Below are positions 1-64,000 of a DNA stretch of 64,000 bases, in pieces. A program made the translations under genes and the position numbers. The notes below the pieces were generated by a model. That model was not told the origin of the DNA. It did not search any database and worked only from the letters and a program-made list of their open reading frames with translations. The stretch lies in the IMG/VR virus record IMGVR_UViG_3300013233_000436, positions 4,804 to 68,803 of that record; one strand, written 5' to 3'. This DNA is from a virus. Each line of letters begins with the position of its first letter. The first letter of the stretch is position 1.

Positions 1-348
1 ACCAAAGTTGCTTCTACCGCTGTTTTTCGTGGCGGCTCCCCGATGAATGATGATGTTCAGGCGGCGATTAAGGAGGAAGGGCGCGAGGTTGTAGAGCTTG
101 GATTTATTTTCGGAGACAAGGTGGAGTTTAAGCTTGATCGTGAGCTGAAACTGAAAGGGATCAAATATCTTGATCTGATTCAGGATCAGGTTGACGCTCT
201 GGAGCCTGGAACCAAGACCCAAGCTTGGGTTGCTGATTTTGCGATTATGTCGTCTGTGATCGGTGAGATTTATGACGTGATTGATGATGTTTTTACTGCC
301 AGTAATGGCGACAATGAAAATGAAGAGGAAGATTGTGATGCTGAATAA
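1..348 (+). CDS. rdgC: Recombination-associated protein RdgC (P1 HrdC-like), 5'-truncated by window edge
   Basis: Frame open from base 1; VVELGFIFGDKVEFKLDRELKLKGIKY...ADFAIM matches the RdgC C-terminal pattern; P1 carries the homologue hrdC. Confidence 0.75.
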   Translation, partial: TKVASTAVFRGGSPMNDDVQAAIKEEGREVVELGFIFGDKVEFKLDRELKLKGIKYLDLIQDQVDALEPGTKTQAWVADFAIMSSVIGEIYDVIDDVFTASNGDNENEEEDCDAE

Positions 349-631
349 TTTAGGCGAGCGTTTGCGAAGATGTCGGACTGACCGCAAAATGACACAAGAG
401 CAGTTGGCGGAGTGTGCTGGAACAACTCAAGCTGTGATTCAAAAAATCGAAAACGGCAAGAGTGTTCGCCCTCGAAAAATTGAGGGAATTGCAAAGGCAT
501 GTAAGACAACGCCTGAATACCTCATGTATGGCGTTGAGGAAGACGGTTTTAAGGCTGCTGTAGCTGATTTGATTGAAAAGTACGGCGATGACCACGGTTC
601 CATCGTTGGCGGCGTTAAAGAGCTGCTGTAG
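338..631 (+). CDS. XRE/Cro-CI family HTH transcriptional regulator
   Basis: LGERLRRCR..MTQEQLAECAGTTQAVIQKIENG..IAKA...PEYLMYG; ATG at 338 after GAGGA. Confidence 0.9.
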   Translation: MLNNLGERLRRCRTDRKMTQEQLAECAGTTQAVIQKIENGKSVRPRKIEGIAKACKTTPEYLMYGVEEDGFKAAVADLIEKYGDDHGSIVGGVKELL

Positions 632-663
632 CGTTTTGAACGGGGCTTAACGGCTCCACTTTT

Positions 664-740
664 GTCCCATTAGCTCATTTGGATAGAGCGACCGCCTCCT
701 AAGCGGTAGGTAGCAGGTTCGAGTCCTGCATGGGATGCCA
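664..740 (+). tRNA. tRNA-Arg (anticodon CCT)
   Basis: Acceptor GTCCCAT/ATGGGAT, D arm GCTC/GAGC, anticodon arm ACCGC-CTCCTAA-GCGGT, T loop GGTTCGAGTCC, encoded CCA end. Confidence 0.95.
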
Positions 741-759
741 ATTCAAGAGAGAGATTCCT

Positions 760-951
760 GTGACCAAAGATTATTTTATCTGCGTTGATGTGGTCGAAGG
801 TATGGAGAACAGGTTTGTCTACACGATACTACCTGTTGACATCGATATTGACCGATTACCAAAGGTGGCAGAAAAATTTGTATTGGATTCGCATCCAGAT
901 ACAGATCTTTCATCGGCAACACTGAAAGTAATCGCTTTTAATCCTGTTTAG
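760..951 (+). CDS. Hypothetical phage protein
   Basis: ORF with GTG start after tRNA, co-oriented with neighbours. Confidence 0.5.
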   Translation: MTKDYFICVDVVEGMENRFVYTILPVDIDIDRLPKVAEKFVLDSHPDTDLSSATLKVIAFNPV

Positions 952-974
952 CCAATCAACTTTGAGGAATTTTT

Positions 975-1187
975 ATGAGTGCTAAAGACGAATTTCAACT
1001 GGAAACTGCTTTGACTGAAACACGCGACCTTGCAATTTCTGCTTTGAGTAAAACTTTGCCTGAGTCGTTTGGCATTCAGCTTACCAAAGGTCAGGATGAC
1101 ACGCCGGAGATTATGCTGCGTCAGATTTATTTTGCTTTATCTTATTTTGAGGGATTGGAGGATCAAAAGAATGATGGTGGTGCGTGA
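975..1187 (+). CDS. Hypothetical phage protein
   Basis: GAGG SD and ATG; tight gene packing. Confidence 0.6.
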   Translation: MSAKDEFQLETALTETRDLAISALSKTLPESFGIQLTKGQDDTPEIMLRQIYFALSYFEGLEDQKNDGGA

Positions 1188-1515
1188 AAAATTGATAGCT
1201 GTGGTTCTATCTTCCCAGGCATTTATTGTGGTTGGTGTGGCTTTAGATAGGTGGTGGAGTTTCGAGATTTCAAGCTATCTGGCCATGCTTACTTTTGTTG
1301 TTGTATGTGCGGGGTTGATAGTTGTTGTCAGTATGATTTTGATGCTCATAGATAGGGCTAAGAATGGGGTTGAGATACGGCTGCCAGCCATTGTTTATCA
1401 GGCAAATGTAGTGACGCTGCTTATCTATGGATGGATTGTTGCCAGCGTAGTTTATGGGTTGGCGGTTTTTGTTTTGCGAAACATGAGAGACGAAAAAGCA
1501 AGGGCGGATGGTTGA
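1171..1515 (+). CDS. Hypothetical membrane protein (about 4 hydrophobic segments)
   Basis: GGAGG SD before ATG 1171; strongly hydrophobic translation. Confidence 0.6.
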   Translation: MMVVREKLIAVVLSSQAFIVVGVALDRWWSFEISSYLAMLTFVVVCAGLIVVVSMILMLIDRAKNGVEIRLPAIVYQANVVTLLIYGWIVASVVYGLAVFVLRNMRDEKARADG

Positions 1516-1672
1516 TGTGCGGCGTGATCGGAGTCATTGAGAAAACCATTAATTTGTCAGCCGTAGTTGCCATATCGTCGATTATGGTGTGGCGGGATAG
1601 GCGGGGGTTTGTTGGCAGCGTAGAGCGTAGAAACCTCGCAATAACCGCAATAAAGAGCCAAGCGTACTACTG

Positions 1673-1849
1673 ATGAAAAAAGAGACCACTAAAATATGCC
1701 GTGATTGCGGCTATGATCGGTTCACATTGCTCAGGAGCATGAACCTTAAAATATGCTGTCGTTGCGGCCTGCATATTGAGTGGGTGCTTGACGATGGCCA
1801 GCTGCCTGTTGGCTATGAATTACCAAAAACCGGAGAAGAGAATGATTGA
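1673..1849 (+). CDS. Small zinc-ribbon protein (58 aa, absent from ORF track)
   Basis: Own translation MKKETTKICRDCGYDRFTLLRSMNLKICCRCGLHIEW...; two CxxC pairs; overlaps dUTPase start. Confidence 0.6.
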   Translation: MKKETTKICRDCGYDRFTLLRSMNLKICCRCGLHIEWVLDDGQLPVGYELPKTGEEND

Positions 1850-2567
1850 AAAGATCAATGAAATGTTGGCGCTGCAAGATGCGACCAACATCCAAACAAT
1901 CGGCAAGGATTGGAAAACCCGCTCCAATGAAGAGATCAATTGGGGTCGGGCAATCTACATGGAGTGCGCGGAACTTATTGACCATTTAGGTTGGAAATGG
2001 TGGAAGAAGCAAGAGCTTGTTGATCTGGATCAGGCACGGCTAGAAGTGGTTGATATTGCCCACTTTGTTTTTTCGTTTGCGTTGCGTGATGATGTCGCAG
2101 CCTTGGACGGCGGTGTTCCAGCTTATGTTCAGCGCATGTTTGTTCATATCGAGAGCTTACACAAGGATCTTGCTTGGGGTGCGATTGCTTGTGCAGAATC
2201 CCTCATGAATCTCACAACTCGTGCAGGCTTACCTTGCAAGCGGTTTGCTCTACCCGACTTGCTCATGACCTTTGTTCAGCTCTGCCACTCAATGGGCATG
2301 ACCCTAGATGATCTATACCGCCTTTACATTGCCAAAAACGTGCTCAACAAGTTCCGTCAAGACCACGGGTACAAAGAGGGAACGTACCGCAAAACGTGGC
2401 TTATTCCAGATGCCGATGCAACGGATGTTCACAACATGCGACCAATTGAAAAAGAGGATAACGAGGTGTTGATGATGATTGTTAATGAGTTTGATTCTGA
2501 TTCTCCAGCCTTCACTAAAGATCTATATCTTGAGCTGTCATCTACTTACTTGGCAGCGCATGTCTAG
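1842..2567 (+). CDS. dut: Dimeric (all-alpha) dUTPase
   Basis: LQDATN, ECAELIDHLGWKWWK, LEVVDIAHF, KNVLNKFRQDHGYKEGTY, EDNEVL motifs of the dUTPase_2 family; ATG 1842 follows GGAG. Confidence 0.9.
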   Translation: MIEKINEMLALQDATNIQTIGKDWKTRSNEEINWGRAIYMECAELIDHLGWKWWKKQELVDLDQARLEVVDIAHFVFSFALRDDVAALDGGVPAYVQRMFVHIESLHKDLAWGAIACAESLMNLTTRAGLPCKRFALPDLLMTFVQLCHSMGMTLDDLYRLYIAKNVLNKFRQDHGYKEGTYRKTWLIPDADATDVHNMRPIEKEDNEVLMMIVNEFDSDSPAFTKDLYLELSSTYLAAHV

Positions 2568-2706
2568 TATGCCGTCGGGGGTTGAGATGGTCGATCAGAG
2601 TGGTTTCGGGTTAGCTGAAACCACTCTCTTACTTACTCTGTGGTTTATTTTTTCATCTATGGTCGGCCTTTCTATGGCGGTTGTTTATATTTTGGTGTGG
2701 TGGTGA
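2560..2706 (+). CDS. Small membrane protein
   Basis: Hydrophobic C-terminal half; start overlaps dUTPase stop region. Confidence 0.4.
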   Translation: MSSMPSGVEMVDQSGFGLAETTLLLTLWFIFSSMVGLSMAVVYILVWW

Positions 2707-2708
2707 TC

Positions 2709-2921
2709 ATGCGAAAAAGAAAGTGGCGTGGCGGGTTTAAGGTTGATTTGATCCTTGTGGTGCCGGGGTTTTTATTCCTGGACTTGTTTGTGTTTTATGT
2801 TTTGGGTGTTCATGGCGAGTCTATTTTGCTTCGGCATGCTCCATTGTTTATTTCTTTTTGGTTGGCCGCGCTTATTCTCCCAAGTATGCGTGCTTACTCA
2901 GGTGATACCGATGATGGATAA
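2709..2921 (+). CDS. Small membrane protein (2 TM)
   Basis: MRKRKWR basic N-terminus followed by two hydrophobic segments. Confidence 0.5.
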   Translation: MRKRKWRGGFKVDLILVVPGFLFLDLFVFYVLGVHGESILLRHAPLFISFWLAALILPSMRAYSGDTDDG

Positions 2922-3459
2922 AGTTGATAGGAGTTGGATCAAAGGTTCTCTGGAACGATGCCGTGTCGGGTTTCTGTTTGATCTTTGCGTTGACAAGTCG
3001 TATGACGTTGTGATCCTTTGTGGGTTGGGGCTTGACTACAGGGATGCAACAGAAATATGGGTGCGCTTGGATGAGCTTATGGGTGGCAGTGTTCGCCCAA
3101 TAATCGAGACTGAGAGAAATATTCATCATTACCTTCAAGATGGAGTGATAAAACCCAAAAGCAAAATTCTGTTTGTGACAGAGAATCCAGCAAATCAGAC
3201 TATTCAAGGCATGGTTGATGACCTATCGCCTGCCAGCGTTGATTGGGAGGCTGTTGGTGTGGATGTGGAGCCAAAGGTTGTTCGGAGTGTTAAGGCCAAT
3301 TTGTCACTGAGAGCAAAAGAGGTGGTTGAAAACAGCAATGGTCGCCGGTACGGAGGCAAAGGGCTTGATCTTGACCGACTGCAAGATACTTTGTTTGATT
3401 TGATAGGGTTCGTAGAGGCTGAGAGAATCAAAACCAGACTAAAGGAAGATGGCGAATGA
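2911..3459 (+). CDS. Hypothetical protein, paralogue A
   Basis: Shares FLFDLC..DVVI.CG and ER.IHHY.QDG.IKP.SKILFV.EN...TIQGM...LSP..VDW with next ORF. Confidence 0.7.
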   Translation: MMDKVDRSWIKGSLERCRVGFLFDLCVDKSYDVVILCGLGLDYRDATEIWVRLDELMGGSVRPIIETERNIHHYLQDGVIKPKSKILFVTENPANQTIQGMVDDLSPASVDWEAVGVDVEPKVVRSVKANLSLRAKEVVENSNGRRYGGKGLDLDRLQDTLFDLIGFVEAERIKTRLKEDGE

Positions 3460-3845
3460 GTAATAACGAACTGGATTGGCTTAGGGTCTCCCTTGCATCC
3501 CGTGGCGCTGAATTCCTCTTTGATTTGTGTGAGGGGATGGCGCATGACGTTGTTATCATCTGTGGTAATGGGAATACATACGACAAGATAACGATCTGTG
3601 GACGGGATATTATGCGAAAGGAGTTTTATGGGCTGCTTTACGATATTTCACACCTAATAAAAGGTGTTCTCCTTATTATGGAGTGCGAGAGAAAGATTCA
3701 CCACTATATCCAGGATGGGACGATAAAGCCGAGCAGTAAAATTCTGTTTGTGTCTGAAAATGAGGCAAGTGAAACCATTCAAGGAATGATTGAAGAATTG
3801 TCCCCCAGCCATGTTGATTGGGCAACTGTTGGGGGTGTCGAATGA
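3456..3845 (+). CDS. Hypothetical protein, paralogue B
   Basis: Clear paralogue of 2911..3459; ATGA overlap. Confidence 0.7.
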   Translation: MSNNELDWLRVSLASRGAEFLFDLCEGMAHDVVIICGNGNTYDKITICGRDIMRKEFYGLLYDISHLIKGVLLIMECERKIHHYIQDGTIKPSSKILFVSENEASETIQGMIEELSPSHVDWATVGGVE

Positions 3846-4171
3846 GAAAAGATAAATGCCCAATAGCAGAAAGGGTTTCAAAGCGCGTTATAGATCGGTC
3901 TGTTGTTGGCCTTGAAAAGTACGGTGTTACCGCTGATCGTGATGATTTGTCGATTCCGCAATGGCTGCGACACTTGCAGGAAGAATTGCTTGATGGCGCT
4001 GTTTATGCCGAAAAAGCAATCAAAGAACACCAGAGCCTGATTTATTCCATTTCGGTTGTGGTGGGAATGCTTGAAGAGGCTGTAGAAGTCGATGATATGG
4101 TTCACGTCACTATGGCCAAAGACCGCCTGGAGTGGCTTATTGGCGGCGCTGATAAGGAGTTTGATGTATGA
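3842..4171 (+). CDS. Conserved phage protein, MazG-like all-alpha NTP pyrophosphatase fold suspected
   Basis: GLEKYGVT.DRDDLS..QWLRHLQEELLDGAVY pattern with EExxD motif. Confidence 0.55.
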   Translation: MRKDKCPIAERVSKRVIDRSVVGLEKYGVTADRDDLSIPQWLRHLQEELLDGAVYAEKAIKEHQSLIYSISVVVGMLEEAVEVDDMVHVTMAKDRLEWLIGGADKEFDV

Positions 4172-4413
4172 GAAGTCAAAAAGAGATTCACGATAATGTT
4201 GATAGCGGCTACCACGCCCTTGATCGCGTTATTTCTGCCCTGCATAGAGCGGGGGTTGATTCAACAAAGATGGGCGACAATAAGGAGTTTGCGTTGTTGA
4301 TTGATCGGCTTGTTGATGGTCGGTTAACTGAGTCAGCGGTCGTTGCCAAAGCAATTAGAATCAACAATATTAGTGGCGGAAGGTATGTTGTTGACGGCGC
4401 TATGCTCGCATAA
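4168..4413 (+). CDS. Hypothetical phage protein
   Basis: AAGGAG SD, ATGA overlap. Confidence 0.55.
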   Translation: MRSQKEIHDNVDSGYHALDRVISALHRAGVDSTKMGDNKEFALLIDRLVDGRLTESAVVAKAIRINNISGGRYVVDGAMLA

Positions 4414-4420
4414 AGCTACA

Positions 4421-4609
4421 TTATGGTTGGCGGCAACTATCAACTATCGCCTGTGATGGCATTGTTCCAGCTATCACGGCGAATGCTGCTACCTCACCCT
4501 TGCTTGTGGCGGTATCCTTGCTCGCCCCATCGGCTAGGTGAAATTCTATCACCGCTTTTCTGGTCGCCTTGACCCTCTCCACTTTTCGCATAAATTCACT
4601 GTTCGTCAT
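4421..4609 (-). CDS. Small hypothetical protein, antisense to the early operon
   Basis: ORF fills the intergenic gap; upstream TGGGGTAAAAT promoter-like element on minus strand. Confidence 0.45.
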   Translation of the reverse strand: MTNSEFMRKVERVKATRKAVIEFHLADGASKDTATSKGEVAAFAVIAGTMPSQAIVDSCRQP

Positions 4610-4693
4610 TGCTTGTTCTGCGCTGGTTTAATTGGGATAATTTTACCCCATCCTCCAACCTTATTGCGCCCTACGCTGTGATATAATGACCGA

Positions 4694-4876
4694 ATGAAAA
4701 ACATAATTATGATCACCTTATTGTCGCTTTATGCGATTGTCTCTTATCAAACCCTGTTAAGCGTTTCCAGCTTTGATCGGTTTTACCCTGTATTCTTTGT
4801 CGGCCTTGCTTTTGCCTATGGCATTATCAGGCTGGTTTTTATTGGCTGGGAGCCGGAGCAAGAAAAATGCCCTTAA
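4694..4876 (+). CDS. Small membrane protein
   Basis: Two hydrophobic segments; TATAAT just upstream. Confidence 0.5.
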   Translation: MKNIIMITLLSLYAIVSYQTLLSVSSFDRFYPVFFVGLAFAYGIIRLVFIGWEPEQEKCP

Positions 4877-5151
4877 CGGATAAGGTTGTTGGCGACATTG
4901 TTGGCTATCCGGTAATGCGTAAAGTGTTGCTTGTTGAGTGTTTCGACGGTGTATTTGTCAGGCTGTCCGCTGTGATTGATTTTGTTGGCAGTGAGGTCTA
5001 TTACCGGATAACGCAAGATGGTGGCGGCAAGCCTTCACGGTCGATGGCGGTTAATACGGTTGATAACGCCATTGAGCGATTCAATGAGGTTTGTCGAGAG
5101 GCCGCCCCGTTGAATGGGTTTCTGAATGATGAAAAGGATCTGTTTCGGTGA
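4867..5151 (+). CDS. Hypothetical phage protein
   Basis: GGAG SD; overlaps both neighbours. Confidence 0.5.
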   Translation: MPLTDKVVGDIVGYPVMRKVLLVECFDGVFVRLSAVIDFVGSEVYYRITQDGGGKPSRSMAVNTVDNAIERFNEVCREAAPLNGFLNDEKDLFR

Positions 5152-5759
5152 TTCGTGTTCTAAACCTTTACGCTGGTTTGGGTGGCAATCGCAAGCACTG
5201 GCAGAGCGTCGAGGTGACGGCGATTGAATGGGATGAAAAGATAGCGGCTGTTTACGCCGCCAACAACCCAAAGGATATGGTTGTTGTAGGTGATGCCCAC
5301 GCATACCTTTTGGCGCACCACTCCGAGTTTGATTTTATTTGGAGTAGTCCGCCCTGCCAGAGCCATTCCCGTATGATCCGATCTGGGAAAAATAGAAAAC
5401 CCCGATACCCCGACTTAAGACTTTACGAAGAGATCCTTTTTCTAAAGCATAATTTTAAGGGCGATTGGGTTGTTGAGAACGTGAAGCCATATTACACGCC
5501 GCTGATTGAGGCGCAGGCCGTTGGCAGGCACTTGTTTTGGTCAAATAAGCCAATTGCCGCCACCGAGGTTAAACAGCCCAAGGGGTTTATCGGTAAAACC
5601 ACTGTTGCAGGGAGCAGGGAGCTTAAAGATTGGCTTGGGATTCACTATGAAGGCAATCTTTATTACGATAGCAATCATTGTCCAGCCCAAGTTTTGAGAA
5701 ATTGCGTCCACCCCGATTTGGGGCGACAGGTGTTTGATAGTGTTTTGCAGGAAAAATAG
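5148..5759 (+). CDS. Compact DNA cytosine-5 methyltransferase
   Basis: Motif I LNLYAGLGG, catalytic SPPCQ, ENV, motif X LRNCV. Confidence 0.9.
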   Translation: MIRVLNLYAGLGGNRKHWQSVEVTAIEWDEKIAAVYAANNPKDMVVVGDAHAYLLAHHSEFDFIWSSPPCQSHSRMIRSGKNRKPRYPDLRLYEEILFLKHNFKGDWVVENVKPYYTPLIEAQAVGRHLFWSNKPIAATEVKQPKGFIGKTTVAGSRELKDWLGIHYEGNLYYDSNHCPAQVLRNCVHPDLGRQVFDSVLQEK

Positions 5760-5768
5760 GGGGATTGA

Positions 5769-6167
5769 GTGAAAGATGAAGACATGGCGGCTTTGATAGC
5801 CGATGGATTTCAGCGTATCGAGAGAGCTGTCAAGGAAAGTGGCCACGATATTTGCCTCCAATTAGACCGCATTGGCGATAAGGTGGGGCAATCCGATTCC
5901 TTGGTGGCAATGCTTCTAAATGAAATTCTTGATGAGAAAAAATCAAGAGAGCTTAAGGCAAAGGTTGCTGCTGATATTGAGCCTGAATCGGAGCTGGTTC
6001 GGGTTCGTGATTCAGGCTTGACTTGTGGAGCTTGCCAGTTCGGGAGAAAGATTTTTGGCCAATTTGTTCCAGTTATTGAGTGCGGCAATGAGGATGGCTT
6101 GAGCTATGGTAAAAATATTAGTGAATATGCGGATGGCTGCAAACACTGGTTGCCCGTAGATGATTAA
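5769..6167 (+). CDS. Hypothetical protein with C-terminal 4-Cys module
   Basis: CGACQF...C...CKHW. Confidence 0.6.
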   Translation: MKDEDMAALIADGFQRIERAVKESGHDICLQLDRIGDKVGQSDSLVAMLLNEILDEKKSRELKAKVAADIEPESELVRVRDSGLTCGACQFGRKIFGQFVPVIECGNEDGLSYGKNISEYADGCKHWLPVDD

Positions 6168-6206
6168 TTGGTAAAATAACAACCGGATAATGAGAGGCAA
6201 TGAATA

Positions 6207-6722
6207 ATGAGCGATAAAACACTGAGTAACGAAAACGTAAGTCAGGCGAAAGCGGCCACAAGTGATCTAAAACTGTACGGCGATGGCGACTTATTCGTTT
6301 TGCTGTCTAAAGCTTCCTCTGAATCCGAGGGCTGGATGAAAATCACCAAAGCCATGCAAACACCAACAGGTGTGGTTATTCAGGTAACTACTCAGCAAAA
6401 GAACCCTGATGGCTCTTATTCGCTTGCCGAAGCTCTGACTACTGTTGAGGGCGTGAAACTGTGCTTGGACGGTGACGTGCCTGCGCTTGTGCCAATTGGG
6501 TATATAACAGGCATACAGAAAATTTGGAGGGATAAACACTATCCAGAAGCTTTTCCCCCAGATAACAATGATGTAATGCCATCTACTTGTGGAACTTGCC
6601 AGTTTATGTCTAAGCGATCTAAATCTGTTTATGTATGTGATGCAGGAGATGGACTGCTCAACGAGCGTAGAGTATGTAGAACAACCGTTTCTTGCGCTTA
6701 CTGGTCTAAGAGAGAATCCTAG
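6207..6722 (+). CDS. Phage hypothetical protein with C-terminal 4-Cys module
   Basis: N-terminal KASSESEGWMKITKAM..QVTTQQ domain typical of phage ORFs; CGTCQF...C...CAYW tail. Confidence 0.65.
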   Translation: MSDKTLSNENVSQAKAATSDLKLYGDGDLFVLLSKASSESEGWMKITKAMQTPTGVVIQVTTQQKNPDGSYSLAEALTTVEGVKLCLDGDVPALVPIGYITGIQKIWRDKHYPEAFPPDNNDVMPSTCGTCQFMSKRSKSVYVCDAGDGLLNERRVCRTTVSCAYWSKRES

Positions 6723-6910
6723 TGAATAAAGATATTTCAGCTCTGATGACCATATCCTCTGCATTAGGCAACATGCAGGGACTACCTGCTCCACGACCAA
6801 CAACCAAGTCTTTACGGTCGCCAGAGTGTGTGGCTGAACTCAAATCTAAGGCCGAGGCTAAGAGGGTTAGAAAGGCTGCTGCTCGTGTGAGAAACTTGCC
6901 CGATGCTTAA
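6722..6910 (+). CDS. Small basic hypothetical protein
   Basis: KAEAKRVRKA basic tail; abuts upstream stop. Confidence 0.5.
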   Translation: MNKDISALMTISSALGNMQGLPAPRPTTKSLRSPECVAELKSKAEAKRVRKAAARVRNLPDA

Positions 6911-6935
6911 TATGAAACACACCGGAGAGTAAAAA

Positions 6936-7370
6936 ATGCACGTTGACGATTACATAGACCAATGCCTTAGTTCAGGTGATGAAGCAACCGTAAACATAGG
7001 CAAGGCGCTAGACTTCTTTAGGCGGAAAGCCTCATACATAAGCTATAATATGGATGAAGTTCCAGTCTTATATGTAGAGCATGAGGGGTGTACATACCGT
7101 GTTGTTCACGCCAGCCATAACGGGTGCATTGGCCTTAGTTTAGATCTCGCAGCTTTACCTCTAACGAGGATAGATAGTCAGGTCATGGCTGATGATCATG
7201 ATGTGACTTGCTGGGAATTGGTTGGCTGCCTGGGATCTATCGAAGTCAACACAATCGTCAATAATAGGGTTGACCCACTTGAAATGATGAAAGATATTGT
7301 AGAACCCCCTGCTTACTACTTGAAATTCAATAAACAAAACCGAGGGATGGCAAGAACTAATGGTTGCTGA
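6936..7370 (+). CDS. Hypothetical phage protein
   Basis: GGAG SD and ATG. Confidence 0.6.
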   Translation: MHVDDYIDQCLSSGDEATVNIGKALDFFRRKASYISYNMDEVPVLYVEHEGCTYRVVHASHNGCIGLSLDLAALPLTRIDSQVMADDHDVTCWELVGCLGSIEVNTIVNNRVDPLEMMKDIVEPPAYYLKFNKQNRGMARTNGC

Positions 7371-7686
7371 AACCGTAAGTACCAGTGAAATTATATCAAG
7401 CTTTCTTGTTATGCCTGCAATCCTTTTGGGGGCTTTTGGTGTTCAATGGCTGTTCCTGTCAATCTTCCCGCCTAAATCTGGCGAGCAGTGGTTCAACGAC
7501 ATTCAAACCACGCTGAGGGGTTTTATGACTGACGCACAACGGGAAGAGGAGCGCGTAGAGCTTGCTAAGGAGAAAGCTGATCGAGAAGAGGCGCTTGCTA
7601 AAATTAGGGCTACCTGTGCTGAGTTGGAAGAAGCGTTAAACACTTGCCCTTGCCCATCTAACGATGACACCGAGGAACACTACTAA
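7360..7686 (+). CDS. Membrane-anchored coiled-coil protein
   Basis: One TM helix followed by E/K/A-rich helix. Confidence 0.55.
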   Translation: MVAETVSTSEIISSFLVMPAILLGAFGVQWLFLSIFPPKSGEQWFNDIQTTLRGFMTDAQREEERVELAKEKADREEALAKIRATCAELEEALNTCPCPSNDDTEEHY

Positions 7687-8115
7687 ATGAACGAATTTAA
7701 ACTACCAAAACACCAGAGCAAGATCATACTCTTTGCTTATGCAGTCTTTGGCTGATTTTTGATGTTTTCCACTTTTGGCTTGGCTTATTTCTTCGCGTTT
7801 GATCGGTTCTTTTTCAGTCATGATTTTAGGTCGAGAAGGGCGCTTTTGCGATGGCTTGAGGGTGCGGAACTGTCAAATTATTTATACGCAAGCTGTGACG
7901 ATTACACTTTTTGGCAGATAGCCGACAATGTGATGCTCGATCATCGTGGCGATGGTGAGCCAACCTATTTTATGATATATAGCACCCCATCTTATACGGG
8001 GGGTGCTGACTGCATTGCGTTCGATTGGTTTAGCCGCCGATGCCGAAAACGCATTTTGGCAAAGATTGAAGAGCAACTAAACCACCGCGAAACAAGGGTT
8101 CAACATGAAAAGTAA
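7687..8115 (+). pseudogene. Membrane protein interrupted by in-frame TGA (7753-7755)
   Basis: ATG 7687 directly follows upstream stop and is in frame with ORF 7759..8115; TGA splits IILFAYAVFG*FLMFSTFGLAYFF. Confidence 0.5.
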
Positions 8116-8824
8116 TTTTAAATCATCCTTAAGTCACGTTCTGGTTCACGAGGGTGGATGGGCAAATCACCCTAAAGATCCAGGCGGGGCAACCATGAAG
8201 GGGGTGACATTAATCACCTTTCGGCGGCACTTTGGCAAAGACAAAACCAAGAGTGATCTACGCAATATCACTGACGAGCAATTAGAGAAGATTTACCGTA
8301 AGGGTTACTGGGACAAGTGTCACTGTGATGATTTGCCATCTGGACTTGATTACGCCGTCTTTGATGCCGCTGTTAACTCAGGGTCACGCCGTAGCGCCAA
8401 ATGGCTACAGTGGTCTATTGGGGCTGTTGCTGATGGCCATATCGGAGACAAGACGATTGCAACTCTAAGAGGCTGTGATGCTGTTGGTCTGTGTCGTTCG
8501 GTAACGGGTGCGCGTCTTGCATTCCTTCAAAAGCTCAGAACGTGGGCTACTTTTGGTGGCGGGTGGGGTAAGCGGGTTGCGATGGTCGAGATTATCTCTA
8601 CTCGAATGGCGGACACCAGCAACCGATCATTGCCTCCAACGATAAAAAAAGGCTCAAAAGGTGGGTGGGTACTGAAAGTTCAGTCATTCTTTGGAGTCAA
8701 AGAGAGTGGTAAGTTTGATTCTGTCACCGAGGATGCGCTCAAACTGTGGCAAGAGGCCAATGGATTGACGGTTGACGGCATAGCTGGCAAAGAATCATAT
8801 CGTGCAATGGGCTTGATTGAGTAA
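8105..8824 (+). CDS. Endolysin, glycoside hydrolase family 108 with peptidoglycan-binding domains
   Basis: HEGGWANHPKDPGGATMKGVT, DAAVNSG, GWGKR; C-terminal WQEANGLTVDGIAG PG-binding repeat. Confidence 0.92.
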   Translation: MKSNFKSSLSHVLVHEGGWANHPKDPGGATMKGVTLITFRRHFGKDKTKSDLRNITDEQLEKIYRKGYWDKCHCDDLPSGLDYAVFDAAVNSGSRRSAKWLQWSIGAVADGHIGDKTIATLRGCDAVGLCRSVTGARLAFLQKLRTWATFGGGWGKRVAMVEIISTRMADTSNRSLPPTIKKGSKGGWVLKVQSFFGVKESGKFDSVTEDALKLWQEANGLTVDGIAGKESYRAMGLIE

Positions 8825-8888
8825 TCGCTTGCGTTAATTGTTTTTTTCCTGCAATATCGGCCTCTCAAATACACAAGAGGTGGTTATT

Positions 8889-9176
8889 GTGAGCGGATCA
8901 AATAGTGAAATAGCGGTGCGTGGCGTTGAGCAGGAAGAGAGCTTTGATGATGAATCGGTATGGTTGTCGGCGTTGATCTCCGATTGTTGTTTGATTGCCG
9001 TAACATCGGGCGATAATGACCGGATCAAGCGATTGATTAAGAAGCGTAAAAAAACAATGTCACGCCGATGGAAGGCGACAAACTCTGTTCTGAAAAAATT
9101 AATCAAATCCCGTGATGTGTCATCGGTTGTTCGATTGGGGTTTGATGAAATATCACCGCTTGACACGAATCAATAA
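8889..9176 (+). CDS. Hypothetical protein
   Basis: GAGGTGG SD before GTG 8889. Confidence 0.5.
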   Translation: MSGSNSEIAVRGVEQEESFDDESVWLSALISDCCLIAVTSGDNDRIKRLIKKRKKTMSRRWKATNSVLKKLIKSRDVSSVVRLGFDEISPLDTNQ

Positions 9177-9187
9177 TCTGCTATCCT
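9160..9187 (+). promoter_or_regulatory. Sigma70-type promoter
   Basis: TTGACA (9160) - 16 nt - TATCCT (9182) with extended -10 TG. Confidence 0.55.
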
Positions 9188-9193
9188 TCTCTG

Positions 9194-9244
9194 CAACACG
9201 TTTTCCTCTCCAGTGTTAGAGCCTCCTTTATGGGGGCTTTTTTT
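9194..9244 (+). ncRNA. Candidate ~50-nt small RNA with anti-SD loop and intrinsic terminator
   Basis: Promoter upstream; hairpin AACAC/GTGTT with loop GTTTTCCTCTCCA; terminator AGAGCCTCC-TTTAT-GGGGGCTTT-TTTT; no ORF. Confidence 0.5.
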
Positions 9245-9285
9245 ATGCCTGCAATAATTGGCCGCGCAAGGCGACCAACATCAAA

Positions 9286-9729
9286 CTACCAGGGGATTGT
9301 CATAATCACCTTGACCCCAAACATATCGTAAGTGTTCGAATCTTTTCCCACCACGCAACTGTGATGCTGATAAGTGCCTAAAACATCCACGTTTGGAGCG
9401 CCGATTAGGTGTTGGGTAAAGCCAAGATTTGAAGTCAAACTGTCCTCTGCAAACGCGCATTGTGGCGACTGCTTGCCTGCTGCATTGGTCTCGATACCTA
9501 AAAACACCTGACTGTATTTGAAATACTCAATCTCTGCACTGTTTGCAGGTTTGGAGAAAATGAGAAGCAAACCGCCAATGCCTCCCATTGCCAGCACCGC
9601 ATAGACAACACCCCAAACAGCGCCGTTTTTAACAAACGTCTTGAGGTTGCCGTGTTTCTTGTAGGCAAAAATCAAAACGCCCACTATGAGTATTGAGACG
9701 AATCCCAAAAAGATAAACAGATTTTCCAT
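9286..9729 (-). CDS. Membrane/exported protein
   Basis: Two N-terminal hydrophobic segments, two Cys, beta-rich C-terminus ending in W. Confidence 0.65.
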   Translation of the reverse strand: MENLFIFLGFVSILIVGVLIFAYKKHGNLKTFVKNGAVWGVVYAVLAMGGIGGLLLIFSKPANSAEIEYFKYSQVFLGIETNAAGKQSPQCAFAEDSLTSNLGFTQHLIGAPNVDVLGTYQHHSCVVGKDSNTYDMFGVKVIMTIPW

Positions 9730-9755
9730 GCTACGCCCTTCTTTGTTGTTATGGC

Positions 9756-12700
9756 TTACGCCGTTATTTTAACTCTCAAAAAATCATATTCTGTTTCGCC
9801 ATTGCTGGTAATAATGGTGTTTTTCAGTGTGTACGTTTTGCCCGATGTTCCACCAGCAAGAAAGATACTGGTTGTGTCGCTGCTGAACGACTCCACGCCC
9901 ATATCAATGCCGGTTTCAGCCTCCCATGTTGATTGAGATATTGAACTACCGGATACAGCCCGTTTTTTGAGCCAATCCTTCCATTCAATCTTGAAAAACT
10001 CACCGGAACCTTGGTGTTTTGAGGTGATCATATTTCTTGCCTTTGCCTTGAATTCTCTGCGTGTTGGGGTGATGCCGAAAGATCGAGTTGTTGCCAGCCT
10101 TATGAAGCTTCTTTTTGATGCGCTTCGGATTAGCGCCTTTTTGCCGTCATTCTTGCCGCCCAAGCAGTAAGTTGTGGCCGTTGAGGTAAGCCCCTGTTGA
10201 TTGGCGTGAATGCCGCAAACAGTGGAGGTAAAAGCGATAATTGAGGCCGATTCTTCGCCACCACTAATTGATATTGTGGCCTCAACCGGTTTAACCGGCT
10301 CCATTGCTTGGTCTTGGCTTTGCGCTGAAACATCGAGTGATAGCGTAAGAATTGTGCCAATGTTTGCGGTATTGGCCTGACTTGCCAGTATTTCAGTGAT
10401 GGCTTTGATGGCGGTTTTCAGTGTTGCTGTGTCGCCGTCTTTGGATGCAACCACGAGAGCCTTGTTCGAGGCGCTAACGGTGGCTGTGGCAAGGTTATCG
10501 CCTTGTCGGGCTACGATTGACGCAATGGCGGACGAATAACCCTCTAGGTCGCTTAAATCACTTCCTTGGTTGATGGCAATGCCTGCCACCGATGGTGCTG
10601 ATAGGGCCGCTATATTGTCGCCGCTTTTGCCTGTCACCGACGAGACCACAATGGATTGCCCTGTAATCCATGCGTTATCCTTTGCCTCTCCTGTTAGGGT
10701 TGCGCCTGACAGCAGGTTTATCGACACTGTAGCGCGGTTGTTTTCGCTTTGTGCTGATCCGGTGATGGTTGCCAGTGGGATTAATTTTGCAGGGGATGAT
10801 TGATCTGCGTTAAATCCTGAAACAGAGGCGATAGAGCCGCTTGCCATGTTTGCGGTGGCCACACCCTTGTCTATTCCATTGAGTGAATACGTTACCGCTG
10901 AAATAGCGGCAACCGATGCGGCTTGATCCTGTTGGCCGCCCACAATGTTGATGTTACCGGCGCTCACCTTGAGGCGTGTTTTATCGCCATTGCCAGAAAT
11001 TGAGAACAGGGATATAACGCTTTGAGTGACCGTAAACGCCGTGGTGTTTGGTTGTTCTGTTGGCGCAATGATCGGTCTTGCATATCCGGTAAGTGCGGCT
11101 GACAGGGATTGAGCCTCTTGCTTGCTGATTGCAGTCAGTGCCGCGCTTGGTGTTGCGAGATAAGCCGCGCTTTGCTCTTCCTGCTGCATCGGTATGGTTG
11201 CGCTGTTTGTGGCTGTCAATTGCCCAAATGATGCGTTTGCCTGTGTGCCAGTTATTGGCGTTACCACACTTGAAATGGCGCTAATGGTCGATGATTGCTC
11301 ACCCTGCTTACCGGCAAAAATGGCCGTTGTTGCTGATCCACTGGCAATACTTGATCCAAACGCGCCCTGTGTTACCGACAGAATGGCCGCTCCAGAGGAA
11401 AGCAATTTTGACGTTTGGCTTTCTTGCTGAATGGCTAGGCTTGATTGGGTGATCAACGTGTAAGAAAAGCTTACAAGTTCGTCGCCGGTTGCCATGTTTG
11501 CTGCTGCTGTGGTTGCTGAATTTGCGGCAATCTTTGAGGTGTTGCCCTCACTTATTGGCCACAATCCGATGGCGTTTATTGTGTTGGCAGACAGAGAGCC
11601 GATACCACTCTCTTGTGCTGTGTTCAGTTTGACGTTTAGACCACTGGCAATAGTGGAAGCTTGCCCCTCACTGGCAGCCAATAGGGACGTGCCTAACGAT
11701 GGCTTGAGTTGAAGCGCGGCATTGCCTGCTGTTTCGATTTGAACGACAGTGGCCACCACTTTGGGGGTTGCTGTGGCAGAGCTTGATTGATCTTCTTGGG
11801 TTGAATAAATGGCTGCAAGTGTCGCAGCATAGCCGCCAAGATTTGCCGCATCTGACCCCTGAGACACCACCACCCTTGCTGCACCACTTGTCAGAATAAG
11901 CCCCGCTTGGCTTTCACTTGAAACGCTGAACTGATAACTCACCGATGGGGTGATGGATAGAGTCGCGTTGTCGATGCCGGTTAAAGCCGAATTGGCAATA
12001 GCGGATGAATGAGAGCTGATTAATGCCCTGTCACCCGACTCAGTAAGAAGTATCGCCCCCGCCGCTGCTGAGTTGCCGCCAATGGTCGCTGTTGCCCCAT
12101 CCTGTTTGGCGCTGATAACCGTGCCAGAGAACAGGGATATTTTGCCGCTGTTGTCGCCGCTGGACAGGTTGGCTGATATTGAACTAAAAGGGCTTAGTAG
12201 CGCCGCTACTGAATCGCCGCCGCTTGCACTGGACTGATTGGCCGTGCTTCTTGCTGTGGCAGTCAGTGTGGATAACCCATCTTCCTGCTTGATCCCAATA
12301 AATGAACCGGCATGAGCTGCACCCGACAGGCTGGACAGTTGGCTTTCCTGCGCGACTCCGATGCTAACGCCGGTATCAATTGACAGTGAGGCTGTGTTGT
12401 TTTCGTTGGCGTTAAAAAACGCTGAAATTGAAACTGGGAGCAGCCACCCGCTCACTGAATCATCGTATTGATACGCCCTCATGCTGGAGCTTACGGACGG
12501 CGACACTGGTAACGATGCAGAGCCAACAGTGAGGCCGCTAACCGCGCATGATAGAGATTGATCGAGTGACAGATTAGCGGTATCCCCAACCAGTGCAGTG
12601 GACACAATGCCAGCACTCACAACAGCCGCAACAGTTGAGGCTATCCCGCTTTGCTGTATTGCTTTTGTGGATGCAGTGGATTTAGCAGTGGATTTAGCGG

Positions 12701-13817
12701 ATACCGTGGTGGATTCACTGGATATTGCGGTGGATGCGGTGGATTTTTGGCCTATCCCGACCATTGCACCCTGATCCTGTGATCTGGATAATACAACGGC
12801 GTTGGCCGATATGACTGCATCTTGCCACACACCAACAACAGCAAAAGCTTCAGGGCTTGACTGTGCCGCAAAATAAGCCGCCTCACGATCAGGTGATACG
12901 GCGTAGTTTGATATTGATATTCCGGCAATATCGCAAGCAGGCCAGTCGGTATCACCAAAACGGAGACCGAAATTAGCAAACCCCGCCACAATGCCCGGCG
13001 GTATATTGGCTCCACTGACCCTCGAAACCTCTGTGCCATTGGCGTAGAGAATTAGGTCTGTGGTCACATCATCGAAACTTACCGTTACCTTGTGTGTTCC
13101 GGCTGTTGTGCCTGGAACACCCGCAATTTTAGCACCCCAATCGTGCTTTACAGACCAATCGGGGAATTTCCACTCAGCCCTAAGACAATCCTCTGTGTCA
13201 TCAACACCACCAATATTGGCAAGCGTTGCGCCGCCATCATTACCAGCCGCAAGATCGGAAAACCACAAGGAGACCGTGTATAAATACGGATTAAAGCGGT
13301 TTGCCCCAAACCCGATACCTTGGGAGCCGTCGAGAAAGTAACCCGTACCCATTGGGGTTTGAGTCCTTGCAGGCGCAAGCCCCCCAAGAGTTACAATGCC
13401 GTCAACCCCTGCTGGACTTGAATCTCTAACGGTGGTGTCGGGATTGCCGGTTATTTGGCTTGGTTCGCAATGTGCAGTGACGGTGTTATCAGCCCAAACA
13501 GCGCCGGGATTTTGCAGGCTGATTGCTGTTGCATTGCCGATGTAAGCATGGATAAGGGTATCAGTCGATGCGGACAGTAACGGAACGCGAACAAACGCCA
13601 AAAGGTCGCCTGAAACCTCATTGAACCGAACTATTTCAAATGGGAGTAGCGTGTCATCGGGGAGTGTGAAAACAATATCGGCACCACTCGGTTGAGCGGT
13701 TGCCGCCAATATTGAATCAGCATTGATCTTTACAGGTAATTCAAAACCCGTCTGATCTACAGCAATAGAGCCTGCTGGAACGGTGATTACCGCATATTTT
13801 GAGTATCCAGCAAGCAT
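9756..13817 (-). CDS. Large virion fibre/adhesin: DUF2341 + LamG/ConA-like N-terminus, Ala/Ser/Thr-rich stalk, C-terminal fibre-adaptor-like domain
   Basis: ADIVFTLPDDTLLPFEI...AFVRVPLLSASTDTLIHAYIGN (DUF2341); YTVSLWF/LILYANG (LamG); IEWKDWL...STW...IFLAGGTSGKTYTLKNTIITSNGET tail. Confidence 0.7.
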   Translation of the reverse strand: MLAGYSKYAVITVPAGSIAVDQTGFELPVKINADSILAATAQPSGADIVFTLPDDTLLPFEIVRFNEVSGDLLAFVRVPLLSASTDTLIHAYIGNATAISLQNPGAVWADNTVTAHCEPSQITGNPDTTVRDSSPAGVDGIVTLGGLAPARTQTPMGTGYFLDGSQGIGFGANRFNPYLYTVSLWFSDLAAGNDGGATLANIGGVDDTEDCLRAEWKFPDWSVKHDWGAKIAGVPGTTAGTHKVTVSFDDVTTDLILYANGTEVSRVSGANIPPGIVAGFANFGLRFGDTDWPACDIAGISISNYAVSPDREAAYFAAQSSPEAFAVVGVWQDAVISANAVVLSRSQDQGAMVGIGQKSTASTAISSESTTVSAKSTAKSTASTKAIQQSGIASTVAAVVSAGIVSTALVGDTANLSLDQSLSCAVSGLTVGSASLPVSPSVSSSMRAYQYDDSVSGWLLPVSISAFFNANENNTASLSIDTGVSIGVAQESQLSSLSGAAHAGSFIGIKQEDGLSTLTATARSTANQSSASGGDSVAALLSPFSSISANLSSGDNSGKISLFSGTVISAKQDGATATIGGNSAAAGAILLTESGDRALISSHSSAIANSALTGIDNATLSITPSVSYQFSVSSESQAGLILTSGAARVVVSQGSDAANLGGYAATLAAIYSTQEDQSSSATATPKVVATVVQIETAGNAALQLKPSLGTSLLAASEGQASTIASGLNVKLNTAQESGIGSLSANTINAIGLWPISEGNTSKIAANSATTAAANMATGDELVSFSYTLITQSSLAIQQESQTSKLLSSGAAILSVTQGAFGSSIASGSATTAIFAGKQGEQSSTISAISSVVTPITGTQANASFGQLTATNSATIPMQQEEQSAAYLATPSAALTAISKQEAQSLSAALTGYARPIIAPTEQPNTTAFTVTQSVISLFSISGNGDKTRLKVSAGNINIVGGQQDQAASVAAISAVTYSLNGIDKGVATANMASGSIASVSGFNADQSSPAKLIPLATITGSAQSENNRATVSINLLSGATLTGEAKDNAWITGQSIVVSSVTGKSGDNIAALSAPSVAGIAINQGSDLSDLEGYSSAIASIVARQGDNLATATVSASNKALVVASKDGDTATLKTAIKAITEILASQANTANIGTILTLSLDVSAQSQDQAMEPVKPVEATISISGGEESASIIAFTSTVCGIHANQQGLTSTATTYCLGGKNDGKKALIRSASKRSFIRLATTRSFGITPTRREFKAKARNMITSKHQGSGEFFKIEWKDWLKKRAVSGSSISQSTWEAETGIDMGVESFSSDTTSIFLAGGTSGKTYTLKNTIITSNGETEYDFLRVKITA

Positions 13818-13829
13818 AAGTTCACCTAA

Positions 13830-14264
13830 TTAAACAAGACCAAGATTGCCAGAGGTGTGTGTGTAGCTGGAAACGCTTACCGTCAGGTTTTCACTGATTA
13901 ATGTGGTGGGCATTTCCATTTCTGCTCCAGACCCAACAAGACCGACCGTGCCATCAAGGATAAACGCGCCGTTGCTGTCAGTAACGCGAAACCATGTTGC
14001 TGTCTGACCCGTGGGGCTTGCGTCCACTGTGCCTAATGTATCGGCAATAGCGCCTGCTGTAATCGCGTCATTTACGGCTGAACCGAAAGACGGGAAGGCC
14101 AGAGAGAACTGGCACAAAACTAGATTTGCGACTGCTGGAGTAGCGCCGTTAAGTGGCTGTGTGCCGCTGTAGACTTCAATAGATCCTGCTGCACCACCGC
14201 CGTCAACAAGCGGCTGGATTTGATCGAGTTGTGCGTGTCGCAATGTTTGTGAGTAACCAAGCAT
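13830..14264 (-). CDS. Virion structural protein of fibre modules
   Basis: SIEVYSGTQP...TATWFRVTDS..ILDGTVG..GSGAEM family seen beside phage fibre genes. Confidence 0.65.
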   Translation of the reverse strand: MLGYSQTLRHAQLDQIQPLVDGGGAAGSIEVYSGTQPLNGATPAVANLVLCQFSLAFPSFGSAVNDAITAGAIADTLGTVDASPTGQTATWFRVTDSNGAFILDGTVGLVGSGAEMEMPTTLISENLTVSVSSYTHTSGNLGLV

Positions 14265-14278
14265 GATGTAAGCTCCAA

Positions 14279-15091
14279 TTATTTAATATGTGCGTCGATG
14301 TAGGGATTTGATTTGCCTTGTATTTTGGCAATCTGTGTGTTTCGGTAAAACTCTGCTTTTGTTGGCGGGTCTTTCCTGTCCCATTCCAGCAATGTTAAGC
14401 GGTGCTTTATCTGCTTTCTGTCCGATGTTTTGGGGAAGTAAAACCCAAGAACCGAACCCCATGTATCCATCATGTAAAGCTCTGCTCTTGCAAGTTCACC
14501 CCTGACTGATTCGCCGGGATCAGCAATTGATCGAGTTGTTTCAAAGTCACAAGAGCCGTAAGCCCCTCTTTTTGAGGTCGTTGCGCTTAATTTGAGTCCA
14601 GCACCAAAACCAGCAACACCAAACGGCTTATTGCTTCTATCGGCGTTTAGCTCACCGATTGCTGGCGCGAGGTTGTAGAGGTCGTTGTGGGCGCGTTTAA
14701 AATAGGGGTCTAATTTGTACCCGCATTTTCTGCCCCTGAATGATCGTCCACTGCGATTTTTGCACAGGAACTTGCTCGACCATTCGCGCTTAATGCCCAT
14801 CGAGTGCGCGGTGGTAATGTGTTCAGCCTCAATTCGCCGTGCGCGTTGATTGATTGTGCCGCGCCTTGTGAGATACATTTTTGGCTTGTACCCACAACCT
14901 TTCTTGCTAATCAGCCTTGAGTTCGCGTTGAAGTCGCAACCACAATAGACAGTGCCTTCGCCGCTGTCCTTCCAGATTTTATAGACAATCTTTTTCGCAT
15001 TCCAAAACCCTGTTGGAGTTGTTGGTAGTTGATCCGCCAAAGATGGCAGGGCGATAAGGCATAAAATAAAGGCTGATACGATTTTTTTCAC
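14279..15091 (-). CDS. endA: Secreted endonuclease I (EndA/Dns/Vvn family)
   Basis: Signal peptide; YCGC, RIEAEH, DLYNLAPAIGELNADRSN, RGELARAELYM, WDRKDPP, QGKSNPYI. Confidence 0.9.
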   Translation of the reverse strand: MKKIVSAFILCLIALPSLADQLPTTPTGFWNAKKIVYKIWKDSGEGTVYCGCDFNANSRLISKKGCGYKPKMYLTRRGTINQRARRIEAEHITTAHSMGIKREWSSKFLCKNRSGRSFRGRKCGYKLDPYFKRAHNDLYNLAPAIGELNADRSNKPFGVAGFGAGLKLSATTSKRGAYGSCDFETTRSIADPGESVRGELARAELYMMDTWGSVLGFYFPKTSDRKQIKHRLTLLEWDRKDPPTKAEFYRNTQIAKIQGKSNPYIDAHIK

Positions 15092-15153
15092 TGATTGTCC
15101 AGAGGATTGACTAAATAAGCTGCCAGATTACGGATTGCAAGCATCAAATCCTA

Positions 15154-15198
15154 TCAAATAAAAATGTAACTGACCTTTTCATCCCTTGGTGGCAAAGT
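15154..15198 (+). promoter_or_regulatory. Putative late promoter 1
   Basis: TCAAATAAAAATGTAA - 23 nt - CAAAGT; repeated before five morphogenesis operons. Confidence 0.75.
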
Positions 15199-15204
15199 AG
15201 CGGC

Positions 15205-15816
15205 ATGAAAAAGATCATGTGTGTATCGCTAATCGGCAAGACAAGATTCAAGTCTTTGGCTGTTTGGGATGGTGATCTGCTTATTTTCCATGAGATAACC
15301 CCGATTAAGGGGGTGTTTGAGCGGTGGAAGCCGCCATTGATGGAAGAGATGGAAAGCCGATCCAGCAGTGGGGCATCGGTTTACATTGAGGATAGGAGTG
15401 GGTCATTCGGTGATCTTGGGTTTCAGTTCACCCTTGACGCAATTGATTCAGCAACAGGCCGAACGTATCAGTCTATTGCAATGGATGAATACTACGGATT
15501 AGTGGCAATGAGTGACGCTAGTGGCGCTCGACAGGGAAACATTATCGTCGGCAAAGGATTGGAGCGGGTCTTTTTCAACGAGAATACGGTGAATATCACC
15601 GCTGACGATAAAGGCCGCAACAAATACGATATTGATCCCGCTGCGTTTACTGGACAGCATAGAGTAATGCTTATGTCGGTATTGGCTGCAAAGGTGTTTC
15701 ACACGCCAACGGAGTCAGACTTTGCGCGAATGCTTGGACTGTCAGGCTTTGAAGATGCGCCCATGCACGTTAGATCGTTGCAGGCCATAGCAGGAAGGGG
15801 TAGGAATGCTGTTTAA
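15205..15816 (+). CDS. Hypothetical protein heading the first late operon
   Basis: 203 aa ORF directly after late promoter motif, overlaps gp26-like gene. Confidence 0.7.
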   Translation: MKKIMCVSLIGKTRFKSLAVWDGDLLIFHEITPIKGVFERWKPPLMEEMESRSSSGASVYIEDRSGSFGDLGFQFTLDAIDSATGRTYQSIAMDEYYGLVAMSDASGARQGNIIVGKGLERVFFNENTVNITADDKGRNKYDIDPAAFTGQHRVMLMSVLAAKVFHTPTESDFARMLGLSGFEDAPMHVRSLQAIAGRGRNAV

Positions 15817-16234
15817 CCGACTGTCACCGCAAAATATCACCAATGATTTTGTGAGGGCGCGGTTTTACCGTGAAGTACAAAATGGAAGCCCTGATTGGGA
15901 TAGCTGGGAGGTTTCAATAGGCGAGGAATTGAGTCCTGAATTGGTCTCATTGAGGTATTACGGTACTCCAGCTCTCAAAATGATTGTGGTGATTGCCTCT
16001 GGTGTATTTGATATGCGAGGTTCGCTAAAGGTTGGCAGGCCAATATCGCTACCTCCTACAAGGTGGGTGAGGGATCGAATTAAGCATTATGTGGCACTTG
16101 AGCGCAGCATAGACTTCGATGAAAAGGTGGTTCTGGCAACGGAGGCCGTAAGCGCACCGGCAAGCGTGACGCAAGATGAGGCGGCTACCGGTAGTGATTT
16201 ACTGCCATCTGAATACGAGGTTCTCGTTCTGTGA
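15806..16234 (+). CDS. Baseplate protein, P1 gp26-like (LysM-like fold)
   Basis: EELSPELVSLRYYGTPALKMIV...ISLPPTRWVRDRI; synteny 26-25-7-24-6-5. Confidence 0.7.
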   Translation: MLFNRLSPQNITNDFVRARFYREVQNGSPDWDSWEVSIGEELSPELVSLRYYGTPALKMIVVIASGVFDMRGSLKVGRPISLPPTRWVRDRIKHYVALERSIDFDEKVVLATEAVSAPASVTQDEAATGSDLLPSEYEVLVL

Positions 16235-16812
16235 GTTCGAGTGAGGACAAGGATAAGGATGATGTTTATGAGCTGCTTGATGACATTGATCATGATGGCG
16301 GCAAAATATCCCTCTCTTTTGGGGATAACCTTATTTACATTGATGAGCCGGAGGGCGGCTTAGATGAAGATATTATTAGCGAAATTGCGAAATACGAGGA
16401 CGTTATTCTTGAATATTTTGGTGTAGAAGGTGGGCAAATTGTTACCAGTATCAGTGGCGCGGTTAATCCTGTTGTACTTGCCCCTGTTTCTGTATCAATC
16501 CGCTGTAGTGGCTCTGACCAAGGGTGTGCTGTTTCTGCTTCGGCGGTGAGTCCGGACGTTGTAGTTGTCACAACGACAGATACGGTAACAGTAAGCGAGA
16601 GCCTTGATTTTGTTAATCAGGAAAACCTCATTAACGATGATGGTCAGGTTTGGGAGTTTGAAAGCGGTGGATTCAATCCATTGATGGTGATTCACGGCAA
16701 AACGGTAATACCGCCGGATCAATACATTGTGAGCGACGATAGCAAAACGATTACTTTGCCCGACTACATTGTGCCAGACGACAAGGTTTACGCGATGGGT
16801 TTGGCCGTATAG
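16231..16812 (+). CDS. Acidic putative virion protein sharing C-terminal domain with 17150..18181
   Basis: VIHGKTVIPPDQYIVSDDSKTI vs FIHGQVVLPPHLYGLSDDGTKV. Confidence 0.6.
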   Translation: MSSSEDKDKDDVYELLDDIDHDGGKISLSFGDNLIYIDEPEGGLDEDIISEIAKYEDVILEYFGVEGGQIVTSISGAVNPVVLAPVSVSIRCSGSDQGCAVSASAVSPDVVVVTTTDTVTVSESLDFVNQENLINDDGQVWEFESGGFNPLMVIHGKTVIPPDQYIVSDDSKTITLPDYIVPDDKVYAMGLAV

Positions 16813-16845
16813 ATTTTTGAATTAAAACAAATTAAAAGGGTTGCA

Positions 16846-17058
16846 ATGAAGATTAAAAAGGCCGATTTTGCGGCTTACGTTCAGATGATCTCTGGCCAAG
16901 AGCCTGATGTTAATGCGGTGACAGGCGAGTTTTCTTTTCCCGATACACTGGGAAAAAGCACCTCCGAATGGCGCAGTGAATACGCCAAAAGTGGATCAAG
17001 AATTCACAATGCTTTAACACTGCAACTGCTTGAAAAGAAAAAGTTAATTATGTCTTAG
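16846..17058 (+). CDS. Hypothetical protein
   Basis: AAGGG SD, ORF in late operon. Confidence 0.5.
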   Translation: MKIKKADFAAYVQMISGQEPDVNAVTGEFSFPDTLGKSTSEWRSEYAKSGSRIHNALTLQLLEKKKLIMS

Positions 17059-17149
17059 TGTCTTTGGATGCTTGACAGGTCTGTTTGTTTGTTCGTGCGA
17101 GTTCTCGCAAAAGAAACTTTCTTTTAATGATTTATAGGAAAATTAAATC

Positions 17150-18181
17150 ATGGCGAACTCTTTAGATTTCAATGACTACTTAAACCGTGCGGTTGACGTT
17201 CTGCGTCCAGAATCCGTAACCAATGAACTGCTTGATCCTACCATTCAGGCTTTGCTTGTTCGCGTTGGTGAATTTGACGCTCTGTTGAGTGGTGCGAACG
17301 GCATTGCTACTGATGCTGAATTGCTGGCAACATCCAACAACCTGCTGTCTTTGCTTGAAGTGAATGGCGACGCTCTGTTGGCTTTGACTGCTGACGCAAA
17401 AGCGTACACCGACCAACTCCGCACGGATTTGATGGTTTACATCAATGACCTGCAATCTGAAATTGATGCTCTGAAATTGCGCGTAACCGCAAATGAAGGA
17501 AACATCATTTCTATTGCGTCTACCGCTGCTGATGCTGTTGATACTGCTGGCTCTGCTTCTACTGCCGCTGATGCTGCTGGCGTTGTTGCTGCTGCCGCTA
17601 CCGATGAAGCTGCTGCTGCAAAAACCGCATCTGATGCTGCTAGCGTCAAAGCTGACACTGCATCTGCCGCATCTGTTGCTGCTGGCGAAGCTGCTGCTAC
17701 TGCAAACACCAAGTCAGACAGTGCTGTAACTGCTGCTACCGCTGCTTCAAGTGTTGCCACCTCTGCTGCAAATGAAGCCTCTGATGCGACCTCTGCTGCT
17801 TCTGCTGCTGGTGTTGCTGCTGCTGGTGCAACAAACTTGGCAACCACCGCTCAAGAGGGCGTTGATGCTGCAAACTCTGAAATCAACACTTTAAAAAGCA
17901 CCATTAGTGCATTGAATGTTGAAGTTGTTCGCATCGACGATGAATCAGCAAAAATTGCTGATTTTGAAGTTCAGGTCGGCATGACGGTTGTTGATGGCAC
18001 AGATAATGTCGAGTGGTTGCTTGATAAGCCTCTGTCTCGCATTCATAGCTTCATTCACGGACAAGTGGTTTTACCTCCGCACCTGTACGGCTTGAGCGAT
18101 GATGGCACAAAAGTCATCTTTGGCACCAACTGGAAACCAATGGGTATTTCAGAGGTGTATGTTTCAGGCTACAAAGCCTAA
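17150..18181 (+). CDS. Ala-rich coiled-coil fibre/decoration protein
   Basis: Long Ala/Ser/Thr heptad stalk with globular C-terminus; GCT-rich codon usage; followed by terminator. Confidence 0.6.
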   Translation: MANSLDFNDYLNRAVDVLRPESVTNELLDPTIQALLVRVGEFDALLSGANGIATDAELLATSNNLLSLLEVNGDALLALTADAKAYTDQLRTDLMVYINDLQSEIDALKLRVTANEGNIISIASTAADAVDTAGSASTAADAAGVVAAAATDEAAAAKTASDAASVKADTASAASVAAGEAAATANTKSDSAVTAATAASSVATSAANEASDATSAASAAGVAAAGATNLATTAQEGVDAANSEINTLKSTISALNVEVVRIDDESAKIADFEVQVGMTVVDGTDNVEWLLDKPLSRIHSFIHGQVVLPPHLYGLSDDGTKVIFGTNWKPMGISEVYVSGYKA

Positions 18182-18188
18182 AGCTGAT

Positions 18189-18215
18189 GGGAGGGGTTCG
18201 CCTCTCCCGTTTTTT
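18189..18215 (+). terminator. Intrinsic terminator
   Basis: GGGAGGGG-TTCG-CCTCTCCC followed by GTTTTTT. Confidence 0.75.
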
Positions 18216-18228
18216 ATAATCAAAAAAT

Positions 18229-19344
18229 ATGAACAGCAGACAACTTAATAAATTATTCAATCAAGCGCGCAAAGATGCCAATCGTGAGCGTAAAAATGCT
18301 GTAAACACGCTAAGTCCGCAACAAATCGAGCGCGGGATCAAGGCTGGAAAATTACCGCCTGGCAATCAGGTTTTAGCGGGCGCAAACTCAGACGGCCTGC
18401 CATTCTCAATTGAAGACCTAAAGGCATTTAAAGCCGCAAACAAAAGAGCGTCTAAAAAGTTTGGTGATAAATCGGGAGCGCCAATATCCCAACTTGTGGC
18501 CGCATCACGTCCTATTGATATTCAAAGATCAAACCGAGATATTAGGCTTGCCACGCTGTATGGCATAACAAAAACGGGTGAGTGTTCTTTTAAAGTCACC
18601 GCAAGCCCTCAGAGTGATAAGTCGCATCATCAAGTAAAGATTAGGTTGGAAGGGTGGCAGACAGCTATCAGCGCCCCGTCTAATGCCGTTTTGACCACAA
18701 GAAACCTGATTAATGGCAATGTTTCATTCGATTGTGGTTGTGGCCGCCATCAATTCTGGTATCGGTACATTGCAACGGTTGGCAATTTTGCAATAAGGCC
18801 GCTTGAGAAAGATTTTCCAAAGATCCGCAACCCAAATCTTACCGGCTGCTGCTGCAAACACACTCTAAAAGCAATGGCGACAATCAAATCACCAACAGTC
18901 CAGAGAAGGATTGCCAGTGAGTTAGAGCGCCAGCGTAAAAAGGATGGATTTGCAGAGGGTAAATTGTTCAGTAAAAAAGAGCTGGCAGAAATGGAGAGGG
19001 CAAGGCCGCGAAAAATCGACCAAGCCAAGTTTTCCAAGGAAGCACAAAAGCTTGAGCGCATTCAAAAAGGGATGCGTAAAATAATGAAAGATCCCCGTGT
19101 GATCGAAAAATCAGAGCGGTTAAAGCGTGAAGCAAGAGCTAAGAATGCCCAAATTAAGCGCCAAGAGGCGAAGATCAACAAACTTGAAGGCGCATTGAAG
19201 AGTAGGGCGAAAACGGCTGTTAAGTACGCAATGATGGCCGTCAATGCGGGTGCTGTGAAACGCGCCGATGTTGTCGGTGGGATAGCCAAAGAGTATGGGT
19301 TAACCAAATCTCAAATTGAAAGCTTGATTAAGGAAAATGGGTAA
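18229..19344 (+). CDS. P1 gp25-like protein (SWIM-type zinc finger)
   Basis: SFDCGCGRHQFWYRYIATVGNF...FPKIRNPNLTGCCCKH. Confidence 0.75.
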   Translation: MNSRQLNKLFNQARKDANRERKNAVNTLSPQQIERGIKAGKLPPGNQVLAGANSDGLPFSIEDLKAFKAANKRASKKFGDKSGAPISQLVAASRPIDIQRSNRDIRLATLYGITKTGECSFKVTASPQSDKSHHQVKIRLEGWQTAISAPSNAVLTTRNLINGNVSFDCGCGRHQFWYRYIATVGNFAIRPLEKDFPKIRNPNLTGCCCKHTLKAMATIKSPTVQRRIASELERQRKKDGFAEGKLFSKKELAEMERARPRKIDQAKFSKEAQKLERIQKGMRKIMKDPRVIEKSERLKREARAKNAQIKRQEAKINKLEGALKSRAKTAVKYAMMAVNAGAVKRADVVGGIAKEYGLTKSQIESLIKENG

Positions 19345-19910
19345 TGTTCGCCCCAATCAACAACACAAAATTGACCGATGCGGTCTATGCCGATATGCAG
19401 AAAACCATTGAGTTTTCACCGGCTGCATTCGACATTATCATTTTTAAAGCGGATCCAGAGGCCGCGACCACGGCGAACAACACGGAAATGATCGACGTTG
19501 TGGGAAGCCTTGAAGCAAGAGAAAACGAGGTCTCTTTCTCACACCCCATATCATCTATGGCCTTGGAGATACCAAGTGAAGGCTACCAAACGGAGCTGAT
19601 GGTAGCTATGGGCGGCATGTCAGACGGATTCCAAGATGATCCTATCGCCATGCTGATTTTGGAGCCGAATGTTCCAGAGCAGAGCGTTATCTACATCAAA
19701 GAGGTTATAGGCGACACGGAAAAGATCAAAACTTACTTTATTGATCGAGTCCAGCCGATTGCAAAAGAGGGGCTTGCGGGTGCTAAATACTACCTGCTGC
19801 CATTCAGTATGGATCACTCAGTTTTGCAAGATGCGGTAGACGATGTTACCACGCCAATTATTGACCAAGACGCAGAAAATGAAGCATCCAGCTTTCTAAG
19901 CAACCTATAA
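19344..19910 (+). CDS. P1 gp7-like neck/head-closure protein
   Basis: Position between gp25 and gp24 homologues; SPAAFDIIIFK, VPEQSVI, KYYLLP. Confidence 0.55.
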   Translation: MFAPINNTKLTDAVYADMQKTIEFSPAAFDIIIFKADPEAATTANNTEMIDVVGSLEARENEVSFSHPISSMALEIPSEGYQTELMVAMGGMSDGFQDDPIAMLILEPNVPEQSVIYIKEVIGDTEKIKTYFIDRVQPIAKEGLAGAKYYLLPFSMDHSVLQDAVDDVTTPIIDQDAENEASSFLSNL

Positions 19911-19922
19911 AGGTGAATCACA

Positions 19923-20420
19923 ATGAAATTTGAGCAGGCTAAAAACGAGATTGAAACAGGTGATCTATTGGCGTGGAGTTCAAGCACGTTCGTTGGGATG
20001 ATTGTTCGAGGGTGGACTAAATCCATCTACAGCCACATCGGAGTGGCATGGGTGGCAAATGGCCGATTATTTGTCCTTGAGGCCATCAACGGTGATGGTG
20101 TCAGGCTGCGACCAATTCAGCCAACAGAGTCATTTTATTTCGTCAAATCAGGCGTTAAATGGAGCCAAGAGGCCGAAGATTTTGCAATGGATGCGGTGGG
20201 AATGGATGTTGATTACAGTTACCTTGACGCAATTCTCGCAGGCATCAATCTAAAGCTCAAAGGGAGAGGCTTTCAGTGTGCTGAATTTGTCGCCAAGATA
20301 TACCGCCGCTGTGGGCTTGATTTGCAGGAAGAGAACAGAACACCTGTGGAGGTGCTTAATGAGGTGTCAGACAGAGGTGATTGCTTATCTGTTTTTGTTG
20401 ATGCCGATCTAGTACCATAA
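19923..20420 (+). CDS. Permuted papain-like NlpC/P60 (YiiX/YebB-like) enzyme
   Basis: TGDLLAW, YSHIGV (His) preceding FQCAEFVAKIY (Cys). Confidence 0.85.
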   Translation: MKFEQAKNEIETGDLLAWSSSTFVGMIVRGWTKSIYSHIGVAWVANGRLFVLEAINGDGVRLRPIQPTESFYFVKSGVKWSQEAEDFAMDAVGMDVDYSYLDAILAGINLKLKGRGFQCAEFVAKIYRRCGLDLQEENRTPVEVLNEVSDRGDCLSVFVDADLVP

Positions 20421-20424
20421 CCCC

Positions 20425-21132
20425 ATGTTTGACTTATCCGTATTACACGCCGTTGATATTGCCTTTGGTGGCCACCTAGCCAAATGCTACGCTGCCATTG
20501 ATCCCGATGGTCAGACCGGCATTATCTCAAAATACTTGCAGCGCCCCTCTGAACAACAGATATATCGAGGCGAAAAAGACACGCCACGGGATCTAATCAG
20601 AGCGGTGGTAAACCTGAGAAAAGAGATGGTTAAGGCTCCTAACGGGGTTGATGCCTTCAATCAGGCCAAGCTCCCTTTAACGTCATACTTTCGTGTGCCA
20701 GGGTTTAACAGTGCTGATCCATCCCACATAACGCCGGTTTTAAACGATATTGCATGGTCGCAAGATCAATTGCAGGCTTATCAAATATCAGTGGGCAAGA
20801 TGATGTTGGAGTATCAGGTGATGCTTGTTGCCAGCGACAAAAGAACGCTTGACGCAATGGCAATGGCAATCTATTTCTACACGGCAAACAAGAAAGAAGG
20901 TCAACACCGATTTGGTGTCACCTACAACATCCAAGGTGAAGAGGTGGATGTTAAGTGCATTGTTGATGATCCAACGGTGTTTTCATCTACGCCAATGTCG
21001 AGCATGGAGGATGGCGGTAGAATATTCGCGCTATCCATCAACTACAGCGTCCTAACGCCGGTTCTGTACGGAAAACAAGTGTCGGTAAGTGAGTCAATCG
21101 GGTTTCAGCTTGGCACGGATTACCGCATATAA
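20425..21132 (+). CDS. P1 gp24-like tail terminator
   Basis: Size and synteny before hub and spike genes; LPLTSYFR, YQVMLVASDK..LD. Confidence 0.55.
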   Translation: MFDLSVLHAVDIAFGGHLAKCYAAIDPDGQTGIISKYLQRPSEQQIYRGEKDTPRDLIRAVVNLRKEMVKAPNGVDAFNQAKLPLTSYFRVPGFNSADPSHITPVLNDIAWSQDQLQAYQISVGKMMLEYQVMLVASDKRTLDAMAMAIYFYTANKKEGQHRFGVTYNIQGEEVDVKCIVDDPTVFSSTPMSSMEDGGRIFALSINYSVLTPVLYGKQVSVSESIGFQLGTDYRI

Positions 21133-22118
21133 TGCAAGAAAATCTCCTTGTTCAAAAAATCGAACACGACAATGGCGTGTTTGACTTGTCCTTCATCATC
21201 GACTTCACCTACACGGAAAAAACAGACCTTTCGGGGCCGATCATTATCATGCAGTTTAATGATCGGTTCAGCTACCTACGGGACATTGTGGGCGTGAGGG
21301 AGAAAGATGAGATAACGGTTACGATTCACGATGTTTTTCACAGCGACACGCTGCACATTGTTGAGAAATTCACGATTGAATCAATGCCGATGGACAACAA
21401 CGAAAACATAGAGTTTACCTGTACTTCATCCGTGGTTAATGCGCTAAAAATCCATGCAACACAGGCGGAGTTGTTCGTTCAGAAACCCGTATCGGCCATT
21501 ATTCGCCGGTTGGTTGATGCTGATAACTTTGACATAGGGCGTTTCCCAGTGGTTAATGATTATCATCTGCTGCCAGGCATGAGGCCGTCTAAGCTGATTC
21601 GGCAAATGGCAAAAGAATGTGGGGCGTTGGCGTTTTATCGTCGCGGCACGTTTGTTTTCAAGTCGATTGATGAAATGGTCTCTTCAAAACCAACACTCAC
21701 CCAGTTTTTCCTCAATGACTCGCGGGAAGAGAATCAGGTTTTATCCTATAAGGTTGACCGCAACCGTGAAGCATTTAAAGAGGCTGCTGAACGGCATTAC
21801 ACGGGGTTTGATATGGAGAAGGGCGTGGTAAGCAGTCGGTTTCACAAAGCGTCACCTATTGCATTGTCCGGCCTACCGTCGAAGGTCTCTCTGGATAATC
21901 TGGCAAAGCTTATTGCTCCAACCCTGACCTTTAACGCCACGGGAAACGGCGGGATGCAGGCCGGTGATACGCTCGATTTTGTTTGGGGGAAAGTTGACAT
22001 TGAATCGCCAACAGATGAAAGCCTGCCAGAGAAGGGTTTTATATCGTCATGCGCCCATCATTACTCCCCTCATAAGTATTTGTGCCAAGCGGTAATATCG
22101 GAGGTGATCAGTGATTGA
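21132..22118 (+). CDS. P1 gp6-like baseplate hub protein
   Basis: DYHLLPGMRPSKLIRQMAKE, DESLP; precedes spike gene. Confidence 0.7.
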   Translation: MQENLLVQKIEHDNGVFDLSFIIDFTYTEKTDLSGPIIIMQFNDRFSYLRDIVGVREKDEITVTIHDVFHSDTLHIVEKFTIESMPMDNNENIEFTCTSSVVNALKIHATQAELFVQKPVSAIIRRLVDADNFDIGRFPVVNDYHLLPGMRPSKLIRQMAKECGALAFYRRGTFVFKSIDEMVSSKPTLTQFFLNDSREENQVLSYKVDRNREAFKEAAERHYTGFDMEKGVVSSRFHKASPIALSGLPSKVSLDNLAKLIAPTLTFNATGNGGMQAGDTLDFVWGKVDIESPTDESLPEKGFISSCAHHYSPHKYLCQAVISEVISD

Positions 22119-22989
22119 TGCCCAATCCCAGCTATTGACTCGCTCGCGGTATGAGGCCGAAGTGATCAGCCTTTCAGACCCTAAAAACTGGATGCGCGTT
22201 CAGGTTAAAATTCTTGGCTTGTTCGATGGTGTGGCAGACAAAGATTGTCCTTGGGCTACCTATCACCTACCTGTTGGCTTTCGCGCCAACGATGGGGATT
22301 TTACCCCGTGTGATGCTGGGGATATGGTGTGGGTGGAGTTTCCATATTCAACGCATGGCAGGCCCGACACGCGCAGGCCAATGATTACAGGGAGTGTTCA
22401 CTTTTGTCCGGACGGTACGCCAAATTTTCCCCATGAGTCGTTTGGTGGTGTGGATAAACTAACCCACACTAGGCCGCCCGAGTTGCCAGCAGCGGTGACG
22501 GTTGGAGTGCATGAGGGTAAGGTTTACACGCAGCATGGGACAACGATAGAAAGCCTTGAGGGTGGTACTTGGCGTGTCGTGAATAGAGCAACAGGCGCGT
22601 TTATTGAGATTCGTCCTGATGGGTCTATGGCGGCTCACACAGTCGCAAACGACGATAAAGTGGTGGGCGGCAACGATACAAAAACGATCAAAGGAAACAG
22701 AGGGTTGAAAGTGGCCGGTGATCAAGCCGAAAACGTCACCGGCAACGATGCAAAAACGGTGGGCGGCAATCTATCCGAAACGGTAAGCGGCAACTCAACC
22801 GAAACTGTGACGGGATCAAAAAATGTAACGGCGGCAAGCGTCACGATGACAGCAAGCGGCGTGGTTACGTTTAATGGCAGTCAGATTAAGCTCAACAATG
22901 GAACAGGGGTGGTGACAGGTGAGTGCATATGCGCTTTAACCGGCCTACCCCACAGCGACATATCAACAACAGTTATCGCGGGGAAATAA
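22111..22989 (+). CDS. Baseplate central spike (gpV/gp5 family, P1 gp5-like)
   Basis: OB fold DPKNWMRVQVKI..CPWA..GDMVWVEF followed by VxGN beta-helix repeats; C/H-rich tip. Confidence 0.85.
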   Translation: MIDAQSQLLTRSRYEAEVISLSDPKNWMRVQVKILGLFDGVADKDCPWATYHLPVGFRANDGDFTPCDAGDMVWVEFPYSTHGRPDTRRPMITGSVHFCPDGTPNFPHESFGGVDKLTHTRPPELPAAVTVGVHEGKVYTQHGTTIESLEGGTWRVVNRATGAFIEIRPDGSMAAHTVANDDKVVGGNDTKTIKGNRGLKVAGDQAENVTGNDAKTVGGNLSETVSGNSTETVTGSKNVTAASVTMTASGVVTFNGSQIKLNNGTGVVTGECICALTGLPHSDISTTVIAGK

Positions 22990-22990
22990 A

Positions 22991-23167
22991 ATGGCCATGA
23001 GTTCAATATCGATGGAGGCAAAAATAGTTGCCGCCTTGCAGGCCGCTGGATACAACACGACAAATACGCACAGTCAGGTTGTTAAGCTTGCCGCCGCCAT
23101 TGCTGCTGGTGTCGTCGCTGAAATTCAGGCCAATGCAATCACGTCTCAGGGCGACTCTGTTTCATAG
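22991..23167 (+). CDS. Small spike-associated protein (58 aa, absent from ORF track)
   Basis: Own translation MAMSSISMEAKIVAALQAAGY...LAAAIAAGVVAEIQANA; directly after spike gene. Confidence 0.65.
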   Translation: MAMSSISMEAKIVAALQAAGYNTTNTHSQVVKLAAAIAAGVVAEIQANAITSQGDSVS

Positions 23168-23458
23168 ATTGGTGGGTGTTGGCCGAACGTACACGGTTTC
23201 GCCTTTTTTTAGCAGGCTCCATGCTCCTTCTATAATTGACTTAAGCTGAATCATGGATAGGCTGTATCTTTTGTCGAACACACCTTCGTGGAGCCACAAG
23301 CAGTATCCGTCAATGCTGCGCTCCGCCAACCATACCTCGCTAATTTTTTTCATCCAAAGCCAAGATGCCACATAAACCTCTACCTCCACCTCAAACAGCC
23401 CTGGGCTTGAATGCTTGCTGTCCCCTATCGGGGTCACACTCAATATCTTGATTCTCAT
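23162..23458 (-). CDS. Hypothetical protein (moron-like, antisense to late genes)
   Basis: GGAG SD and TGGGGTAAAAT element upstream on minus strand. Confidence 0.55.
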   Translation of the reverse strand: MRIKILSVTPIGDSKHSSPGLFEVEVEVYVASWLWMKKISEVWLAERSIDGYCLWLHEGVFDKRYSLSMIQLKSIIEGAWSLLKKGETVYVRPTPTNL

Positions 23459-23518
23459 GCTTCCACTCCATTAATTTGCTGGACTTCTATTTTACCCCAA
23501 CATCAACCTTTAAGGCTG

Positions 23519-23564
23519 TTCAAATTTTAATGTAATAGGAAAAGTTACTTGTGGACGGCATTCT
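23519..23564 (+). promoter_or_regulatory. Putative late promoter 2
   Basis: TTCAAATTTTAATGTAA - 23 nt - CATTCT upstream of capsid gene. Confidence 0.65.
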
Positions 23565-23612
23565 TGCGGCACACAACGAATTTTTTCAAAAAAAACATGA
23601 AAGGTGGGACTG

Positions 23613-25232
23613 ATGGCCGAAGGCACGCAGAAAGTTAACGCACAACTGAGTCTTATCCACTCAAAAGCGGCGGAGTTTGAGGCGGCAATTGCACCCGCCT
23701 TTAATGATGATGGAAGTTTGGCGAAAGATTTTCAGGCAAAACTGAAATCAAACGTGGGTAATACCGTGTTTGATGCTGCTGGATCTGATGGCAGCGGCAA
23801 CCCGCTTGGCACAAGCATTCTCGCAACCCAAGCGCGGTTTATGTCGGGTTATAAAGAGATTTACGGCTACAACCCTCCCGCCGAAGTCCTTGCAGGAATG
23901 CAGCAATCCATTGAAAACATCTATGGAATGCGAAAAGATGTTTCTACCGGCCATCAAATCCTTGATGCCGCCGTAGGTGAGCTATCCAACAGTGACGGCA
24001 TTATCAAGCGCAATCACCTGGTGACTCTGGTAACTCCCATTGCATTGACCACAATTACTGGTCAATTTGCAACTCACGTCCCTCCCGCATTCGATCAAAC
24101 AGAGATTAGCTGGATTGAGCGCAAAGCAGGCACAACCTTTGGCGATATGATCAAGGGTGATGTGATTGATGTTGACATGAGCGGCCAATACTCATCTATG
24201 ACTCAGATGAAAATCATGGCAGCAACCGCTACAGCAAACCAATACTCATACGATACCGCTGCTGATTTTGGCGGCGCTTGCCCAATTCGCAAAAAACGCG
24301 CATCAATTTACATTGATCGCGGCAAAGTTGCGGAAGACAACGGCAAAGGCGCTATCAGCGGTCAGTTCACCAATTCAACCGGCACAACCACGCTTGTAAC
24401 CGGAACCGTTGATTACGCTACCGGTGTTATTGTCATCACAACTGCTGCTGCATTGCTTGCTGGCATTGTTCCTTATGTTGAATTTGACGTAAACATCGAA
24501 GCCGATCCCACCAAAATCCCTTTCATTGACCACCAGATGGACAGCGCGGTTCTTTACCCGCATGAAAGCGCATTGGTTAGCAGCTCCACCATTCAGGCCG
24601 CAATGTCCCTGAGTCGTGAATACAATCGTGGCTTGGTTGGAATGCAGCAAAGCGCAGCGCGTAACGTGATGGCAGGTGAGAAAGATCGTAATCGCCTGAA
24701 CAAAATGTACTGGTCGGTATCCAAAACCTATGCCTTGGCCTACGACAGCAGCGCCCCACAGATGAACGAAGCGGTGCGCCAAATCCAAGAAACATTAAAC
24801 ATTGTTTCAATGGAAATGATGCTGAACACCAAAACAAGTGGATTAACTCACTTGGTCGGCGGCTCAAGCATTGTCGCGTTTATGAAAACTTTGCCGGGCT
24901 TTGTTATGGCTCCAGGTTATCGCCATAAACCACAGCCACACTATGTTGGCAAATTGTGGGGCATGTACGAGGTGTTTGAAGATGCGCGGACTATTCGCAG
25001 CTACGATGGCACAACCGACGACCGCTCTTGGAAGCTTTTGGGTATTGGCAAAGGCGCTAACTACGGTGACTCCGGTTTCTTGGTTGGTGATGCCGTGCCT
25101 GTTATTGAGTACAAGCACCAAATTGGTCTAACATTGACCGAACAATCAACCTTCTACGAGCTGGCATTCCGCGATATTCATCCTCGCAATGGTCGCGCCT
25201 ATTTCGTTGAAATCGTTGTAACCAAACAGTAA
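23613..25232 (+). CDS. Major capsid protein (P1 gp23-like)
   Basis: About 540 aa; GTVDYATGVI insertion, EFDVNIEADP..IP, PHYVGKLWG, GFLVGDAVP; synteny 23-22-21. Confidence 0.85.
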   Translation: MAEGTQKVNAQLSLIHSKAAEFEAAIAPAFNDDGSLAKDFQAKLKSNVGNTVFDAAGSDGSGNPLGTSILATQARFMSGYKEIYGYNPPAEVLAGMQQSIENIYGMRKDVSTGHQILDAAVGELSNSDGIIKRNHLVTLVTPIALTTITGQFATHVPPAFDQTEISWIERKAGTTFGDMIKGDVIDVDMSGQYSSMTQMKIMAATATANQYSYDTAADFGGACPIRKKRASIYIDRGKVAEDNGKGAISGQFTNSTGTTTLVTGTVDYATGVIVITTAAALLAGIVPYVEFDVNIEADPTKIPFIDHQMDSAVLYPHESALVSSSTIQAAMSLSREYNRGLVGMQQSAARNVMAGEKDRNRLNKMYWSVSKTYALAYDSSAPQMNEAVRQIQETLNIVSMEMMLNTKTSGLTHLVGGSSIVAFMKTLPGFVMAPGYRHKPQPHYVGKLWGMYEVFEDARTIRSYDGTTDDRSWKLLGIGKGANYGDSGFLVGDAVPVIEYKHQIGLTLTEQSTFYELAFRDIHPRNGRAYFVEIVVTKQ

Positions 25233-25243
25233 GGGGCTGAAAA

Positions 25244-25513
25244 ATGGCTAAGAAGCAAAATCCAAACAAAACCCAACCTGTTGAGGCTCCAAAAATGGAA
25301 CAAGTGGTTATTTTTAATGGCAGCTCTATCGGTCGCGGCATTCACGTTGATGGCGGTGTAATTGATCTGGTTGGCGGCAAGCATTCAGCGCCTTTCGGAG
25401 TTGATGCCGACTCTCTGAAAGACTTCAAAGAGTCTATCGAGGGGATGTACCCCGGCTTGGTTGTTAAAACCGTTGCTGAGTTCGAGAAAGAACAGCAGAA
25501 GAAAGAGGGTTAA
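25244..25513 (+). CDS. Hypothetical protein between capsid and sheath genes
   Basis: AAGGGG SD; ORF fills gap. Confidence 0.6.
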   Translation: MAKKQNPNKTQPVEAPKMEQVVIFNGSSIGRGIHVDGGVIDLVGGKHSAPFGVDADSLKDFKESIEGMYPGLVVKTVAEFEKEQQKKEG

Positions 25514-25516
25514 TCA

Positions 25517-27064
25517 ATGGTCGCTGACGTTATTACGAGCGCACCAGGTATTATTGTTCGTCCGCCCTTGGCGGATGCAACCCTAACCGTTGATGGTGGC
25601 ACTGCTGCCATCTCTGCAACGGTTGTTGTTGCCAATAAAGGCTGGCCGTTTAAGATCCACACTGTAAATAAGCAGCGTATCGAGCCTGTTTTCGGTAAGC
25701 CATTGCATAGCAGCAAATCAGACTCCGAAGGCTTGCGTCACATGCACGATGCAGCTAAAGAATGCCTCTATATTCGAGGTGTTCGTGTTACTGCTGCTGA
25801 TGCCGCTTATCCTGTTGTCCAGTTGGACAAAACCCCTGCAAACCCCGCTGTAACCTCTGCATTAACTTTTGATACCGAGGTTGTTTTGGGTGCTGCAAAC
25901 TGGATTGCATTTTATCCAATTGATGGCGAAACGAGCGCAAATCGCCGCGTTTCTATTAGCAATGTTGATCTGACTGCAAATCGGTTTGATCTTGAGTTTC
26001 AAGAAGAGGTCGCTGTCGGTGTTTGGCAAGCAATCCCCAATGAATCCTATACCGTGGGTCTTGGGTTTGATGATGTTGACGATATGGGCGCTCCTGCATA
26101 TGTCGAATCTGTCTTAAAAGACGGCTCTGCACGGTTCAATTGTGTGGTTGCTCCAGATGCCACTATGAGCATGGTTTCTACCGCCCAAGTAGCTTTTGTT
26201 GGCGGAACCAATGGCGGCGTTCCAACTACCGCTGATTGGATCAAAGCATGGGATATGTTCCGCAACGAAGATGTGGAGTTTGATAACGCATTTATGGCGG
26301 GAAATTACGGCACTACTGTAATTGCCAATGCTGAAAACGCGTGCAAAACCCGTTTAGGTCAATTCTTCTACGACATTCCGCCCTACCTGAACGAAACAAG
26401 CGCGATTACTTGGATTCAATCTCTGAATCTGGATAGTTATTTCTCCATTGGTAGTCACTACCCCTATCTTGCCAATGATGGTTTTTTTGGTGGAAAATCG
26501 CTGTGGGGTACATCCGGTTCAATGGCAGCAGGTAAAGCGTTTTGCTACAAGCAGCCAACCGGTCACGGCGCTGTTCGTGGGGCGCATATTTCGCCAGCAG
26601 GTCAAAAATATGGCCGCATTGATCGACGTGGTATCGAGCCTAAGTTTAACTCTGGTTTTGCCACAAAAATTGATCTGGTTGCAAACCGCATTGTTTGGGC
26701 TGAAAAAGGCCAGTATTTTGGCGATTGTCTGACAAGCTGGAAGCGTAATAATGATTTGCGTTTTGAACACGTCACGTCAACGCTTCTCGATATTCAAAAA
26801 GAGTTTGTTGTCGCTGCAAAGATTGCACAGTTTGAGCCTGGCAAGGCTGCCACGGACATTATGGAGCGTCTTGGCAAGCAGATTTGTGATCGACGGGTGA
26901 CTGCTGGTGCTTTGGTTGAGCCAAGAGATCCAAACTGGAACGGTGAAGCGCCTTACAAAATCGTTGTAACAGAGCTTTCAATGGATCTGTACGAGGCCAA
27001 AGTGGTTTACGCGAACGGTGGTATTGCGCGAAGAATCTCAATCCAAGTGGAGTTTACTAGATAA
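25517..27064 (+). CDS. Contractile tail sheath protein (P1 gp22-like)
   Basis: FVGGTNGG, SPAG..YGRI, LRFEHV, QFEP, GALVEPR sheath motifs. Confidence 0.85.
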   Translation: MVADVITSAPGIIVRPPLADATLTVDGGTAAISATVVVANKGWPFKIHTVNKQRIEPVFGKPLHSSKSDSEGLRHMHDAAKECLYIRGVRVTAADAAYPVVQLDKTPANPAVTSALTFDTEVVLGAANWIAFYPIDGETSANRRVSISNVDLTANRFDLEFQEEVAVGVWQAIPNESYTVGLGFDDVDDMGAPAYVESVLKDGSARFNCVVAPDATMSMVSTAQVAFVGGTNGGVPTTADWIKAWDMFRNEDVEFDNAFMAGNYGTTVIANAENACKTRLGQFFYDIPPYLNETSAITWIQSLNLDSYFSIGSHYPYLANDGFFGGKSLWGTSGSMAAGKAFCYKQPTGHGAVRGAHISPAGQKYGRIDRRGIEPKFNSGFATKIDLVANRIVWAEKGQYFGDCLTSWKRNNDLRFEHVTSTLLDIQKEFVVAAKIAQFEPGKAATDIMERLGKQICDRRVTAGALVEPRDPNWNGEAPYKIVVTELSMDLYEAKVVYANGGIARRISIQVEFTR

Positions 27065-27717
27065 TGAGCTTATACGGTGACAACCTGTTTGACAGTGCGG
27101 ATTTTTCCGCACCTGTTGAAGATGAAAAAGAAATGAGTGTCGATGAGCAGGTTCTTGATTCTGCCAGCGATGACTTTGGTGAAAAACAAGAACGTGCCGC
27201 TGGCATGGCTACCGCATTAACTTGGGTTGAAGATGAGGATTATTCTTTTGATGCCCTATCTGCCATTGTTGCCGGAATTGTCAATGACGATGATGACGAT
27301 GACGGCGAGACAACCGACGACGAAGAGGCTGAATACAACGGATTGATGGCTGCTACAGCCGAAGCCTTGGTGTCTCTTGGTGGCAAGCCTGCAAACGTGT
27401 CTGAATTCATCGACGATGAAAACGATGAGGCCGGTGAAAAGCTTGGTGAATACATCCAAGACAAAATCGACGGTGTGCCAAGCGACGATGCGACATTGGT
27501 CAGTCACTTTGCAGTTAAAAAAGACATTGTTTTTGATGCGGCTATCAAAACCATTCGTGATGGCAAGGTTGTTCTGAAAAAGAAGCGCCTCAAAAAGAAG
27601 CGAATGAGTCCAAAGCAGCGAATGGCTTTGAAAAAGGCGCAAAAAAAGGCAAATTCTTCTGCTGCCAAGCGCAAACGCGCCAAGTCAATGAAAATTCGCA
27701 AGAGTCGGGGAATGTAG
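27064..27717 (+). CDS. P1 gp21-like protein (acidic N-terminus, K/R-rich C-terminus; prohead-core-like)
   Basis: RMSPKQRMALKKAQKKANSSAAKRKRAKSMKIRK. Confidence 0.75.
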   Translation: MSLYGDNLFDSADFSAPVEDEKEMSVDEQVLDSASDDFGEKQERAAGMATALTWVEDEDYSFDALSAIVAGIVNDDDDDDGETTDDEEAEYNGLMAATAEALVSLGGKPANVSEFIDDENDEAGEKLGEYIQDKIDGVPSDDATLVSHFAVKKDIVFDAAIKTIRDGKVVLKKKRLKKKRMSPKQRMALKKAQKKANSSAAKRKRAKSMKIRKSRGM

Positions 27718-27720
27718 CTT

Positions 27721-28365
27721 GTGGCTGATACCTATCGCTGGAGTCCAGAAAATCCAAAAATAATCGGCAATCTGGACAAAAGCGTTAGCAATCACCTCAA
27801 GTGCTGGATACAGCAAGGCAGCACAACCGTGGTGGGCATTATTGGTGAGGGGGCTTCAAAGAGCCTTCAAGCTAATTGGGATAGCCCGTTTGAAGGGGAT
27901 TCTGCTGAATCATCATCTGCATCAAAAATAGTGGGGCTTGGTCAATCTTTAACGATTGATGCCGGTGGCACAATGACAACGATAACCGTTCTAAACTCAA
28001 AACAAGTTTGGAATGGCAATCAACCCACTACGCTTAATGTGCCGATGATGTTCTACGCCCTCCATGATCCATTAAGTGAGGTTGTAGAGCCTATAAAAGC
28101 ACTTGAGAGGATGATTTCGCCACAGCTTGAGGCGAGAAATCCAATTGGCGACACCGACAATTTAGTGCCGGGTCGAACCCCTGGAACCGTGGTTGTCACG
28201 ATAGGCCGCCACACCATGTATTCATCCTGCATTATTGAGGGTGTCGATTTTCCTTTAGATATGCCGGTGGACAGTAATGGTCATTGGTTATCTGCAAATG
28301 TGGATGTGCAAATCCAAACCCACGCAATGATTAACCAAAGTCAGGTTAACGGAATTTATAAATAA
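27721..28365 (+). CDS. pmgG: Tail tube initiator, PmgG-like
   Basis: ANWDSPFE, NSKQVWNG, ALERMISP, PGRTP...IGR; synteny. Confidence 0.65.
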   Translation: MADTYRWSPENPKIIGNLDKSVSNHLKCWIQQGSTTVVGIIGEGASKSLQANWDSPFEGDSAESSSASKIVGLGQSLTIDAGGTMTTITVLNSKQVWNGNQPTTLNVPMMFYALHDPLSEVVEPIKALERMISPQLEARNPIGDTDNLVPGRTPGTVVVTIGRHTMYSSCIIEGVDFPLDMPVDSNGHWLSANVDVQIQTHAMINQSQVNGIYK

Positions 28366-28376
28366 GAGGATTGGGT

Positions 28377-28877
28377 ATGAGTAGTTTAGTCCCAGGCGCA
28401 AAAGGAGATATCCCTGTTTTCAAACAGGCAATGACCCAACGCCTTGCTTTAGGTGAATCACTAAAGGGTAGTGATTTTGTTATGACGTTTGAAGGTGATG
28501 ATCAGATTTCGGTCTTGGTTGCAGCAGCTCAAATGCCAAGCGGAAACCGTGAATTGCTTGAAACAACTGGCCCTATGGGCGTGAAGTTGCGAGAGCAAGG
28601 CAATGAAGTGCGTTCCGGTGAAATGCCCGTGCAGTTCAATGAAGTTATCACCGGTCAAGTCAGTGAGTTTTTGAGAACACTGAATGAGGGCAAGAAAGAT
28701 ATAACCACTATCTTCAAGGCCATATCAGAAAGCAATAATGCGCCACCTACCTCTATTGGTCGTGAGTTTCTTGGTTGCTGGTTTGCTGTTGATCCCACCG
28801 ATTTCTCGAACGATGACAGTGCTTCTCCGATCAAAATAGCGGCTACAATGCACTTTCAGTGGTGGAGCTACATTTGA
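28377..28877 (+). CDS. bplB: Tail tube protein, BplB-like
   Basis: About 166 aa; AQMP..RE..E..GPMGVK; follows pmgG as in P1. Confidence 0.65.
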   Translation: MSSLVPGAKGDIPVFKQAMTQRLALGESLKGSDFVMTFEGDDQISVLVAAAQMPSGNRELLETTGPMGVKLREQGNEVRSGEMPVQFNEVITGQVSEFLRTLNEGKKDITTIFKAISESNNAPPTSIGREFLGCWFAVDPTDFSNDDSASPIKIAATMHFQWWSYI

Positions 28878-29431
28878 CACCTCTTGAGCTTATGGACAGC
28901 GTTAAAGCACAGTTTCAGGTGCTTTTCGTGGACAGTCCGGCACAGCTTGATGCACTGCTGACACTGACGTTAGCAGAATATCAATCACGCGCCGGTATTG
29001 TTGAGTCCTTTGAGGTCAGCGAGGATGAAAACGCCGCTGGCGGCGTGACTGTTCCCGCTGATTTCTTGGGTGTTGTTACCGCTACAGATAGCACCTCAAT
29101 GTGGCATGAGCATAGGCTGAAAAGCGGTGTTTTGTCGATCATAACTGACAACTACAGCAAAGCGCCGTTTGATGTTTTGTACCACGTTAATTTATCAAAA
29201 GTTGACCAAGAAACTTACGAGCTTCCATCTGGAGGCATTCAGTTATTGCACCGATACCTTAAAACACTGATTGAAATACCGAACAACATTAGAGCCAAAC
29301 ACGTCAACGATGCTGCTGGACTGCCAAGCGACTACCTTATGGGTGAAGCAGATCTTAGAGAGCAGCTAAAGGCCATTAGTGAGGAAATGAAGACAAACAA
29401 CAGCTTTATGCCCTCAATGATGGTGGTTTAA
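28874..29431 (+). CDS. pmgC: Head-tail adaptor, PmgC-like
   Basis: TTG start gives MTPLELMDSVKAQF..L; LAEYQSRAG, YLKTLIEIPN. Confidence 0.65.
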   Translation: MTPLELMDSVKAQFQVLFVDSPAQLDALLTLTLAEYQSRAGIVESFEVSEDENAAGGVTVPADFLGVVTATDSTSMWHEHRLKSGVLSIITDNYSKAPFDVLYHVNLSKVDQETYELPSGGIQLLHRYLKTLIEIPNNIRAKHVNDAAGLPSDYLMGEADLREQLKAISEEMKTNNSFMPSMMVV

Positions 29432-29434
29432 TAA

Positions 29435-30067
29435 GTGGCGGACAATACGGCCTACTTCAAACGCATTGTGCAGCGCATGATGCAGATTCAATACCAAGAA
29501 AATTGGCAATTCCTGATTAAAATTGATGGCTTTGTTGATGATCTTGATATGTTCGTTAAGGATATTTCTTTTGGTGCTGTTGAGATTGAGACAGAGCAAA
29601 AGAAAGTGGGTGGCGGCTACCTTACTTTTCCAACCGCTGCTGCACCTGTTCAGGTCTCAATGACCATGAAAGACGATCAGGATAGGAAGATTTACAACGC
29701 CTTCTTGGGGTGGTCTGGCAAGATAGTTAACGCCGATGGCACGATAAATCCCCCAATGCACCCGAAAACAGGCTACTTGAAAAAATGGACAAGGGTTCAG
29801 GTTTTACAAGAGCCTAACGGTCAATCTGGCGGGTATCAGCAAAGCGCCCTAAATTACTTTAAAAATCGCGCCTCTGCTGCTGCTGGTGTGAACGTAAACG
29901 ACATTTACCGAGAAACAAAAAACGGTACTTTGCGGTTCAGAGACACAGATTCTTGGTGGATGTATGTAACACAGGTGGGCGACATTACAGAAAGCAGAGA
30001 TGAAGCCGGTTTTATTGAATTCCCGATAACCCTCATTCAGTTTAGGAGTCTTGGACAAAGTGCCTAG
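29435..30067 (+). CDS. tub: Tail tube/baseplate junction protein, Tub-like
   Basis: WQF.I.IDG, MFVKDISFG, VNADGTINPP, GDITESRD; synteny pmgC-tub-pmgB-sit. Confidence 0.65.
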   Translation: MADNTAYFKRIVQRMMQIQYQENWQFLIKIDGFVDDLDMFVKDISFGAVEIETEQKKVGGGYLTFPTAAAPVQVSMTMKDDQDRKIYNAFLGWSGKIVNADGTINPPMHPKTGYLKKWTRVQVLQEPNGQSGGYQQSALNYFKNRASAAAGVNVNDIYRETKNGTLRFRDTDSWWMYVTQVGDITESRDEAGFIEFPITLIQFRSLGQSA

Positions 30068-30845
30068 TATTTCACCGTTTGAATTGCCATCGAATACCGA
30101 TATTAAAATCCACTTGCGTGATGCGACCGTCCAAGAGGCGATTGATCTATCTGAAATTTCGCCACTGCACGAAGAAGCGGCAACAACCGAGTTTTTAAAC
30201 AAGGTTCAGATTCCAGAACACTATAAAGACAGCTCAAAATGGACGGGGCAAGATCGAAAGTTCGCCCTATTTTGGTATCACCTGCACACCGTTGAAAAGT
30301 CGCGGTACTCAACGAGTTACAGTGATTGTCCAGAGTGTGGTGGCCGTCATTCCGTGTCGTTTGATTTGCGCGAATTGGCGAATGAGTACAAGCAGCTTGA
30401 AGGCAAGCCGTTTAGAGAAATTGATTTTCAAAATGAGCTTGTTTCGGTTGCTCCACCAAACGGCGAAGTGCTTACAAAACTTGAAGAATTGAGGCTTGAT
30501 CTTGATGGCGCAAGTGATGGCGAAAAAAGAAAGCTTGAGGCGGAAATTAGGTTTCTGTCTGTTGCGCTCTGCATTGACTTTATTGGCGACGCCGAGGGCG
30601 AGGAAGCCGACAGGGAAAGGCGGAAAATTCAGCGACTTAGGTCTCTTCCTCTCAATACATTCAAGGACTTGTCGCTTAAGGTGGCAATGGCTCAAATGAG
30701 CATGGATCATGGTCTGAAATCAGAGATTGTGGATGGTGAATTGCAGTTGATTCTACCCATGCAACACTGCCCAACAAACAAAGGGGGAGAGGGTATAGTC
30801 CTTCGTTCGCCCTTTCGGAATCACCACCACATTCCAAGGCTATAA
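30051..30845 (+). CDS. pmgB: Tail/baseplate assembly chaperone, PmgB-like
   Basis: WTGQDR..ALFWY, CPECG, MDHGL; immediately precedes tape measure gene. Confidence 0.7.
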   Translation: MDKVPSISPFELPSNTDIKIHLRDATVQEAIDLSEISPLHEEAATTEFLNKVQIPEHYKDSSKWTGQDRKFALFWYHLHTVEKSRYSTSYSDCPECGGRHSVSFDLRELANEYKQLEGKPFREIDFQNELVSVAPPNGEVLTKLEELRLDLDGASDGEKRKLEAEIRFLSVALCIDFIGDAEGEEADRERRKIQRLRSLPLNTFKDLSLKVAMAQMSMDHGLKSEIVDGELQLILPMQHCPTNKGGEGIVLRSPFRNHHHIPRL

Positions 30846-30964
30846 AAAGAAGGATTGGCGGATAATCATCAAATATCTTGCTGTTCGCGCCAATCAATCT
30901 ATTGATGGAATACTGCGATCCCCTGAAAAAATGGTGATCGACCTCTACCATGACGCGGTGAAAA

Positions 30965-33694
30965 ATGACAATTGAATCTAGGGGTGTTGATGGTGTTCGG
31001 CCTGACCGAGTGAGAGAGGTCTTGCCCGATAATTCATCGGAAAGCAGCCTTCTCGAAACAATCGCAGACAACACATCCGTTTTGCCTGAATTGGTCGCCA
31101 TTCTTTCACATCAAATGAGTGATATTCCTCGCAGCTCTGGACGGTCAAGATCGAGAGAAGTAACTCCGGCTGCACCTGAACAGCCAACGCCAAACAGGGA
31201 GACATTGAGGGGCGGTAGGCGCGGCCAAAATAGACAGGCTGATGATTCTACGTCTCCAAGCCCAAACGCCCCACCTGCGCCTGATTTAAGCCCAAGCAGT
31301 CCCGCACGGGTCGAGGGTCAAGGTGAGTCACCACAACCACAACCACAACCACGGAATGATGCGGACACCCAAGGCAATGTGCCACGTCGAGTTGGTCGGC
31401 CACGGAATAGTGACGGCAACAACGAAAGAGGCGGTGAAAGTCGAAGTGAACGCGCTCAACGTGAAGGCAGGGAAAATGCCAGAGAAGGCCGACTGCTTGG
31501 TGGGATAGCTTCACTTGCAACAGACCTTGCCCCAAGTGGCAGCGATGGCAACGTAAAAGACGCTGCTGGATCAGCTCTTCTAGGCCCCGTTTATTCTGCT
31601 GCCAAAGAAGCGATTGATGGCGCAAAAGAGTTAAGCGAAGGAGCCAAGAAGCTAAAGAGCAAGTTTTCGAGAAGTCGAACCGTTGAGGACGAAGCCCCAG
31701 AAAGCGGAAGGCGGAGGGTGGGGCGACCCCGAAACAGTGACAGGCCGACAAACGAGGATTCGCCATCGAGCGAGCCAACAGACGCGCAGCCTGAAAGCGT
31801 GGAGTCGATTGAGGATGAAGGTCGAACTGGAAGCCCTGAAATAGAGAATCATCCAGCCCCAGCCCCAGCCCCAGCCCCGGCTCCGGCTCCGGCTCCAGAT
31901 GTTGACTCCGGATCAAACTCAAACAACAACGAAAGCAGCGGTGAAAGCCAAAGCGAACGCGCAAGACAAGCCCAGCCTGCCACTCCAAGCGAGGGATCAG
32001 CCACAAGTCCAGTGGAAGACGCAGGTGGACAAAACAGCTCTGATAGAGGCGCACAGGAAGGCGAGCAAGCCCAAGGAAGGCCGCGCCGTGGTAGAGCGCG
32101 AAAAGCAGGCGGCAAAATCAGCGTCCGTTCGCGGCTTTGGGAGCGAACCAAGATCGCCCTACTGCAATCAATCTCAAAGAAAAGTGTTGAGATTGAAAAA
32201 ATCCAGACCGATGGAGTAAAGGACGGCGACAAAAAGCACAGGGAGATCATCGACGAGCTAAAGGGAATATCAAAATCAATAAGCAATTCCAAGCCCGGCA
32301 TGATGGACAGGCTAAGGGATATGTTTGGCCGTAGGCGGCGCGGTGGTCGTGGTCGCGGTGGAGCAAGGGGCGGCTTTGATTCTGGTGGCCGTGATCGGGA
32401 TCGGCGTGGGGATAGAAGGCCTAGCGGGTCTCCAGATATTCAAGGCGGCGGTGATCGTGATGCCAATCGTCGTGGCCCACCAAGACCGAACGGATCTCCT
32501 TCACCAAGGGGCGGAAGATTCTCCGCTGGCAAGCTGTTGGCAAAAGCGGCAATCCCCGTTGCTCTTGCGGTAGCGGCGTACTCAAAATACCAAGAAGTTA
32601 AAAATGATGACTCTCTAAACGACTCTCAAAAAGCCGTTAAGATTGGCTCCAACGTAGCGGGTACTGGCGCTGGGATGCTTGCTGGTGCGGCTACCGGTGC
32701 AGCTATTGGCAGCATTGTTCCCGTTGTTGGCACTGTCATCGGCGGGATCATCGGCGGCGCTATTGGCGGTTTCTTTGGTGGGAACATTGGCGATTGGTTT
32801 GGCGACAAGCTATCCATCTTGTTTGGTGATGAAGCTGGTGGTGCTGCTGCTGTTTGGCAGTCAATGAAAGACGGCGTTACCGGTATTTTTGGCAACAGCG
32901 AAGAGAAGAAAAAGGCGATAGCGGAGCGTGAAGAGCGTGAAAAACTAAAACGGGAAAAGAAAAAAGAGAAGGCGGCTAAGGCCAAGGAAGAGGCTGAAAA
33001 ACAAGCAAAAATAGCTGATAAGGCAAAAAAGACACGCGAAGATTTTAACGAAAAGCACAAAAAACAGAGTGTCGATTACTACAAATCAGACATTGAAAAA
33101 GCCGCCAAAGAGGCCGGTGTAGACCCTCAAGACCTTGAGTATTTGATGCAGCAAGGGAGTGGTGGTGATGGCATGAAATACAACACTGACACGGGGGCAA
33201 TGGGCTTAATGCAGGTTCCAGGATTGGAGTTTGCAAAATACGGAATAACCGACGCAACAAACAACCAGCAAAACATAGCTGCTGGTGCGAAGCGGTACAA
33301 AGCCATGCTCGAAAAGAACGGCGGGGATGCAAGTTTGGCAAAAGCCGCCTATTTGCGCGGCGACTCTTCTCTTGAGGCTCCGATTGCGCCATCATCAAAG
33401 CCGGTCAAGATTGATGTTTCTGATACGGCAAAATCTTTGCCCAAAGCCACTACGCAGGCCAGCGCCATGCACCCAAATTTAAGCAATACGTCAATCAAAG
33501 AGCCAAAGGCAAGAGTCAAGGCTGGTGGAGAATTGACCGCCGATGGTGTGAAAAAAGCAATAATTGACGGCATGACCGCTGCTGAAAAAATGAAGCCCAA
33601 GCCGAAAAAAGAGAAGGCCATAACCCCCGCGCCTGAGATTAAGACCGAGCCGCGCGATAAATTAACCCAACTAAAGCTCAATGATCTGGTATGA
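30965..33694 (+). CDS. sit: Tape measure protein with SLT-like domain (Sit-like)
   Basis: Disordered N-terminus, Gly-zipper TM GAAIGSIVPVVGTVIGGIIGG, GAMGLMQ and NIAAGAKR SLT motifs. Confidence 0.8.
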   Translation: MTIESRGVDGVRPDRVREVLPDNSSESSLLETIADNTSVLPELVAILSHQMSDIPRSSGRSRSREVTPAAPEQPTPNRETLRGGRRGQNRQADDSTSPSPNAPPAPDLSPSSPARVEGQGESPQPQPQPRNDADTQGNVPRRVGRPRNSDGNNERGGESRSERAQREGRENAREGRLLGGIASLATDLAPSGSDGNVKDAAGSALLGPVYSAAKEAIDGAKELSEGAKKLKSKFSRSRTVEDEAPESGRRRVGRPRNSDRPTNEDSPSSEPTDAQPESVESIEDEGRTGSPEIENHPAPAPAPAPAPAPAPDVDSGSNSNNNESSGESQSERARQAQPATPSEGSATSPVEDAGGQNSSDRGAQEGEQAQGRPRRGRARKAGGKISVRSRLWERTKIALLQSISKKSVEIEKIQTDGVKDGDKKHREIIDELKGISKSISNSKPGMMDRLRDMFGRRRRGGRGRGGARGGFDSGGRDRDRRGDRRPSGSPDIQGGGDRDANRRGPPRPNGSPSPRGGRFSAGKLLAKAAIPVALAVAAYSKYQEVKNDDSLNDSQKAVKIGSNVAGTGAGMLAGAATGAAIGSIVPVVGTVIGGIIGGAIGGFFGGNIGDWFGDKLSILFGDEAGGAAAVWQSMKDGVTGIFGNSEEKKKAIAEREEREKLKREKKKEKAAKAKEEAEKQAKIADKAKKTREDFNEKHKKQSVDYYKSDIEKAAKEAGVDPQDLEYLMQQGSGGDGMKYNTDTGAMGLMQVPGLEFAKYGITDATNNQQNIAAGAKRYKAMLEKNGGDASLAKAAYLRGDSSLEAPIAPSSKPVKIDVSDTAKSLPKATTQASAMHPNLSNTSIKEPKARVKAGGELTADGVKKAIIDGMTAAEKMKPKPKKEKAITPAPEIKTEPRDKLTQLKLNDLV
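31852..31897 (+). repeat. Hexamer tandem repeat (CCAGCC/CCGGCT) encoding (PA)7; shorter CCACAA x3 at 31331
   Basis: Direct reading of the sequence. Confidence 0.85.
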
Positions 33695-34035
33695 AAGAAT
33701 TAGACTATTTGCTCACCTCTGGCAACACGGGAATCATTGAGCTTGAAGGTGTTGATGCCGTCACAAACAACATACGGGAATGGCTGAACACCCCGATGGG
33801 AACCGTTGCGGACAGACCGGCATGGGGAAACAACCTTAAGCAATTCCAGTTTATCCCTCATTCCAGTGATTTAGAGGTCGCCATTGCCATGCACCTCTCT
33901 GTAAAATTACCCTCCGATGTTGTCGGTGCTGTAATATCCGCCGTTGATATTAAGTTTGACTCGATGGATCTCATGATGGTTACGGTCGTGGCCAATGGCG
34001 TACTAATTAAGGAGGCGATCAATGCAAAAGGCTGA
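33691..34035 (+). CDS. pmgA: Baseplate sheath initiator (gpW/gp25 family), PmgA-like
   Basis: EWLNTPMGTVADRPAWGNNL. Confidence 0.8.
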   Translation: MKELDYLLTSGNTGIIELEGVDAVTNNIREWLNTPMGTVADRPAWGNNLKQFQFIPHSSDLEVAIAMHLSVKLPSDVVGAVISAVDIKFDSMDLMMVTVVANGVLIKEAINAKG

Positions 34036-35407
34036 GTTTACAAAGGCGTTTAAGGATATTGTGTCCAGATACCCCGCACTGCAAGCGTTAAGCAATCAGC
34101 AGATCATTGAGGCCATAGCCTCGCATCATGGGTGGGCAATGGAGGCAATGGCACACAAGCAAGAGAGGGCGAAGCAGGATATGCTGCTGTCCACAGCCGT
34201 CAATCGTTCCAGTGTGTTGGCTCACGCCTCTGACCGACAATACATCCCCCGTAGGCCGATTTCTTCAACCGGCATCATTCGGATTGACAACAAATCAGCC
34301 GTTCAAATCGGCCTGCCAATAAGAAGCGTCTTTGTCAGTGATGATCAGGTTTATTATGCTCTGGACAACGCCGTTACAGTCGATGCAAACAGCTCAACCT
34401 TGACCCCTGTCTCACAACTGCAAAGAGAGATTATTCGATTCACTGTTTCAGCCGAAGACCCCTATCTTGAATTTGAATTGAGCGCAGATCAAAGCAAGAG
34501 GCTGGCAAAATACAGTGTTTATGTCGATGAAGGTCAAGGCGCTATTGCATGGAAATTATCACACCGCTTTAGAAATTCCAGTGCAGGTGATCGGGTTTAT
34601 GATGAATTTTACAGCAACATTGACCAGTTCGGCATTCGATTCGGTAATGGCAGTTTTGGCAAAATACCCACCATTGGATCAACCGTTTCAATCGAGGCGT
34701 TCTTTACTGACGGCGACACTTATCTAGCCCCAAGCAGTCAACTTTACCCTGTTTCTGACATTGAGCTTGCCGATGTTGAATTCTTCTCAGGCTCCGCCAT
34801 ATCCGGTGGGTCTGACCGCGAAGGCACAGAGGAAACACGCCGAAACGCGCTCTATTACTACCTTTTTGACGATCAAATCGCATGGAAAGAGGATTATGAG
34901 TTTGCCTTAAAGCAGGCATTCCCATCTATCACTTGGATCAAGACTTGGGGGGAGCAAGAGCAAGAGGTGCGAACCGGCGCAAGGACAGTGGATCAGATCA
35001 ATAAGATCTATTTTTCGGCCTATGATCCGTCTGGAACCGCAACCGATGCCGCCATACTATCAACGCTTCAAGGCTTAAAGATGGTTAACCGGCGCTTTGA
35101 GATTGTCCCGCGCGTCGATGCGGCGTTTATTATCAACATCACCGGAAAACTAAAGGTGGATGTTGCAACATACAAGGCCACAGCAGCCATCCAAGACAAG
35201 CTAACCTATTACTATGGTAAGGATTCGGTGAGTAGGCGCGATAAGTGCCTGCTGCAAGATGTTTATTCAATTCTGAATGGATTGGGTGTTTTCGCCCCCG
35301 CCACGTTATCAGTGACGATTGAGGGGAAAACAGAGGCAACAGACTTGCCGGAAATGGTGTTTTTGGATTTGACAACAACCATTAATAGGTTGGCATTGTC
35401 TTACTGA
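34022..35407 (+). CDS. bplA: Baseplate wedge protein, BplA-like (T4 gp6/gpJ family)
   Basis: LSTAVNRSSVLAHA, IRFGNGSFGKIP, GGSDREGTEETR, WGEQEQE. Confidence 0.85.
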   Translation: MQKAEFTKAFKDIVSRYPALQALSNQQIIEAIASHHGWAMEAMAHKQERAKQDMLLSTAVNRSSVLAHASDRQYIPRRPISSTGIIRIDNKSAVQIGLPIRSVFVSDDQVYYALDNAVTVDANSSTLTPVSQLQREIIRFTVSAEDPYLEFELSADQSKRLAKYSVYVDEGQGAIAWKLSHRFRNSSAGDRVYDEFYSNIDQFGIRFGNGSFGKIPTIGSTVSIEAFFTDGDTYLAPSSQLYPVSDIELADVEFFSGSAISGGSDREGTEETRRNALYYYLFDDQIAWKEDYEFALKQAFPSITWIKTWGEQEQEVRTGARTVDQINKIYFSAYDPSGTATDAAILSTLQGLKMVNRRFEIVPRVDAAFIINITGKLKVDVATYKATAAIQDKLTYYYGKDSVSRRDKCLLQDVYSILNGLGVFAPATLSVTIEGKTEATDLPEMVFLDLTTTINRLALSY

Positions 35408-35534
35408 TTTTAGGATAGAGCCTTATTTAATAACCTCACAAGGCTTTTACGCATGATGATCTACGCACTCCTTTTTGCTACCAAAAACAAGATCACGGCC
35501 TTTTAGGTTGAGGTCGATATTAAGCCCCCCTTGT

Positions 35535-35729
35535 TTATTTTGCTCTAATACTTGCCGATTCAATGGGCCAGCATGTGGCAGACCCATTTTTCTTATGGCA
35601 TGAAAATGACTTTGCCTCATATATTTCCCGCACTAAAACCTCGCCAAGAGCCTCTATCACAACACCCATCCTGAACGGACAATCTTTGCACGGCTTTTTT
35701 ACATGTGGCAAGCTCTGCTTATTTCGCAT
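35535..35729 (-). CDS. Small Cys-rich protein
   Basis: KPCKDCPFR...FSCHK motif. Confidence 0.55.
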   Translation of the reverse strand: MRNKQSLPHVKKPCKDCPFRMGVVIEALGEVLVREIYEAKSFSCHKKNGSATCWPIESASIRAK

Positions 35730-35732
35730 GAT

Positions 35733-35945
35733 TCACCTTTCCCAGATCATTGTTTTGCACTCTGGACAGGCGAGAATATCAACGCTTCCCAGTGAGCTGT
35801 GATCGTCTTTGGCAGGATCGTATTCCATGCACACCAAAGCCGTCATGCCATCTGTGGCGCTTACCTCAAGAAATGACCACTTTTCCTTATCAGCCCAATA
35901 ATTACATGATGGGCATCTTCGGTGATTTTCGTATAACTTAGTCAT
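35733..35945 (-). CDS. Small zinc-ribbon protein
   Basis: CPSC...CPEC; GGAGA SD. Confidence 0.6.
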   Translation of the reverse strand: MTKLYENHRRCPSCNYWADKEKWSFLEVSATDGMTALVCMEYDPAKDDHSSLGSVDILACPECKTMIWER

Positions 35946-36219
35946 TTATCTCTCCAATCTTAGGTGAAAAACAACGATATAACTCCAGCTCACGAACATT
36001 GAAGGTGGTTTTGCAATAAGTGCAAGTTACATCGGCGCACTCAAAGTCCGAGCCTGAATTTTTCAGCACTTGAGTTGATAGCTGCCGCTCATCGTCGTGA
36101 TTGCATCCGTCTGTATCACATTCCTGCAACAGATTTAATTGAATGCCGCAATCTGGATTAGGGCATTCAACAAGAATCTCAATATCTAGCACAGCCTTTA
36201 CCGTATCAACTTTACTCAT
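35938..36219 (-). CDS. Small zinc-ribbon protein
   Basis: CPNPDC...CTYC; GGAGA SD. Confidence 0.6.
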   Translation of the reverse strand: MSKVDTVKAVLDIEILVECPNPDCGIQLNLLQECDTDGCNHDDERQLSTQVLKNSGSDFECADVTCTYCKTTFNVRELELYRCFSPKIGEIND

Positions 36220-36295
36220 ATCACTCTCTCCAATATTAATAACAAATCAATCATACCAGACTTAAATGATTTTGTGGGCTTCACCCTGATCATTT

Positions 36296-36340
36296 TCAAA
36301 TAAAAATGTAATAGCCATCCATTGCCCTCACCTCCACCAT
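36296..36340 (+). promoter_or_regulatory. Putative late promoter 3
   Basis: TCAAATAAAAATGTAA - 23 nt - CACCAT. Confidence 0.75.
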
Positions 36341-36347
36341 TCGCCCC

Positions 36348-37103
36348 ATGAGTTGGCTATCCAAGCGTCTGACCCCTGCAAAGCAAAATTCCCCTGTTTG
36401 GGTTGAGTTATCCGATGCGGTGGCGACCTTTTGGGATGAACAGCTCTTGCCAGATATTGAGCGAATGGAAAACGCTAAGACCATTTTTCATGCTCACCCT
36501 GATGATCTTGATCGGGTTCTGGAAGAGCTGGGAGACCTGTTTGATGTTGATAACGGTCTCTCCGATACAGATAAGCCAATTGCCATAAGTTGGCGCAGAA
36601 ACGAGGTGCATCTGAAAAGCACCACAGACCCGATTCAGTCGATAATTGCCAGAAACTTCAAAGGCATGAGGGCTAAGTGGGAGCCTCTTTACTGCAATGT
36701 AAATGATGATTACGCCACCGCCACACTTATGACGGAGGCGCAGATTACAGCCGATGGAAGTTCTTTAGACCAGTGGTTTATGACTTCGCGCGGCTCCATT
36801 GTTTTAGATTCCGCTGATATATTGCGGCTTGGCCTGACGCTGAATGAGGCGATAATCAAGGCCAAGAGAGAGGTTGAGAAGGTTCGCGCCGCCCACACTG
36901 TAATGGACGGCTTTATGACCTCTGCACGGGTGAGCAACGGCATGGCGATAGGCAACGCCATAAAACGCTCCCTTGGCACTGCCAAAATTGACAGCAAACC
37001 GGACAACATGAATATTGAGGTGCAGGCAACAATGGAAACAATCTTTGGTTGTGTCGGATTCAGGCCAACAGGTGTGGCCACATTTAGCGGCACACTTAAC
37101 TAG
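36348..37103 (+). CDS. Baseplate protein, P1 gp16-like
   Basis: SWLSKRLTPAKQNSPVW, LEELGDLF, WEPLY, FMTSRG. Confidence 0.75.
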   Translation: MSWLSKRLTPAKQNSPVWVELSDAVATFWDEQLLPDIERMENAKTIFHAHPDDLDRVLEELGDLFDVDNGLSDTDKPIAISWRRNEVHLKSTTDPIQSIIARNFKGMRAKWEPLYCNVNDDYATATLMTEAQITADGSSLDQWFMTSRGSIVLDSADILRLGLTLNEAIIKAKREVEKVRAAHTVMDGFMTSARVSNGMAIGNAIKRSLGTAKIDSKPDNMNIEVQATMETIFGCVGFRPTGVATFSGTLN

Positions 37104-37649
37104 ATGGCTATCCCAGTAATAAACGCCGTCACAACGCTGGTGGGTGCTACCAAGGCGCTTAATCCGGCTCCTAATACCGTGGGCATAACCATTACCCATA
37201 TCGGCATTGGTGATGCTGGTGGTGCAGGCTACACAATCCCACCACGGACAACACAAGCCTCACTTGTTAACGAGATTGTCCGCAAGCCAATAAGTCAGAG
37301 CCAAATCTTGCCGGACAGCTTCCAGCTTGACATGGCGGCCTTGTTTGACGGCACGGAACAGCTCGACGTTTGGGAGATTGGGTTTTACGACGATGTTGGA
37401 GACTTGGTTATGGTCTGGTCAAGCACAACAGCCCCGCTTGTCCATAAAGCCGCATCCTTGAAGCTGATCCTTGGGGTGAGCTTGGTTGTCGTTGATCTGA
37501 ACATCGGCAATATAACCATACAAGATACCGGCGTTAACCTTGGCTTGTTTTTGGCAGGCGATTACGCCGTATTCCTGAAAGCGATAGCCGATAACGCAAC
37601 CGCACAAATTGAAATGAAATTTGCACTAATTGACGCAGGAATAATTTAA
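37104..37649 (+). CDS. Tail-collar fibre protein (DUF3751-like)
   Basis: ITITHIGIGDAGG, LVNEIVR, VWEIGFYD. Confidence 0.75.
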   Translation: MAIPVINAVTTLVGATKALNPAPNTVGITITHIGIGDAGGAGYTIPPRTTQASLVNEIVRKPISQSQILPDSFQLDMAALFDGTEQLDVWEIGFYDDVGDLVMVWSSTTAPLVHKAASLKLILGVSLVVVDLNIGNITIQDTGVNLGLFLAGDYAVFLKAIADNATAQIEMKFALIDAGII

Positions 37650-38602
37650 TGGCCACAACAGCAGAGCAAGCAATACTTGATGCAACAGCAGCGGTAACCA
37701 ATCTCGCCAATGTGGTAAATACAAAGCAGGCGGCGATTCAAGCGGATATGGATACAGCCTTGGCCACTATTGATGCGAGCATGGATGCAAAGATTGAGGG
37801 AATAACCATTGTTTATGTTGATAAAGTCAACGGATTAGATACCAATTTTGGAACAGAGGCTTCTCCCGTAAAAACCATCGTTTACGCCATCAAGCAATTC
37901 TCAAAATACAGCAGAAAAGTGAGAGTATACCTGCAATCGGGGCAAGACCATGTTTTTGATGATGTTGTTTATAGTTACGCTGATGAAGTTCGGTTTTTAT
38001 CATGGAATGGTGGCGCAGTCGCACCACGCAACATGCACCTTGATGGCTCAACGCTAGCGGAAATCAAGGCCGCATGGCCATCCATTGTTTCTGTGTCGCC
38101 CGCTGGCGCGAATCAAAACGGCGGCATACTCACGGACACGGCAATGAGGACGGCATTTCATTTTAGCTATATCGTGATTGAAACAGCGCCGATCCCAGTT
38201 GGCCTAGAGGCCAGCTTAACAAATGGATTGTTTTTTCGGCGCGGGGCCTTTGATAGCGACAAGACAATCTCAACTGTGGGGTGTTATTTCGCCCTAAAAT
38301 CTCCGTTTATACACCTAACGATTGGCTCAGGGCTATTAAACATTTCGTCGTATTACGATTTATTTGATTTTTCTGGATTGACATCAGGCGACCCCGTATC
38401 CGACAGATTTGTTGTTAACGAGGGCGGGAAGCCGGTGTGTATTTATATTGCTGGGGTGGTTCTGTCAGGGGTTCCAGCCGGAGAGGTCTACGAGTCTCGG
38501 CTGCTGTCTCACCGAAGCTATGCGTCTGCTACTACGGAAGAAAGCCCTTTCAATATTACAAGCAATTTAAACCTAAGCCGCGCCGTTGCGCCACTAATCT
38601 AA
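37649..38602 (+). CDS. Tail fibre / receptor-binding protein
   Basis: N-terminal coiled coil then VYVDKVNGLDTNFGTEASPVKTI motif. Confidence 0.7.
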   Translation: MATTAEQAILDATAAVTNLANVVNTKQAAIQADMDTALATIDASMDAKIEGITIVYVDKVNGLDTNFGTEASPVKTIVYAIKQFSKYSRKVRVYLQSGQDHVFDDVVYSYADEVRFLSWNGGAVAPRNMHLDGSTLAEIKAAWPSIVSVSPAGANQNGGILTDTAMRTAFHFSYIVIETAPIPVGLEASLTNGLFFRRGAFDSDKTISTVGCYFALKSPFIHLTIGSGLLNISSYYDLFDFSGLTSGDPVSDRFVVNEGGKPVCIYIAGVVLSGVPAGEVYESRLLSHRSYASATTEESPFNITSNLNLSRAVAPLI

Positions 38603-38617
38603 TAAAAGGTATTCCCA

Positions 38618-38905
38618 ATGTCTGAAAAAGATGATAATTTTGAACCGGCTGATCTTCCAGAAGATGAAGATGAAAAACAAGAGCAGGCGAAAAAAGGAAG
38701 GGCGGCAAAAGCCTTTACAGATATTGCCTCTGCCAACAACTTAAAAATGGACAGTACGCAATACATTGGCTACTCACTCGCAAAAGTGGTATCCATTGCA
38801 TCTACTGCAACGGATTTTGCCGACTTTCAGGCAAAGCTTGCTCCATACACGACAATGGCGGATGATTTTATCGCAGCAGTAGAAGCGGTTGAGGCTCCAG
38901 TTTAA
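38618..38905 (+). CDS. Hypothetical protein, possible fibre chaperone
   Basis: Follows tail fibre gene; AAGG SD. Confidence 0.5.
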   Translation: MSEKDDNFEPADLPEDEDEKQEQAKKGRAAKAFTDIASANNLKMDSTQYIGYSLAKVVSIASTATDFADFQAKLAPYTTMADDFIAAVEAVEAPV

Positions 38906-38946
38906 AGAAAAATGTAAGTTCATTCCTCCATATTTCACGGCAAACT
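38903..38946 (+). promoter_or_regulatory. Putative late promoter 4
   Basis: TAAAGAAAAATGTAA - 23 nt - CAAACT upstream of dar operon. Confidence 0.7.
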
Positions 38947-38980
38947 CCTGTAGAATCATATCAAATTTCTATTGGAGGCT

Positions 38981-39592
38981 ATGGCCGTGAGTCGTTCTAC
39001 CTATCTGTCATTCGACTACGAAAAATTCAACGAATCAGGCTTAAAAAAAGTCATAGCTGAGTTTAAAAAACACGATGTTTACGTTACCGGCGTGGTTGCA
39101 ACCAACAAGCCCAAGCGAAAGCAGGGTGTTCAGACCAAAAAGGCCGAATTGTTCTTTAAGGACGGTCAAAAACTAACGCTCCAAGTGACCGCTCAAGGCG
39201 CTATCTTTCAGGTCGCGGTTAACGGTCGAGTTATCCCCATTCGATCCATCAACAACCTCAAGAAAGCCGTCAAAGAGGTGTCAGAGAAGATCCTCAAAAA
39301 CAGCCCCGCATTCCAGAAAGCCCAAGCGCGAAAAATGGCCAAAGCCATCACCGAGCCGGTAGTGGAAAAAAAGAAGGTGGTCAACCTTGCGAGTAAAATC
39401 AAAGCCCTTGAATCTGAAATCACATCATTTGAAGAGACGGCCTCTGACTTGCAGCAGCAGCGCGACAAACTGACCGAAGAATCGCAAACGGTCGAAGCGT
39501 CGAGAGACGACATTGAAAGCAAGCTGCTGATTGAAGAAGATCGAAACAATCAGCTCAAAGCCGAACTGAAACAGCTCAAGGAAAACGCATAA
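38981..39592 (+). CDS. hdf: Hdf, DarA N-terminal-like protein (start may be GTG 38987)
   Basis: FEKFNESGLKKVI..F, FKDGQKLTLQV...IFQVAVNGRVIP plus coiled coil; precedes darA. Confidence 0.75.
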   Translation: MAVSRSTYLSFDYEKFNESGLKKVIAEFKKHDVYVTGVVATNKPKRKQGVQTKKAELFFKDGQKLTLQVTAQGAIFQVAVNGRVIPIRSINNLKKAVKEVSEKILKNSPAFQKAQARKMAKAITEPVVEKKKVVNLASKIKALESEITSFEETASDLQQQRDKLTEESQTVEASRDDIESKLLIEEDRNNQLKAELKQLKENA

Positions 39593-42387
39593 TGAATAAA
39601 ACCATAATCTCCCTCAATCTTGACCTGTTGCCCAAGGGCTTCACAGATTCCGAGTTGAACAGCATTTACTATGATCTGTCCGCTACATCATCTGACCAAG
39701 ACGATCTATTAGAGGCTCCCAGTTTTGCGGTTCTTGATGCTGCCATTAACACCGGCACAGAGATGATTCTTGACAGTGTTGAGGCTAAATACAGGACACT
39801 CCCAAGGGTTCTAAGGTTTTTTAATCACAAGCTTTCTAAGCAATTGGTCACTCAAAGCAAAGGCCCACTTAATTCCAATGGCCCTGTTGAGATCGGAGAC
39901 CCAAAGAAAAGCGCAGGCACAGCCATCGTTACGGCGCGATTCCCTGTCAGTGATGGCCAATACATTACCGCAATGTTTCATGCCCCTGATATGGACCCCC
40001 AAAAGATCAATCCAGACGATACCCTGATTGCCTTTCGTTGGCTTCTGAATGGGCGTGACATTACCCATGTTGTCACCCCTGCATCTAAGGGCGGTACAAT
40101 TCAGGATATAAGCCTTGATACTGTCACAAAGCGACTCGCTCAATTGGCTGAAAAAAATACAATAAAATTCACTGCAAACAGAAAACGTGCAGAGGAGCAA
40201 AAGGCCAAACTCGAAGAACTTGCCGCAAAATCAGAGCAGAATGCCGGTATCGTTTCAGACTTGAACGAGGAAGTTATCTCACTTAATGAGACAATCGACT
40301 CAACAAACAGAAAGGTGACGAAAAAGAGCAAGGCTCTGGAAGATTTGACCTCTGAAAATGACGCTTTGCAGTCTGAAATTGATAACTGGAAAGAGAAGGT
40401 TGCGGCTAAAGCAAAAGCGGCCACATCAAATAGGCCGCCAATGCCATCATCAAGTAATGGTGCAATCAGCTCTGACGATGCCAATGCCGCCGATCTTGTT
40501 AGGGTGAAGCTGGAAGAGCGCATTGAGCGACAAAAGAACATGAAGGCTGCAAACAAGATCATAAAATCCAAAAAAGACGTGAACAGTCGCCTCGCCTCCG
40601 AACTTGGTCTTTCTGGATCTGAAATTGAAGATCTGGTTAATCCCAGGCACACCGCAACCCCTGGATACCAATCATTTACGCTATCCAACAACAATGCAGA
40701 GATCAGGCGGCTTAGAAAGCGCATGGAGGCGCTGGAAAAATTAAGCGCAGAAGAGGATCGTGAGTTTGATTTTGATGGAGGCACAGTTGAGGTTGATACC
40801 GGAGACAATCGGATCAAGATTTATTACACAGTCAAGCCTGATGCAGATGCAAGGAAAGAGCTTAAGCGCAATGGCTTTAAATGGAGTCCAACGAACGGCG
40901 CATGGCAGAGGCAAATAACCCCAGCAGCAAAATATTCAACAAACCTAATCACTGGTGTTGATGTTGACGATGAAAGCCAAGGTGCTGGCGCTGGCCCCGG
41001 TGTTGACGTTGATTCTGCTGCTGATGCTGAAAGCCAAAACACCAACCAAGTAGACCCAATTGCCGCCGTTGATGAAAAGCATAAGTTCAATGGCGCAACC
41101 GATGATTTCAAATCATGGGTTTTTGAGTCAATTGATAAGCCTGACTACAGCCCATTTTTATCAGCAGTGACGCTCGATGAAGCCGCCAAGAAAAACGGCC
41201 TTGAAATTTCAGGCTGGGATTATCCTGGAGTTACTGATGGGAATATCGCCACGATAAAAAACAATGGCTCAAGTGTTGGCTACATTGATATTGGCGACGA
41301 TGGAAAGTCGATGGTGTTTAATACCGATGGCAGCAGAGCGATGAGTGACATCTATTACACAGAGGATCTTGGTGATCTTGCTGTTTTTGTTGAGGCTTTG
41401 GCGAAAACAGCCAACCAACCAGCCGTTGACCCGACTCAAGGCGTTGAGCAGCCACCGCTTATTGGATCAGAAAAACAAATTGCGTGGGCTGAAAAAATCA
41501 GAGCGAAAATAACCCCCATACTGAGACAGGCCGCATTGGTGAAATTGGAGCCACCAAAACAAAAAGAAGCCCCTACTGGCAGGCGGCGAAGGGTGAGAGG
41601 CGCTCAAGCAGCATGGGATGATAAATCAATCGTCGAAGCCTTGGAAGCCATAAAAATGGCAATCAATGCGGATCAGGCAGGATTCTGGATTGACAGCCGC
41701 GACGCACACAAGAAAATAGCCGACCTCGATTACAAAGGCGTGACTAAAGAAATCGGTCTTGCTCTCGAAGGGTATTACGAAAATGATGCTCTGAGCTGGA
41801 ACAAGAAAGCACGAAGGGCTGGAGCAGAGATGCTAAAACAAGGTGAAGCCTTGTCAGACCAAAGCGAATATGCCGATGATCTGCCTCCCAGCAAAAGAAA
41901 GCAAATTGTGTTAGAGCATCTGAAAAAGCTTTCGGAGATAACAAATAAAACCGAGCCGATGGATGCTTTGAGTAAAATCAACAACCTCTTGGGTTCTTTT
42001 GGCAATGATGACAACCTTTCTGGTCGAGAGGTGGTTGGACTACTGTCCAGCAATTACAAAAGCAAAGAGCCGTCAACCCAACACCCTAAAAAAATGGTTC
42101 AGTTGGCGCTCATTGACATCAAAGACCAGATGGAAAAAGCCCTCGATAAAATGGATGGTGGGTCGCCCGACAATCAGGCGGAAAAAAGTGGTGATAGCGA
42201 CATCCAACAAAAAATAGCAGCCCTAAAGGATATGCCAGCAGAACAGTATGAGCAGGAAATGACCGCGCTTATTTCAGAGCTTGAGGCAAATGGTCGGCTT
42301 GCTGAATTTGAGGGTGAGTTGGTAAAAATCGACAAGTCGCGTGATGCAGACTTGATTGCCTTGGCCAACAAAACATTGGAGGGCTAA
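39592..42387 (+). CDS. darA: Defence-against-restriction protein DarA with inserted accessory domains
   Basis: FPVSDGQYITAMFHAP...DDTLIAFRWLLNGRDITHVV; coiled coil; LSNNNAEIRR/GFKWSP..AWQR and GSEKQIAWA inserts. Confidence 0.8.
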   Translation: MNKTIISLNLDLLPKGFTDSELNSIYYDLSATSSDQDDLLEAPSFAVLDAAINTGTEMILDSVEAKYRTLPRVLRFFNHKLSKQLVTQSKGPLNSNGPVEIGDPKKSAGTAIVTARFPVSDGQYITAMFHAPDMDPQKINPDDTLIAFRWLLNGRDITHVVTPASKGGTIQDISLDTVTKRLAQLAEKNTIKFTANRKRAEEQKAKLEELAAKSEQNAGIVSDLNEEVISLNETIDSTNRKVTKKSKALEDLTSENDALQSEIDNWKEKVAAKAKAATSNRPPMPSSSNGAISSDDANAADLVRVKLEERIERQKNMKAANKIIKSKKDVNSRLASELGLSGSEIEDLVNPRHTATPGYQSFTLSNNNAEIRRLRKRMEALEKLSAEEDREFDFDGGTVEVDTGDNRIKIYYTVKPDADARKELKRNGFKWSPTNGAWQRQITPAAKYSTNLITGVDVDDESQGAGAGPGVDVDSAADAESQNTNQVDPIAAVDEKHKFNGATDDFKSWVFESIDKPDYSPFLSAVTLDEAAKKNGLEISGWDYPGVTDGNIATIKNNGSSVGYIDIGDDGKSMVFNTDGSRAMSDIYYTEDLGDLAVFVEALAKTANQPAVDPTQGVEQPPLIGSEKQIAWAEKIRAKITPILRQAALVKLEPPKQKEAPTGRRRRVRGAQAAWDDKSIVEALEAIKMAINADQAGFWIDSRDAHKKIADLDYKGVTKEIGLALEGYYENDALSWNKKARRAGAEMLKQGEALSDQSEYADDLPPSKRKQIVLEHLKKLSEITNKTEPMDALSKINNLLGSFGNDDNLSGREVVGLLSSNYKSKEPSTQHPKKMVQLALIDIKDQMEKALDKMDGGSPDNQAEKSGDSDIQQKIAALKDMPAEQYEQEMTALISELEANGRLAEFEGELVKIDKSRDADLIALANKTLEG

Positions 42388-42389
42388 AC

Positions 42390-45300
42390 GTGAAAGCAAT
42401 CCTTGACGGCATGATGTTGACTGAAAGACGCGCCATAAAAGAGGTGATTCGCTCAAATATTGCAAAGCTTATGGGTGATTCAGATCAGGGTGAGGTGTCC
42501 GCCCTACTTTCTGGCAGCAAGGGCGGCAATGGGCTGGATGCCAAAGCCCTGCAAAACAGGGATAGATCAAGGGCAAGCTACCTCTCCCAGATGAAAAAGA
42601 TTGCTGATAACCCCGACTATGACCGAGTGAGTACCAGCAAAACACCTGACACAGGTGCGCCGATGGTTTTTGTTCGCGGAGTTGTCATACCAAAAACGCA
42701 AACGGGAAAAAAAGAAACCATAACGATGGCGGACGGCAAGGGCGGAACTGTAAAGATTCCAGCCATTTACGCCGTCATTGAAGCCAAAAAGATCATTGCA
42801 AGCCACACCTCAAGCGGCGACACAGTGAAGGAGTATGGCGGGAAAACCGGCATTATGGCGCTTAACAATGGCCGAAGTGCTGCACTAAAAAAAGCCTACT
42901 CACAAGGCACTGCAAGCGGCTACAGGGACGCTTTGCTTGAAAACACCCAAGAGCATGGGGTTAGCCTAAAAGCCATTGAGGGGCTAAAAGAGCCTGTTTT
43001 GGTGCGCGTGTTTTCAGAGAGTTCCCTCGATGGCGTAAAAGATGCCGGTGCAGCGTCGAATGTTTCGGCGGGCGCGTCACTGTCATCTACAGAGCAAGCA
43101 GAATCGGATTCAAAGAAAATCAACAATGAAACGCTCTCAAAATACGCAGGCGGTGACATTAACGCAGCCCAAAACAGAGAGTTTGTTTCATCGTTCATCG
43201 ACTCTTTGGGCGGGATTGATGCAAACGGCGATATGTTAACAGCCGAAGGGTTTGTTTCTGCCAGTGGCATCAACCGGATTGAGGCCGCAATGGTATCAAA
43301 AGCGTTTGGTGACAGTGCAACATTGGCTGATCTATCAGAAAGCCCCGACAGTGATCTAAAAAGCCTTGGCAATGCCCTAAAGGATATTTCTGGACGTTGG
43401 GCTGTTATGGTCGATATGGCCAAAAGTGGCGCTATATCACGCTCAATGGATGTGACAAAGCAGCTAAACGAAGCGGTGGCGATTGTCCGAAAATCAAGAC
43501 AGACAAACACCAAGGTTTCAGACCTTGTAGCCCAAGATGATATTTTTTCTGGATCAACAGATCCGGTTGCAAAATCGCTAATCAACCTAATGTACCGCGA
43601 CGGTGGATCAGGCCGAATTCGAAGTGCCGCCAACATTCAAAAGGCACTACACGCCTTCATAGATCAGGCTATGGCCACAACAGATGGCGCTGATATGTTT
43701 GGCTATGAGGCCGACCCCAAGGAGTTGATGGAGCAACAAAAAGCCGCTCTCGAAGCCGAAGAAGTCACACCGCAAACATCCCTATTTGATTCCATTGCTG
43801 GACTGTTTAACTCATGGTCAGAGGCACTAAACAAGGCTGAATTTATCAATATGATTTTTGACTCCACGATCAACAAGGCCGCAAAACAAGTGAACACCAA
43901 CCCGACAGAGGGGCAAATTGAGGCTGGAAACTACGCCAAAGGCAAGGTTTCTATTCAAGGTTTGCGTGTGGTGATCGAGAATCCAAAAGGCTCCACTCGA
44001 TCAGGCGTGAACAAAGACGGGAAACGCTGGGAGTCGAAAATGAAGGCTCATTACGGCTACTTTTCCAGCACCGAGGGCAACGATGGCGACGAAGTGGACG
44101 TGTTCCTTGGTGATCTTGCCGAATCAGCAAGCCCTAAAATATTTGTGGTTAATCAGGTTGATGAAAAAGGCAAGTTTGACGAACACAAGGTGATGTTCGG
44201 ATACAAAGACCTTGCAGCGGCAAAAGCCGGATACCTAGAAAATTATGAGGCCGGATGGCGTGGCCTTGGCTCAATCAAGGAGATTGCTTTGGATAAATTC
44301 AAAGAGTGGGTTCACTCAACCGGAACAAAACAAATTCTTGACTCTGCCAGTGGCGAAATGGGTATTGTTGAGCGCATGAGAATCAAGGGTTTGATCCGTT
44401 CGGGAATAGCTGCATTGTCGGACGACAGTATCGGCATTGCTGAACGCCTGAAAGTCAAAGCAAGCCTAAGAGCGAATATTGCCCTACTTGGTGGCAGACC
44501 AATAAGCGCCGACCCTTACGAGGCGTACAAGGCCAATATTTCAGCAGCAGAAATGAGGCTGAAAGCTGCATCGAGCGCAATGCACAAATTCCCAAAACTT
44601 GCGAACGGCCTAACTCCAGACGACATAAAGCGCACAACGGAGTTTAGGGAGAAAAAATTAGAAAAGGATCTTGCGTTTGAAGCTGTAAGGAAGATAAATA
44701 TCGCCACCCCCAATGAACTCAAGAAAAGGGCGACAGAGGAGCGGAGAGAGGCGAAAATTGCCAAGCTAAACAGCGAAAAGCCGCTAATCAACATGGAAAA
44801 CCTGCCAAACATAGGTGACGACTACAACAAGCCCGAAAACAAAAAACTCGACGCGAAAGAGATTGCCAAAAAGCTACGGAAGCGTTTTAGGGATGCCATC
44901 AAAAGCGGCGACCTCCCTAAGGGTGTGAATTTCAGCATCAAAATAAGTCGGTATTCAGGTGGTCAGAGCATTAACCTGAGAATCAAGAAAATACCCAATT
45001 CAATGAAGCTCCTTAATGATGAATACGTTCTCTGGCAAGATACCAAGGTCGATCAACCCCCCATCGTTCCAGAGCGATTCACCAAAGAAACCGAAAACCT
45101 TATTGAGTTTTTCAAGAGTCACATTCAGTCGTTTAATTTCGATAAAAGCGGCCCAATGACCGACTACTACAATGTTAATTTCTACTCTGATGTTAGCGTT
45201 GAATATGGCCTTGTGCGGGAAAAAACGGCTGAACAGTTGGCGGCGCTTAAGGGTGAGGGCAGCGTACCAATAAGCGAACCCCTGTACGGAAAAGGCGTTG

Positions 45301-45959
45301 ACAGCAGTCAAGCCGCAAGTCTGGCACTGAAAACCCTCGACGACCTGAGCGGGTTCATGCCAAAGCATCAAATGCAGATCGTTCGAGAGTCGTTGCAAGG
45401 AGGCGGGCTAGATTTTGTTGAAGTCGTTAACCGGCTGAAAAAAATAATCTCTACGATGCCAAAACTTAATGAGAACGGTGATATGGGGGATGATGCAGTA
45501 GCGCACCTGCATTACTTCTACTCAAGTGGCGATTGGTGGATAACGGAAAGGGAGGATGGCAAGGATCAAAACACCGCCTTTGGCATAGCCTCAATGAATG
45601 GAATGCCTTTAGAGCTTGGTTATATCGACATTGTAAATAAGCTGGATGATCCAAGAATTGAACTCGATTTTCATTTTAAGCCACAAAGAATCGGAGACAT
45701 AAAAGACCCTATTGCGAGAGAGGCGGCCACATCGCCAGACCCACAAGACCAGCCCAAAACGGAAGAGGAAGAGGCTGTTGCCACCCTTGAATCCATCGTA
45801 AACGGTGATTGGGATGAAAGGGATATGGAGGACATAGAAACAGCACTGTTTGGGGCTGCTGAAAAACTCGAATCCCTTGGGCTTGAAGAGGCGCACAGCG
45901 ATCTGCTTGGAAACGCCGCCGTTAAATATGAATCAATCGACCGCGCAAGAAACGGGTAA
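42390..45959 (+). CDS. ddrB: Polyvalent DdrB-like protein: DdrB/ParB-like, inorganic-pyrophosphatase-like, LPD29-like and DUF2958-like domains
   Basis: LQNRDRSR..GAPMV..NNGR..PVLVR; EAGNYAKG..IENPKGS..HYGY..DGDEVDVF..DEHKVM; SGGQSINL; HLHYF..DWWITE..ELGYI..ELDFHF. Confidence 0.75.
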   Translation: MKAILDGMMLTERRAIKEVIRSNIAKLMGDSDQGEVSALLSGSKGGNGLDAKALQNRDRSRASYLSQMKKIADNPDYDRVSTSKTPDTGAPMVFVRGVVIPKTQTGKKETITMADGKGGTVKIPAIYAVIEAKKIIASHTSSGDTVKEYGGKTGIMALNNGRSAALKKAYSQGTASGYRDALLENTQEHGVSLKAIEGLKEPVLVRVFSESSLDGVKDAGAASNVSAGASLSSTEQAESDSKKINNETLSKYAGGDINAAQNREFVSSFIDSLGGIDANGDMLTAEGFVSASGINRIEAAMVSKAFGDSATLADLSESPDSDLKSLGNALKDISGRWAVMVDMAKSGAISRSMDVTKQLNEAVAIVRKSRQTNTKVSDLVAQDDIFSGSTDPVAKSLINLMYRDGGSGRIRSAANIQKALHAFIDQAMATTDGADMFGYEADPKELMEQQKAALEAEEVTPQTSLFDSIAGLFNSWSEALNKAEFINMIFDSTINKAAKQVNTNPTEGQIEAGNYAKGKVSIQGLRVVIENPKGSTRSGVNKDGKRWESKMKAHYGYFSSTEGNDGDEVDVFLGDLAESASPKIFVVNQVDEKGKFDEHKVMFGYKDLAAAKAGYLENYEAGWRGLGSIKEIALDKFKEWVHSTGTKQILDSASGEMGIVERMRIKGLIRSGIAALSDDSIGIAERLKVKASLRANIALLGGRPISADPYEAYKANISAAEMRLKAASSAMHKFPKLANGLTPDDIKRTTEFREKKLEKDLAFEAVRKINIATPNELKKRATEERREAKIAKLNSEKPLINMENLPNIGDDYNKPENKKLDAKEIAKKLRKRFRDAIKSGDLPKGVNFSIKISRYSGGQSINLRIKKIPNSMKLLNDEYVLWQDTKVDQPPIVPERFTKETENLIEFFKSHIQSFNFDKSGPMTDYYNVNFYSDVSVEYGLVREKTAEQLAALKGEGSVPISEPLYGKGVDSSQAASLALKTLDDLSGFMPKHQMQIVRESLQGGGLDFVEVVNRLKKIISTMPKLNENGDMGDDAVAHLHYFYSSGDWWITEREDGKDQNTAFGIASMNGMPLELGYIDIVNKLDDPRIELDFHFKPQRIGDIKDPIAREAATSPDPQDQPKTEEEEAVATLESIVNGDWDERDMEDIETALFGAAEKLESLGLEEAHSDLLGNAAVKYESIDRARNG

Positions 45960-45968
45960 GGAATTAAT

Positions 45969-48900
45969 ATGGCAAACAGTATATTTGACTCTGCTTTGAG
46001 CGGTATTGAAAAAATCAAGCTTGTGCGGGAACTTTCAGCAATAAGAAAAAATCTGCACGGCGACTTGTCCGGCATGGCAAAGATAAAGCTGGCAAAGAGG
46101 ATAAAATCCATTCGTCTTGAAATAGGCGTGAAGCCTGCCAGTGTTGTGCAGAAAACCAATGAACCAGCCGCCGATGCGTTCGATTTTGACCCAAACATAA
46201 AGGTCTCAAAGCGCAAAAAGAACAACAAAGCAGCCTTTGATCTGCTGCAAAAAATCGTATCAGGTGAGATTGAAAAATCAACATTAACAATGGATCAGAA
46301 AAAGATCCTTGCCGGATACTCTGGCACAGGTGGCGGTTTAACCGGTGAAGACGGAAAAAGTGGCAGCCCTTACGAGTATTACACGCCCAAACCTCTTGCA
46401 GATGGCGTTTGGGGTCTGCTTGGTGATATGGGGTTCTCAGGCGGAAAGGTCTTAGACCCGTCTGCTGGCACTGGCATATTTGGCGCTACAGCTCCACCTA
46501 ATGCGGTGGTTGATGCCGTTGAATTGGATGAAACCTCTGGCAAAATTAACGACATTCTAAACGGTGATCGTGGAAAAGTGACTGTTTCAGCGTTTGAAGA
46601 GGTGGCTGCAAGCACTCCAGATGGGATCTACGACTCAATCGTTACCAATGTGCCGTTTGGCGACAATTCAGTGCGCGGCACACACGCAAAGAAAGACCCA
46701 AAGTATCAGAAAGAGTCCTTGGATGGGTACTTTATCTTGCGGTCTCTTGAAAAACTGAAAGCCGGTGGCCTTGCCGCATTCATATCCTCAACTGGCTTTG
46801 TGTCCGGCAAGAAATATGAAAAACTGCGCGTAAAATCCTCACTTATTGCTGAATTTATGGGGGCTTACAGGCTGCCAAACAGTGTGTTTCTCAATACCGG
46901 AGCCGATGTTACCACCGACATTATCATCTTCAAAAAGCACTCCAAGGAAGCCCAAGAAGAGATTGAGGGGCGGCAACAGAACGCCGTTGATTCACTCATT
47001 CAGGCCAATGTGTTGTGGCAACCCTTTGTTTCGGGGAAATACTTCAAGGAAGATGGGAAAAAATACCTGATTGGCGAAACAAAGCAAAAACAAAACCGCT
47101 TTGGTGGTATGTCTGACTTTGTTGATTCCGAGAAAAGCGTCTCTGACATTGCCAAGATTTTGAAAAAGTTCCCAGGGAGCCGAATTGATTGGGCTTCTCT
47201 GAACGCCGAAGAGGCCGAAGTCATTCAATACCATGAGGGTGACACCCTGTTTGTTCGTGGCGAACAGATGGTTATGAAGGATGGCAAGTTCAAGAAAGCC
47301 GATGTTGGCGAATCTGACAAGATGATGGACAAGATCCATGCCTCAATCAAAGACCCATGCGAGAGCTTGCGGTACAGCTACGAAGAGCTTTCAAGCTTCC
47401 ATAGCCATTACCAGAGCCGTGGGCTTTATCAGGAAATCCCTCAATGGCTGAATAACGCCATCGAAGAGGTCGAGGCCGGTAACGTAAGCGCCGTTAACTT
47501 TGACGACATGATGACCGTTATTGCGGTTAACCATATTTTTAACCAGCACTCAGCATCATTGCCGTTTGATTTTCTTGGCAGTTACCCTGACCTGTCAAAA
47601 CGCATCCCTAAAGCGATTTTCTCAGGCAACCGCTACAAAAACCCAAAAATCAGCGCATCCTACAAAGTCACCTCTGCTTTTTATGATCGAAAAAGCAAAG
47701 TGTACTCAGGATTGTGGCGCGGGGAACCAGAGGCGGAGGTAAAGAACGATTTAAGCAGCCTACAAAAATACGAGCGCCTACGCTACTCAATGGCAGACAG
47801 TGATGGCTTTGTCCCAATAGAGTCATTCCAGCATCTTGTGGGCGAAGATCCAATGGAAAAAGACCGTTGGTGCATATCGAGCGACGGCAAAGGTGTGATG
47901 CACAAAGATGATTACTATTTTGGCAGTTACGCTGAATTTTTGGCAAAGCATGGCGGTGTGCCGCAAAAAAACCTATCCGAAGATCAGCGAAGAAAGATCA
48001 TGGCTCAAGTGGACGCAGCCAATGAAAAGCTGATCAGGGTTAACCACAAAGAAATTTCGTTCAACATGAAATCCCCTTACGTTGATGTTGGCCGCAAAGC
48101 GGAGTTTTTGAAGAAATACGTTGACGATGGTTTTTTTGTTGAGCGTGACGATTCAGGTAAAGAGGTTATCGCCTACAAAGAATCTAAGGCCAAAAAAGGA
48201 AAATACGAGTCATTGAGTGATGAAGAGTTTGCGGAACAAAAGCGCAACATTAAGCGGCTGCATCAATACCTGACAAAAGGCACTATCACCACTCAAACAT
48301 CACTCAAAGATAAAAAAGCCAACCCAAAACAGGAAAAAGCGCGTGTCGAGCGCCTTAAACGCAGCATAAACGCTGCAAACCAACAATTTGATAGTTGGGT
48401 TAGGGCAAACAGCGCCATTCAAGGAGAGATAGAGAAGAGGTTTAACAACCCCGACAAACTGTTCTTCCCAGAGGTTGATGATTCTGCACCGCTCAATATC
48501 GGCGGCATTAATCCAAAATTCAACCCAAGAGGCCATCAAAATTCAGCAATCCGCCGGTACACACGGAGAATGACCGGCATTCTTGGATACGATGTTGGCC
48601 TTGGCAAAACAGCGTCCGCCTTGCTTACGATCAAGCACATTCACAACATCGGAATAAAAAAGAAAACCATTTTCGTTGTCCCAAACGCCACTATGTCCAA
48701 CTGGAGAAAAGAGGTTAAAGGGATTTTCCTTGAAGACTCAGATTGCCTGTTTGTTGGACTGAATGTAAAAACAAACGAAGAGGGGGAAGAGATTGGGTCA
48801 AGCATCAAATCAAGCGATTACCAACGAGATTTAATGAAGGTTTTGGAAGGCAAGCACTCAAAAATCTTTATGACTCTCACTGCTTTTGAGGGAATACCCC

Positions 48901-51900
48901 TGAAAGACGCGACAAAAGAGGCTTACATATCTCATGTGACCCAAAACGATGAAGCCTTTGATTCATCCAAAGAGAAGAACAAAACAAAGGCAATCAAGAA
49001 ACAGGGCAAGTCTGCCAGCCTTGTGAATGAATCCAAATCAAACGGGTTCCCTTATCTTGAGGATATGAAGGTTGACTCCATCGTAATTGATGAAGCCCAT
49101 GTGTTCAAAAACTCGAAACAAATTATCTCATTCAAGGGTGGCGCTGGATTGTCTATCGCCGCCCCATCCGGTCGCGGTAAAGACGCTCAAGTTAAGTGCT
49201 GGCACATTCGCAGCAAAAACAAGCTGGGAGACGGTGTGCTGCCATTGACGGCCACACCGATCACCAACAGCCCACTAGAAATGTACTCCATGCTTTCTCT
49301 TGCGGTTGGCGAAGAAGAGCTGAATGCGCGTCTTGGCGGCATTCGTGGAGCCGATGATTTTATGGAAGCCTTCACCGATGTTTCAGAGCGTGAGCGAACC
49401 AATATAATCGGAGAAACAACGCTGTCCCGCGTTTTTGAGGGACTGAAAAACACCGATATGCTGCAAAAAGTGCTGCACGGAACGGCCAACATTAAAGGTC
49501 GTGAGCAGGCTGATATTGAGATGCCAGACCAAGAAAACGTAACCGTCGAGATTGCCCTTGATAAGGGTCAGAAAGACGGCCTCATGGGGCTGAAGCAGAT
49601 ATATGGGATAGCAAAACGTGTGGAGTCAAAAGGAAGCTACACGGAAGAAGAATACCGCATCGTAAACGATTATTCAGACAAAACCGGCGAAGACTTTAAG
49701 CTTTTATCTCACCCATTCAATCTAATTGAAAAGATGAATAATCTGATTTTGGATGAAGATTTGGCGCATAAAAGCACGGTTTATCGGTTTGATGATCGGG
49801 CTGTTGCGGAGTCAGTTGTGGCCGCATTTAACAAGATCGGGATTAAAGAGCTAAGGGAGCGACCAACTCCAGCACAAAGAAGCGATGCCGCAATAGAGTC
49901 GGTTTTAAAAAGCACTGGCGGCGAAGAGAAGGCGTATATTAAAACTTACATCCAAGCCTACATTGAGGGCGACAGAATCATCCTTGATAGCACGGACTTT
50001 CAGATCCAGAATCGCTTCCTAAAGATTGCCGAAAAGAAAAAACTGGATATGGATGTTTCCGTCTCACCAAAAATAGCCGCTATGCTGGAAAACTTCTCCA
50101 AGGAGTTGGCTGCACCAAAAGCAGAGGGAGGAAAGTGCAAGCAGATCATATTCTGCGACTCTCTCGGAATGCACAACAAAATAAAGATGATTTTGCAGAA
50201 AAAGGCGGGGATACCGTCAAGCAAAATAATCATAGTCAATGGCGCATCTGTCACCGATCCATCCGACATGCAGGACATTCAGGATGGGTTTAACTCAGAG
50301 GGTGAGGACAATAAATACAGTGTGGTGATTGCCAATGAAAAGGCCGAAGTCGGGATCAATCTTCAAGTGGGCTGCCAAGCAATCCACCACTTAACGATAA
50401 AATGGACTCCAGATTCCTTGCAGCAACGAAACGGACGCGCCGTTAGACAGCTCAACTACGTTAAAAACGTCCGTGTGTACAGCTACGATGCAGAAGGGAC
50501 ATTCGACGAATACAAGCGTGAAATGGTCGATAAAAAAGCCGATTGGATCGGTGAGTTAATGAGCGGCAAAAGCGGCGGCAAGGTGGCCGTATCCGGCTCT
50601 ATGTCCAAGGAGGATGGCGACATACTGATAAGCTCAATGGGCAGCAAGGAGGCCGTCAGAAAGGCGCGTGAGGCTATGGCAGCAAAAGAGGTTGAAGAGA
50701 AGAAAGAGGCCAAACGCGCCTTGGTCGCTTCAAACTTGGATGATATTTTGGTGCAGCAAGAGACGGTTAAAAAGTACCCCGAAGCGGAGGATTACATTAA
50801 AGAGCAGATTGGCCTTGCTGTTGACGTTGCAAATCAGTTGACGCGAACAAAAAATAGAGCTGAAAAAATCAGCAAATCAAAAACCATTGACAGAAAAAAG
50901 CTCAATGCCGCACGAAAAAATTCCAGCGCCTTTCAGTCTCAATACGACAAACTGGAAGAGCTGATTGACTCCTCATGCAATATTTACAGCCAAAGCAAGA
51001 CAAAAAAGACCCTTGCCGATATTTTGAATTATGCGCTGTATGCAAACACATCGGGAGTCCTGAACAAAGAGAAGGTTTTGGAGTCGCTTGCTTACTCCAA
51101 GTTTTATGTAAACGAAGACTCCACACTCGCAATTGATTGGGATATTGAGTTATCGACCGCCAAGGGCGTGATAAAAGAGGCGACCGAAAAGGCAATCTCA
51201 ACCGCCACTGAATCGGGTATTGATGCGGATCGAGTGGAGGCTGTTATCTCTGGAAAGGCGATAACCCACGGCGGGAAAATCGTTTCTGTTGGCGATTTTG
51301 TGGAAGAGGACGGCGTTGTGTTCGTGGCGCAAGATCCAAATAAAAACAGCTTTTTCTCTGTTTCAATGGATGGGGAAACCTCATACGCACCCGAATCAAT
51401 CCTATTGACCGGCGAAATAATCAACAAAGAAAGCCCCAAGTATGCCGAAACAGTTAAGCGGGTAGCTGCAATAGACAAGGCTGTAATGGACAAAATTGGC
51501 GGAATTAAAGCCGAGGTATATCGCGGCGATATTCACCAAGAAAGCATGTACCACCAAGAAAACACCGACGTTCTTGCCTTTTTCCCAGAGGAAGAGGTTC
51601 TTTTGGTTGTAGAAGAAGATGATTTGGATGGCCGCATAAGTCTCGCGTCTGGTAAACCTCTCATAAGAGATAAGCCGGTAGGCGGGATTATGTTGGCGCT
51701 GTACGAGAAACAGAATGGCGCTGTAACTCGACTAAAGAGCGGAGATTATGCCATCAAGTCTTCTCAAATAACTCCAGCCAGACCAAAAGAGGATATTTTA
51801 CAATACGTTATTGAAGAGGCCATAATTGCGAACCACAAAATAGAGCAAGCCGATATTGATGCTCTTCGTGAGTCTGGCGTTGGGTACAGTGGGTCTGGCG

Positions 51901-52487
51901 GGGTTTATGTTCACAAGATTTTTGAGAAAGTGATCCGAGAAATAACATCCAAAGCCGGTAAAACCGATTCAGACGACTTAAGAGACCTCTATTCTGACGA
52001 TGAAGGTCTGGACGCATTCAGGGAAAAATCCCACAATTTCATCCAAGGGATTTACGGCGATTACCTCGACTTTTCAATCATCGAGGACAAGTACGCAGAG
52101 GTCGCGTATAACGCTTTTTTCAGTGGGTACGGTAGCGACCACATAGATTCAGCATTCTATTCAGCAGAGGAAGATTTCAAGGATAAGTCAAACCCTGAAC
52201 CAGAAGAGCCTGAAACAGAGACCGGTGAGGTGGTTGCAGCCAAGCCTAAAGATTGGGTTGCCCTTACTGGCGACTTGAAGCCGATAAGGGCGCATATAAA
52301 ATCATCCGCAAAATCAATGGATTCAAAGGCGTGGTGGTGCGGACAAAAACAGGCTGCATCAAAATACCCTAACTCACCTGAAAACTCATGGATAGTTCAG
52401 TATGATGTTTACCAGTATTTTTTGGAGCGATACCCAAGTCAGGCCGAAAAGAGAAATATAACAATCCATTACCAAGATGAGGGCTAA
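45969..52487 (+). CDS. darB: DarB: adenine methyltransferase + SF2 helicase antirestriction protein
   Basis: EYYTP, VLDPSAGTGIF, TNVPF; DVGLGKT, IDEAH, TATP, QRNGR..RQ; 2172 aa. Confidence 0.92.
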   Translation: MANSIFDSALSGIEKIKLVRELSAIRKNLHGDLSGMAKIKLAKRIKSIRLEIGVKPASVVQKTNEPAADAFDFDPNIKVSKRKKNNKAAFDLLQKIVSGEIEKSTLTMDQKKILAGYSGTGGGLTGEDGKSGSPYEYYTPKPLADGVWGLLGDMGFSGGKVLDPSAGTGIFGATAPPNAVVDAVELDETSGKINDILNGDRGKVTVSAFEEVAASTPDGIYDSIVTNVPFGDNSVRGTHAKKDPKYQKESLDGYFILRSLEKLKAGGLAAFISSTGFVSGKKYEKLRVKSSLIAEFMGAYRLPNSVFLNTGADVTTDIIIFKKHSKEAQEEIEGRQQNAVDSLIQANVLWQPFVSGKYFKEDGKKYLIGETKQKQNRFGGMSDFVDSEKSVSDIAKILKKFPGSRIDWASLNAEEAEVIQYHEGDTLFVRGEQMVMKDGKFKKADVGESDKMMDKIHASIKDPCESLRYSYEELSSFHSHYQSRGLYQEIPQWLNNAIEEVEAGNVSAVNFDDMMTVIAVNHIFNQHSASLPFDFLGSYPDLSKRIPKAIFSGNRYKNPKISASYKVTSAFYDRKSKVYSGLWRGEPEAEVKNDLSSLQKYERLRYSMADSDGFVPIESFQHLVGEDPMEKDRWCISSDGKGVMHKDDYYFGSYAEFLAKHGGVPQKNLSEDQRRKIMAQVDAANEKLIRVNHKEISFNMKSPYVDVGRKAEFLKKYVDDGFFVERDDSGKEVIAYKESKAKKGKYESLSDEEFAEQKRNIKRLHQYLTKGTITTQTSLKDKKANPKQEKARVERLKRSINAANQQFDSWVRANSAIQGEIEKRFNNPDKLFFPEVDDSAPLNIGGINPKFNPRGHQNSAIRRYTRRMTGILGYDVGLGKTASALLTIKHIHNIGIKKKTIFVVPNATMSNWRKEVKGIFLEDSDCLFVGLNVKTNEEGEEIGSSIKSSDYQRDLMKVLEGKHSKIFMTLTAFEGIPLKDATKEAYISHVTQNDEAFDSSKEKNKTKAIKKQGKSASLVNESKSNGFPYLEDMKVDSIVIDEAHVFKNSKQIISFKGGAGLSIAAPSGRGKDAQVKCWHIRSKNKLGDGVLPLTATPITNSPLEMYSMLSLAVGEEELNARLGGIRGADDFMEAFTDVSERERTNIIGETTLSRVFEGLKNTDMLQKVLHGTANIKGREQADIEMPDQENVTVEIALDKGQKDGLMGLKQIYGIAKRVESKGSYTEEEYRIVNDYSDKTGEDFKLLSHPFNLIEKMNNLILDEDLAHKSTVYRFDDRAVAESVVAAFNKIGIKELRERPTPAQRSDAAIESVLKSTGGEEKAYIKTYIQAYIEGDRIILDSTDFQIQNRFLKIAEKKKLDMDVSVSPKIAAMLENFSKELAAPKAEGGKCKQIIFCDSLGMHNKIKMILQKKAGIPSSKIIIVNGASVTDPSDMQDIQDGFNSEGEDNKYSVVIANEKAEVGINLQVGCQAIHHLTIKWTPDSLQQRNGRAVRQLNYVKNVRVYSYDAEGTFDEYKREMVDKKADWIGELMSGKSGGKVAVSGSMSKEDGDILISSMGSKEAVRKAREAMAAKEVEEKKEAKRALVASNLDDILVQQETVKKYPEAEDYIKEQIGLAVDVANQLTRTKNRAEKISKSKTIDRKKLNAARKNSSAFQSQYDKLEELIDSSCNIYSQSKTKKTLADILNYALYANTSGVLNKEKVLESLAYSKFYVNEDSTLAIDWDIELSTAKGVIKEATEKAISTATESGIDADRVEAVISGKAITHGGKIVSVGDFVEEDGVVFVAQDPNKNSFFSVSMDGETSYAPESILLTGEIINKESPKYAETVKRVAAIDKAVMDKIGGIKAEVYRGDIHQESMYHQENTDVLAFFPEEEVLLVVEEDDLDGRISLASGKPLIRDKPVGGIMLALYEKQNGAVTRLKSGDYAIKSSQITPARPKEDILQYVIEEAIIANHKIEQADIDALRESGVGYSGSGGVYVHKIFEKVIREITSKAGKTDSDDLRDLYSDDEGLDAFREKSHNFIQGIYGDYLDFSIIEDKYAEVAYNAFFSGYGSDHIDSAFYSAEEDFKDKSNPEPEEPETETGEVVAAKPKDWVALTGDLKPIRAHIKSSAKSMDSKAWWCGQKQAASKYPNSPENSWIVQYDVYQYFLERYPSQAEKRNITIHYQDEG

Positions 52488-52489
52488 CC

Positions 52490-52897
52490 ATGCAATACGA
52501 TCTACACCTTCCAGAGAGCTATGATTTATCACAATCCGATGCTATCGCGCAGCATTGGCGGGACTCTGGGAAAGATCCCGTGATTGAGATTGCAAAAATA
52601 CTGCTTGGGGAGGTAAAAAAACAGCAGCTTGGATACCTGAGATTTGGCGCTTACTGGTGGGCGCTAAAGTCGATTTTCATCAAGCTGGACTTGGTTGGCG
52701 ATATTGGGGATTCAGACTTTCTAATTGAGGGGATTTACAAGGGGAGGCTTGATCTTGAAACGCTGATTATGGCCGACCAATTCAGCACTTGGTACGACCA
52801 AAACCAGTTTCAAGGCGCAAGAGAGACAGAGGTCAATCTTGGCGGGGATTCGTATCAGCTTTATGACTCTGGGTTTGATCCTTTTTTTCAGGGATGA
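52490..52897 (+). CDS. ulx: Ulx-like protein
   Basis: YLRFGAYWWALK resembles P1 Ulx; directly after darB as in P1. Confidence 0.65.
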   Translation: MQYDLHLPESYDLSQSDAIAQHWRDSGKDPVIEIAKILLGEVKKQQLGYLRFGAYWWALKSIFIKLDLVGDIGDSDFLIEGIYKGRLDLETLIMADQFSTWYDQNQFQGARETEVNLGGDSYQLYDSGFDPFFQG

Positions 52898-52937
52898 AAT
52901 CAGGTAAAAACGCCTGATTGCTCACTGCTACAATGTT

Positions 52938-52966
52938 TCGAGGATAGTTGTCAAAACTATCCTCGA
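52938..52966. repeat. Perfect 12-bp inverted repeat with 5-nt spacer
   Basis: TCGAGGATAGTT-GTCAA-AACTATCCTCGA between convergent genes. Confidence 0.85.
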
Positions 52967-52980
52967 TCCACTTTTCCAGT

Positions 52981-53154
52981 TCAGAATTTGTCATAAAGAG
53001 CCTGCACTACAATTTGCTCAATCAGCCTGCTTGTGCTGATCCGCTGTTTTTTTGCTTCAAGCTCCGCAACTGCGCGAACTTTTGGCAAAACTCGAATGGT
53101 CAAAGATCCTCGAACCTGATCTTTGGGTTTTGGTTTTCTTCCTAATGTTGCCAT
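52981..53154 (-). CDS. Ribbon-helix-helix DNA-binding protein
   Basis: GRKPKP...LTIRV..KVRAVAELEAKKQRISTSRLIEQIV. Confidence 0.7.
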   Translation of the reverse strand: MATLGRKPKPKDQVRGSLTIRVLPKVRAVAELEAKKQRISTSRLIEQIVVQALYDKF

Positions 53155-53492
53155 TACGCTCTTTTCCCCGTTGATTTGTTGGCCCATGCCCCGCGATCAA
53201 CATCAAGACCTACCGGATTTGAGTATCGGTAGGCCATCGCCAGGCTGCGCTTGCAGAGGTGCGATAAAACATCATCGTCAACATCTTGAGAAACCGCATC
53301 CTCAACAACGTCAAAATAATCATCCTCGCCATCAGATTGTTCTGGGACATTAATGTCAAACCCAACCATAGAAAGATATTTATCCAAATCCAAAACAAAC
53401 TCTTTTTTTATCGCTTCGGATGGCATTCCGTAGGCCATAAGGCCGGTAACAGGCTCATTTTTAACGAATTCGATTAATTTTGAAAGTCTCAC
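53154..53492 (-). CDS. Hypothetical protein
   Basis: AACACTGGAGA leader before GTG. Confidence 0.6.
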   Translation of the reverse strand: MRLSKLIEFVKNEPVTGLMAYGMPSEAIKKEFVLDLDKYLSMVGFDINVPEQSDGEDDYFDVVEDAVSQDVDDDVLSHLCKRSLAMAYRYSNPVGLDVDRGAWANKSTGKRA

Positions 53493-53520
53493 CTTGAATC
53501 TCCAGTGTTTTTAATGTGGC

Positions 53521-53781
53521 TTACTTGTCTTGTGAATAAATAAAAGAAAAGAAGTCGTTTCTCAGATTTGGGGCGTGTTCGCGCTGAAAATCGACATCTT
53601 GTGATAAAAAATGACCCTTAAAGGCTTTGGCTGCATCATCAAAAGTTTCAAAGCACTTGCTCCGAATGTCGCCATGCACCGTGCCGAAGAAAGAAAAAGT
53701 GCCAGCGGGGTTCTTATCAAGGTGAGTCCCAAACGTGCCAACTGATAAAATTGGGCTTTTGCTGCTTTGTAAAATACCCAT
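53521..53781 (-). CDS. Hypothetical protein
   Basis: Same AACACTGGAGA leader before ATG 53781. Confidence 0.6.
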   Translation of the reverse strand: MGILQSSKSPILSVGTFGTHLDKNPAGTFSFFGTVHGDIRSKCFETFDDAAKAFKGHFLSQDVDFQREHAPNLRNDFFSFIYSQDK

Positions 53782-53882
53782 TTTGGGTCTCCAGTGTTTT
53801 TTTAATTCCAGCTCACCGTTGAGCCGATGAGTGAATATTAGACCCCTCAAATATAAAACGCAAGCGGTTTTTTAGAATAGTT

Positions 53883-53927
53883 TCAAATAAAAATGTAACT
53901 GCTATTCCGTTGCACTCATTTGATAAT
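53883..53927 (+). promoter_or_regulatory. Putative late promoter 5
   Basis: TCAAATAAAAATGTAA - 23 nt - GATAAT upstream of portal. Confidence 0.75.
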
Positions 53928-53955
53928 GAAAATCAAACTAATTGTGCGGGTGATC

Positions 53956-55593
53956 ATGGCAGCTAAAAAACAGAAAACGGGAGCCTTGCAACGGCTTTTC
54001 GGTTGGATCTCCAGCGAATCACCGCAAGAAGTCATCGACGATGGCGGTGGTGGGTACAGTAATCTATACGATGCCCTAACAAACAGCGGTAGCGATGATC
54101 CAGAGGACGATGCTGATGCGCTCATAAAAGAGCTGCCAAGGAGTCGTTATGACCGCTATACGATCTACGATGAAATGGTCAAAGATCCGTCCGTAAAAAC
54201 AGCCCTCTCTCTGCACGTTGCTCACGCATTGGCTCCAAGCCTTAAATCTGGTGAGGTTGTGTTTATTGAGTCACCAAACGACGAAGACAATGAGATTGTC
54301 ACTGATCTACGCAACACATTTAAAGCATTGTTCAACGAGGAAGCATCGACTTGGGCGCGGTTTGCCGGTCGATACGGCTGCTACTACCTGCGACCTTACA
54401 TAAAGGCCGGTGAAGGTATTGTTCGCGTCCGCTGCGACCACTACACGCATCCCGCGCATATCAGGGAATACGAGCAAGCGGGGCGGATTATCGGCTATGC
54501 AAGCACGAAGTATTTGCCAGCAGACAAAGGTGGCGGCCTCCCTCTGCTTGAGCCGTGGAAGATTGTCCCCGTAAAAATGCCGGGCTGGTCTCCAGACTCA
54601 ACAAAGGAACCATCACGCCAAAAAGCGGAACAGTTCTCTCTTGCCGATGAAGATTTTGAAAACGAGGAACCGGTAGAAACTCAGAACTACGGCGAATCGC
54701 TGCTAGAAACAGCCTACACGCCGTGGACAGACCTCAATGAAGCAATCCTTGCCCTGAATGCAGCGCGTAGAGCGTCCGCCAAAAAAGACCGGTTTGTGGG
54801 ATATTCAGCCAATGGCAAAAACATGGATGTTGCAGCAAAAGAGATGGGCCTGCTTGCTAAGCTGTTTAAACGTAAAAAAATAGAATCGGCACGAAGGTCT
54901 CTTAAAAAAGGGTATGTTGGCACGGTTGATACCACCATTTACCCCATGTTCGCCTCTGGTGCTGGTGGCGTGACAATCCAAACCGAAGATTCAAGTGCGG
55001 ACATTAACGCCATTGAGGATGTTAATTTTCACGTTGCACGTCTTGCATCTGCTCTGGCAACCGACAAATCCATGATCGGCTTTACGGATGAACTATCCGG
55101 GGGTTTAGGTGATGGAGGCTTCTTTCGTGTGTCCGTCAATGCCGCTCGATACTCTGCCAACCTGCGAGATGCCGTGGCAACCGCAATGGAACGGCTGTGT
55201 GAAATCCACGTTGCAGCGAAGTTTCAAAAAGTGTTTCCAGAGGGTGAAAAGCCTTGGCGGATCAGATTTAACTCTCTAAGCAGTGCTTTGGAGCAGGAAG
55301 CCACCAATGCGCTGGAAACAAGCTCTAATGTTGCCTTATCGGTTCTCACCCTGCTGCAAACAGCAGACCCCGAAGGCACTGTTTTTGATGCCAAGAAAAC
55401 AGCATCGTATCTAATGACCGATATGCTGGGAATGGAGGGCGACAAATTCGCGGAACTGATAAAAGACAGTCCACCTGTTGACGTGGAAGGATCAGGCGAA
55501 CCCCCGATTGAAGACGATCCTGTTATGGATTCCGCCACCGAAAAACTAATGAAACAAATATTTTTAGAGGCCAGTAAAAATGAGCAAACTTAA
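53956..55593 (+). CDS. prt: Portal protein (P1 Prt-like)
   Basis: YTIYDEMVKDP..ALSLHV, ETQNYGESLLE, INAIEDV, LSGGLGDGGFFR. Confidence 0.88.
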   Translation: MAAKKQKTGALQRLFGWISSESPQEVIDDGGGGYSNLYDALTNSGSDDPEDDADALIKELPRSRYDRYTIYDEMVKDPSVKTALSLHVAHALAPSLKSGEVVFIESPNDEDNEIVTDLRNTFKALFNEEASTWARFAGRYGCYYLRPYIKAGEGIVRVRCDHYTHPAHIREYEQAGRIIGYASTKYLPADKGGGLPLLEPWKIVPVKMPGWSPDSTKEPSRQKAEQFSLADEDFENEEPVETQNYGESLLETAYTPWTDLNEAILALNAARRASAKKDRFVGYSANGKNMDVAAKEMGLLAKLFKRKKIESARRSLKKGYVGTVDTTIYPMFASGAGGVTIQTEDSSADINAIEDVNFHVARLASALATDKSMIGFTDELSGGLGDGGFFRVSVNAARYSANLRDAVATAMERLCEIHVAAKFQKVFPEGEKPWRIRFNSLSSALEQEATNALETSSNVALSVLTLLQTADPEGTVFDAKKTASYLMTDMLGMEGDKFAELIKDSPPVDVEGSGEPPIEDDPVMDSATEKLMKQIFLEASKNEQT

Positions 55594-56689
55594 CCGCATT
55601 ACCGCAAAATTCAACATCTTTGACAACGGTCGAAAATACACCGGCCAAAAACGCGGCTATGTTTTAGACAATTGGAAAGCTGCAATCAACAACAAAGTTG
55701 TGCAGGAACGCATTGCTCTTGGTGAGATGGTTGGCTACGTTGGCCACGGCTACCGAAAACTAACCGGCAAGCTGATGCCCGAAGAGATGGAGGTGGCCAA
55801 TATGCCCAATGGCAGCCAAATCGTGCTTGATGCCGATCCATCACACCGCTGTGTTGAGCTATCAATTGATGATGCTGGCAACGTGACGCACACCGAAGAG
55901 GTTTTTGACAACGACCAAGGCAAGCGGGTTATGGGGTTTCATAACTCAAAGTTTGGTGGATTTTCCGTTGCCGCCGCCCCTGCATCTGGAAGCAGTAGCA
56001 GCAGAACACTAATCGACATGGTTTATGGATTTGATTACGTCAATAACCCAAACTTTGCCGAAAATCGCGGCTATATTTTAGATGATGCCAGTGACGCTCC
56101 AAGCCGTGACAACGCCATTAAAGCCTTATCTGATGCCGGTATTGACAGTGCGGAGGCTGTGTTTGATGGCTGGGTTGAATCGGACGGTGCTTATTACAAA
56201 GATGCCATCTTTGATGCCGAAGACAAATTGATTGACTCGCAAATCACCGTTGGCGAACAAGAAAAAGACATTCAGTTATTAAGCGATAAGATCGAAGAAC
56301 TTGAAAAGCGGATTGAAGATCAAGCGATCTCACACGACAACGCTATTCTTGATAGTGCTTCACACTACCAGCAAGCCACCACGTCACTTGAGTCTCAATT
56401 GAAAGCCGATCACAGTGCAGAAATTGAGAAAATGGCCGTGACTCGATCAAAGGTAATGCAGAGAATGGCGGCACAATCACCTGTCGCCATACCTGATGCC
56501 GTCCTTGATTCACTTTCTAGTGCAGGGGATGTTGCTGGGATGAAGCCATTTCTCGATTTTCTTTCTAAAGCCGCAAAAATCGACGCATCGGATTTACCCA
56601 TTGGCAATCACACACCGCACTTTGTGGCCATTATTGCCGATGACGCTGGAGAAGATATTCAGTCCCCAGAGTTTGGTATTTTTGATTAA
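55580..56689 (+). CDS. pro: Prohead protease (P1 Pro-like)
   Basis: GEMVGYVGH, PSH, GGFS, GFDYVNNPNF T4-gp21-like motifs; follows prt. Confidence 0.85.
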   Translation: MSKLNRITAKFNIFDNGRKYTGQKRGYVLDNWKAAINNKVVQERIALGEMVGYVGHGYRKLTGKLMPEEMEVANMPNGSQIVLDADPSHRCVELSIDDAGNVTHTEEVFDNDQGKRVMGFHNSKFGGFSVAAAPASGSSSSRTLIDMVYGFDYVNNPNFAENRGYILDDASDAPSRDNAIKALSDAGIDSAEAVFDGWVESDGAYYKDAIFDAEDKLIDSQITVGEQEKDIQLLSDKIEELEKRIEDQAISHDNAILDSASHYQQATTSLESQLKADHSAEIEKMAVTRSKVMQRMAAQSPVAIPDAVLDSLSSAGDVAGMKPFLDFLSKAAKIDASDLPIGNHTPHFVAIIADDAGEDIQSPEFGIFD

Positions 56690-56692
56690 ACC

Positions 56693-57799
56693 TCAATTGT
56701 TGACCTTTGCCAGCCATTCGCTTGCTGGCAATTCAACAACATTCGACCGCAAGGAGTAAATCTTATTCTTGCCTTTCATTTTAAGGTCAAGATAGCCCTC
56801 TTCTTTCATTCGCCCAAGAATGGCCGTGGCCGGTTCGTACTGGATTCCCAGCAACTTCCTAACCTTTGATACTGCTGGCGTTATTTCGCCGGTAAGAATC
56901 GCTCTCTTGGCTTTGTCAAAGTCGCTAATGTCTTCCTTTAGCTCCATAGCGGCTTTTTCGATCAAACCCTCTGTTTCTGTATCCTCAATCTCAACTTCTT
57001 TGCAGGAATCTAACTGGATTCCACTAGATTGATCTTGCTGTCTTGATCTTATAGTCGCATCCACTGGCAGTGTCTCCAGTGCCTTAGTGGATTCTTCCAC
57101 TGTATAACCTGAATCCACTAAGATTCTGTTTAAATTCAACACCTTATCTTTCTTTCCAAACACATATAATCCAAAGATAGACAGTGAATCCATCAATAAT
57201 CCTATGAGGCTGAATACAATCCACTGCATAGTGGATGCGGATATTCCAAGAATATTGGCCGCTGATTGCCAAGAATTACCGGCCTCTGGCTGAGAGGTGC
57301 CAAGCGTTTTTAGCGCCTCTAGTTTCGCCTCTTTTTTGCTTTGAAGCGCCTCGATTCTGTCCTGTTTTGGTTTGATGCACTTTGTCTCCCATGCAACATT
57401 GCAGCCCTTAACCTGAACCCTAATATCCTCTATTTGCCTCTCAATGGATTGTATATCGGACAGTGCGAACCGGTAATTCGTGCTGTTCTTTGCCTCAAAA
57501 ACCATACTGGTATCAAGGCGACTCTTGAAAAAAAACACCTCTGAGAACACGCTTAACAGCATTATTGGGATCAGCAGCATGGCAGCAACAACCCGCTTTA
57601 GATTGCTTGCGCTTGAGAGTGTGGAGCCTATAACGATCTTGGATAGGATTATGCCCAAAACCACAAGGCCGCCAATGGCCGCTGATAATGCGCCAGGCTG
57701 AATGGAGTAGTAGAGATGCCATTGTGATATGGCGGCAACAGCAGACAACAGCAGGGCGGCTATGAGAGCCGTGTATTTTGTGGTCATAATTGTTTTCAC
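56693..57799 (-). CDS. Membrane protein with coiled coil and C-terminal winged helix (DdrA-like architecture)
   Basis: 3 TM + coiled coil + TM + linker + FDKAKRAIL.GEITPAVSKVRKLLGIQYEPATAILGRM (FtsK-gamma-like wHTH). Confidence 0.65.
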   Translation of the reverse strand: MKTIMTTKYTALIAALLLSAVAAISQWHLYYSIQPGALSAAIGGLVVLGIILSKIVIGSTLSSASNLKRVVAAMLLIPIMLLSVFSEVFFFKSRLDTSMVFEAKNSTNYRFALSDIQSIERQIEDIRVQVKGCNVAWETKCIKPKQDRIEALQSKKEAKLEALKTLGTSQPEAGNSWQSAANILGISASTMQWIVFSLIGLLMDSLSIFGLYVFGKKDKVLNLNRILVDSGYTVEESTKALETLPVDATIRSRQQDQSSGIQLDSCKEVEIEDTETEGLIEKAAMELKEDISDFDKAKRAILTGEITPAVSKVRKLLGIQYEPATAILGRMKEEGYLDLKMKGKNKIYSLRSNVVELPASEWLAKVNN

Positions 57800-57912
57800 C
57801 TATTGGGAAGTCTGGGAAGGACTCCCAGACCGTGGTTTAACTTGAAATAGAGATAAAGAACAGCAGTATAACGAAAAAGCAGGCTATACCGGAAAAGTAC
57901 AAAGTTAACGCC

Positions 57913-58122
57913 TTAACCTGATTCATTCACAAGATCCAAGTATCGAATCTTTGGGTATGCGTCCATTAGCGTGATACTGAACCCGCAAGATTCGCAAGAG
58001 TGGCCGTATTGCGGTGGGCATGTTGGGAAATATTGGCCGTTGGGTGTACAAACACCCTCCCCGCATTCGTCGCAAAGGTATTCGATTTTTTCAACCGAAA
58101 CCGGTTTTGACATTTCTGGCAT
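57913..58122 (-). CDS. Small zinc-ribbon protein
   Basis: CDECG...PPQYGHSCESCG...YP. Confidence 0.65.
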   Translation of the reverse strand: MPEMSKPVSVEKIEYLCDECGEGVCTPNGQYFPTCPPQYGHSCESCGFSITLMDAYPKIRYLDLVNESG

Positions 58123-58164
58123 TTTGTTTCTCCAATTTCCGGCCGTCTTTGGCCGTATTTATCA

Positions 58165-59388
58165 TTATACGATTGAGCCATCCTCAATATAAAAACCCTG
58201 CTCACCGTCTTTTTTGCTGCTCACCAACTCAAGAAAGACTTGAAATCCAGCATCTTCGGCATCACGAATAACTTCGGCCTGAGCATCTTCGTCAAGCAAG
58301 CTGAAATTCTCAAATATTGCCACTCCAAGGTCGCCCTTGAGTTTTCGAGCAATCTGAAACGCAATTTTTCTATGCTGTCCATCTGAGATCAGCCGGTGGC
58401 CATTATACGTCAACGCCTCGCCATCGTATGACAAGCCATCAATGGGGAATTCAGCGCCACTTATTAGGCTGGAGCGATCTTCATCACAATTGCTGACTTC
58501 ATCCGTCAGATGATCGTACTCTGATTTTTTGGCCTTAAATGACTTGCTGCCGACAGCCCACTGTTCGTAGATAGCCGCTTTTCTGTTGGTGTCCTCAGCA
58601 GATCGTAGCGACTCGGAAATAGCCGATGTATCAATCACTTTCATTGACTCCAAGCTGGCCTCTCGTGATTTGGCTTCACTCTCAATCCACTGCTTTTTGA
58701 TTTTCAGCTCGACAATCTTGGCCTCAAGACCTGAAATAGAAGCGATTGTTGCCGAAAGCTCACTACCAAGTCCGTCAATAGATGTTTTAATGTTTGCGAT
58801 TTTGCGATTATTTTCATCCGCAGCCTGAATCTCAGAAACCAATTCAGCGGCATTAACTCGCTCGACCTTTTCAGGCTCTACGCCAGGATCGAGAGCTTTA
58901 ACCTCGCGGCCAACACCCTGGCGTTCCAAGTAAAATTCTTTACGCTTGGACTCAATATCACGCAACGGCTCGGACAAACCAACCATTTCCAGCACAGCCT
59001 TATCGCGCTTCTCGTTCGAGAGATTGAGGAATTTCTGTAGATCAACAAAATTGTGACCGATTAGTGCATCTAGTGTGGCCTGATTGCCTCGCATACCATC
59101 GGATTTAACAAGCAATGTTGTTTTTCCGTTCTTGAATTTTCGACACACAGTGATTGGCTCACTGCCCCCTCTTATTTCAAGATCAATCTCACCATCACAT
59201 TTAAGCAGCTCTTCTCGCTTTGCCTTGTCAAGATTCCCATACGCAAGCGCGGAAAAAATAGCGTTGACCATCCTGCTTTTTCCAGCCCCGTTTTTCCCCA
59301 TGATTTTAACTACGGACGGAAGATCCATAGGCCCAGCATTAATACCAAGGACATTTGAAATTGTTACTGTTGAAATCTGCATACTCAT
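58165..59388 (-). CDS. SbcC/Rad50-like ABC ATPase
   Basis: Walker A GKNGAGKS, long coiled coil, ISDGQ signature, IFENFSLLD. Confidence 0.8.
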   Translation of the reverse strand: MSMQISTVTISNVLGINAGPMDLPSVVKIMGKNGAGKSRMVNAIFSALAYGNLDKAKREELLKCDGEIDLEIRGGSEPITVCRKFKNGKTTLLVKSDGMRGNQATLDALIGHNFVDLQKFLNLSNEKRDKAVLEMVGLSEPLRDIESKRKEFYLERQGVGREVKALDPGVEPEKVERVNAAELVSEIQAADENNRKIANIKTSIDGLGSELSATIASISGLEAKIVELKIKKQWIESEAKSREASLESMKVIDTSAISESLRSAEDTNRKAAIYEQWAVGSKSFKAKKSEYDHLTDEVSNCDEDRSSLISGAEFPIDGLSYDGEALTYNGHRLISDGQHRKIAFQIARKLKGDLGVAIFENFSLLDEDAQAEVIRDAEDAGFQVFLELVSSKKDGEQGFYIEDGSIV

Positions 59389-59405
59389 TTTGTTTTCCTC
59401 AAAAA

Positions 59406-60017
59406 TTAGTTGGCTAGTTTTTTGGATATTTCATCCATTTCATCCATAAACTTTGGCACATAAAAATCCAAAGCCTTGAAATACTCTTCATCCGGTTCAA
59501 TCTTTAGAATCAGGGGATTGAAATCATCGTGATTCGATACAAAGAACCACCATTTCAAACCCGTAACCCACATGCTGAACTGGACTTGCCCAAAATAGAT
59601 CGTGGGCAATTTATTGGCAACAAGGTATTCAAGATGAACAGCAGGTGAGGGTGATTTTATCTCGATCCCTCCAAGCTCACCATTCAGATCAACAAGGCCG
59701 TCGGGACTGCAACCAACACGCCGATCATCGTCTTTGTAGATCAATCCCGTCTCATGCACCTCTGCATCAAGCATGAACTCAAACACCTCTCTACCACGAT
59801 GCTCGACCTCGTTGCCGCGCTCCATCCATTTTGATTTAAAGCCCTCCTCGATTTTTCCAGTTATCCGCTCCGCTGTAAGTTTGAAAAGAAGCTTTTTCCA
59901 GCTTGCGGATTTTTTGCCCTTCGTCGTAACCGCCTGACCGATCACCGACGCGCTCAACACGCCAAGGCGCGACCGTAGCCATGCCTCCGTGCCTTGTTCG
60001 TAGTGAGTGATGATCAT
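59406..60017 (-). CDS. YqaJ/lambda-type exonuclease
   Basis: QGTEAWLRSRLG, MERGNEVE, CSPDGL, IEIKSP, QVQFSMWVTG. Confidence 0.92.
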   Translation of the reverse strand: MIITHYEQGTEAWLRSRLGVLSASVIGQAVTTKGKKSASWKKLLFKLTAERITGKIEEGFKSKWMERGNEVEHRGREVFEFMLDAEVHETGLIYKDDDRRVGCSPDGLVDLNGELGGIEIKSPSPAVHLEYLVANKLPTIYFGQVQFSMWVTGLKWWFFVSNHDDFNPLILKIEPDEEYFKALDFYVPKFMDEMDEISKKLAN

Positions 60018-60604
60018 GGTATTTTACTTTGCAGCATTGAAACGGCTCTGCTGAATATCTCAGGGTTAATCCCAGAAATCGTCTTAGATTTTGCCCACTT
60101 CAAAAACAGATCGGTATCTGAATTGGATTCTTTTATCAGCCGCTTCAACTGATCTGCTTGACCCGATGTTATTGTGTTTGTACTGCCATTAGCTCCACCC
60201 GCTGAAACTGAATCAGAGTCAACCCCGTCATCAATCGCAAACATTGCACACAGAGCGTATTTTCTCGCATAGCTCGAAGCTGACCCAGTAACCTGAGCCG
60301 CATCCATTCCCTTTTTTTCCAGCGGCTCACGGGCAAACGCAGAAACCGAGTGGCTTTCATGGCCACAGTGAATTGTCGCCGTTGATTTAACGTAAATACG
60401 ATCCGCAACCTGAATAATATCATCGCTGATTGTCACAGAGCAGTCGCCCAAAACAAGTTTAAGCCCCTCAAAAATGTCCTCCGCACTTCTGTAGTTGTAT
60501 TTTCCAAACCCATTGAACTTGGACTTTTTAGCAACCAGCTTTTTTTGTATTTCCGTCAATGCGGAAAACACCCCCCCGCCACCAACCTTTGCTTGATCAC
60601 CCAT
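60014..60604 (-). CDS. erf: ERF-family single-strand annealing protein
   Basis: YNYRSAEDI, KKGMDAAQVTGSASSYARKYAL. Confidence 0.92.
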   Translation of the reverse strand: MGDQAKVGGGGVFSALTEIQKKLVAKKSKFNGFGKYNYRSAEDIFEGLKLVLGDCSVTISDDIIQVADRIYVKSTATIHCGHESHSVSAFAREPLEKKGMDAAQVTGSASSYARKYALCAMFAIDDGVDSDSVSAGGANGSTNTITSGQADQLKRLIKESNSDTDLFLKWAKSKTISGINPEIFSRAVSMLQSKIP

Positions 60605-60742
60605 TGCCTTTACTCCAGTTTGTTGATCGACTCACAGCCAAAGCAGCACTTGCTCCAGCCTTAAAAATTGACTCCGCCATTTGAACATCGCCATTAAGCT
60701 CAATGACAGCCTTAATGACACCCAAAAGGCGCTCTTTTTTGC

Positions 60743-60964
60743 TTACAGACACAACTCACCCCGTTCTCTCAATTCTCTGCTGATGGACAGCAGATTTTTG
60801 ATCTTAATCCCGATTACATCAAGGATAATCTCCTTGGTTTTTCCCCGTGCGCGTTCTGCACGGCGTTCTGCTTCCTCAAGATCCAATCGCAACTCCAAAA
60901 GCATGGAGCGCATATTGCCAATATCGCCGCCAACTTGCGACGACCCCAAATTCATAACCTTCAT
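60743..60964 (-). CDS. Small coiled-coil hypothetical protein
   Basis: CTGGAGAGG SD; first gene of leftward operon. Confidence 0.6.
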   Translation of the reverse strand: MKVMNLGSSQVGGDIGNMRSMLLELRLDLEEAERRAERARGKTKEIILDVIGIKIKNLLSISRELRERGELCL

Positions 60965-60983
60965 ATCATCCTCTCCAGAGAAT

Positions 60984-61110
60984 CAGTAAATTTCAGTTGA
61001 AAGCTCAACTGGGATCTAATATAGCAAGACGTTAATGCTTTATCAACTACTTTCAGTGGTTTTTTTAGGGTTCGCTCGAATTGACAAAAAACCACTCTTT
61101 GTAGAGAATG
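60984..61110. promoter_or_regulatory. Divergent promoter/operator region
   Basis: TTGACA-17-GAGAAT at 61081-61109; palindrome CAGTTGA-AAGC-TCAACTG; 11-bp IR AGTGGTTTTTT/AAAAAACCACT. Confidence 0.6.
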
Positions 61111-61138
61111 GTTGCACCAAACAACAGGGAGTAAAAAA

Positions 61139-61390
61139 ATGAGTGAAACCAGATTTGAATGCAGAGAGGCAATTAAGGCGGTTGTGGCAGCAATCGGAAC
61201 GTACAAAGATGTCGCCAAGGTGTGCGGCGTAAACAGTCCTGAATCAATCAGAAAGTGGATTGTGGCGGGGCATTTGCCGCGAACTGACTACACAGGTGAG
61301 ACCAATTACGCCTCTATCCTGATCAACGCGGCAAAACGCGGCCACGGGATCAAAAAGAGGGATCTACTGCCAAGGCTAGGTAAATTTTAG
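61139..61390 (+). CDS. Cro-like DNA-binding protein
   Basis: VAKVCGV...SIRKW..GHLPRTDYTGETNYA. Confidence 0.8.
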   Translation: MSETRFECREAIKAVVAAIGTYKDVAKVCGVNSPESIRKWIVAGHLPRTDYTGETNYASILINAAKRGHGIKKRDLLPRLGKF

Positions 61391-62028
61391 AACCACGCGC
61401 TTTTTAGTTTTGATGCCGGGCGGTGCTTTTTCGGTATGCCGCCCCAACCAACAGGCAGGGCGTTTTTCTTCTCTCTGCTGTCCCTCAGCGACATCAATTC
61501 AGCGTAGGCCATTTTTTCCATACCAATTGCACGGGCTGGACATTTTGATTTTGCTCTGCGTAGAATCTCATGCTCATCTACTCCGGCGCGTTTCGCAACA
61601 TCGGCAGCAGGCTCCCAATTTTTGCCGGTGTTCACGCTGAATTTTCCGCTCTCATCAATGCGTGTTCTCCGAACCCGCTTCTTGTATTCAAACATCTCCG
61701 CGCCACGAATGCCGCTGTAATACCTGTTTGTTACAGTTGAAAGGCTAACCTGTTTTTCCCGCGCCCACTCCCTGATTGTTTTTTTTTCACCTTCAATCTC
61801 AACAACATCACCGCCACTAAAATCCGAGTTTGTGTTTGTGATTAGCTCCAGCCCCCTGCGACCTGAATCCCATCTGTGTGCTGCGGCGCGGTAGGACAGA
61901 CCGCTCACTTCACTCGCCTCTCTCGATATGAGCCATCCATGCTCCAACCCACACCAATACTCATACATAATCCGATTGCCAACTCTGCGCTCTCTGCGCC
62001 CAATCTCAATATCACTGATTTTTTTCAC
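61387..62028 (-). CDS. Hypothetical protein with three repeated HTH-like units
   Basis: ISREASEVSGLSY..A.HRW.SG, TIREWAREKQVSLSTV.NRY.SG, AADVAKRAGVDEHEILRR. Confidence 0.6.
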   Translation of the reverse strand: MKKISDIEIGRRERRVGNRIMYEYWCGLEHGWLISREASEVSGLSYRAAAHRWDSGRRGLELITNTNSDFSGGDVVEIEGEKKTIREWAREKQVSLSTVTNRYYSGIRGAEMFEYKKRVRRTRIDESGKFSVNTGKNWEPAADVAKRAGVDEHEILRRAKSKCPARAIGMEKMAYAELMSLRDSREKKNALPVGWGGIPKKHRPASKLKSAWF

Positions 62029-62112
62029 GCCACACCCTCAATGTATTTGTGTTAATTGAGCTATCAATATACAATAGGGTACTGCAAAACACAACACACT
62101 AGGAGAAATAAA

Positions 62113-62769
62113 ATGGTAGGAAAAACGTGGGCAACAGTATCCGCCTTAGCTGCTGTAAAAAATCTTGAGATTGGATACACGCCAGAAAACCTAAAAAAAC
62201 TCATGAAGGCGCACGGAATTAATCGAAAAATACTGGCTACAGAGCTTGGTGTAGATGCTCAGTCGGTGAGCGCGTGGAGAGCGCCGATTGGTGCTGCCAT
62301 GCACCGCGACATGAACACAAAAAACTGGCGTAAATTTCTACAGATGCGAGTTGAGACAGAGACCATTCAGGTCTACTCTCTTGACGGCGATCACTTCGAT
62401 CACGATCCGCTGGACTTGATTTCAGAGCAGCCCGACATTGAGTCTGGAGTAATCACACTGTACGTTGCAGACAGAGTACCGGTGTCCGCTGGACAGCTCT
62501 TCAAAAGCTACGGCATTATTGACGGTATCACCGAATCAGCGCATGAGCTGTGTGGCGTAGATGACTATCTCGATGATCTATCAGCCGATGCAGAATCAGG
62601 GCTGATCGAGTCAATTGGAGGCGCGATCAACAAGTGGGCTGATGATCATGAATTGCAGCCCAAATTTTACGCTATTGAAAATGTGAGAAGGGCAAATTAT
62701 CGGGTTGTTGTAGATGATAACGGCAATCTTGATGATATTGTAATGATAGCTTGGGAGTATTTGAAATGA
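62113..62769 (+). CDS. ELGYTP-type HTH protein 1 with acidic C-terminal domain
   Basis: LEIGYTPENLK..LATELGV..QSVSAW..HRDM..W; AGGAG SD. Confidence 0.75.
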   Translation: MVGKTWATVSALAAVKNLEIGYTPENLKKLMKAHGINRKILATELGVDAQSVSAWRAPIGAAMHRDMNTKNWRKFLQMRVETETIQVYSLDGDHFDHDPLDLISEQPDIESGVITLYVADRVPVSAGQLFKSYGIIDGITESAHELCGVDDYLDDLSADAESGLIESIGGAINKWADDHELQPKFYAIENVRRANYRVVVDDNGNLDDIVMIAWEYLK

Positions 62770-63158
62770 GTGAAAAATTACCAGAAACAACCATATCACC
62801 GAATGTTTGCGATATTGTTAGAGAGTCTTTAACAGTGAGGGGCTACAGCGGCCTCTCAAACAAGGTCAAGGCGTGTTCCTGCGACATCAGCAGCCTTGCC
62901 CCTTGTGGTGATATTCATGGCGACTGTAGGGCATTTTTCATGGTTCGGGAAGGTGGGCTTGAGCTTGGATACACACCAAGCAACCTTCGAGCCTTGCAGC
63001 AGCAACATGGACTGTCCAATTCAGAGCTGTCAGAGATTTCTGGAGCGACGATAACAACGGTCTGCAACTGGCGAACTGGATTAGATAAAGACCATCATCA
63101 CGGAATGCCGCACCAACGATGGGTGCAGCTACTTGGTAAATTGGAGGGGGAAAAATGA
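62766..63158 (+). CDS. ELGYTP-type HTH protein 2 with Cys-rich N-terminal domain
   Basis: LELGYTPSNLR..LSEISGA..TVCNW..HHGMPHQRW. Confidence 0.75.
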   Translation: MSEKLPETTISPNVCDIVRESLTVRGYSGLSNKVKACSCDISSLAPCGDIHGDCRAFFMVREGGLELGYTPSNLRALQQQHGLSNSELSEISGATITTVCNWRTGLDKDHHHGMPHQRWVQLLGKLEGEK

Positions 63159-63391
63159 GCTACGAACTGGGATACACGCCAGCAAATCTAAAAGGGATTA
63201 TGGTTAAAAACAGAATATCAAACAAGGAGTTATCCATTGCTTTAGGTGTTTCTATCGCTACAATCAGCTATTGGTTGTCCGATGTTGGCAGTGCCAGCCA
63301 TCACGGAATGCCGCACAAAAGATGGGTGGGTTTTATTGAACAAATCGACTATTTTAGTGATTGTAAATCTGGTGGAGGATCATGGGCATGA
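63155..63391 (+). CDS. ELGYTP-type HTH protein 3
   Basis: YELGYTPANLK..LSIALGVSIATISYW..HHGMPHKRW. Confidence 0.75.
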   Translation: MSYELGYTPANLKGIMVKNRISNKELSIALGVSIATISYWLSDVGSASHHGMPHKRWVGFIEQIDYFSDCKSGGGSWA

Positions 63392-63600
63392 GCGACTACG
63401 AGCTAGGGTACACACCAGCAAACCTGCACAAGATCATGAAGGACAACAAATGGCGAACGTGTCAGGTTGCCAAGGCGCTTGGCGTTGGAAACAGCACTGT
63501 AAGCAATTGGAAGGCATCTTTGGACAAAAGCAGTCACCGTGATATGTCATCACAAAAATGGCGCGACCTTGTAAATATTCTTCAAAATGAAGCTGATTAA
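63388..63600 (+). CDS. ELGYTP-type HTH protein 4
   Basis: YELGYTPANLH..VAKALGVGNSTVSNW..HRDMSSQKW. Confidence 0.75.
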   Translation: MSDYELGYTPANLHKIMKDNKWRTCQVAKALGVGNSTVSNWKASLDKSSHRDMSSQKWRDLVNILQNEAD

Positions 63601-63698
63601 GGTATAATCGAATCTCAGGCAAAAGAATGGCCGCAAAACGGGCGGCCAAATAACATTACAAGCCGCTGCATTATAGCAGCAAAAGGAAAAGTTTCAAT

Positions 63699-64000
63699 AT
63701 GGCTATAGATAAGTTAATCAAACATCAAGCCGGTATCCCGTTCGTTATGAATTCGCGTGACGTTATTCAATCGCTTAAAAATCCAGAGGCTCTGGCGATT
63801 TGGGTCTACCTGCAAAGCCTTCCTGAGAATTGGATATTCAGAGAGATGCAAATCCGCAACCATTTTTCGATTGGTCGCACACGATACCTTTCTGCAATGC
63901 GAGAGCTGAGAGAGTCCAACCTATATCAAGTAAAGCGTCGCAAGAACGATGCAGGACAGTTTATCGGTAGCGATTACCACATCTATGCACTGCCACACAC
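63699..64000 (+). CDS. Phage replication initiator N-terminal wHTH, 3'-truncated by window edge
   Basis: Own translation ...EALAIWVYLQSLPENWIF...YLSAMRELRESNL...GQFIGSDYHIY; AAGGA SD. Confidence 0.65.
   Translation, partial: MAIDKLIKHQAGIPFVMNSRDVIQSLKNPEALAIWVYLQSLPENWIFREMQIRNHFSIGRTRYLSAMRELRESNLYQVKRRKNDAGQFIGSDYHIYALPH

What the first reader, a model, noticed from the sequence alone, without database searches (positions are those of the whole stretch)
9160..9246. Candidate phage sRNA presenting an anti-Shine-Dalgarno loop complementary to leaders of several phage genes
Seen: TTGACA-16-TATCCT promoter, then about 50 nt with no ORF: hairpin AACAC/GTGTT exposing TTTTCCTCTCC, then a strong terminator. 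The core matches ribosome-binding regions beyond a bare SD: 11 nt TCTCCAGTGTT at 53499 and 53788, 10 nt TCCTCTCCAG at 60969, 9 nt GTTTTCCTC at 59392 (all leaders of minus-strand genes), and 14/16 with ACACCGGAGAGTAAAA at 6919. Inference: a trans-acting translational repressor of early/recombination genes or of host mRNAs. Alternative: the same bases are a minus-strand leader for a 9-codon ORF.
Basis: partly seen in the sequence, partly recalled or inferred. Interest (0 to 1): 0.7.

Follow-up and report, generated by a model that had tools for sequence, protein, structure and literature searches.

The report
Candidate phage small RNA mirroring ribosome-binding sites
At the end of a phage's lysis operon sits what looks like a tiny (about 52-base) RNA gene whose exposed hairpin is the mirror image of the phage's own typical ribosome-binding site, so it probably damps translation of several phage genes, but no expression or conservation data could be obtained.

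Summary
TTGACA-16-TGc-TATCCT (9160-9187) sits 7 nt upstream of a 5-bp hairpin (9195-9217) with a fully unpaired 13-nt loop, GUUUUCCUCUCCA. A 9-bp terminator plus U7 (9218-9246) follows directly.

The unit ends a long plus-strand operon (GH108 endolysin, then a conserved 95-aa ORF) and is convergent with the tail-fibre genes. The terminator therefore needs no special explanation.

Two features do exceed chance:
- **Promoter:** this quality arises in 20 of 20000 local shuffles. It shares the form TTGAnA-N13-15-TGCTAT with the only two other such sites in the window, a PL-like early promoter and a second promoter-terminator mini-unit.
- **Complementarity:** the complement of the 23-nt hairpin shares 9 nt or more with 5 of 84 translation-initiation regions. 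That is matched by 2 of 2000 flank-shuffled anti-SD controls and 0 of 84 real leaders, and it ranks first of 330 non-leader GGAG sites.

The phage is a distant P1-like marine phage-plasmid with no usable relatives, and no sequencing run was listed, so neither expression nor conservation could be tested.

Best reading (0.45): a new, unverified member of the phage trans-acting anti-RBS small RNAs.

The parts
8889..9176 (+). 95-aa ORF, last gene of the plus-strand operon, following GH108 endolysin 8105-8824. Its last codons contain the -35 hexamer.
   Evidence: RBS AAGAGGTGG then GTG. Coding log-odds +7.5, against +0.6 for the overlapping minus-strand ORF. One protein homologue, P0002, 79% identical with conservative substitutions.
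9160..9187 (+). Sigma-70-type promoter-like site: TTGACA, 16 nt, TGc-TATCCT (extended -10). Predicted start at about 9195.
   Evidence: Shares TTGAnA-N13-15-TGCTAT with the sites at 61046(-) and 63697(-).
9195..9217 (+). 5' hairpin: 5-bp stem AACAC/GUGUU and 13-nt unpaired loop GUUUUCCUCUCCA. The whole 23 nt is the antisense image of a translation-initiation region (upstream AACAC box, SD, spacer, GUG).
   Evidence: structure; complementarity statistics and alignment.
9218..9246 (+). Intrinsic terminator (9 pairs, 5 G-C, loop UUUAU, then U7). Ends both the operon and the predicted 52-nt RNA. No U-tract on the minus strand.
9170..9199 (-). Minus-strand reading of the same bases: GGAGAGG, 6 nt, then GTG opening a 9-codon ORF. 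It is in frame with, and separated by one TGA from, the non-coding-looking minus ORF 8834-9166.
   Evidence: TGA ends 25 of 84 called genes. Coding score.
42371..42393 (+). Predicted pairing site: leader and GTG of the ddrB-ParB/InPase-domain gene 42390-45959. Best accessibility-corrected energy, -16.2 kcal/mol.
63139..63158 (+). Predicted pairing site: leader of HTH-paralogue gene 63155-63391 (-14.9 kcal/mol).
53499..53509 (-). 11-nt exact complement in the leader of gene 53154-53492 (-13.7 kcal/mol over the extended duplex).
53788..53798 (-). 11-nt exact complement in the leader of gene 53521-53781. This leader is a near-duplicate of the previous one.
60969..60978 (-). 10-nt exact complement in the leader of gene 60743-60964, the first gene downstream of the PL-like promoter (-11.3 kcal/mol).
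59392..59400 (-). 9-nt exact complement in the leader of the 407-aa gene 58165-59388, in the ERF/YqaJ recombination operon.
39579..39587 (+). 9-nt exact complement in the leader of the DarA_N-domain gene 39592-42387.
6919..6934 (+). 14-of-16 complement in the leader of gene 6936-7370, in the same plus-strand operon (-9.7 kcal/mol).

Best explanation
This is a small RNA gene embedded at the 3' end of the phage's long plus-strand (early-to-lysis) operon.

How it is made:
- A constitutive-looking extended -10 sigma-70 promoter has its -35 inside the last codons of ORF 8889-9176.
- It starts transcription at about 9195, and the operon's own intrinsic terminator stops it at about 9246, giving an RNA of about 52 nt.
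- The same 3' fragment could also arise by processing of the operon mRNA.

What it looks like:
- The 5' 23 nt form a weak hairpin.
- Its always-open loop (GUUUUCCUCUCCA) and its arms together are the antisense image of the phage's consensus translation-initiation region (AACAC box, UGGAGAG Shine-Dalgarno, A-rich spacer, GUG).

How it probably acts:
- The loop nucleates pairing with Shine-Dalgarno regions of a subset of phage mRNAs.
- Pairing then spreads into the arms and occludes the ribosome-binding site, repressing translation.
- Predicted sites, in order of energy: the ddrB-like gene 42390, gene 63155, the twin leaders 53154 and 53521, PL-proximal gene 60743, then 58165, 39592 and 6936.

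Shown: the sequence features and their statistical excess. Inferred: transcription, stability, pairing in vivo and the regulatory outcome.
For: Promoter:
- 10 of 12 matches with TG.
- Only 3 such sites occur in the 68.8-kb record, against 0.83 +/- 0.92 in shuffles; 20 of 20000 local shuffles reach it.
- The other two sites are a PL-like promoter at 61046(-), facing a PR-like one at 61081(+), and a promoter at 63697(-) that is also followed by a terminator. All three share TTGAnA-N13-15-TGCTAT. That is 3 matches against 0.12 expected, but the pattern was derived from these sites, so the test is post hoc.
- A systematic scan of the window for a promoter of at least 9 of 12 lying 5-150 nt upstream of a terminator returns 3 units. 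Only two are strong: this one and 63697-63628.

Structure:
- The predicted start coincides with the base of the 5' hairpin.
- The loop is unpaired with p about 1, and the terminator has U7.

Complementarity beyond a bare Shine-Dalgarno:
- 5 of 84 leaders share 9 nt or more (11, 11, 10, 9, 9).
- 2 of 2000 flank-permuted controls keeping the CCTCTCC core reach this. With duplicate leaders collapsed, 4 of 2000 reach the observed 4.
- For the mean of the five best duplex energies, 0.6% of 500 controls are as good.
- 0 of 84 real leaders, used as pseudo-queries, reach 5.
- The site ranks 1 of 330 non-leader GGAG sites; the next best has 3.
- All 3 genome-wide matches of 10 nt or more lie in leaders.
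- The alignment shows the complement is essentially the consensus of these leaders, including the start codon.

Precedents:
- Lambda LPR1/PreS has as its 3' end an operon terminator, tL2a (bioRxiv 10.1101/2024.10.31.621285, section 8 read).
- The c4 RNA of P1/P7 blocks a ribosome-binding site through loop sequences (review PMC12197685, passages read).
- This phage is distantly P1-like.
Against: - No expression evidence. No sequencing run could be listed, so this was not testable.
- No conservation evidence. The element and its neighbours have no relatives in any DNA collection searched.
- The single protein homologue of the upstream ORF (P0002) has a different C-terminus (LES... instead of LDT...). 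The TTGACA hexamer cannot be preserved letter for letter there.
- The terminator is fully explained as the end of the operon.
- The 5-bp stem is not significant by itself.
- Sites with at least 10 of 12 promoter matches are, as a class, no commoner than in shuffles (13 against 11.6 +/- 3.4).
- The predicted targets have no common function or timing: virion Dar genes, early genes and unknown genes.
- Gene starts come from my own crude caller.
- The host, its Hfq and its promoter preferences are unknown.
Confidence: 0.45

Rival explanations
1. Plain operon end. The region is only the 3' UTR and intrinsic terminator of the plus-strand early-to-lysis operon. The promoter-like hexamers, which fall on Leu-Asp-Thr codons and the stop region, and the resemblance to leaders are coincidences. 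No separate RNA has a function.
For: - The terminator lies 42 nt after the stop of a real gene, at a convergent junction, where a terminator is expected.
- Sites with at least 10 of 12 promoter matches are not enriched genome-wide (13 against 11.6).
- The stem is weak.
- There is no conservation or expression support.
- The finding was picked out of a very large scan, so rare coincidences are expected somewhere.
Against: - Two independent features would both have to be chance: local promoter p of about 0.001-0.01 and leader complementarity p of about 0.001-0.003.
- The promoter belongs to a three-member class whose other members sit in sensible places.
Confidence: 0.25
2. The minus strand is the meaningful one. 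The bases are a translation-initiation region (GGAGAGG, 6 nt, GTG) in the 3' part of the tail-fibre operon transcript. It would serve a 9-codon mini-ORF, or be the fossil of a gene start left at a module junction, or act as a decoy or operator for a factor that binds leaders.
For: - The minus-strand sequence aligns as a complete leader with a start codon.
- The mini-ORF exists and is in frame with minus ORF 8834-9166 across one TGA.
- No minus-strand terminator separates it from gene 9286-9729, so it would be transcribed.
Against: - It resembles other leaders more than any of the 84 real leaders resemble each other: 0 of 84 reach its count. That is odd for an ordinary or decaying leader.
- The minus ORF behind it scores as non-coding (+0.6), and the plus ORF is the conserved one.
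- TGA is an ordinary stop here (25 of 84 genes).
- This reading does not explain the plus-strand promoter or the plus-strand-only U-tract.
Confidence: 0.12
3. A 3'-UTR-borne anti-RBS element without a promoter of its own. The hairpin acts while attached to, or after being processed from, the operon mRNA. Its abundance would then follow lysis-operon transcription, and it would shut down other phage genes late in infection.
For: - The complementarity statistics are the same as for the best explanation.
- It sits in the 3' UTR of the operon.
- Lambda LPR1/PreS is found at an operon terminator and is processed (10.1101/2024.10.31.621285, section 8).
Against: - It leaves the good promoter unexplained.
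Confidence: 0.1
4. Cis-antisense insulator. The short plus-strand RNA pairs perfectly with read-through transcripts of the convergent tail-fibre operon and triggers their cleavage, protecting the lysis genes from antisense transcription.
For: - The operons are convergent and no minus-strand terminator was found in 8000-10500.
- Perfect complementarity follows by construction.
Against: It does not explain why the sequence mirrors leaders elsewhere in the genome. There is no direct evidence of read-through.
Confidence: 0.05

Closest known systems
c4 antisense RNA of phages P1 and P7 (immI region)
   Same: A short phage RNA whose loop-exposed sequences pair around a ribosome-binding site and block translation (review PMC12197685, passages read). 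The present phage is distantly P1-like: its major capsid protein is about 30% identical to P1 gp23, and it carries DarA_N, ddrB-ParB and DarB-like genes.
   Different: - c4 lies in the same operon as its target and is cut out of a precursor (my recollection, not from a call). This unit has its own promoter and sits at an operon's 3' end.
- Its predicted sites are scattered in trans.
- No match to an Rfam C4 family in the gathering scan of the window or among the 12 weak hits in 9100-9320.
Lambda LPR1 / PreS
   Same: A phage sRNA whose 3' end is a terminator of an early operon (tL2a), with a GC-rich stem plus poly-U. It is short (about 88 and 68 nt) and pairs with several mRNAs (bioRxiv 10.1101/2024.10.31.621285, abstract and section 8 read).
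   Different: PreS mainly targets host mRNAs and enhances dnaN translation. Here the predicted action is repression of phage leaders. Sequence similarity was not tested, because no PreS sequence was at hand.
3'-UTR-derived sRNAs with a promoter inside the upstream coding region (such as MicL and DapZ; recalled, no call)
   Same: The promoter overlaps the end of the upstream CDS, and the sRNA shares the mRNA's terminator.
   Different: Those are chromosomal, longer, and have conserved seeds and proven targets. None of that is established here.
CU/C-rich-loop anti-Shine-Dalgarno sRNAs (RsaE/RoxS, 6C; recalled, and named in earlier scan notes)
   Same: A pyrimidine-rich unpaired loop complementary to Shine-Dalgarno sequences, with many potential targets.
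   Different: Those are cellular families of Gram-positive bacteria with several C-rich loops. Here a single loop is present, and the complementarity extends over the whole initiation region, including the start codon.
RyhB (RF00057)
   Same: Best weak Rfam match: 25.9 bits, E 0.0054 for the 221-nt search, spanning 9192-9245. It is driven by CCAGU.UUA plus the terminator.
   Different: The score is far below the gathering threshold of 55 bits, the loop is 9 nt shorter than the model's, and the RyhB seed is absent. Not a member.

Membership tests
Trans-encoded base-pairing sRNA (enterobacterial Hfq-type architecture) | Own promoter | tested here: inconclusive
   Consensus-quality extended -10 site. 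No transcript data (one search listed no run).
Trans-encoded base-pairing sRNA (enterobacterial Hfq-type architecture) | Rho-independent terminator with a U-tail of 6 or more | tested here: met
   9-pair stem plus U7 at 9218-9246.
Trans-encoded base-pairing sRNA (enterobacterial Hfq-type architecture) | Accessible seed complementary to target mRNAs beyond chance | tested here: met
   Loop unpaired with p about 1. Complementarity exceeds three kinds of control. This is in silico only.
Trans-encoded base-pairing sRNA (enterobacterial Hfq-type architecture) | Seed and structure conserved in relatives | not testable with these tools
   No relative DNA found. The contig of the only protein homologue, P0002, could not be fetched.
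Trans-encoded base-pairing sRNA (enterobacterial Hfq-type architecture) | Detected transcript, Hfq binding and regulation of targets | not testable with these tools
   No run listed. Host unknown.
3'-UTR-derived sRNA with an internal promoter | Lies between the stop codon and terminator of an mRNA, with the promoter overlapping the upstream CDS | tested here: met
   Stop codon at 9174-9176; -35 at 9160-9165, inside ORF 8889-9176, which is a real gene.
P1/P7 c4 antisense RNA | Match to the Rfam C4 model | tested here: not met
   Only a tRNA passes gathering in the window. C4 is not among the 12 hits with E up to 10 in 9100-9320.
P1/P7 c4 antisense RNA | Encoded upstream of its target in the same operon (icd/ant) | tested here: not met
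   Nothing lies downstream on the plus strand; the following genes are convergent. The operon layout of c4 is recalled, not from a call.
RyhB (RF00057) | Score at or above the Rfam gathering threshold | tested here: not met
   25.9 bits against 55.
Cis-antisense RNA (oop or sar type) | Overlaps a gene or leader on the opposite strand | tested here: not met
   Opposite the unit lies only a 9-codon ORF in the 3' region after gene 9286-9729.
Lambdoid PR'-tR' unit (Q antitermination) | Short terminated transcript upstream of the late genes it controls | tested here: not met
   About 6 kb of convergent minus-strand genes follow (9286-15091). The unit lies after, not before, the lysis genes.

The most novel reading that the evidence does not exclude
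A 'master anti-initiation-region' riboregulator. A constitutively made 52-nt phage RNA has a 5' hairpin that is, in its entirety, the antisense image of the phage's own consensus translation-initiation region (upstream AACAC box, UGGAGAG, A-rich spacer, GUG). It would set a graded translational brake on a dispersed regulon: Dar anti-restriction genes, the first PL-operon gene, an HTH paralogue and a twin pair of unknown genes. The strength of the brake at each gene would be tuned by how closely its leader matches the consensus. This would be a trans-acting, multi-target counterpart of the c4 RNA in a marine P1-like phage-plasmid. It would work alongside a second mini-RNA (63697-63620) that is antisense to the replication-initiator leader.
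Probability: 0.2. Interest if true: 0.65.

Novelty: new member of a known kind. Interest (0 to 1): 0.45.

Why it matters
Phage-encoded trans-acting sRNAs are few, and nearly all come from enterobacterial prophages. An example from an uncultured, distantly P1-like marine phage that targets the phage's own ribosome-binding sites as a class would add a simple post-transcriptional layer to phage gene timing. It would also suggest that leader sequences beyond the Shine-Dalgarno core can be shaped by a riboregulator. The prediction is small and cheap to test: a 150-bp fragment, a northern blot and four reporter fusions. If instead it is only an operon terminator, nothing is lost beyond one false lead.

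Tried and rejected
Searches for relatives of the element:
- blastn of 8100-9750 against phages and plasmids: no match.
- Exact 21-mer in viral and genome contigs: 0 hits.
- Exact 19-mer in metagenome contigs: 3 hits. All lie in unrelated coding or GC-rich contexts and are chance matches.

Protein-anchored searches for syntenic loci:
- Endolysin gave 17 loci. The two closest (59-64% identity) have different genes downstream.
- ORF95: none in viral or genome contigs, phages or plasmids.
- gp147: none in viral contigs or plasmids; in phages, only 31-40% identical hits in Acidovorax phages.
- gp144: two marginal hits.
- Major capsid protein: none in genome or viral contigs. It is 39-41% identical to Vibrio, Photobacterium and Alteromonas phage-plasmids.
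- One of these, pCECT9189-2, was fetched over positions 1-50000 of 67344. It has a different lysis module and no comparable unit.

Other attempts:
- Sequencing runs: none was listed for 5000-14000. This is no evidence either way.
- Earlier scan notes: none on this genome or on this sequence.
- Shared operator-like words between the three promoters: none beyond the TGCTAT -10 region.

Rejected readings:
- Lambdoid PR'/tR' antitermination unit: the genes downstream are convergent.
- Bidirectional terminator: there is no U-tract on the minus strand.
- TGA recoding joining the mini-ORF to minus ORF 8834-9166: TGA is a common stop and that ORF scores as non-coding.
- Mimic of the 16S 3' end: only CCUC is shared. 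The 16S 3' sequence is recalled, not from a call.
Full report
**Context.** The window is bases 4804-68803 of a 68.8-kb linear IMG/VR virus record estimated to be 70% complete, with 47% G+C.
- The phage is distantly P1-like. The 539-aa protein 23613-25232 is about 30% identical to P1 gp23, which some of the matching records annotate as the major capsid protein.
- Genes 39592, 42390 and 45969 carry DarA_N, ddrB-ParB/InPase and SNF2-helicase (DarB-like) domains.
- The nearest capsid relatives, at 39-41% identity, are plasmid prophages of Photobacterium, Vibrio, Alteromonas and Spartinivicinus. A marine gammaproteobacterial host is therefore likely, but this is an inference.
- An ERF/YqaJ recombination operon runs leftward from a PL-like promoter at 61046(-). 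A small gene at 61139, weakly matching a transcriptional-regulator family, runs rightward from a PR-like promoter at 61081(+).

- TTGACA (9160-9165), a 16-nt spacer and TGc-TATCCT (9179-9187) are present. It is one of only two promoter-like sites the tool found in 8000-10500.
- Seven nucleotides after the -10, the sequence AACAC-GUUUUCCUCUCCA-GUGUU (9195-9217) forms a hairpin.
- It is followed directly by a 9-pair terminator and U7 (9218-9246).
- The 53-nt RNA folds at -17.2 kcal/mol (z = -3.6). In the partition function the loop is unpaired with p of 0.97 or more and the stem is formed.

**What the surroundings explain.**
- Plus-strand genes run without a convincing terminator from at least 760 to 9176.
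- The operon ends with two membrane-protein-like ORFs, a GH108/PG_binding_1 endolysin (8105-8824) and a 95-aa ORF (8889-9176).
- That ORF is a real gene. Its coding log-odds is +7.5, against +0.6 for the overlapping minus-strand ORF. A 79%-identical homologue with conservative substitutions exists in the large protein collection.
- Downstream genes are convergent: 9286-9729, then a 1353-aa tail-fibre-like gene.
- The terminator is therefore where an operon terminator should be, and the -35 hexamer lies in the last codons of ORF95.
- The U-tract is only on the plus strand, so this is a plus-strand terminator.

**Is the promoter more than chance?**
- As a class, sites with at least 10 of 12 matches are not enriched: 13 against 11.6 +/- 3.4.
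- Sites that also have the extended -10 TG number 3, against 0.83 +/- 0.92. In shuffles of 9120-9200 only 20 of 20000 reach this quality; 205 of 20000 do so without TG.
- The other two TG sites are the PL-like promoter and a promoter at 63697(-). That second promoter is followed after about 22 nt by a 7-pair terminator.
- All three read TTGAnA-N13-15-TGCTAT. This gives 3 matches against 0.12 expected, but the pattern was derived from these sites, so the test is partly circular.
- A scan of the whole window for promoter-then-terminator units returns 3. Only this one and 63697-63628 have strong promoters.
- My estimate is that the promoter is more likely real than not.

**Is the complementarity more than a bare anti-Shine-Dalgarno?** I called 84 genes with a simple codon-usage plus RBS caller and took positions -30 to +12 of each as its leader.
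- The complement of 9195-9217 shares 9 contiguous nt or more with 5 of the 84 leaders: 53154 and 53521 (11 nt each), 60743 (10 nt), 58165 and 39592 (9 nt each).
- It also aligns at 17 of 21 positions, two of the mismatches being wobble pairs, with the leader and GTG of 42390.
- Control A keeps the CCTCTCC core fixed and permutes the flanks. 2 of 2000 controls reach 5 leaders. Counting the twin leaders once, 4 of 2000 reach the observed 4. For the mean of the five best duplex energies, 0.6% of 500 controls are as good.
- The bulk counts are not different: 30 leaders at or below -12 kcal/mol, against a control mean of 30.0. The excess therefore lies in a few long matches and is not general stickiness.
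- Control B uses each real leader as a pseudo-query against the others. 0 of 84 reach 5 matches of 9 nt or more (the maximum is 4), 7 of 84 equal it at 8 nt or more, and 3 of 84 equal or beat it on energy.
- Control C scores all 330 GGAG-containing 23-mers outside leaders. The candidate ranks first; the next best has 3.
- Genome-wide, 5 of the 8 other matches of 9 nt or more, and all 3 of 10 nt or more, fall in leaders. Some enrichment of that kind is expected for any SD-containing word.
- With opening energies included, the best predicted sites are 42390 (-16.2 kcal/mol), 63155 (-14.9), 53154 (-13.7) and 60743 (-11.3). The mean over all 84 leaders is -0.5 +/- 5.7.
- The aligned leaders show that the minus-strand image of the hairpin is practically their consensus: AAAACACTGGAGAGnAAAAnATG.

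**Interpretation.** Two independent, individually unlikely features coincide at one terminator. This favours a small RNA of about 52 nt made from its own promoter and ended by the operon terminator.
- The open CU-rich loop would nucleate pairing on Shine-Dalgarno regions.
- The arms (anti-AACAC box and anti-GUG) would extend the duplex over the initiation region and block ribosome binding.
- Everything beyond the sequence features and their statistics is inference. I put this reading at 0.45.

**Rivals.**
- Plain operon end with coincidences: 0.25.
- The minus strand is the meaningful one: 0.12. GGAGAGG, 6 nt, then GTG opens a 9-codon ORF in frame with the non-coding-looking minus ORF 8834-9166 across one TGA, and TGA is an ordinary stop here (25 of 84 genes).
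- The same element acting from the operon's 3' UTR without its own promoter: 0.10.
- A cis-antisense insulator against read-through from the tail-fibre operon: 0.05.
- The minus-strand reading explains the resemblance to leaders poorly, because no real leader is as consensus-like. It explains neither the promoter nor the strand-specific U-tract.

**What could not be done.**
- No relative of the element exists in the DNA collections available.
- The closest endolysin loci and one related phage-plasmid have different gene orders and no comparable unit.
- The only homologue of ORF95 (P0002) is known as a protein from a 1,774-nt contig whose DNA I could not fetch. Its C-terminus differs (HPLESQPKK against SPLDTNQ), so TTGACA cannot be conserved letter for letter there. 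That counts mildly against the promoter.
- No sequencing run was listed.

**Comparison with known systems.**
- Rfam's gathering scan finds only a tRNA at 664-737.
- The permissive scan of 9100-9320 gives RyhB at 25.9 bits, against a threshold of 55, as the best of 12 weak hits. No C4 family is among them. The element belongs to neither family.
- In function it most resembles c4 of P1/P7, where loop sequences block a ribosome-binding site (review PMC12197685, passages). In layout it resembles lambda LPR1/PreS, an sRNA ending at an early-operon terminator (10.1101/2024.10.31.621285, abstract and section 8), and 3'-UTR sRNAs with internal promoters (recalled).
- It differs from these in acting in trans on several dispersed phage leaders and in mirroring a whole initiation region.
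- I searched the paper library once for phage-encoded sRNAs with anti-Shine-Dalgarno wording. None of the 15 papers listed (of 301 holding at least 3 of the 4 terms) contains the term 'anti-Shine-Dalgarno'. This one search does not establish that such an RNA is unpublished.

**Verdict.** If real, this is a new member of a known kind. Interest is 0.45.

Noticed in passing
window 63618-63697 (minus strand): A second promoter-terminator mini-unit. TTGAAA-16-TGc-TATAAT (11 of 12 matches, with TG) is followed by about 15 nt, the hairpin TGGCCGCCCGTTTTGCGGCCA and TTCTTTT, predicting an RNA of about 45 nt (MFE -13.8, z -2.4). It is antisense to the 5' leader of plus-strand gene 63699, which has weak PHROG hits to DnaD-like helicase loaders and replication initiators. 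Its -35 abuts that gene's ATG. It looks like an oop/CopA-type copy or replication-control antisense RNA. No Rfam family passes threshold; the best is Hrs13 at 19.7 bits against 52.
   Followed up: partly
window 61000-61140: Divergent early promoters: PL-like TTGATA-17-TGc-TATATT at 61046(-) and PR-like TTGACA-17-GAGAAT at 61081(+). The word AAAAAACCACT occurs once on each strand between and within them (an inverted repeat), making it a candidate operator.
   Followed up: no
window 39592-52487: A P1-type Dar anti-restriction module: a DarA_N protein (931 aa), a ddrB-ParB plus InPase-domain protein (1189 aa) and a 2172-aa SNF2/helicase DarB-like protein.
   Followed up: partly
window 52981-53800 (minus strand): Three small minus-strand genes sit inside a plus-strand block. 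The leaders of 53154 and 53521 share a 14-nt word (AAAAACACTGGAGA). The third gene (52981-53154, 57 aa) weakly matches a HicB-like antitoxin PHROG (E 0.0012).
   Followed up: no
window 62056-63600: Four tandem paralogous small genes whose products share an (E)LGYTP.NL...HTH-like motif. One matches a 'transcriptional repressor' PHROG (E 9e-08).
   Followed up: no
window 18187-18210: A strong plus-strand terminator (10 pairs, T6) directly after gene 17150-18181. Its 3' arm also contains CCTCTCC, but paired within the stem.
   Followed up: no
window 664-737: A phage-borne tRNA gene, the only Rfam hit at gathering threshold (63.9 bits).
   Followed up: no
window 9224-9230: The 5' arm of the terminator reads CCUCCUU, a second anti-Shine-Dalgarno-like word (AAGGAGG on the minus strand). 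It is sequestered in the stem.
   Followed up: no

Follow-up and report, generated by a model that had tools for sequence, protein, structure and literature searches.

The window, by which we mean the whole 64,000-nucleotide stretch analysed here, comes from a distant P1-like myovirus and carries DarA-like, DarB-like and Ulx-like genes. On its minus strand, positions 56693–57787 encode a membrane-anchored winged-helix protein of 364 amino acids, read from an ATG at 57787. The maximal open reading frame (ORF) runs on to a GTG at 57799 (368 amino acids), from which the residues of this protein are numbered; translation likely starts at the ATG and not at the GTG. An AGGTG ribosome-binding site lies 9 nt ahead of the ATG, and the library protein P0001 is the same 364-residue form. 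The gene is the last of an early leftward operon, preceded there by the genes of Erf, of an exonuclease, of an SbcC-like ATPase and of a Zn-ribbon protein. Inside it, in the DNA coding for a fourth transmembrane (TM) helix and the first half of a disordered linker, lies a cluster of the 7-mer ATCCACT.

Architecture of the protein and its genomic setting

The structure was derived from alignment-based AF2, single-sequence AF2 giving a poor model (pLDDT 47). Three N-terminal TM helices (codons 9–90, positions 57530–57775, minus strand) are evident as hydrophobic stretches and are predicted by AF2 as helices 2–33, 37–63 and 66–104 with a pLDDT of about 90. They lead into a helical loop (codons 95–187, 57239–57517, minus strand) that AF2 builds from helices 107–131, 138–167 and 172–184 (pLDDT 89–98), and in which Cys133, Trp137, Cys141 and Pro144 are invariant in alignment A2, comprising the four closest members. 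The positive charges that follow the fourth TM helix point to a periplasmic location of this loop. The fourth TM helix itself, with the KKDK that succeeds it, is placed by the translation and AF2 at codons 188–215 (57155–57238, minus strand). It continues into the linker (codons 216–272, 56984–57154, minus strand; AF2), where residues 220–222 and 229–272 have a pLDDT below 50 and which varies in length and sequence across the family. The chain closes with a winged helix-turn-helix (wHTH) domain of three helices and a β-hairpin (codons 280–355, 56735–56962, minus strand; pLDDT 91–96), recognized by AF2, Foldseek and PHROG. The combination of a membrane domain with a C-terminal wHTH, as put forward in the preliminary description, is thus borne out, with a pLDDT above 90 for both domains.

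Foldseek matches of the winged helix comprise FtsK-gamma, AspA, ArsR-type, DnaD-N and MarR domains; the FtsK-gamma matches include a complex with KOPS, and AspA is a centromere-binding protein. The domain superposes on 2ve8_G (TM-score by target 0.76, rmsd 2.6 Å over 58 columns) and on 2ve9_A (TM-score by target 0.75, rmsd 2.4 Å over 59 columns) with about 20% identity. The earlier assignment as FtsK-gamma-like therefore holds for the fold, at a TM-score of about 0.75, but not as an exclusive relationship, as winged helices of the ArsR, AspA and DnaD-N types fit equally and CzrA, CadC and MarR are further matches of the same quality. A match to the ArsR-type YgaV has an E-value of 0.11, and PHROG 3551 (FtsK/SpoIIIE-like) matches the C-terminus weakly (E = 0.005). 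The Pfam model FtsK_gamma (PF09397) does not match the window protein, and its best score within the family, that of P0005, is 19.7 bits against a cut-off of 30.6. As in FtsK, a winged helix of about 60 amino acids is joined to an N-terminal TM anchor by a long linker, but the α/β ATPase motor domain is missing; no ATPase domain was found in the 368 residues by Pfam or AF2. Across Pfam as a whole the window protein has no match at E-values up to 1. A wide VIA-align search returned generic helical hairpins only, for residues 106–169, leaving the membrane domain without a fold match, and Foldseek matches to ABC-transporter TM domains were disregarded (TM-score below 0.21). A homodimer prediction scored 0.00, a value that counts neither for nor against dimerization.

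The protein had previously been labelled DdrA-like, and this label was abandoned. P1 DdrA has 121 amino acids, the window protein has no tblastn match among 50,697 phage records, P1 being one of them, and there is no match to a DdrA PHROG. Both genes occur in P1-type phages with Dar anti-restriction genes, but ddrA sits in the darA operon, and the genes that follow pro in P1 are lydE, lydD and lyz. The P1 late-promoter box was likewise rejected as a match for the motif: the −22 boxes of LPpro and LPlyz in the P1 record are unlike ATCCACT. Scanned for promoters and terminators, 56000–59000 yielded no signal in excess of that in shuffled sequence, and none at the array. The contig ends within a DnaD-like ORF, and the cumulative GC skew reaches its maximum at 54–56 kb, where gene orientation switches. 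No ParA- or ParB-like gene was found among the 61 genome ORFs scanned against PHROGs, in a record that looks incomplete.

The repeat element inside the gene

Five copies of ATCCACT/AGTGGAT had been reported between 57059 and 57236, and all five are present: copy 1 at 57059–57065 (plus strand), copy 2 at 57086–57092 (minus), copy 3 at 57113–57119 (plus), copy 4 at 57219 (plus) and copy 5 at 57230 (minus). The two TTCCACT variants given for 57019 and 57095 were also confirmed in the sequence. They belong to a set of one-mismatch copies at 57013 (minus) and 57019 (plus), which overlap in 57013–57025, and at 57095 (plus), 57183 (minus) and 57375 (plus). The exact copies are of mixed orientation and irregularly spaced (27, 27, 106 and 11 bp), and they lie 550–740 nt into the coding sequence, at the 3′ end of the operon. 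They encode the peptides named at the outset (VD twice, ST twice and QWI), and three of the five overlap protein-constrained codons, for example that of Trp193, which is invariant in the four closest members.

The cluster is a statistically real, DNA-level feature of the gene. In order-3 Markov simulations of the window, a test that corrects for all 7-mers and all positions, any non-overlapping 7-mer reached at least five copies per 180 bp in none of 150 runs, four copies of some 7-mer being attained in 58 of the 150. A 7-mer is found at this density in the real window only in CAG-type runs close to 17.5 kb and, as TCAACAA, close to 4.26 kb. The codon-preserving control that had been suggested for the motif was run as synonymous-codon shuffles; these contain on average 0.84 copies of ATCCACT and at most four; five were reached in 0 of 20,000, and any 7-mer attained five in 0 of 300. 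The constraint at the DNA level suspected from the letters alone is thereby upheld.

Over both strands of the window, ATCCACT occurs 16 times against 6.6 ± 2.5 in dinucleotide shuffles, none of 100 of which matched this count; the 4.8 kb of the genome beyond the window hold no copy. Eight copies fall on each strand with no positional trend, and a strand polarity of the KOPS kind was therefore rejected. A second binding site had been proposed at 12.7 kb. It was dismissed, since the pair at 12675 and 12687 arises from a 12-nt tandem duplication that encodes the peptide repeat AKST-AKST in a 1353-residue ORF.

The 7-mers in the gene are parts of longer inverted repeats that flank an AT-rich tract. 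Copies 4 and 5 form an 18-bp dyad (57219–57236) with 7-bp arms, a 4-bp spacer and half-site starts 11 bp apart. Copies 2 and 3 are held in a perfect 12-bp inverted repeat (pair I4, 57083–57122) with 16 nt between its arms, and a long-range inverted repeat with 15-nt arms that are 87% complementary (pair I3, 57051–57065 and 57230–57244) encloses the entire element. The predicted folds make use of pair I3, and each strand of the element gives a better fold than any of 200 shuffled versions (z = −3.79 and −4.16). The perfect repeat, with its 16-nt loop, and the long-range repeat could thus be taken to act as RNA or single-stranded DNA, nested hairpins controlling the translation, stability or processing of the last operon gene. 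We regard this as quite improbable; the two strands give a signal of the same strength, as would DNA palindromes.

Between the two groups of copies, the tract 57120–57218 is 68.7% AT and ranks in the top 0.27% of 99-bp windows. Its AT-richness is mostly explained by the encoded TM and Lys/Asn residues, from which 64.6 of 102 would be expected against 71 observed (P = 0.022 for the excess). Such a tract flanked by repeats raises the prospect that the array is a cis site for another protein, be it an origin used by a DnaD-like initiator or by DnaA of the host, or a site for packaging or recombination, and merely sits in a permissive stretch that codes for a disordered linker. The DnaD-like ORF at the contig end means that another protein may be the initiator, and the GC-skew maximum at 54–56 kb would agree with an origin, though this is also where the genes change orientation. 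The motif also shares six bases, ATCCAC, with the core of the DnaA-box consensus. Against this, T is the final base of every one of the five copies and TT never precedes them, so that the consensus flanks are absent. The region 56900–57400 contains no exact and one relaxed DnaA-box match and no IHF consensus, by general patterns that may not fit the DnaA specificity of the phage's host. Given in addition that the AT-richness is largely driven by coding, we consider a site for another protein rather unlikely.

Relatives of the gene and their arrays

Judged by sequence similarity, the window protein is one of a rare, unnamed family whose members occur in viral contigs and in genomes of gammaproteobacteria. 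A phmmer search gave 15 relatives at E-values up to 1e-3, aligned over residues ∼7–220. The family was matched in eight of 400 genomes of a gammaproteobacterial sample and in one of 401 genomes of a phylum sample, this one being the centre genome itself. A word-index search for close relatives retrieved only the window protein, megablast of 50000–64000 gave no match, and two metagenome scans found no relatives. Scans of viral contigs gave one locus for each of three sub-alignments and none for A4 or P0002, and tblastn of the L007 protein (see below) and of P0012 against the 50,697 phage records was without match. 'SecY' cluster names in the ESM Atlas, automatic labels that lack Pfam support, were treated as mis-annotation.

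The N-terminal family domain consists of the three TM helices, the helical loop (with the Cys pair in most rows) and the fourth TM helix, all of which are found in the window protein, and hhalign relates the latter to the P0009/P0011 group with a probability of 98.8%. In the AF2 model of the window protein, a variable linker and then a winged helix at the C-terminus follow, and a C-terminal block is common to many rows of alignment A1; P0004, P0006, P0010 and the chromosomal short forms are without the winged-helix block. In the three viral cases that were read, the gene has an early-gene setting and adjoins exonuclease, annealing or SSB genes. Its neighbours are Erf and the exonuclease in the window, an apparent YqaJ-like exonuclease at locus L007 and an apparent SSB at L003, the last two identified by reading of the ORFs.

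The idea that homologues carry arrays in their own genes was followed at ten loci including the window, and it held in part. Clearly significant in-gene clusters were found at two of the ten, or at three when the small, borderline case L015 is counted; the remaining seven have no significant cluster. Among these, L003, L006 and L014 lack an in-gene cluster yet apparently keep the C-terminal winged helix. The shuffle tests left out L004/L009 and L005/L008, two chromosomal short forms like L010, and a plain k-mer listing of L004 and L005 shows only A-rich runs in the gene. Upstream intergenic triplets in L003, L006 and L011 look like ordinary operators and were not counted as family arrays.

L007 is the dense case, its array being denser than that of the window. 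It is a remote relative within the family, comes from an unrelated contig of viral origin and has a membrane domain homologous to that of the window protein (hhalign probability 98.8%, 23% identity in the alignment). Its C-terminal 70 amino acids appear to form a winged helix as well, the Atlas model resembling the winged helices of MarR, PadR and RepA_N (TM-score by query 0.60–0.68). The gene contains ten exact copies of the 8-mer AGCGTATC, seven direct and three inverted, and two more with one mismatch. They occupy linker codons 270–382 in several reading frames, so that the linker peptide is largely the translation of the repeats. In two runs of synonymous shuffles the array was matched by 0 of 300 and 0 of 100. 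The 9-mer has eight exact copies in the 35,460-bp record, all within the gene, the reversed control giving none. The repeat motif, AGCGTATCC, differs from ATCCACT, and the L007 arrays are regular, unlike the irregular spacing in the window. In L015, an 11-bp unit stands three times in tandem directly behind the codons of the fourth TM helix and is read in three frames; this array was matched by 4, 10 and 11 of 300 shuffles.

These arrays bear on the alternatives above. In L015 throughout, and for the most part in L007, the repeats are direct and could not pair with one another as hairpins, which argues against a role as RNA or single-stranded DNA. Arrays in the gene of the same family in two unrelated viruses are hard to explain with an unrelated binder, and the L007 arrays have no AT-rich tract beside them other than the codons of the fourth TM helix, which also speaks against an origin.

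The cluster might also have no function and be a by-product of slippage, local duplication or gene conversion, together with chance, in a linker under little constraint. The linker is indeed disordered and variable, the pair at 12.7 kb shows that this genome makes 12-nt tandem duplications, and seven of ten homologous loci do without a cluster. We nevertheless think this unlikely. Inverted and direct copies are split by unrelated sequence, an arrangement that simple slippage does not produce; the observed count is beyond every null model; and a larger, independent array stands at the same place in L007, its motif absent elsewhere in the 35-kb record.

The protein could, alternatively, be a membrane-bound one-component transcription factor of the ToxR/CadC kind with reversed topology, in which a signal from the envelope would be sensed through the periplasmic loop and its Cys pair, and the sites within the gene would be used for autoregulation or as a roadblock instead of for tethering. 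The invariant Cys pair in a periplasmic helical loop, a cytoplasmic winged helix of ArsR/MarR type and dyad-symmetric sites typical of operators fit this picture, and as in ToxR and CadC a single polypeptide would unite an anchor, a periplasmic Cys-pair part and a cytoplasmic winged helix, the binding of repeats being putative here. In ToxR and CadC, however, an OmpR-type winged helix at the N-terminus is followed by one TM helix and by a sensor at the C-terminus, whereas here the order is reversed, there are four TM helices and the sites are intragenic; no sequence relation exists, and the Pfam model Trans_reg_C does not match the window protein. The sites lie 550–740 nt within a coding sequence at the 3′ end of the operon, ATCCACT is absent from the divergent promoter region near 62.03 kb, and the 10–12 sites over 340 bp in L007 resemble an iteron or centromere array and not an operator. 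A regulator of this kind is therefore hardly to be expected.

A putative protein–site module at the membrane

Our preferred, still tentative reading is that the gene and its internal repeat array form one module, in which the array is bound by the winged helix that this gene encodes and phage DNA is thereby attached to the membrane. The cytoplasmic C-terminal winged helix hangs on a disordered linker of ∼55 residues from what would be an inner-membrane protein with four TM helices, and we infer that it recognizes ATCCACT half-sites in its own gene, probably as a dimer on the dyads. With the binder fixed in the membrane, the phage chromosome would be tethered at the locus of the gene. The most likely purpose would be to organize early replication or recombination, or to position phage DNA, at the membrane. 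Sites inside the binder's gene would keep site and binder together through phage mosaicism, as for lambda O and ori-lambda, and could favour capture in cis during transcription, translation and membrane insertion. The recurrence of an array of different motif in the same gene in L007 suggests a self-contained DNA–membrane module.

If the winged helix does bind the array, it would constitute a compact, portable protein–site pair that places DNA at the bacterial inner membrane, with at least two orthogonal specificities. The value of specific membrane attachment for phage and plasmid replication and inheritance would become directly testable, the rule of a site inside the binder's gene, seen in initiators and small terminases, would extend to a membrane protein, and a rare family that has neither name nor annotation would gain its first functional handle. 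If binding fails, a statistically odd and unexplained repeat structure in the linker remains. A bolder version, which we hold to be doubtful, is that of a one-gene, NTPase-free module: a polytopic protein that captures an array in its own linker codons and fixes the chromosome to the envelope, so that a phage or plasmid-prophage chromosome is held for replication or inheritance, possibly by capture in cis at insertion. This would be a literal, sequence-specific membrane attachment as in the Jacob–Brenner–Cuzin replicon model, with a site specificity that would differ between phages (ATCCACT in the window and AGCGTATCC in L007).

The closest parallel for the position of the sites is lambda O. 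As described in PMC7466680, its recognition repeats and the adjoining AT-rich tract lie mid-gene, and extra repeats add residues to the protein. The window and L007 proteins similarly carry repeated motifs in their own coding sequence, here in the part coding for the linker. Lambda O has its winged helix at the N-terminus, whereas the present one is C-terminal and belongs to a polytopic membrane protein with no recognizable helicase-loader interaction domain. The window protein has no match in Pfam, Phage_rep_O included; Pfam and PHROG gave no homology to Phage_rep_O, DnaD or replisome organizers, DnaD-N appearing only among many structural matches. By analogy with lambda O and its origin, a membrane binder with in-gene sites is conceivable and perhaps somewhat short of probable.

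For attachment to the membrane, phi29 p16.7 offers a precedent. One N-terminal TM helix anchors it, and its binding to DNA, in which the terminal protein takes part, is not sequence-specific. According to PMC4974454, p16.7 is an early integral membrane protein that binds DNA and is a proposed recruiter of replicating DNA to the membrane. The present family differs from it in having four TM helices, a periplasmic loop and an apparent array of specific sites, and no sequence relation to p16.7 or p1 was found.

Winged-helix centromere binders that act on repeat arrays are known from TubR/tubC and pSK1 Par. The fold is shared with pNOB8 AspA, chains of which are among the top structural matches (probability 1.0). 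AspA, TubR and pSK1 Par are soluble, however, use or are thought to replace a partition NTPase, and have their sites upstream of the operon and not in the gene. The short-repeat arrays of L007 and L015 resemble those of centromere binders in their spacing of roughly one helical turn: the starts of adjacent copies are often 11–12 bp apart, with intervals of 12, 11, 11 and 12 bp in L007, 11 and 11 bp in L015 and 11 bp in the dyad of the window.

The ATCCACT cluster in the gene

The motif ATCCACT, or its complement AGTGGAT, occurs five times within the gene for the membrane-anchored winged-helix protein, at 57059 (+), 57086 (−), 57113 (+), 57219 (+) and 57230 (−), exactly where the preliminary description had placed it. 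One-mismatch copies lie at 57013 (−), 57019 (+), 57095 (+), 57183 (−) and 57375 (+), those at 57019 and 57095 being the TTCCACT variants recorded earlier. The window holds 16 exact copies compared with 6.6 ± 2.5 in dinucleotide shuffles, none of 100 of which reaches 16, and there is none in the 4.8 kb of the 68 803 bp record that lies outside the window. To correct for the post hoc choice of motif, all 7-mers were scanned, the two strands being pooled and overlapping occurrences excluded. At least five copies per 180 bp are reached in the real window only by ATCCACT, TCAACAA (about 4.26 kb) and CAG-type runs (about 17.5 kb), and by no 7-mer in 150 order-3 Markov simulations (58 of which reach four).

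When codons were shuffled synonymously within the gene, keeping the protein fixed, ATCCACT averaged 0.84 copies with a maximum of four, and none of 20 000 shuffles reached five. The best 7-mer of any kind reached five in 0 of 300 shuffles, and the seven sites observed in the gene for 8-mers with one mismatch allowed were matched by 0 of 100. The enrichment thus stands under both checks proposed in the preliminary description, k-mer enrichment and codon-preserving shuffling. The latter also bears out its view that the constraint acts on the DNA, the five copies encoding different peptides (VD twice, ST twice and QWI once). Because the window and synonymous-shuffle nulls both fall short, the cluster is a real, DNA-level feature.

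A second binding site had been suggested at 12.7 kb. The ATCCACT pair at 12675 and 12687 is fully accounted for by a 12-nt tandem duplication encoding AKST-AKST (12639–12728, minus strand) in an ORF of 1353 amino acids (9756–13817) with no PHROG match, and the suggestion falls away. Of the other dense words, TCAACAA/TTGTTGA (4197–4440; five in 180 bp, 43 in the window) is far above the 7-mer expectation in a region of small ORFs only, where no clear iteron structure was found. The CAG/CTG-type runs (17464–17750; AGCAGCA up to seven copies per 180 bp) sit within a 343-amino-acid ORF (17150–18181), also with no PHROG match.

Longer inverted repeats are built around the 7-mers. A perfect 12 bp inverted repeat pairs 57083–57094 with 57111–57122 across 16 nt, an 18 bp dyad at 57219–57236 has 7 bp arms, a 4 bp spacer and half-sites starting 11 bp apart, and a 15-nt long-range inverted pair (57051–57065 with 57230–57244) encloses the whole element. 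Either strand of the element folds better than 200 of 200 shuffles (z = −3.8 and −4.2); these values are uninformative about the improbable alternative of an RNA or single-stranded DNA structure, since palindromic DNA is expected to give them regardless. The 99 bp tract between the two groups of copies is 68.7% AT (top 0.27% of 99 bp windows). This richness is mostly forced, as the tract encodes the fourth transmembrane helix followed by a Lys/Asn-rich stretch: peptide and genome codon usage predict 64.6 A/T of 102, and 71 are observed (P = 0.022). No match to the consensus of a DnaA box or an IHF site was found at the array.

The membrane protein and its family

The start codon is probably ATG 57787, which is preceded by AGGTG and yields a 364-residue form that is also present in our protein library; residues are numbered here from the upstream GTG. 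No Pfam family matches the protein, and a PHROG search gave one weak match, of the C-terminus to FtsK/SpoIIIE-like proteins (E = 0.005). An AF2 model built with a 22-row alignment (mean pLDDT 81.7) is confident for residues 1–215, where three transmembrane helices are followed by a helical loop about 90 residues long and then by a fourth transmembrane helix (TM4). Residues 220–272 have a pLDDT below 50, and residues 280–355 are again confident, as a domain of three helices and a β-hairpin. Cys133 and Cys141 of the loop are invariant in the four closest members. The C-terminus is predicted to be cytoplasmic because KKDK follows TM4. The model agrees with the transmembrane helices and C-terminal winged helix described earlier, and identifies the C-terminal domain as a winged helix by its fold. 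The likeness to FtsK-γ holds for shape (TM-score by target 0.75–0.76) but not for family membership, as AspA, ArsR-type proteins, the DnaD N-domain and MarR match about equally; the nearest solved protein by sequence is the ArsR-type YgaV (E = 0.11). That the protein is a ToxR-like regulator seems improbable. No informative structural match was found for the membrane domain. The proposed DdrA identity was dropped, P1 DdrA being an unrelated protein of 121 amino acids.

The family is rare. When 1.84 billion representatives were searched exhaustively with phmmer, 15 relatives came up at E ≤ 1e-3, each matching through the membrane domain, and a profile search of a 5.8-billion set returned 17 proteins, mostly short forms of 255–308 amino acids. 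Matches occur in eight of 400 sampled gammaproteobacterial genomes and in one of 401 in a phylum-wide sample, the centre genome itself; none was found among cultured phage records. In the ESM Atlas the protein falls near clusters of viral and Pseudomonadota proteins about 300–345 amino acids long; DUF7343, HTH_24 or MarR occurs in one of the viral clusters, an observation that we treat only as a lead. A C-terminal block aligning with the winged helix is common to many full-length members (best FtsK_gamma score in one member 19.7 bits, under the cut-off), and the relatives P0004, P0006 and P0010 end without it. Three gammaproteobacterial genomes carry a short form of 274–291 amino acids lacking the winged helix (loci L004, L005 and L010). 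By ORF reading it lies between hemE and a class-A PBP gene in two of them (L004, 2194–3018; L005, 5980–6819), a conserved chromosomal spot. The membrane domain may therefore serve a separate function in the cell.

Genomic setting

The record belongs to a distant myovirus of the P1 type. Its portal shares 33% identity with P1 Prt and is followed by a Pro homologue; DarA-like, DarB-like and Ulx-like genes lie upstream of the portal, sheath, tube and baseplate genes occupy 15–37 kb, and the contig starts with the large terminase and a holin. The P1-type anti-restriction block (39592–52897) includes a 931-residue DarA-like/primase-like protein, a 1189-residue protein with DarB-like and lysin-like matches, Ulx and a 2172-residue ORF placed by position only, at the site of P1 darB. 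Unlike in P1, these genes all share the strand of prt and pro.

The gene studied (56693–57787, minus strand) is the last of a leftward early operon, after HNH, Erf, exonuclease, SbcC-like ATPase and Zn-ribbon genes, and is convergent with pro, the two ORFs being separated by 3 bp. On the right-hand side of a divergent region at about 62.03 kb are a pair of repressor-like genes and a DnaD-like helicase-loader ORF (63699–64000, plus strand; PHROG 186, E = 6e-5). The latter runs off the contig end, so the replication module is incomplete in the record, which is itself probably incomplete or permuted as it has no terminal repeat. Between the Zn-ribbon gene and the gene studied, a 29-codon ORF, MNQVKALTLYFSGIACFFVILLFFISISS (57837–57926, minus strand), starts in overlap with the Zn-ribbon ORF end, is nearly all hydrophobic and may encode a small membrane protein. 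A GC-rich inverted repeat (57805–57830; arms approximately tctggga/tcccaga) just upstream of the ribosome-binding site has no T-run behind it and may form a hairpin that serves processing or attenuation.

Arrays in homologues and their possible recognition

The synonymous-shuffle test covered ten loci (the window, L003, L006, L007 and L010–L015); two more chromosomal short-form copies were set aside. Where the family gene occurs in viral contigs it lies in early modules; by ORF reading it adjoins SSB in L003 and is downstream of a YqaJ-type exonuclease in L007. The L007 membrane domain is homologous to that of the window protein (hhalign probability 98.8%, 23% identity in that alignment). Its gene contains ten exact copies of AGCGTATC (seven direct and three inverted) and two one-mismatch copies, all within codons 270–382, the long linker directly before the C-terminal domain. 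Three reading frames are used across the direct copies (SVS, RAY/QAY and ERI), which places the constraint on the DNA, and the array was matched by 0 of 300 and 0 of 100 shuffles. All eight exact copies of the L007 9-mer in its 35 460 bp record (57% complete by CheckV) fall in the linker stretch, and the reversed control gave none. In an Atlas model the last 70 residues resemble MarR, PadR and RepA_N winged helices (TM-score by query 0.60–0.68), a lead rather than proof that this C-terminus is winged-helix-like. L015 has three tandem 11 bp repeats in the codons directly after TM4, read in three frames, with borderline statistics (matched, according to the word length used, by 4 to 11 of 300 shuffles). 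In L007, L015 and the dyad of the window, the starts of adjacent copies are often 11–12 bp apart.

The other seven loci have no robust in-gene cluster in these shuffles; L013 comes nearest, with one 8-mer matched by 9 of 300 but failing the one-mismatch test (28 of 100), and L003, L006 and L014 are among the seven although they appear to keep the winged helix. The expectation that homologues carry clusters of their own is thus upheld by L007, with another motif, and marginally by L015, and fails at the remainder: the in-gene array recurs but is not universal.

In two unrelated viruses, distantly related members of this rare family each have a private motif array in their own disordered-linker codons. 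Chance explains this poorly, and a cluster without function is rather unlikely. A site for another protein is likewise unlikely: the DnaD-like ORF offers another initiator candidate, but a binder unrelated to the gene fits poorly with arrays in two distant members. On these grounds we prefer, tentatively and at somewhat less than even odds, that the protein's own winged helix recognizes the array inside its gene. From such self-recognition by a membrane-embedded protein, tethering of phage DNA to the membrane would follow. Our caution reflects the lack of arrays in most homologues, the irregular window sites and the other initiator candidate.

Small terminases with pac sites internal to their gene offer a parallel to an array inside the gene of its binder. 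A functional precedent for tethering is ϕ29 p16.7, an early protein of the membrane to which it has been proposed to bring replicating phage DNA (PMC4974454). A site within the binder's gene and a membrane-anchored phage DNA binder are known kinds; their combination in a polytopic membrane protein, with site sequences differing between phages, appears undescribed, and literature searches on phage transmembrane winged-helix or FtsK-γ proteins and on membrane-anchored phage DNA-binding proteins turned up no paper on such a family.

Triplets of 8- to 14-nt repeats also occur in L003 (4661–4817), L011 (203–300, reverse strand) and L006 (4310–4355). They are intergenic and promoter-like and precede the family gene by 0.5–1.1 kb; being probably operators of the ordinary kind, they were not counted as family arrays. 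One L007 repeat (5829–5843) extends into ATCCACTGCA, sharing ten bases with the window at 57219 and 12675 (minus strand); this is probably a coincidence, the motifs otherwise having only ATCC in common.
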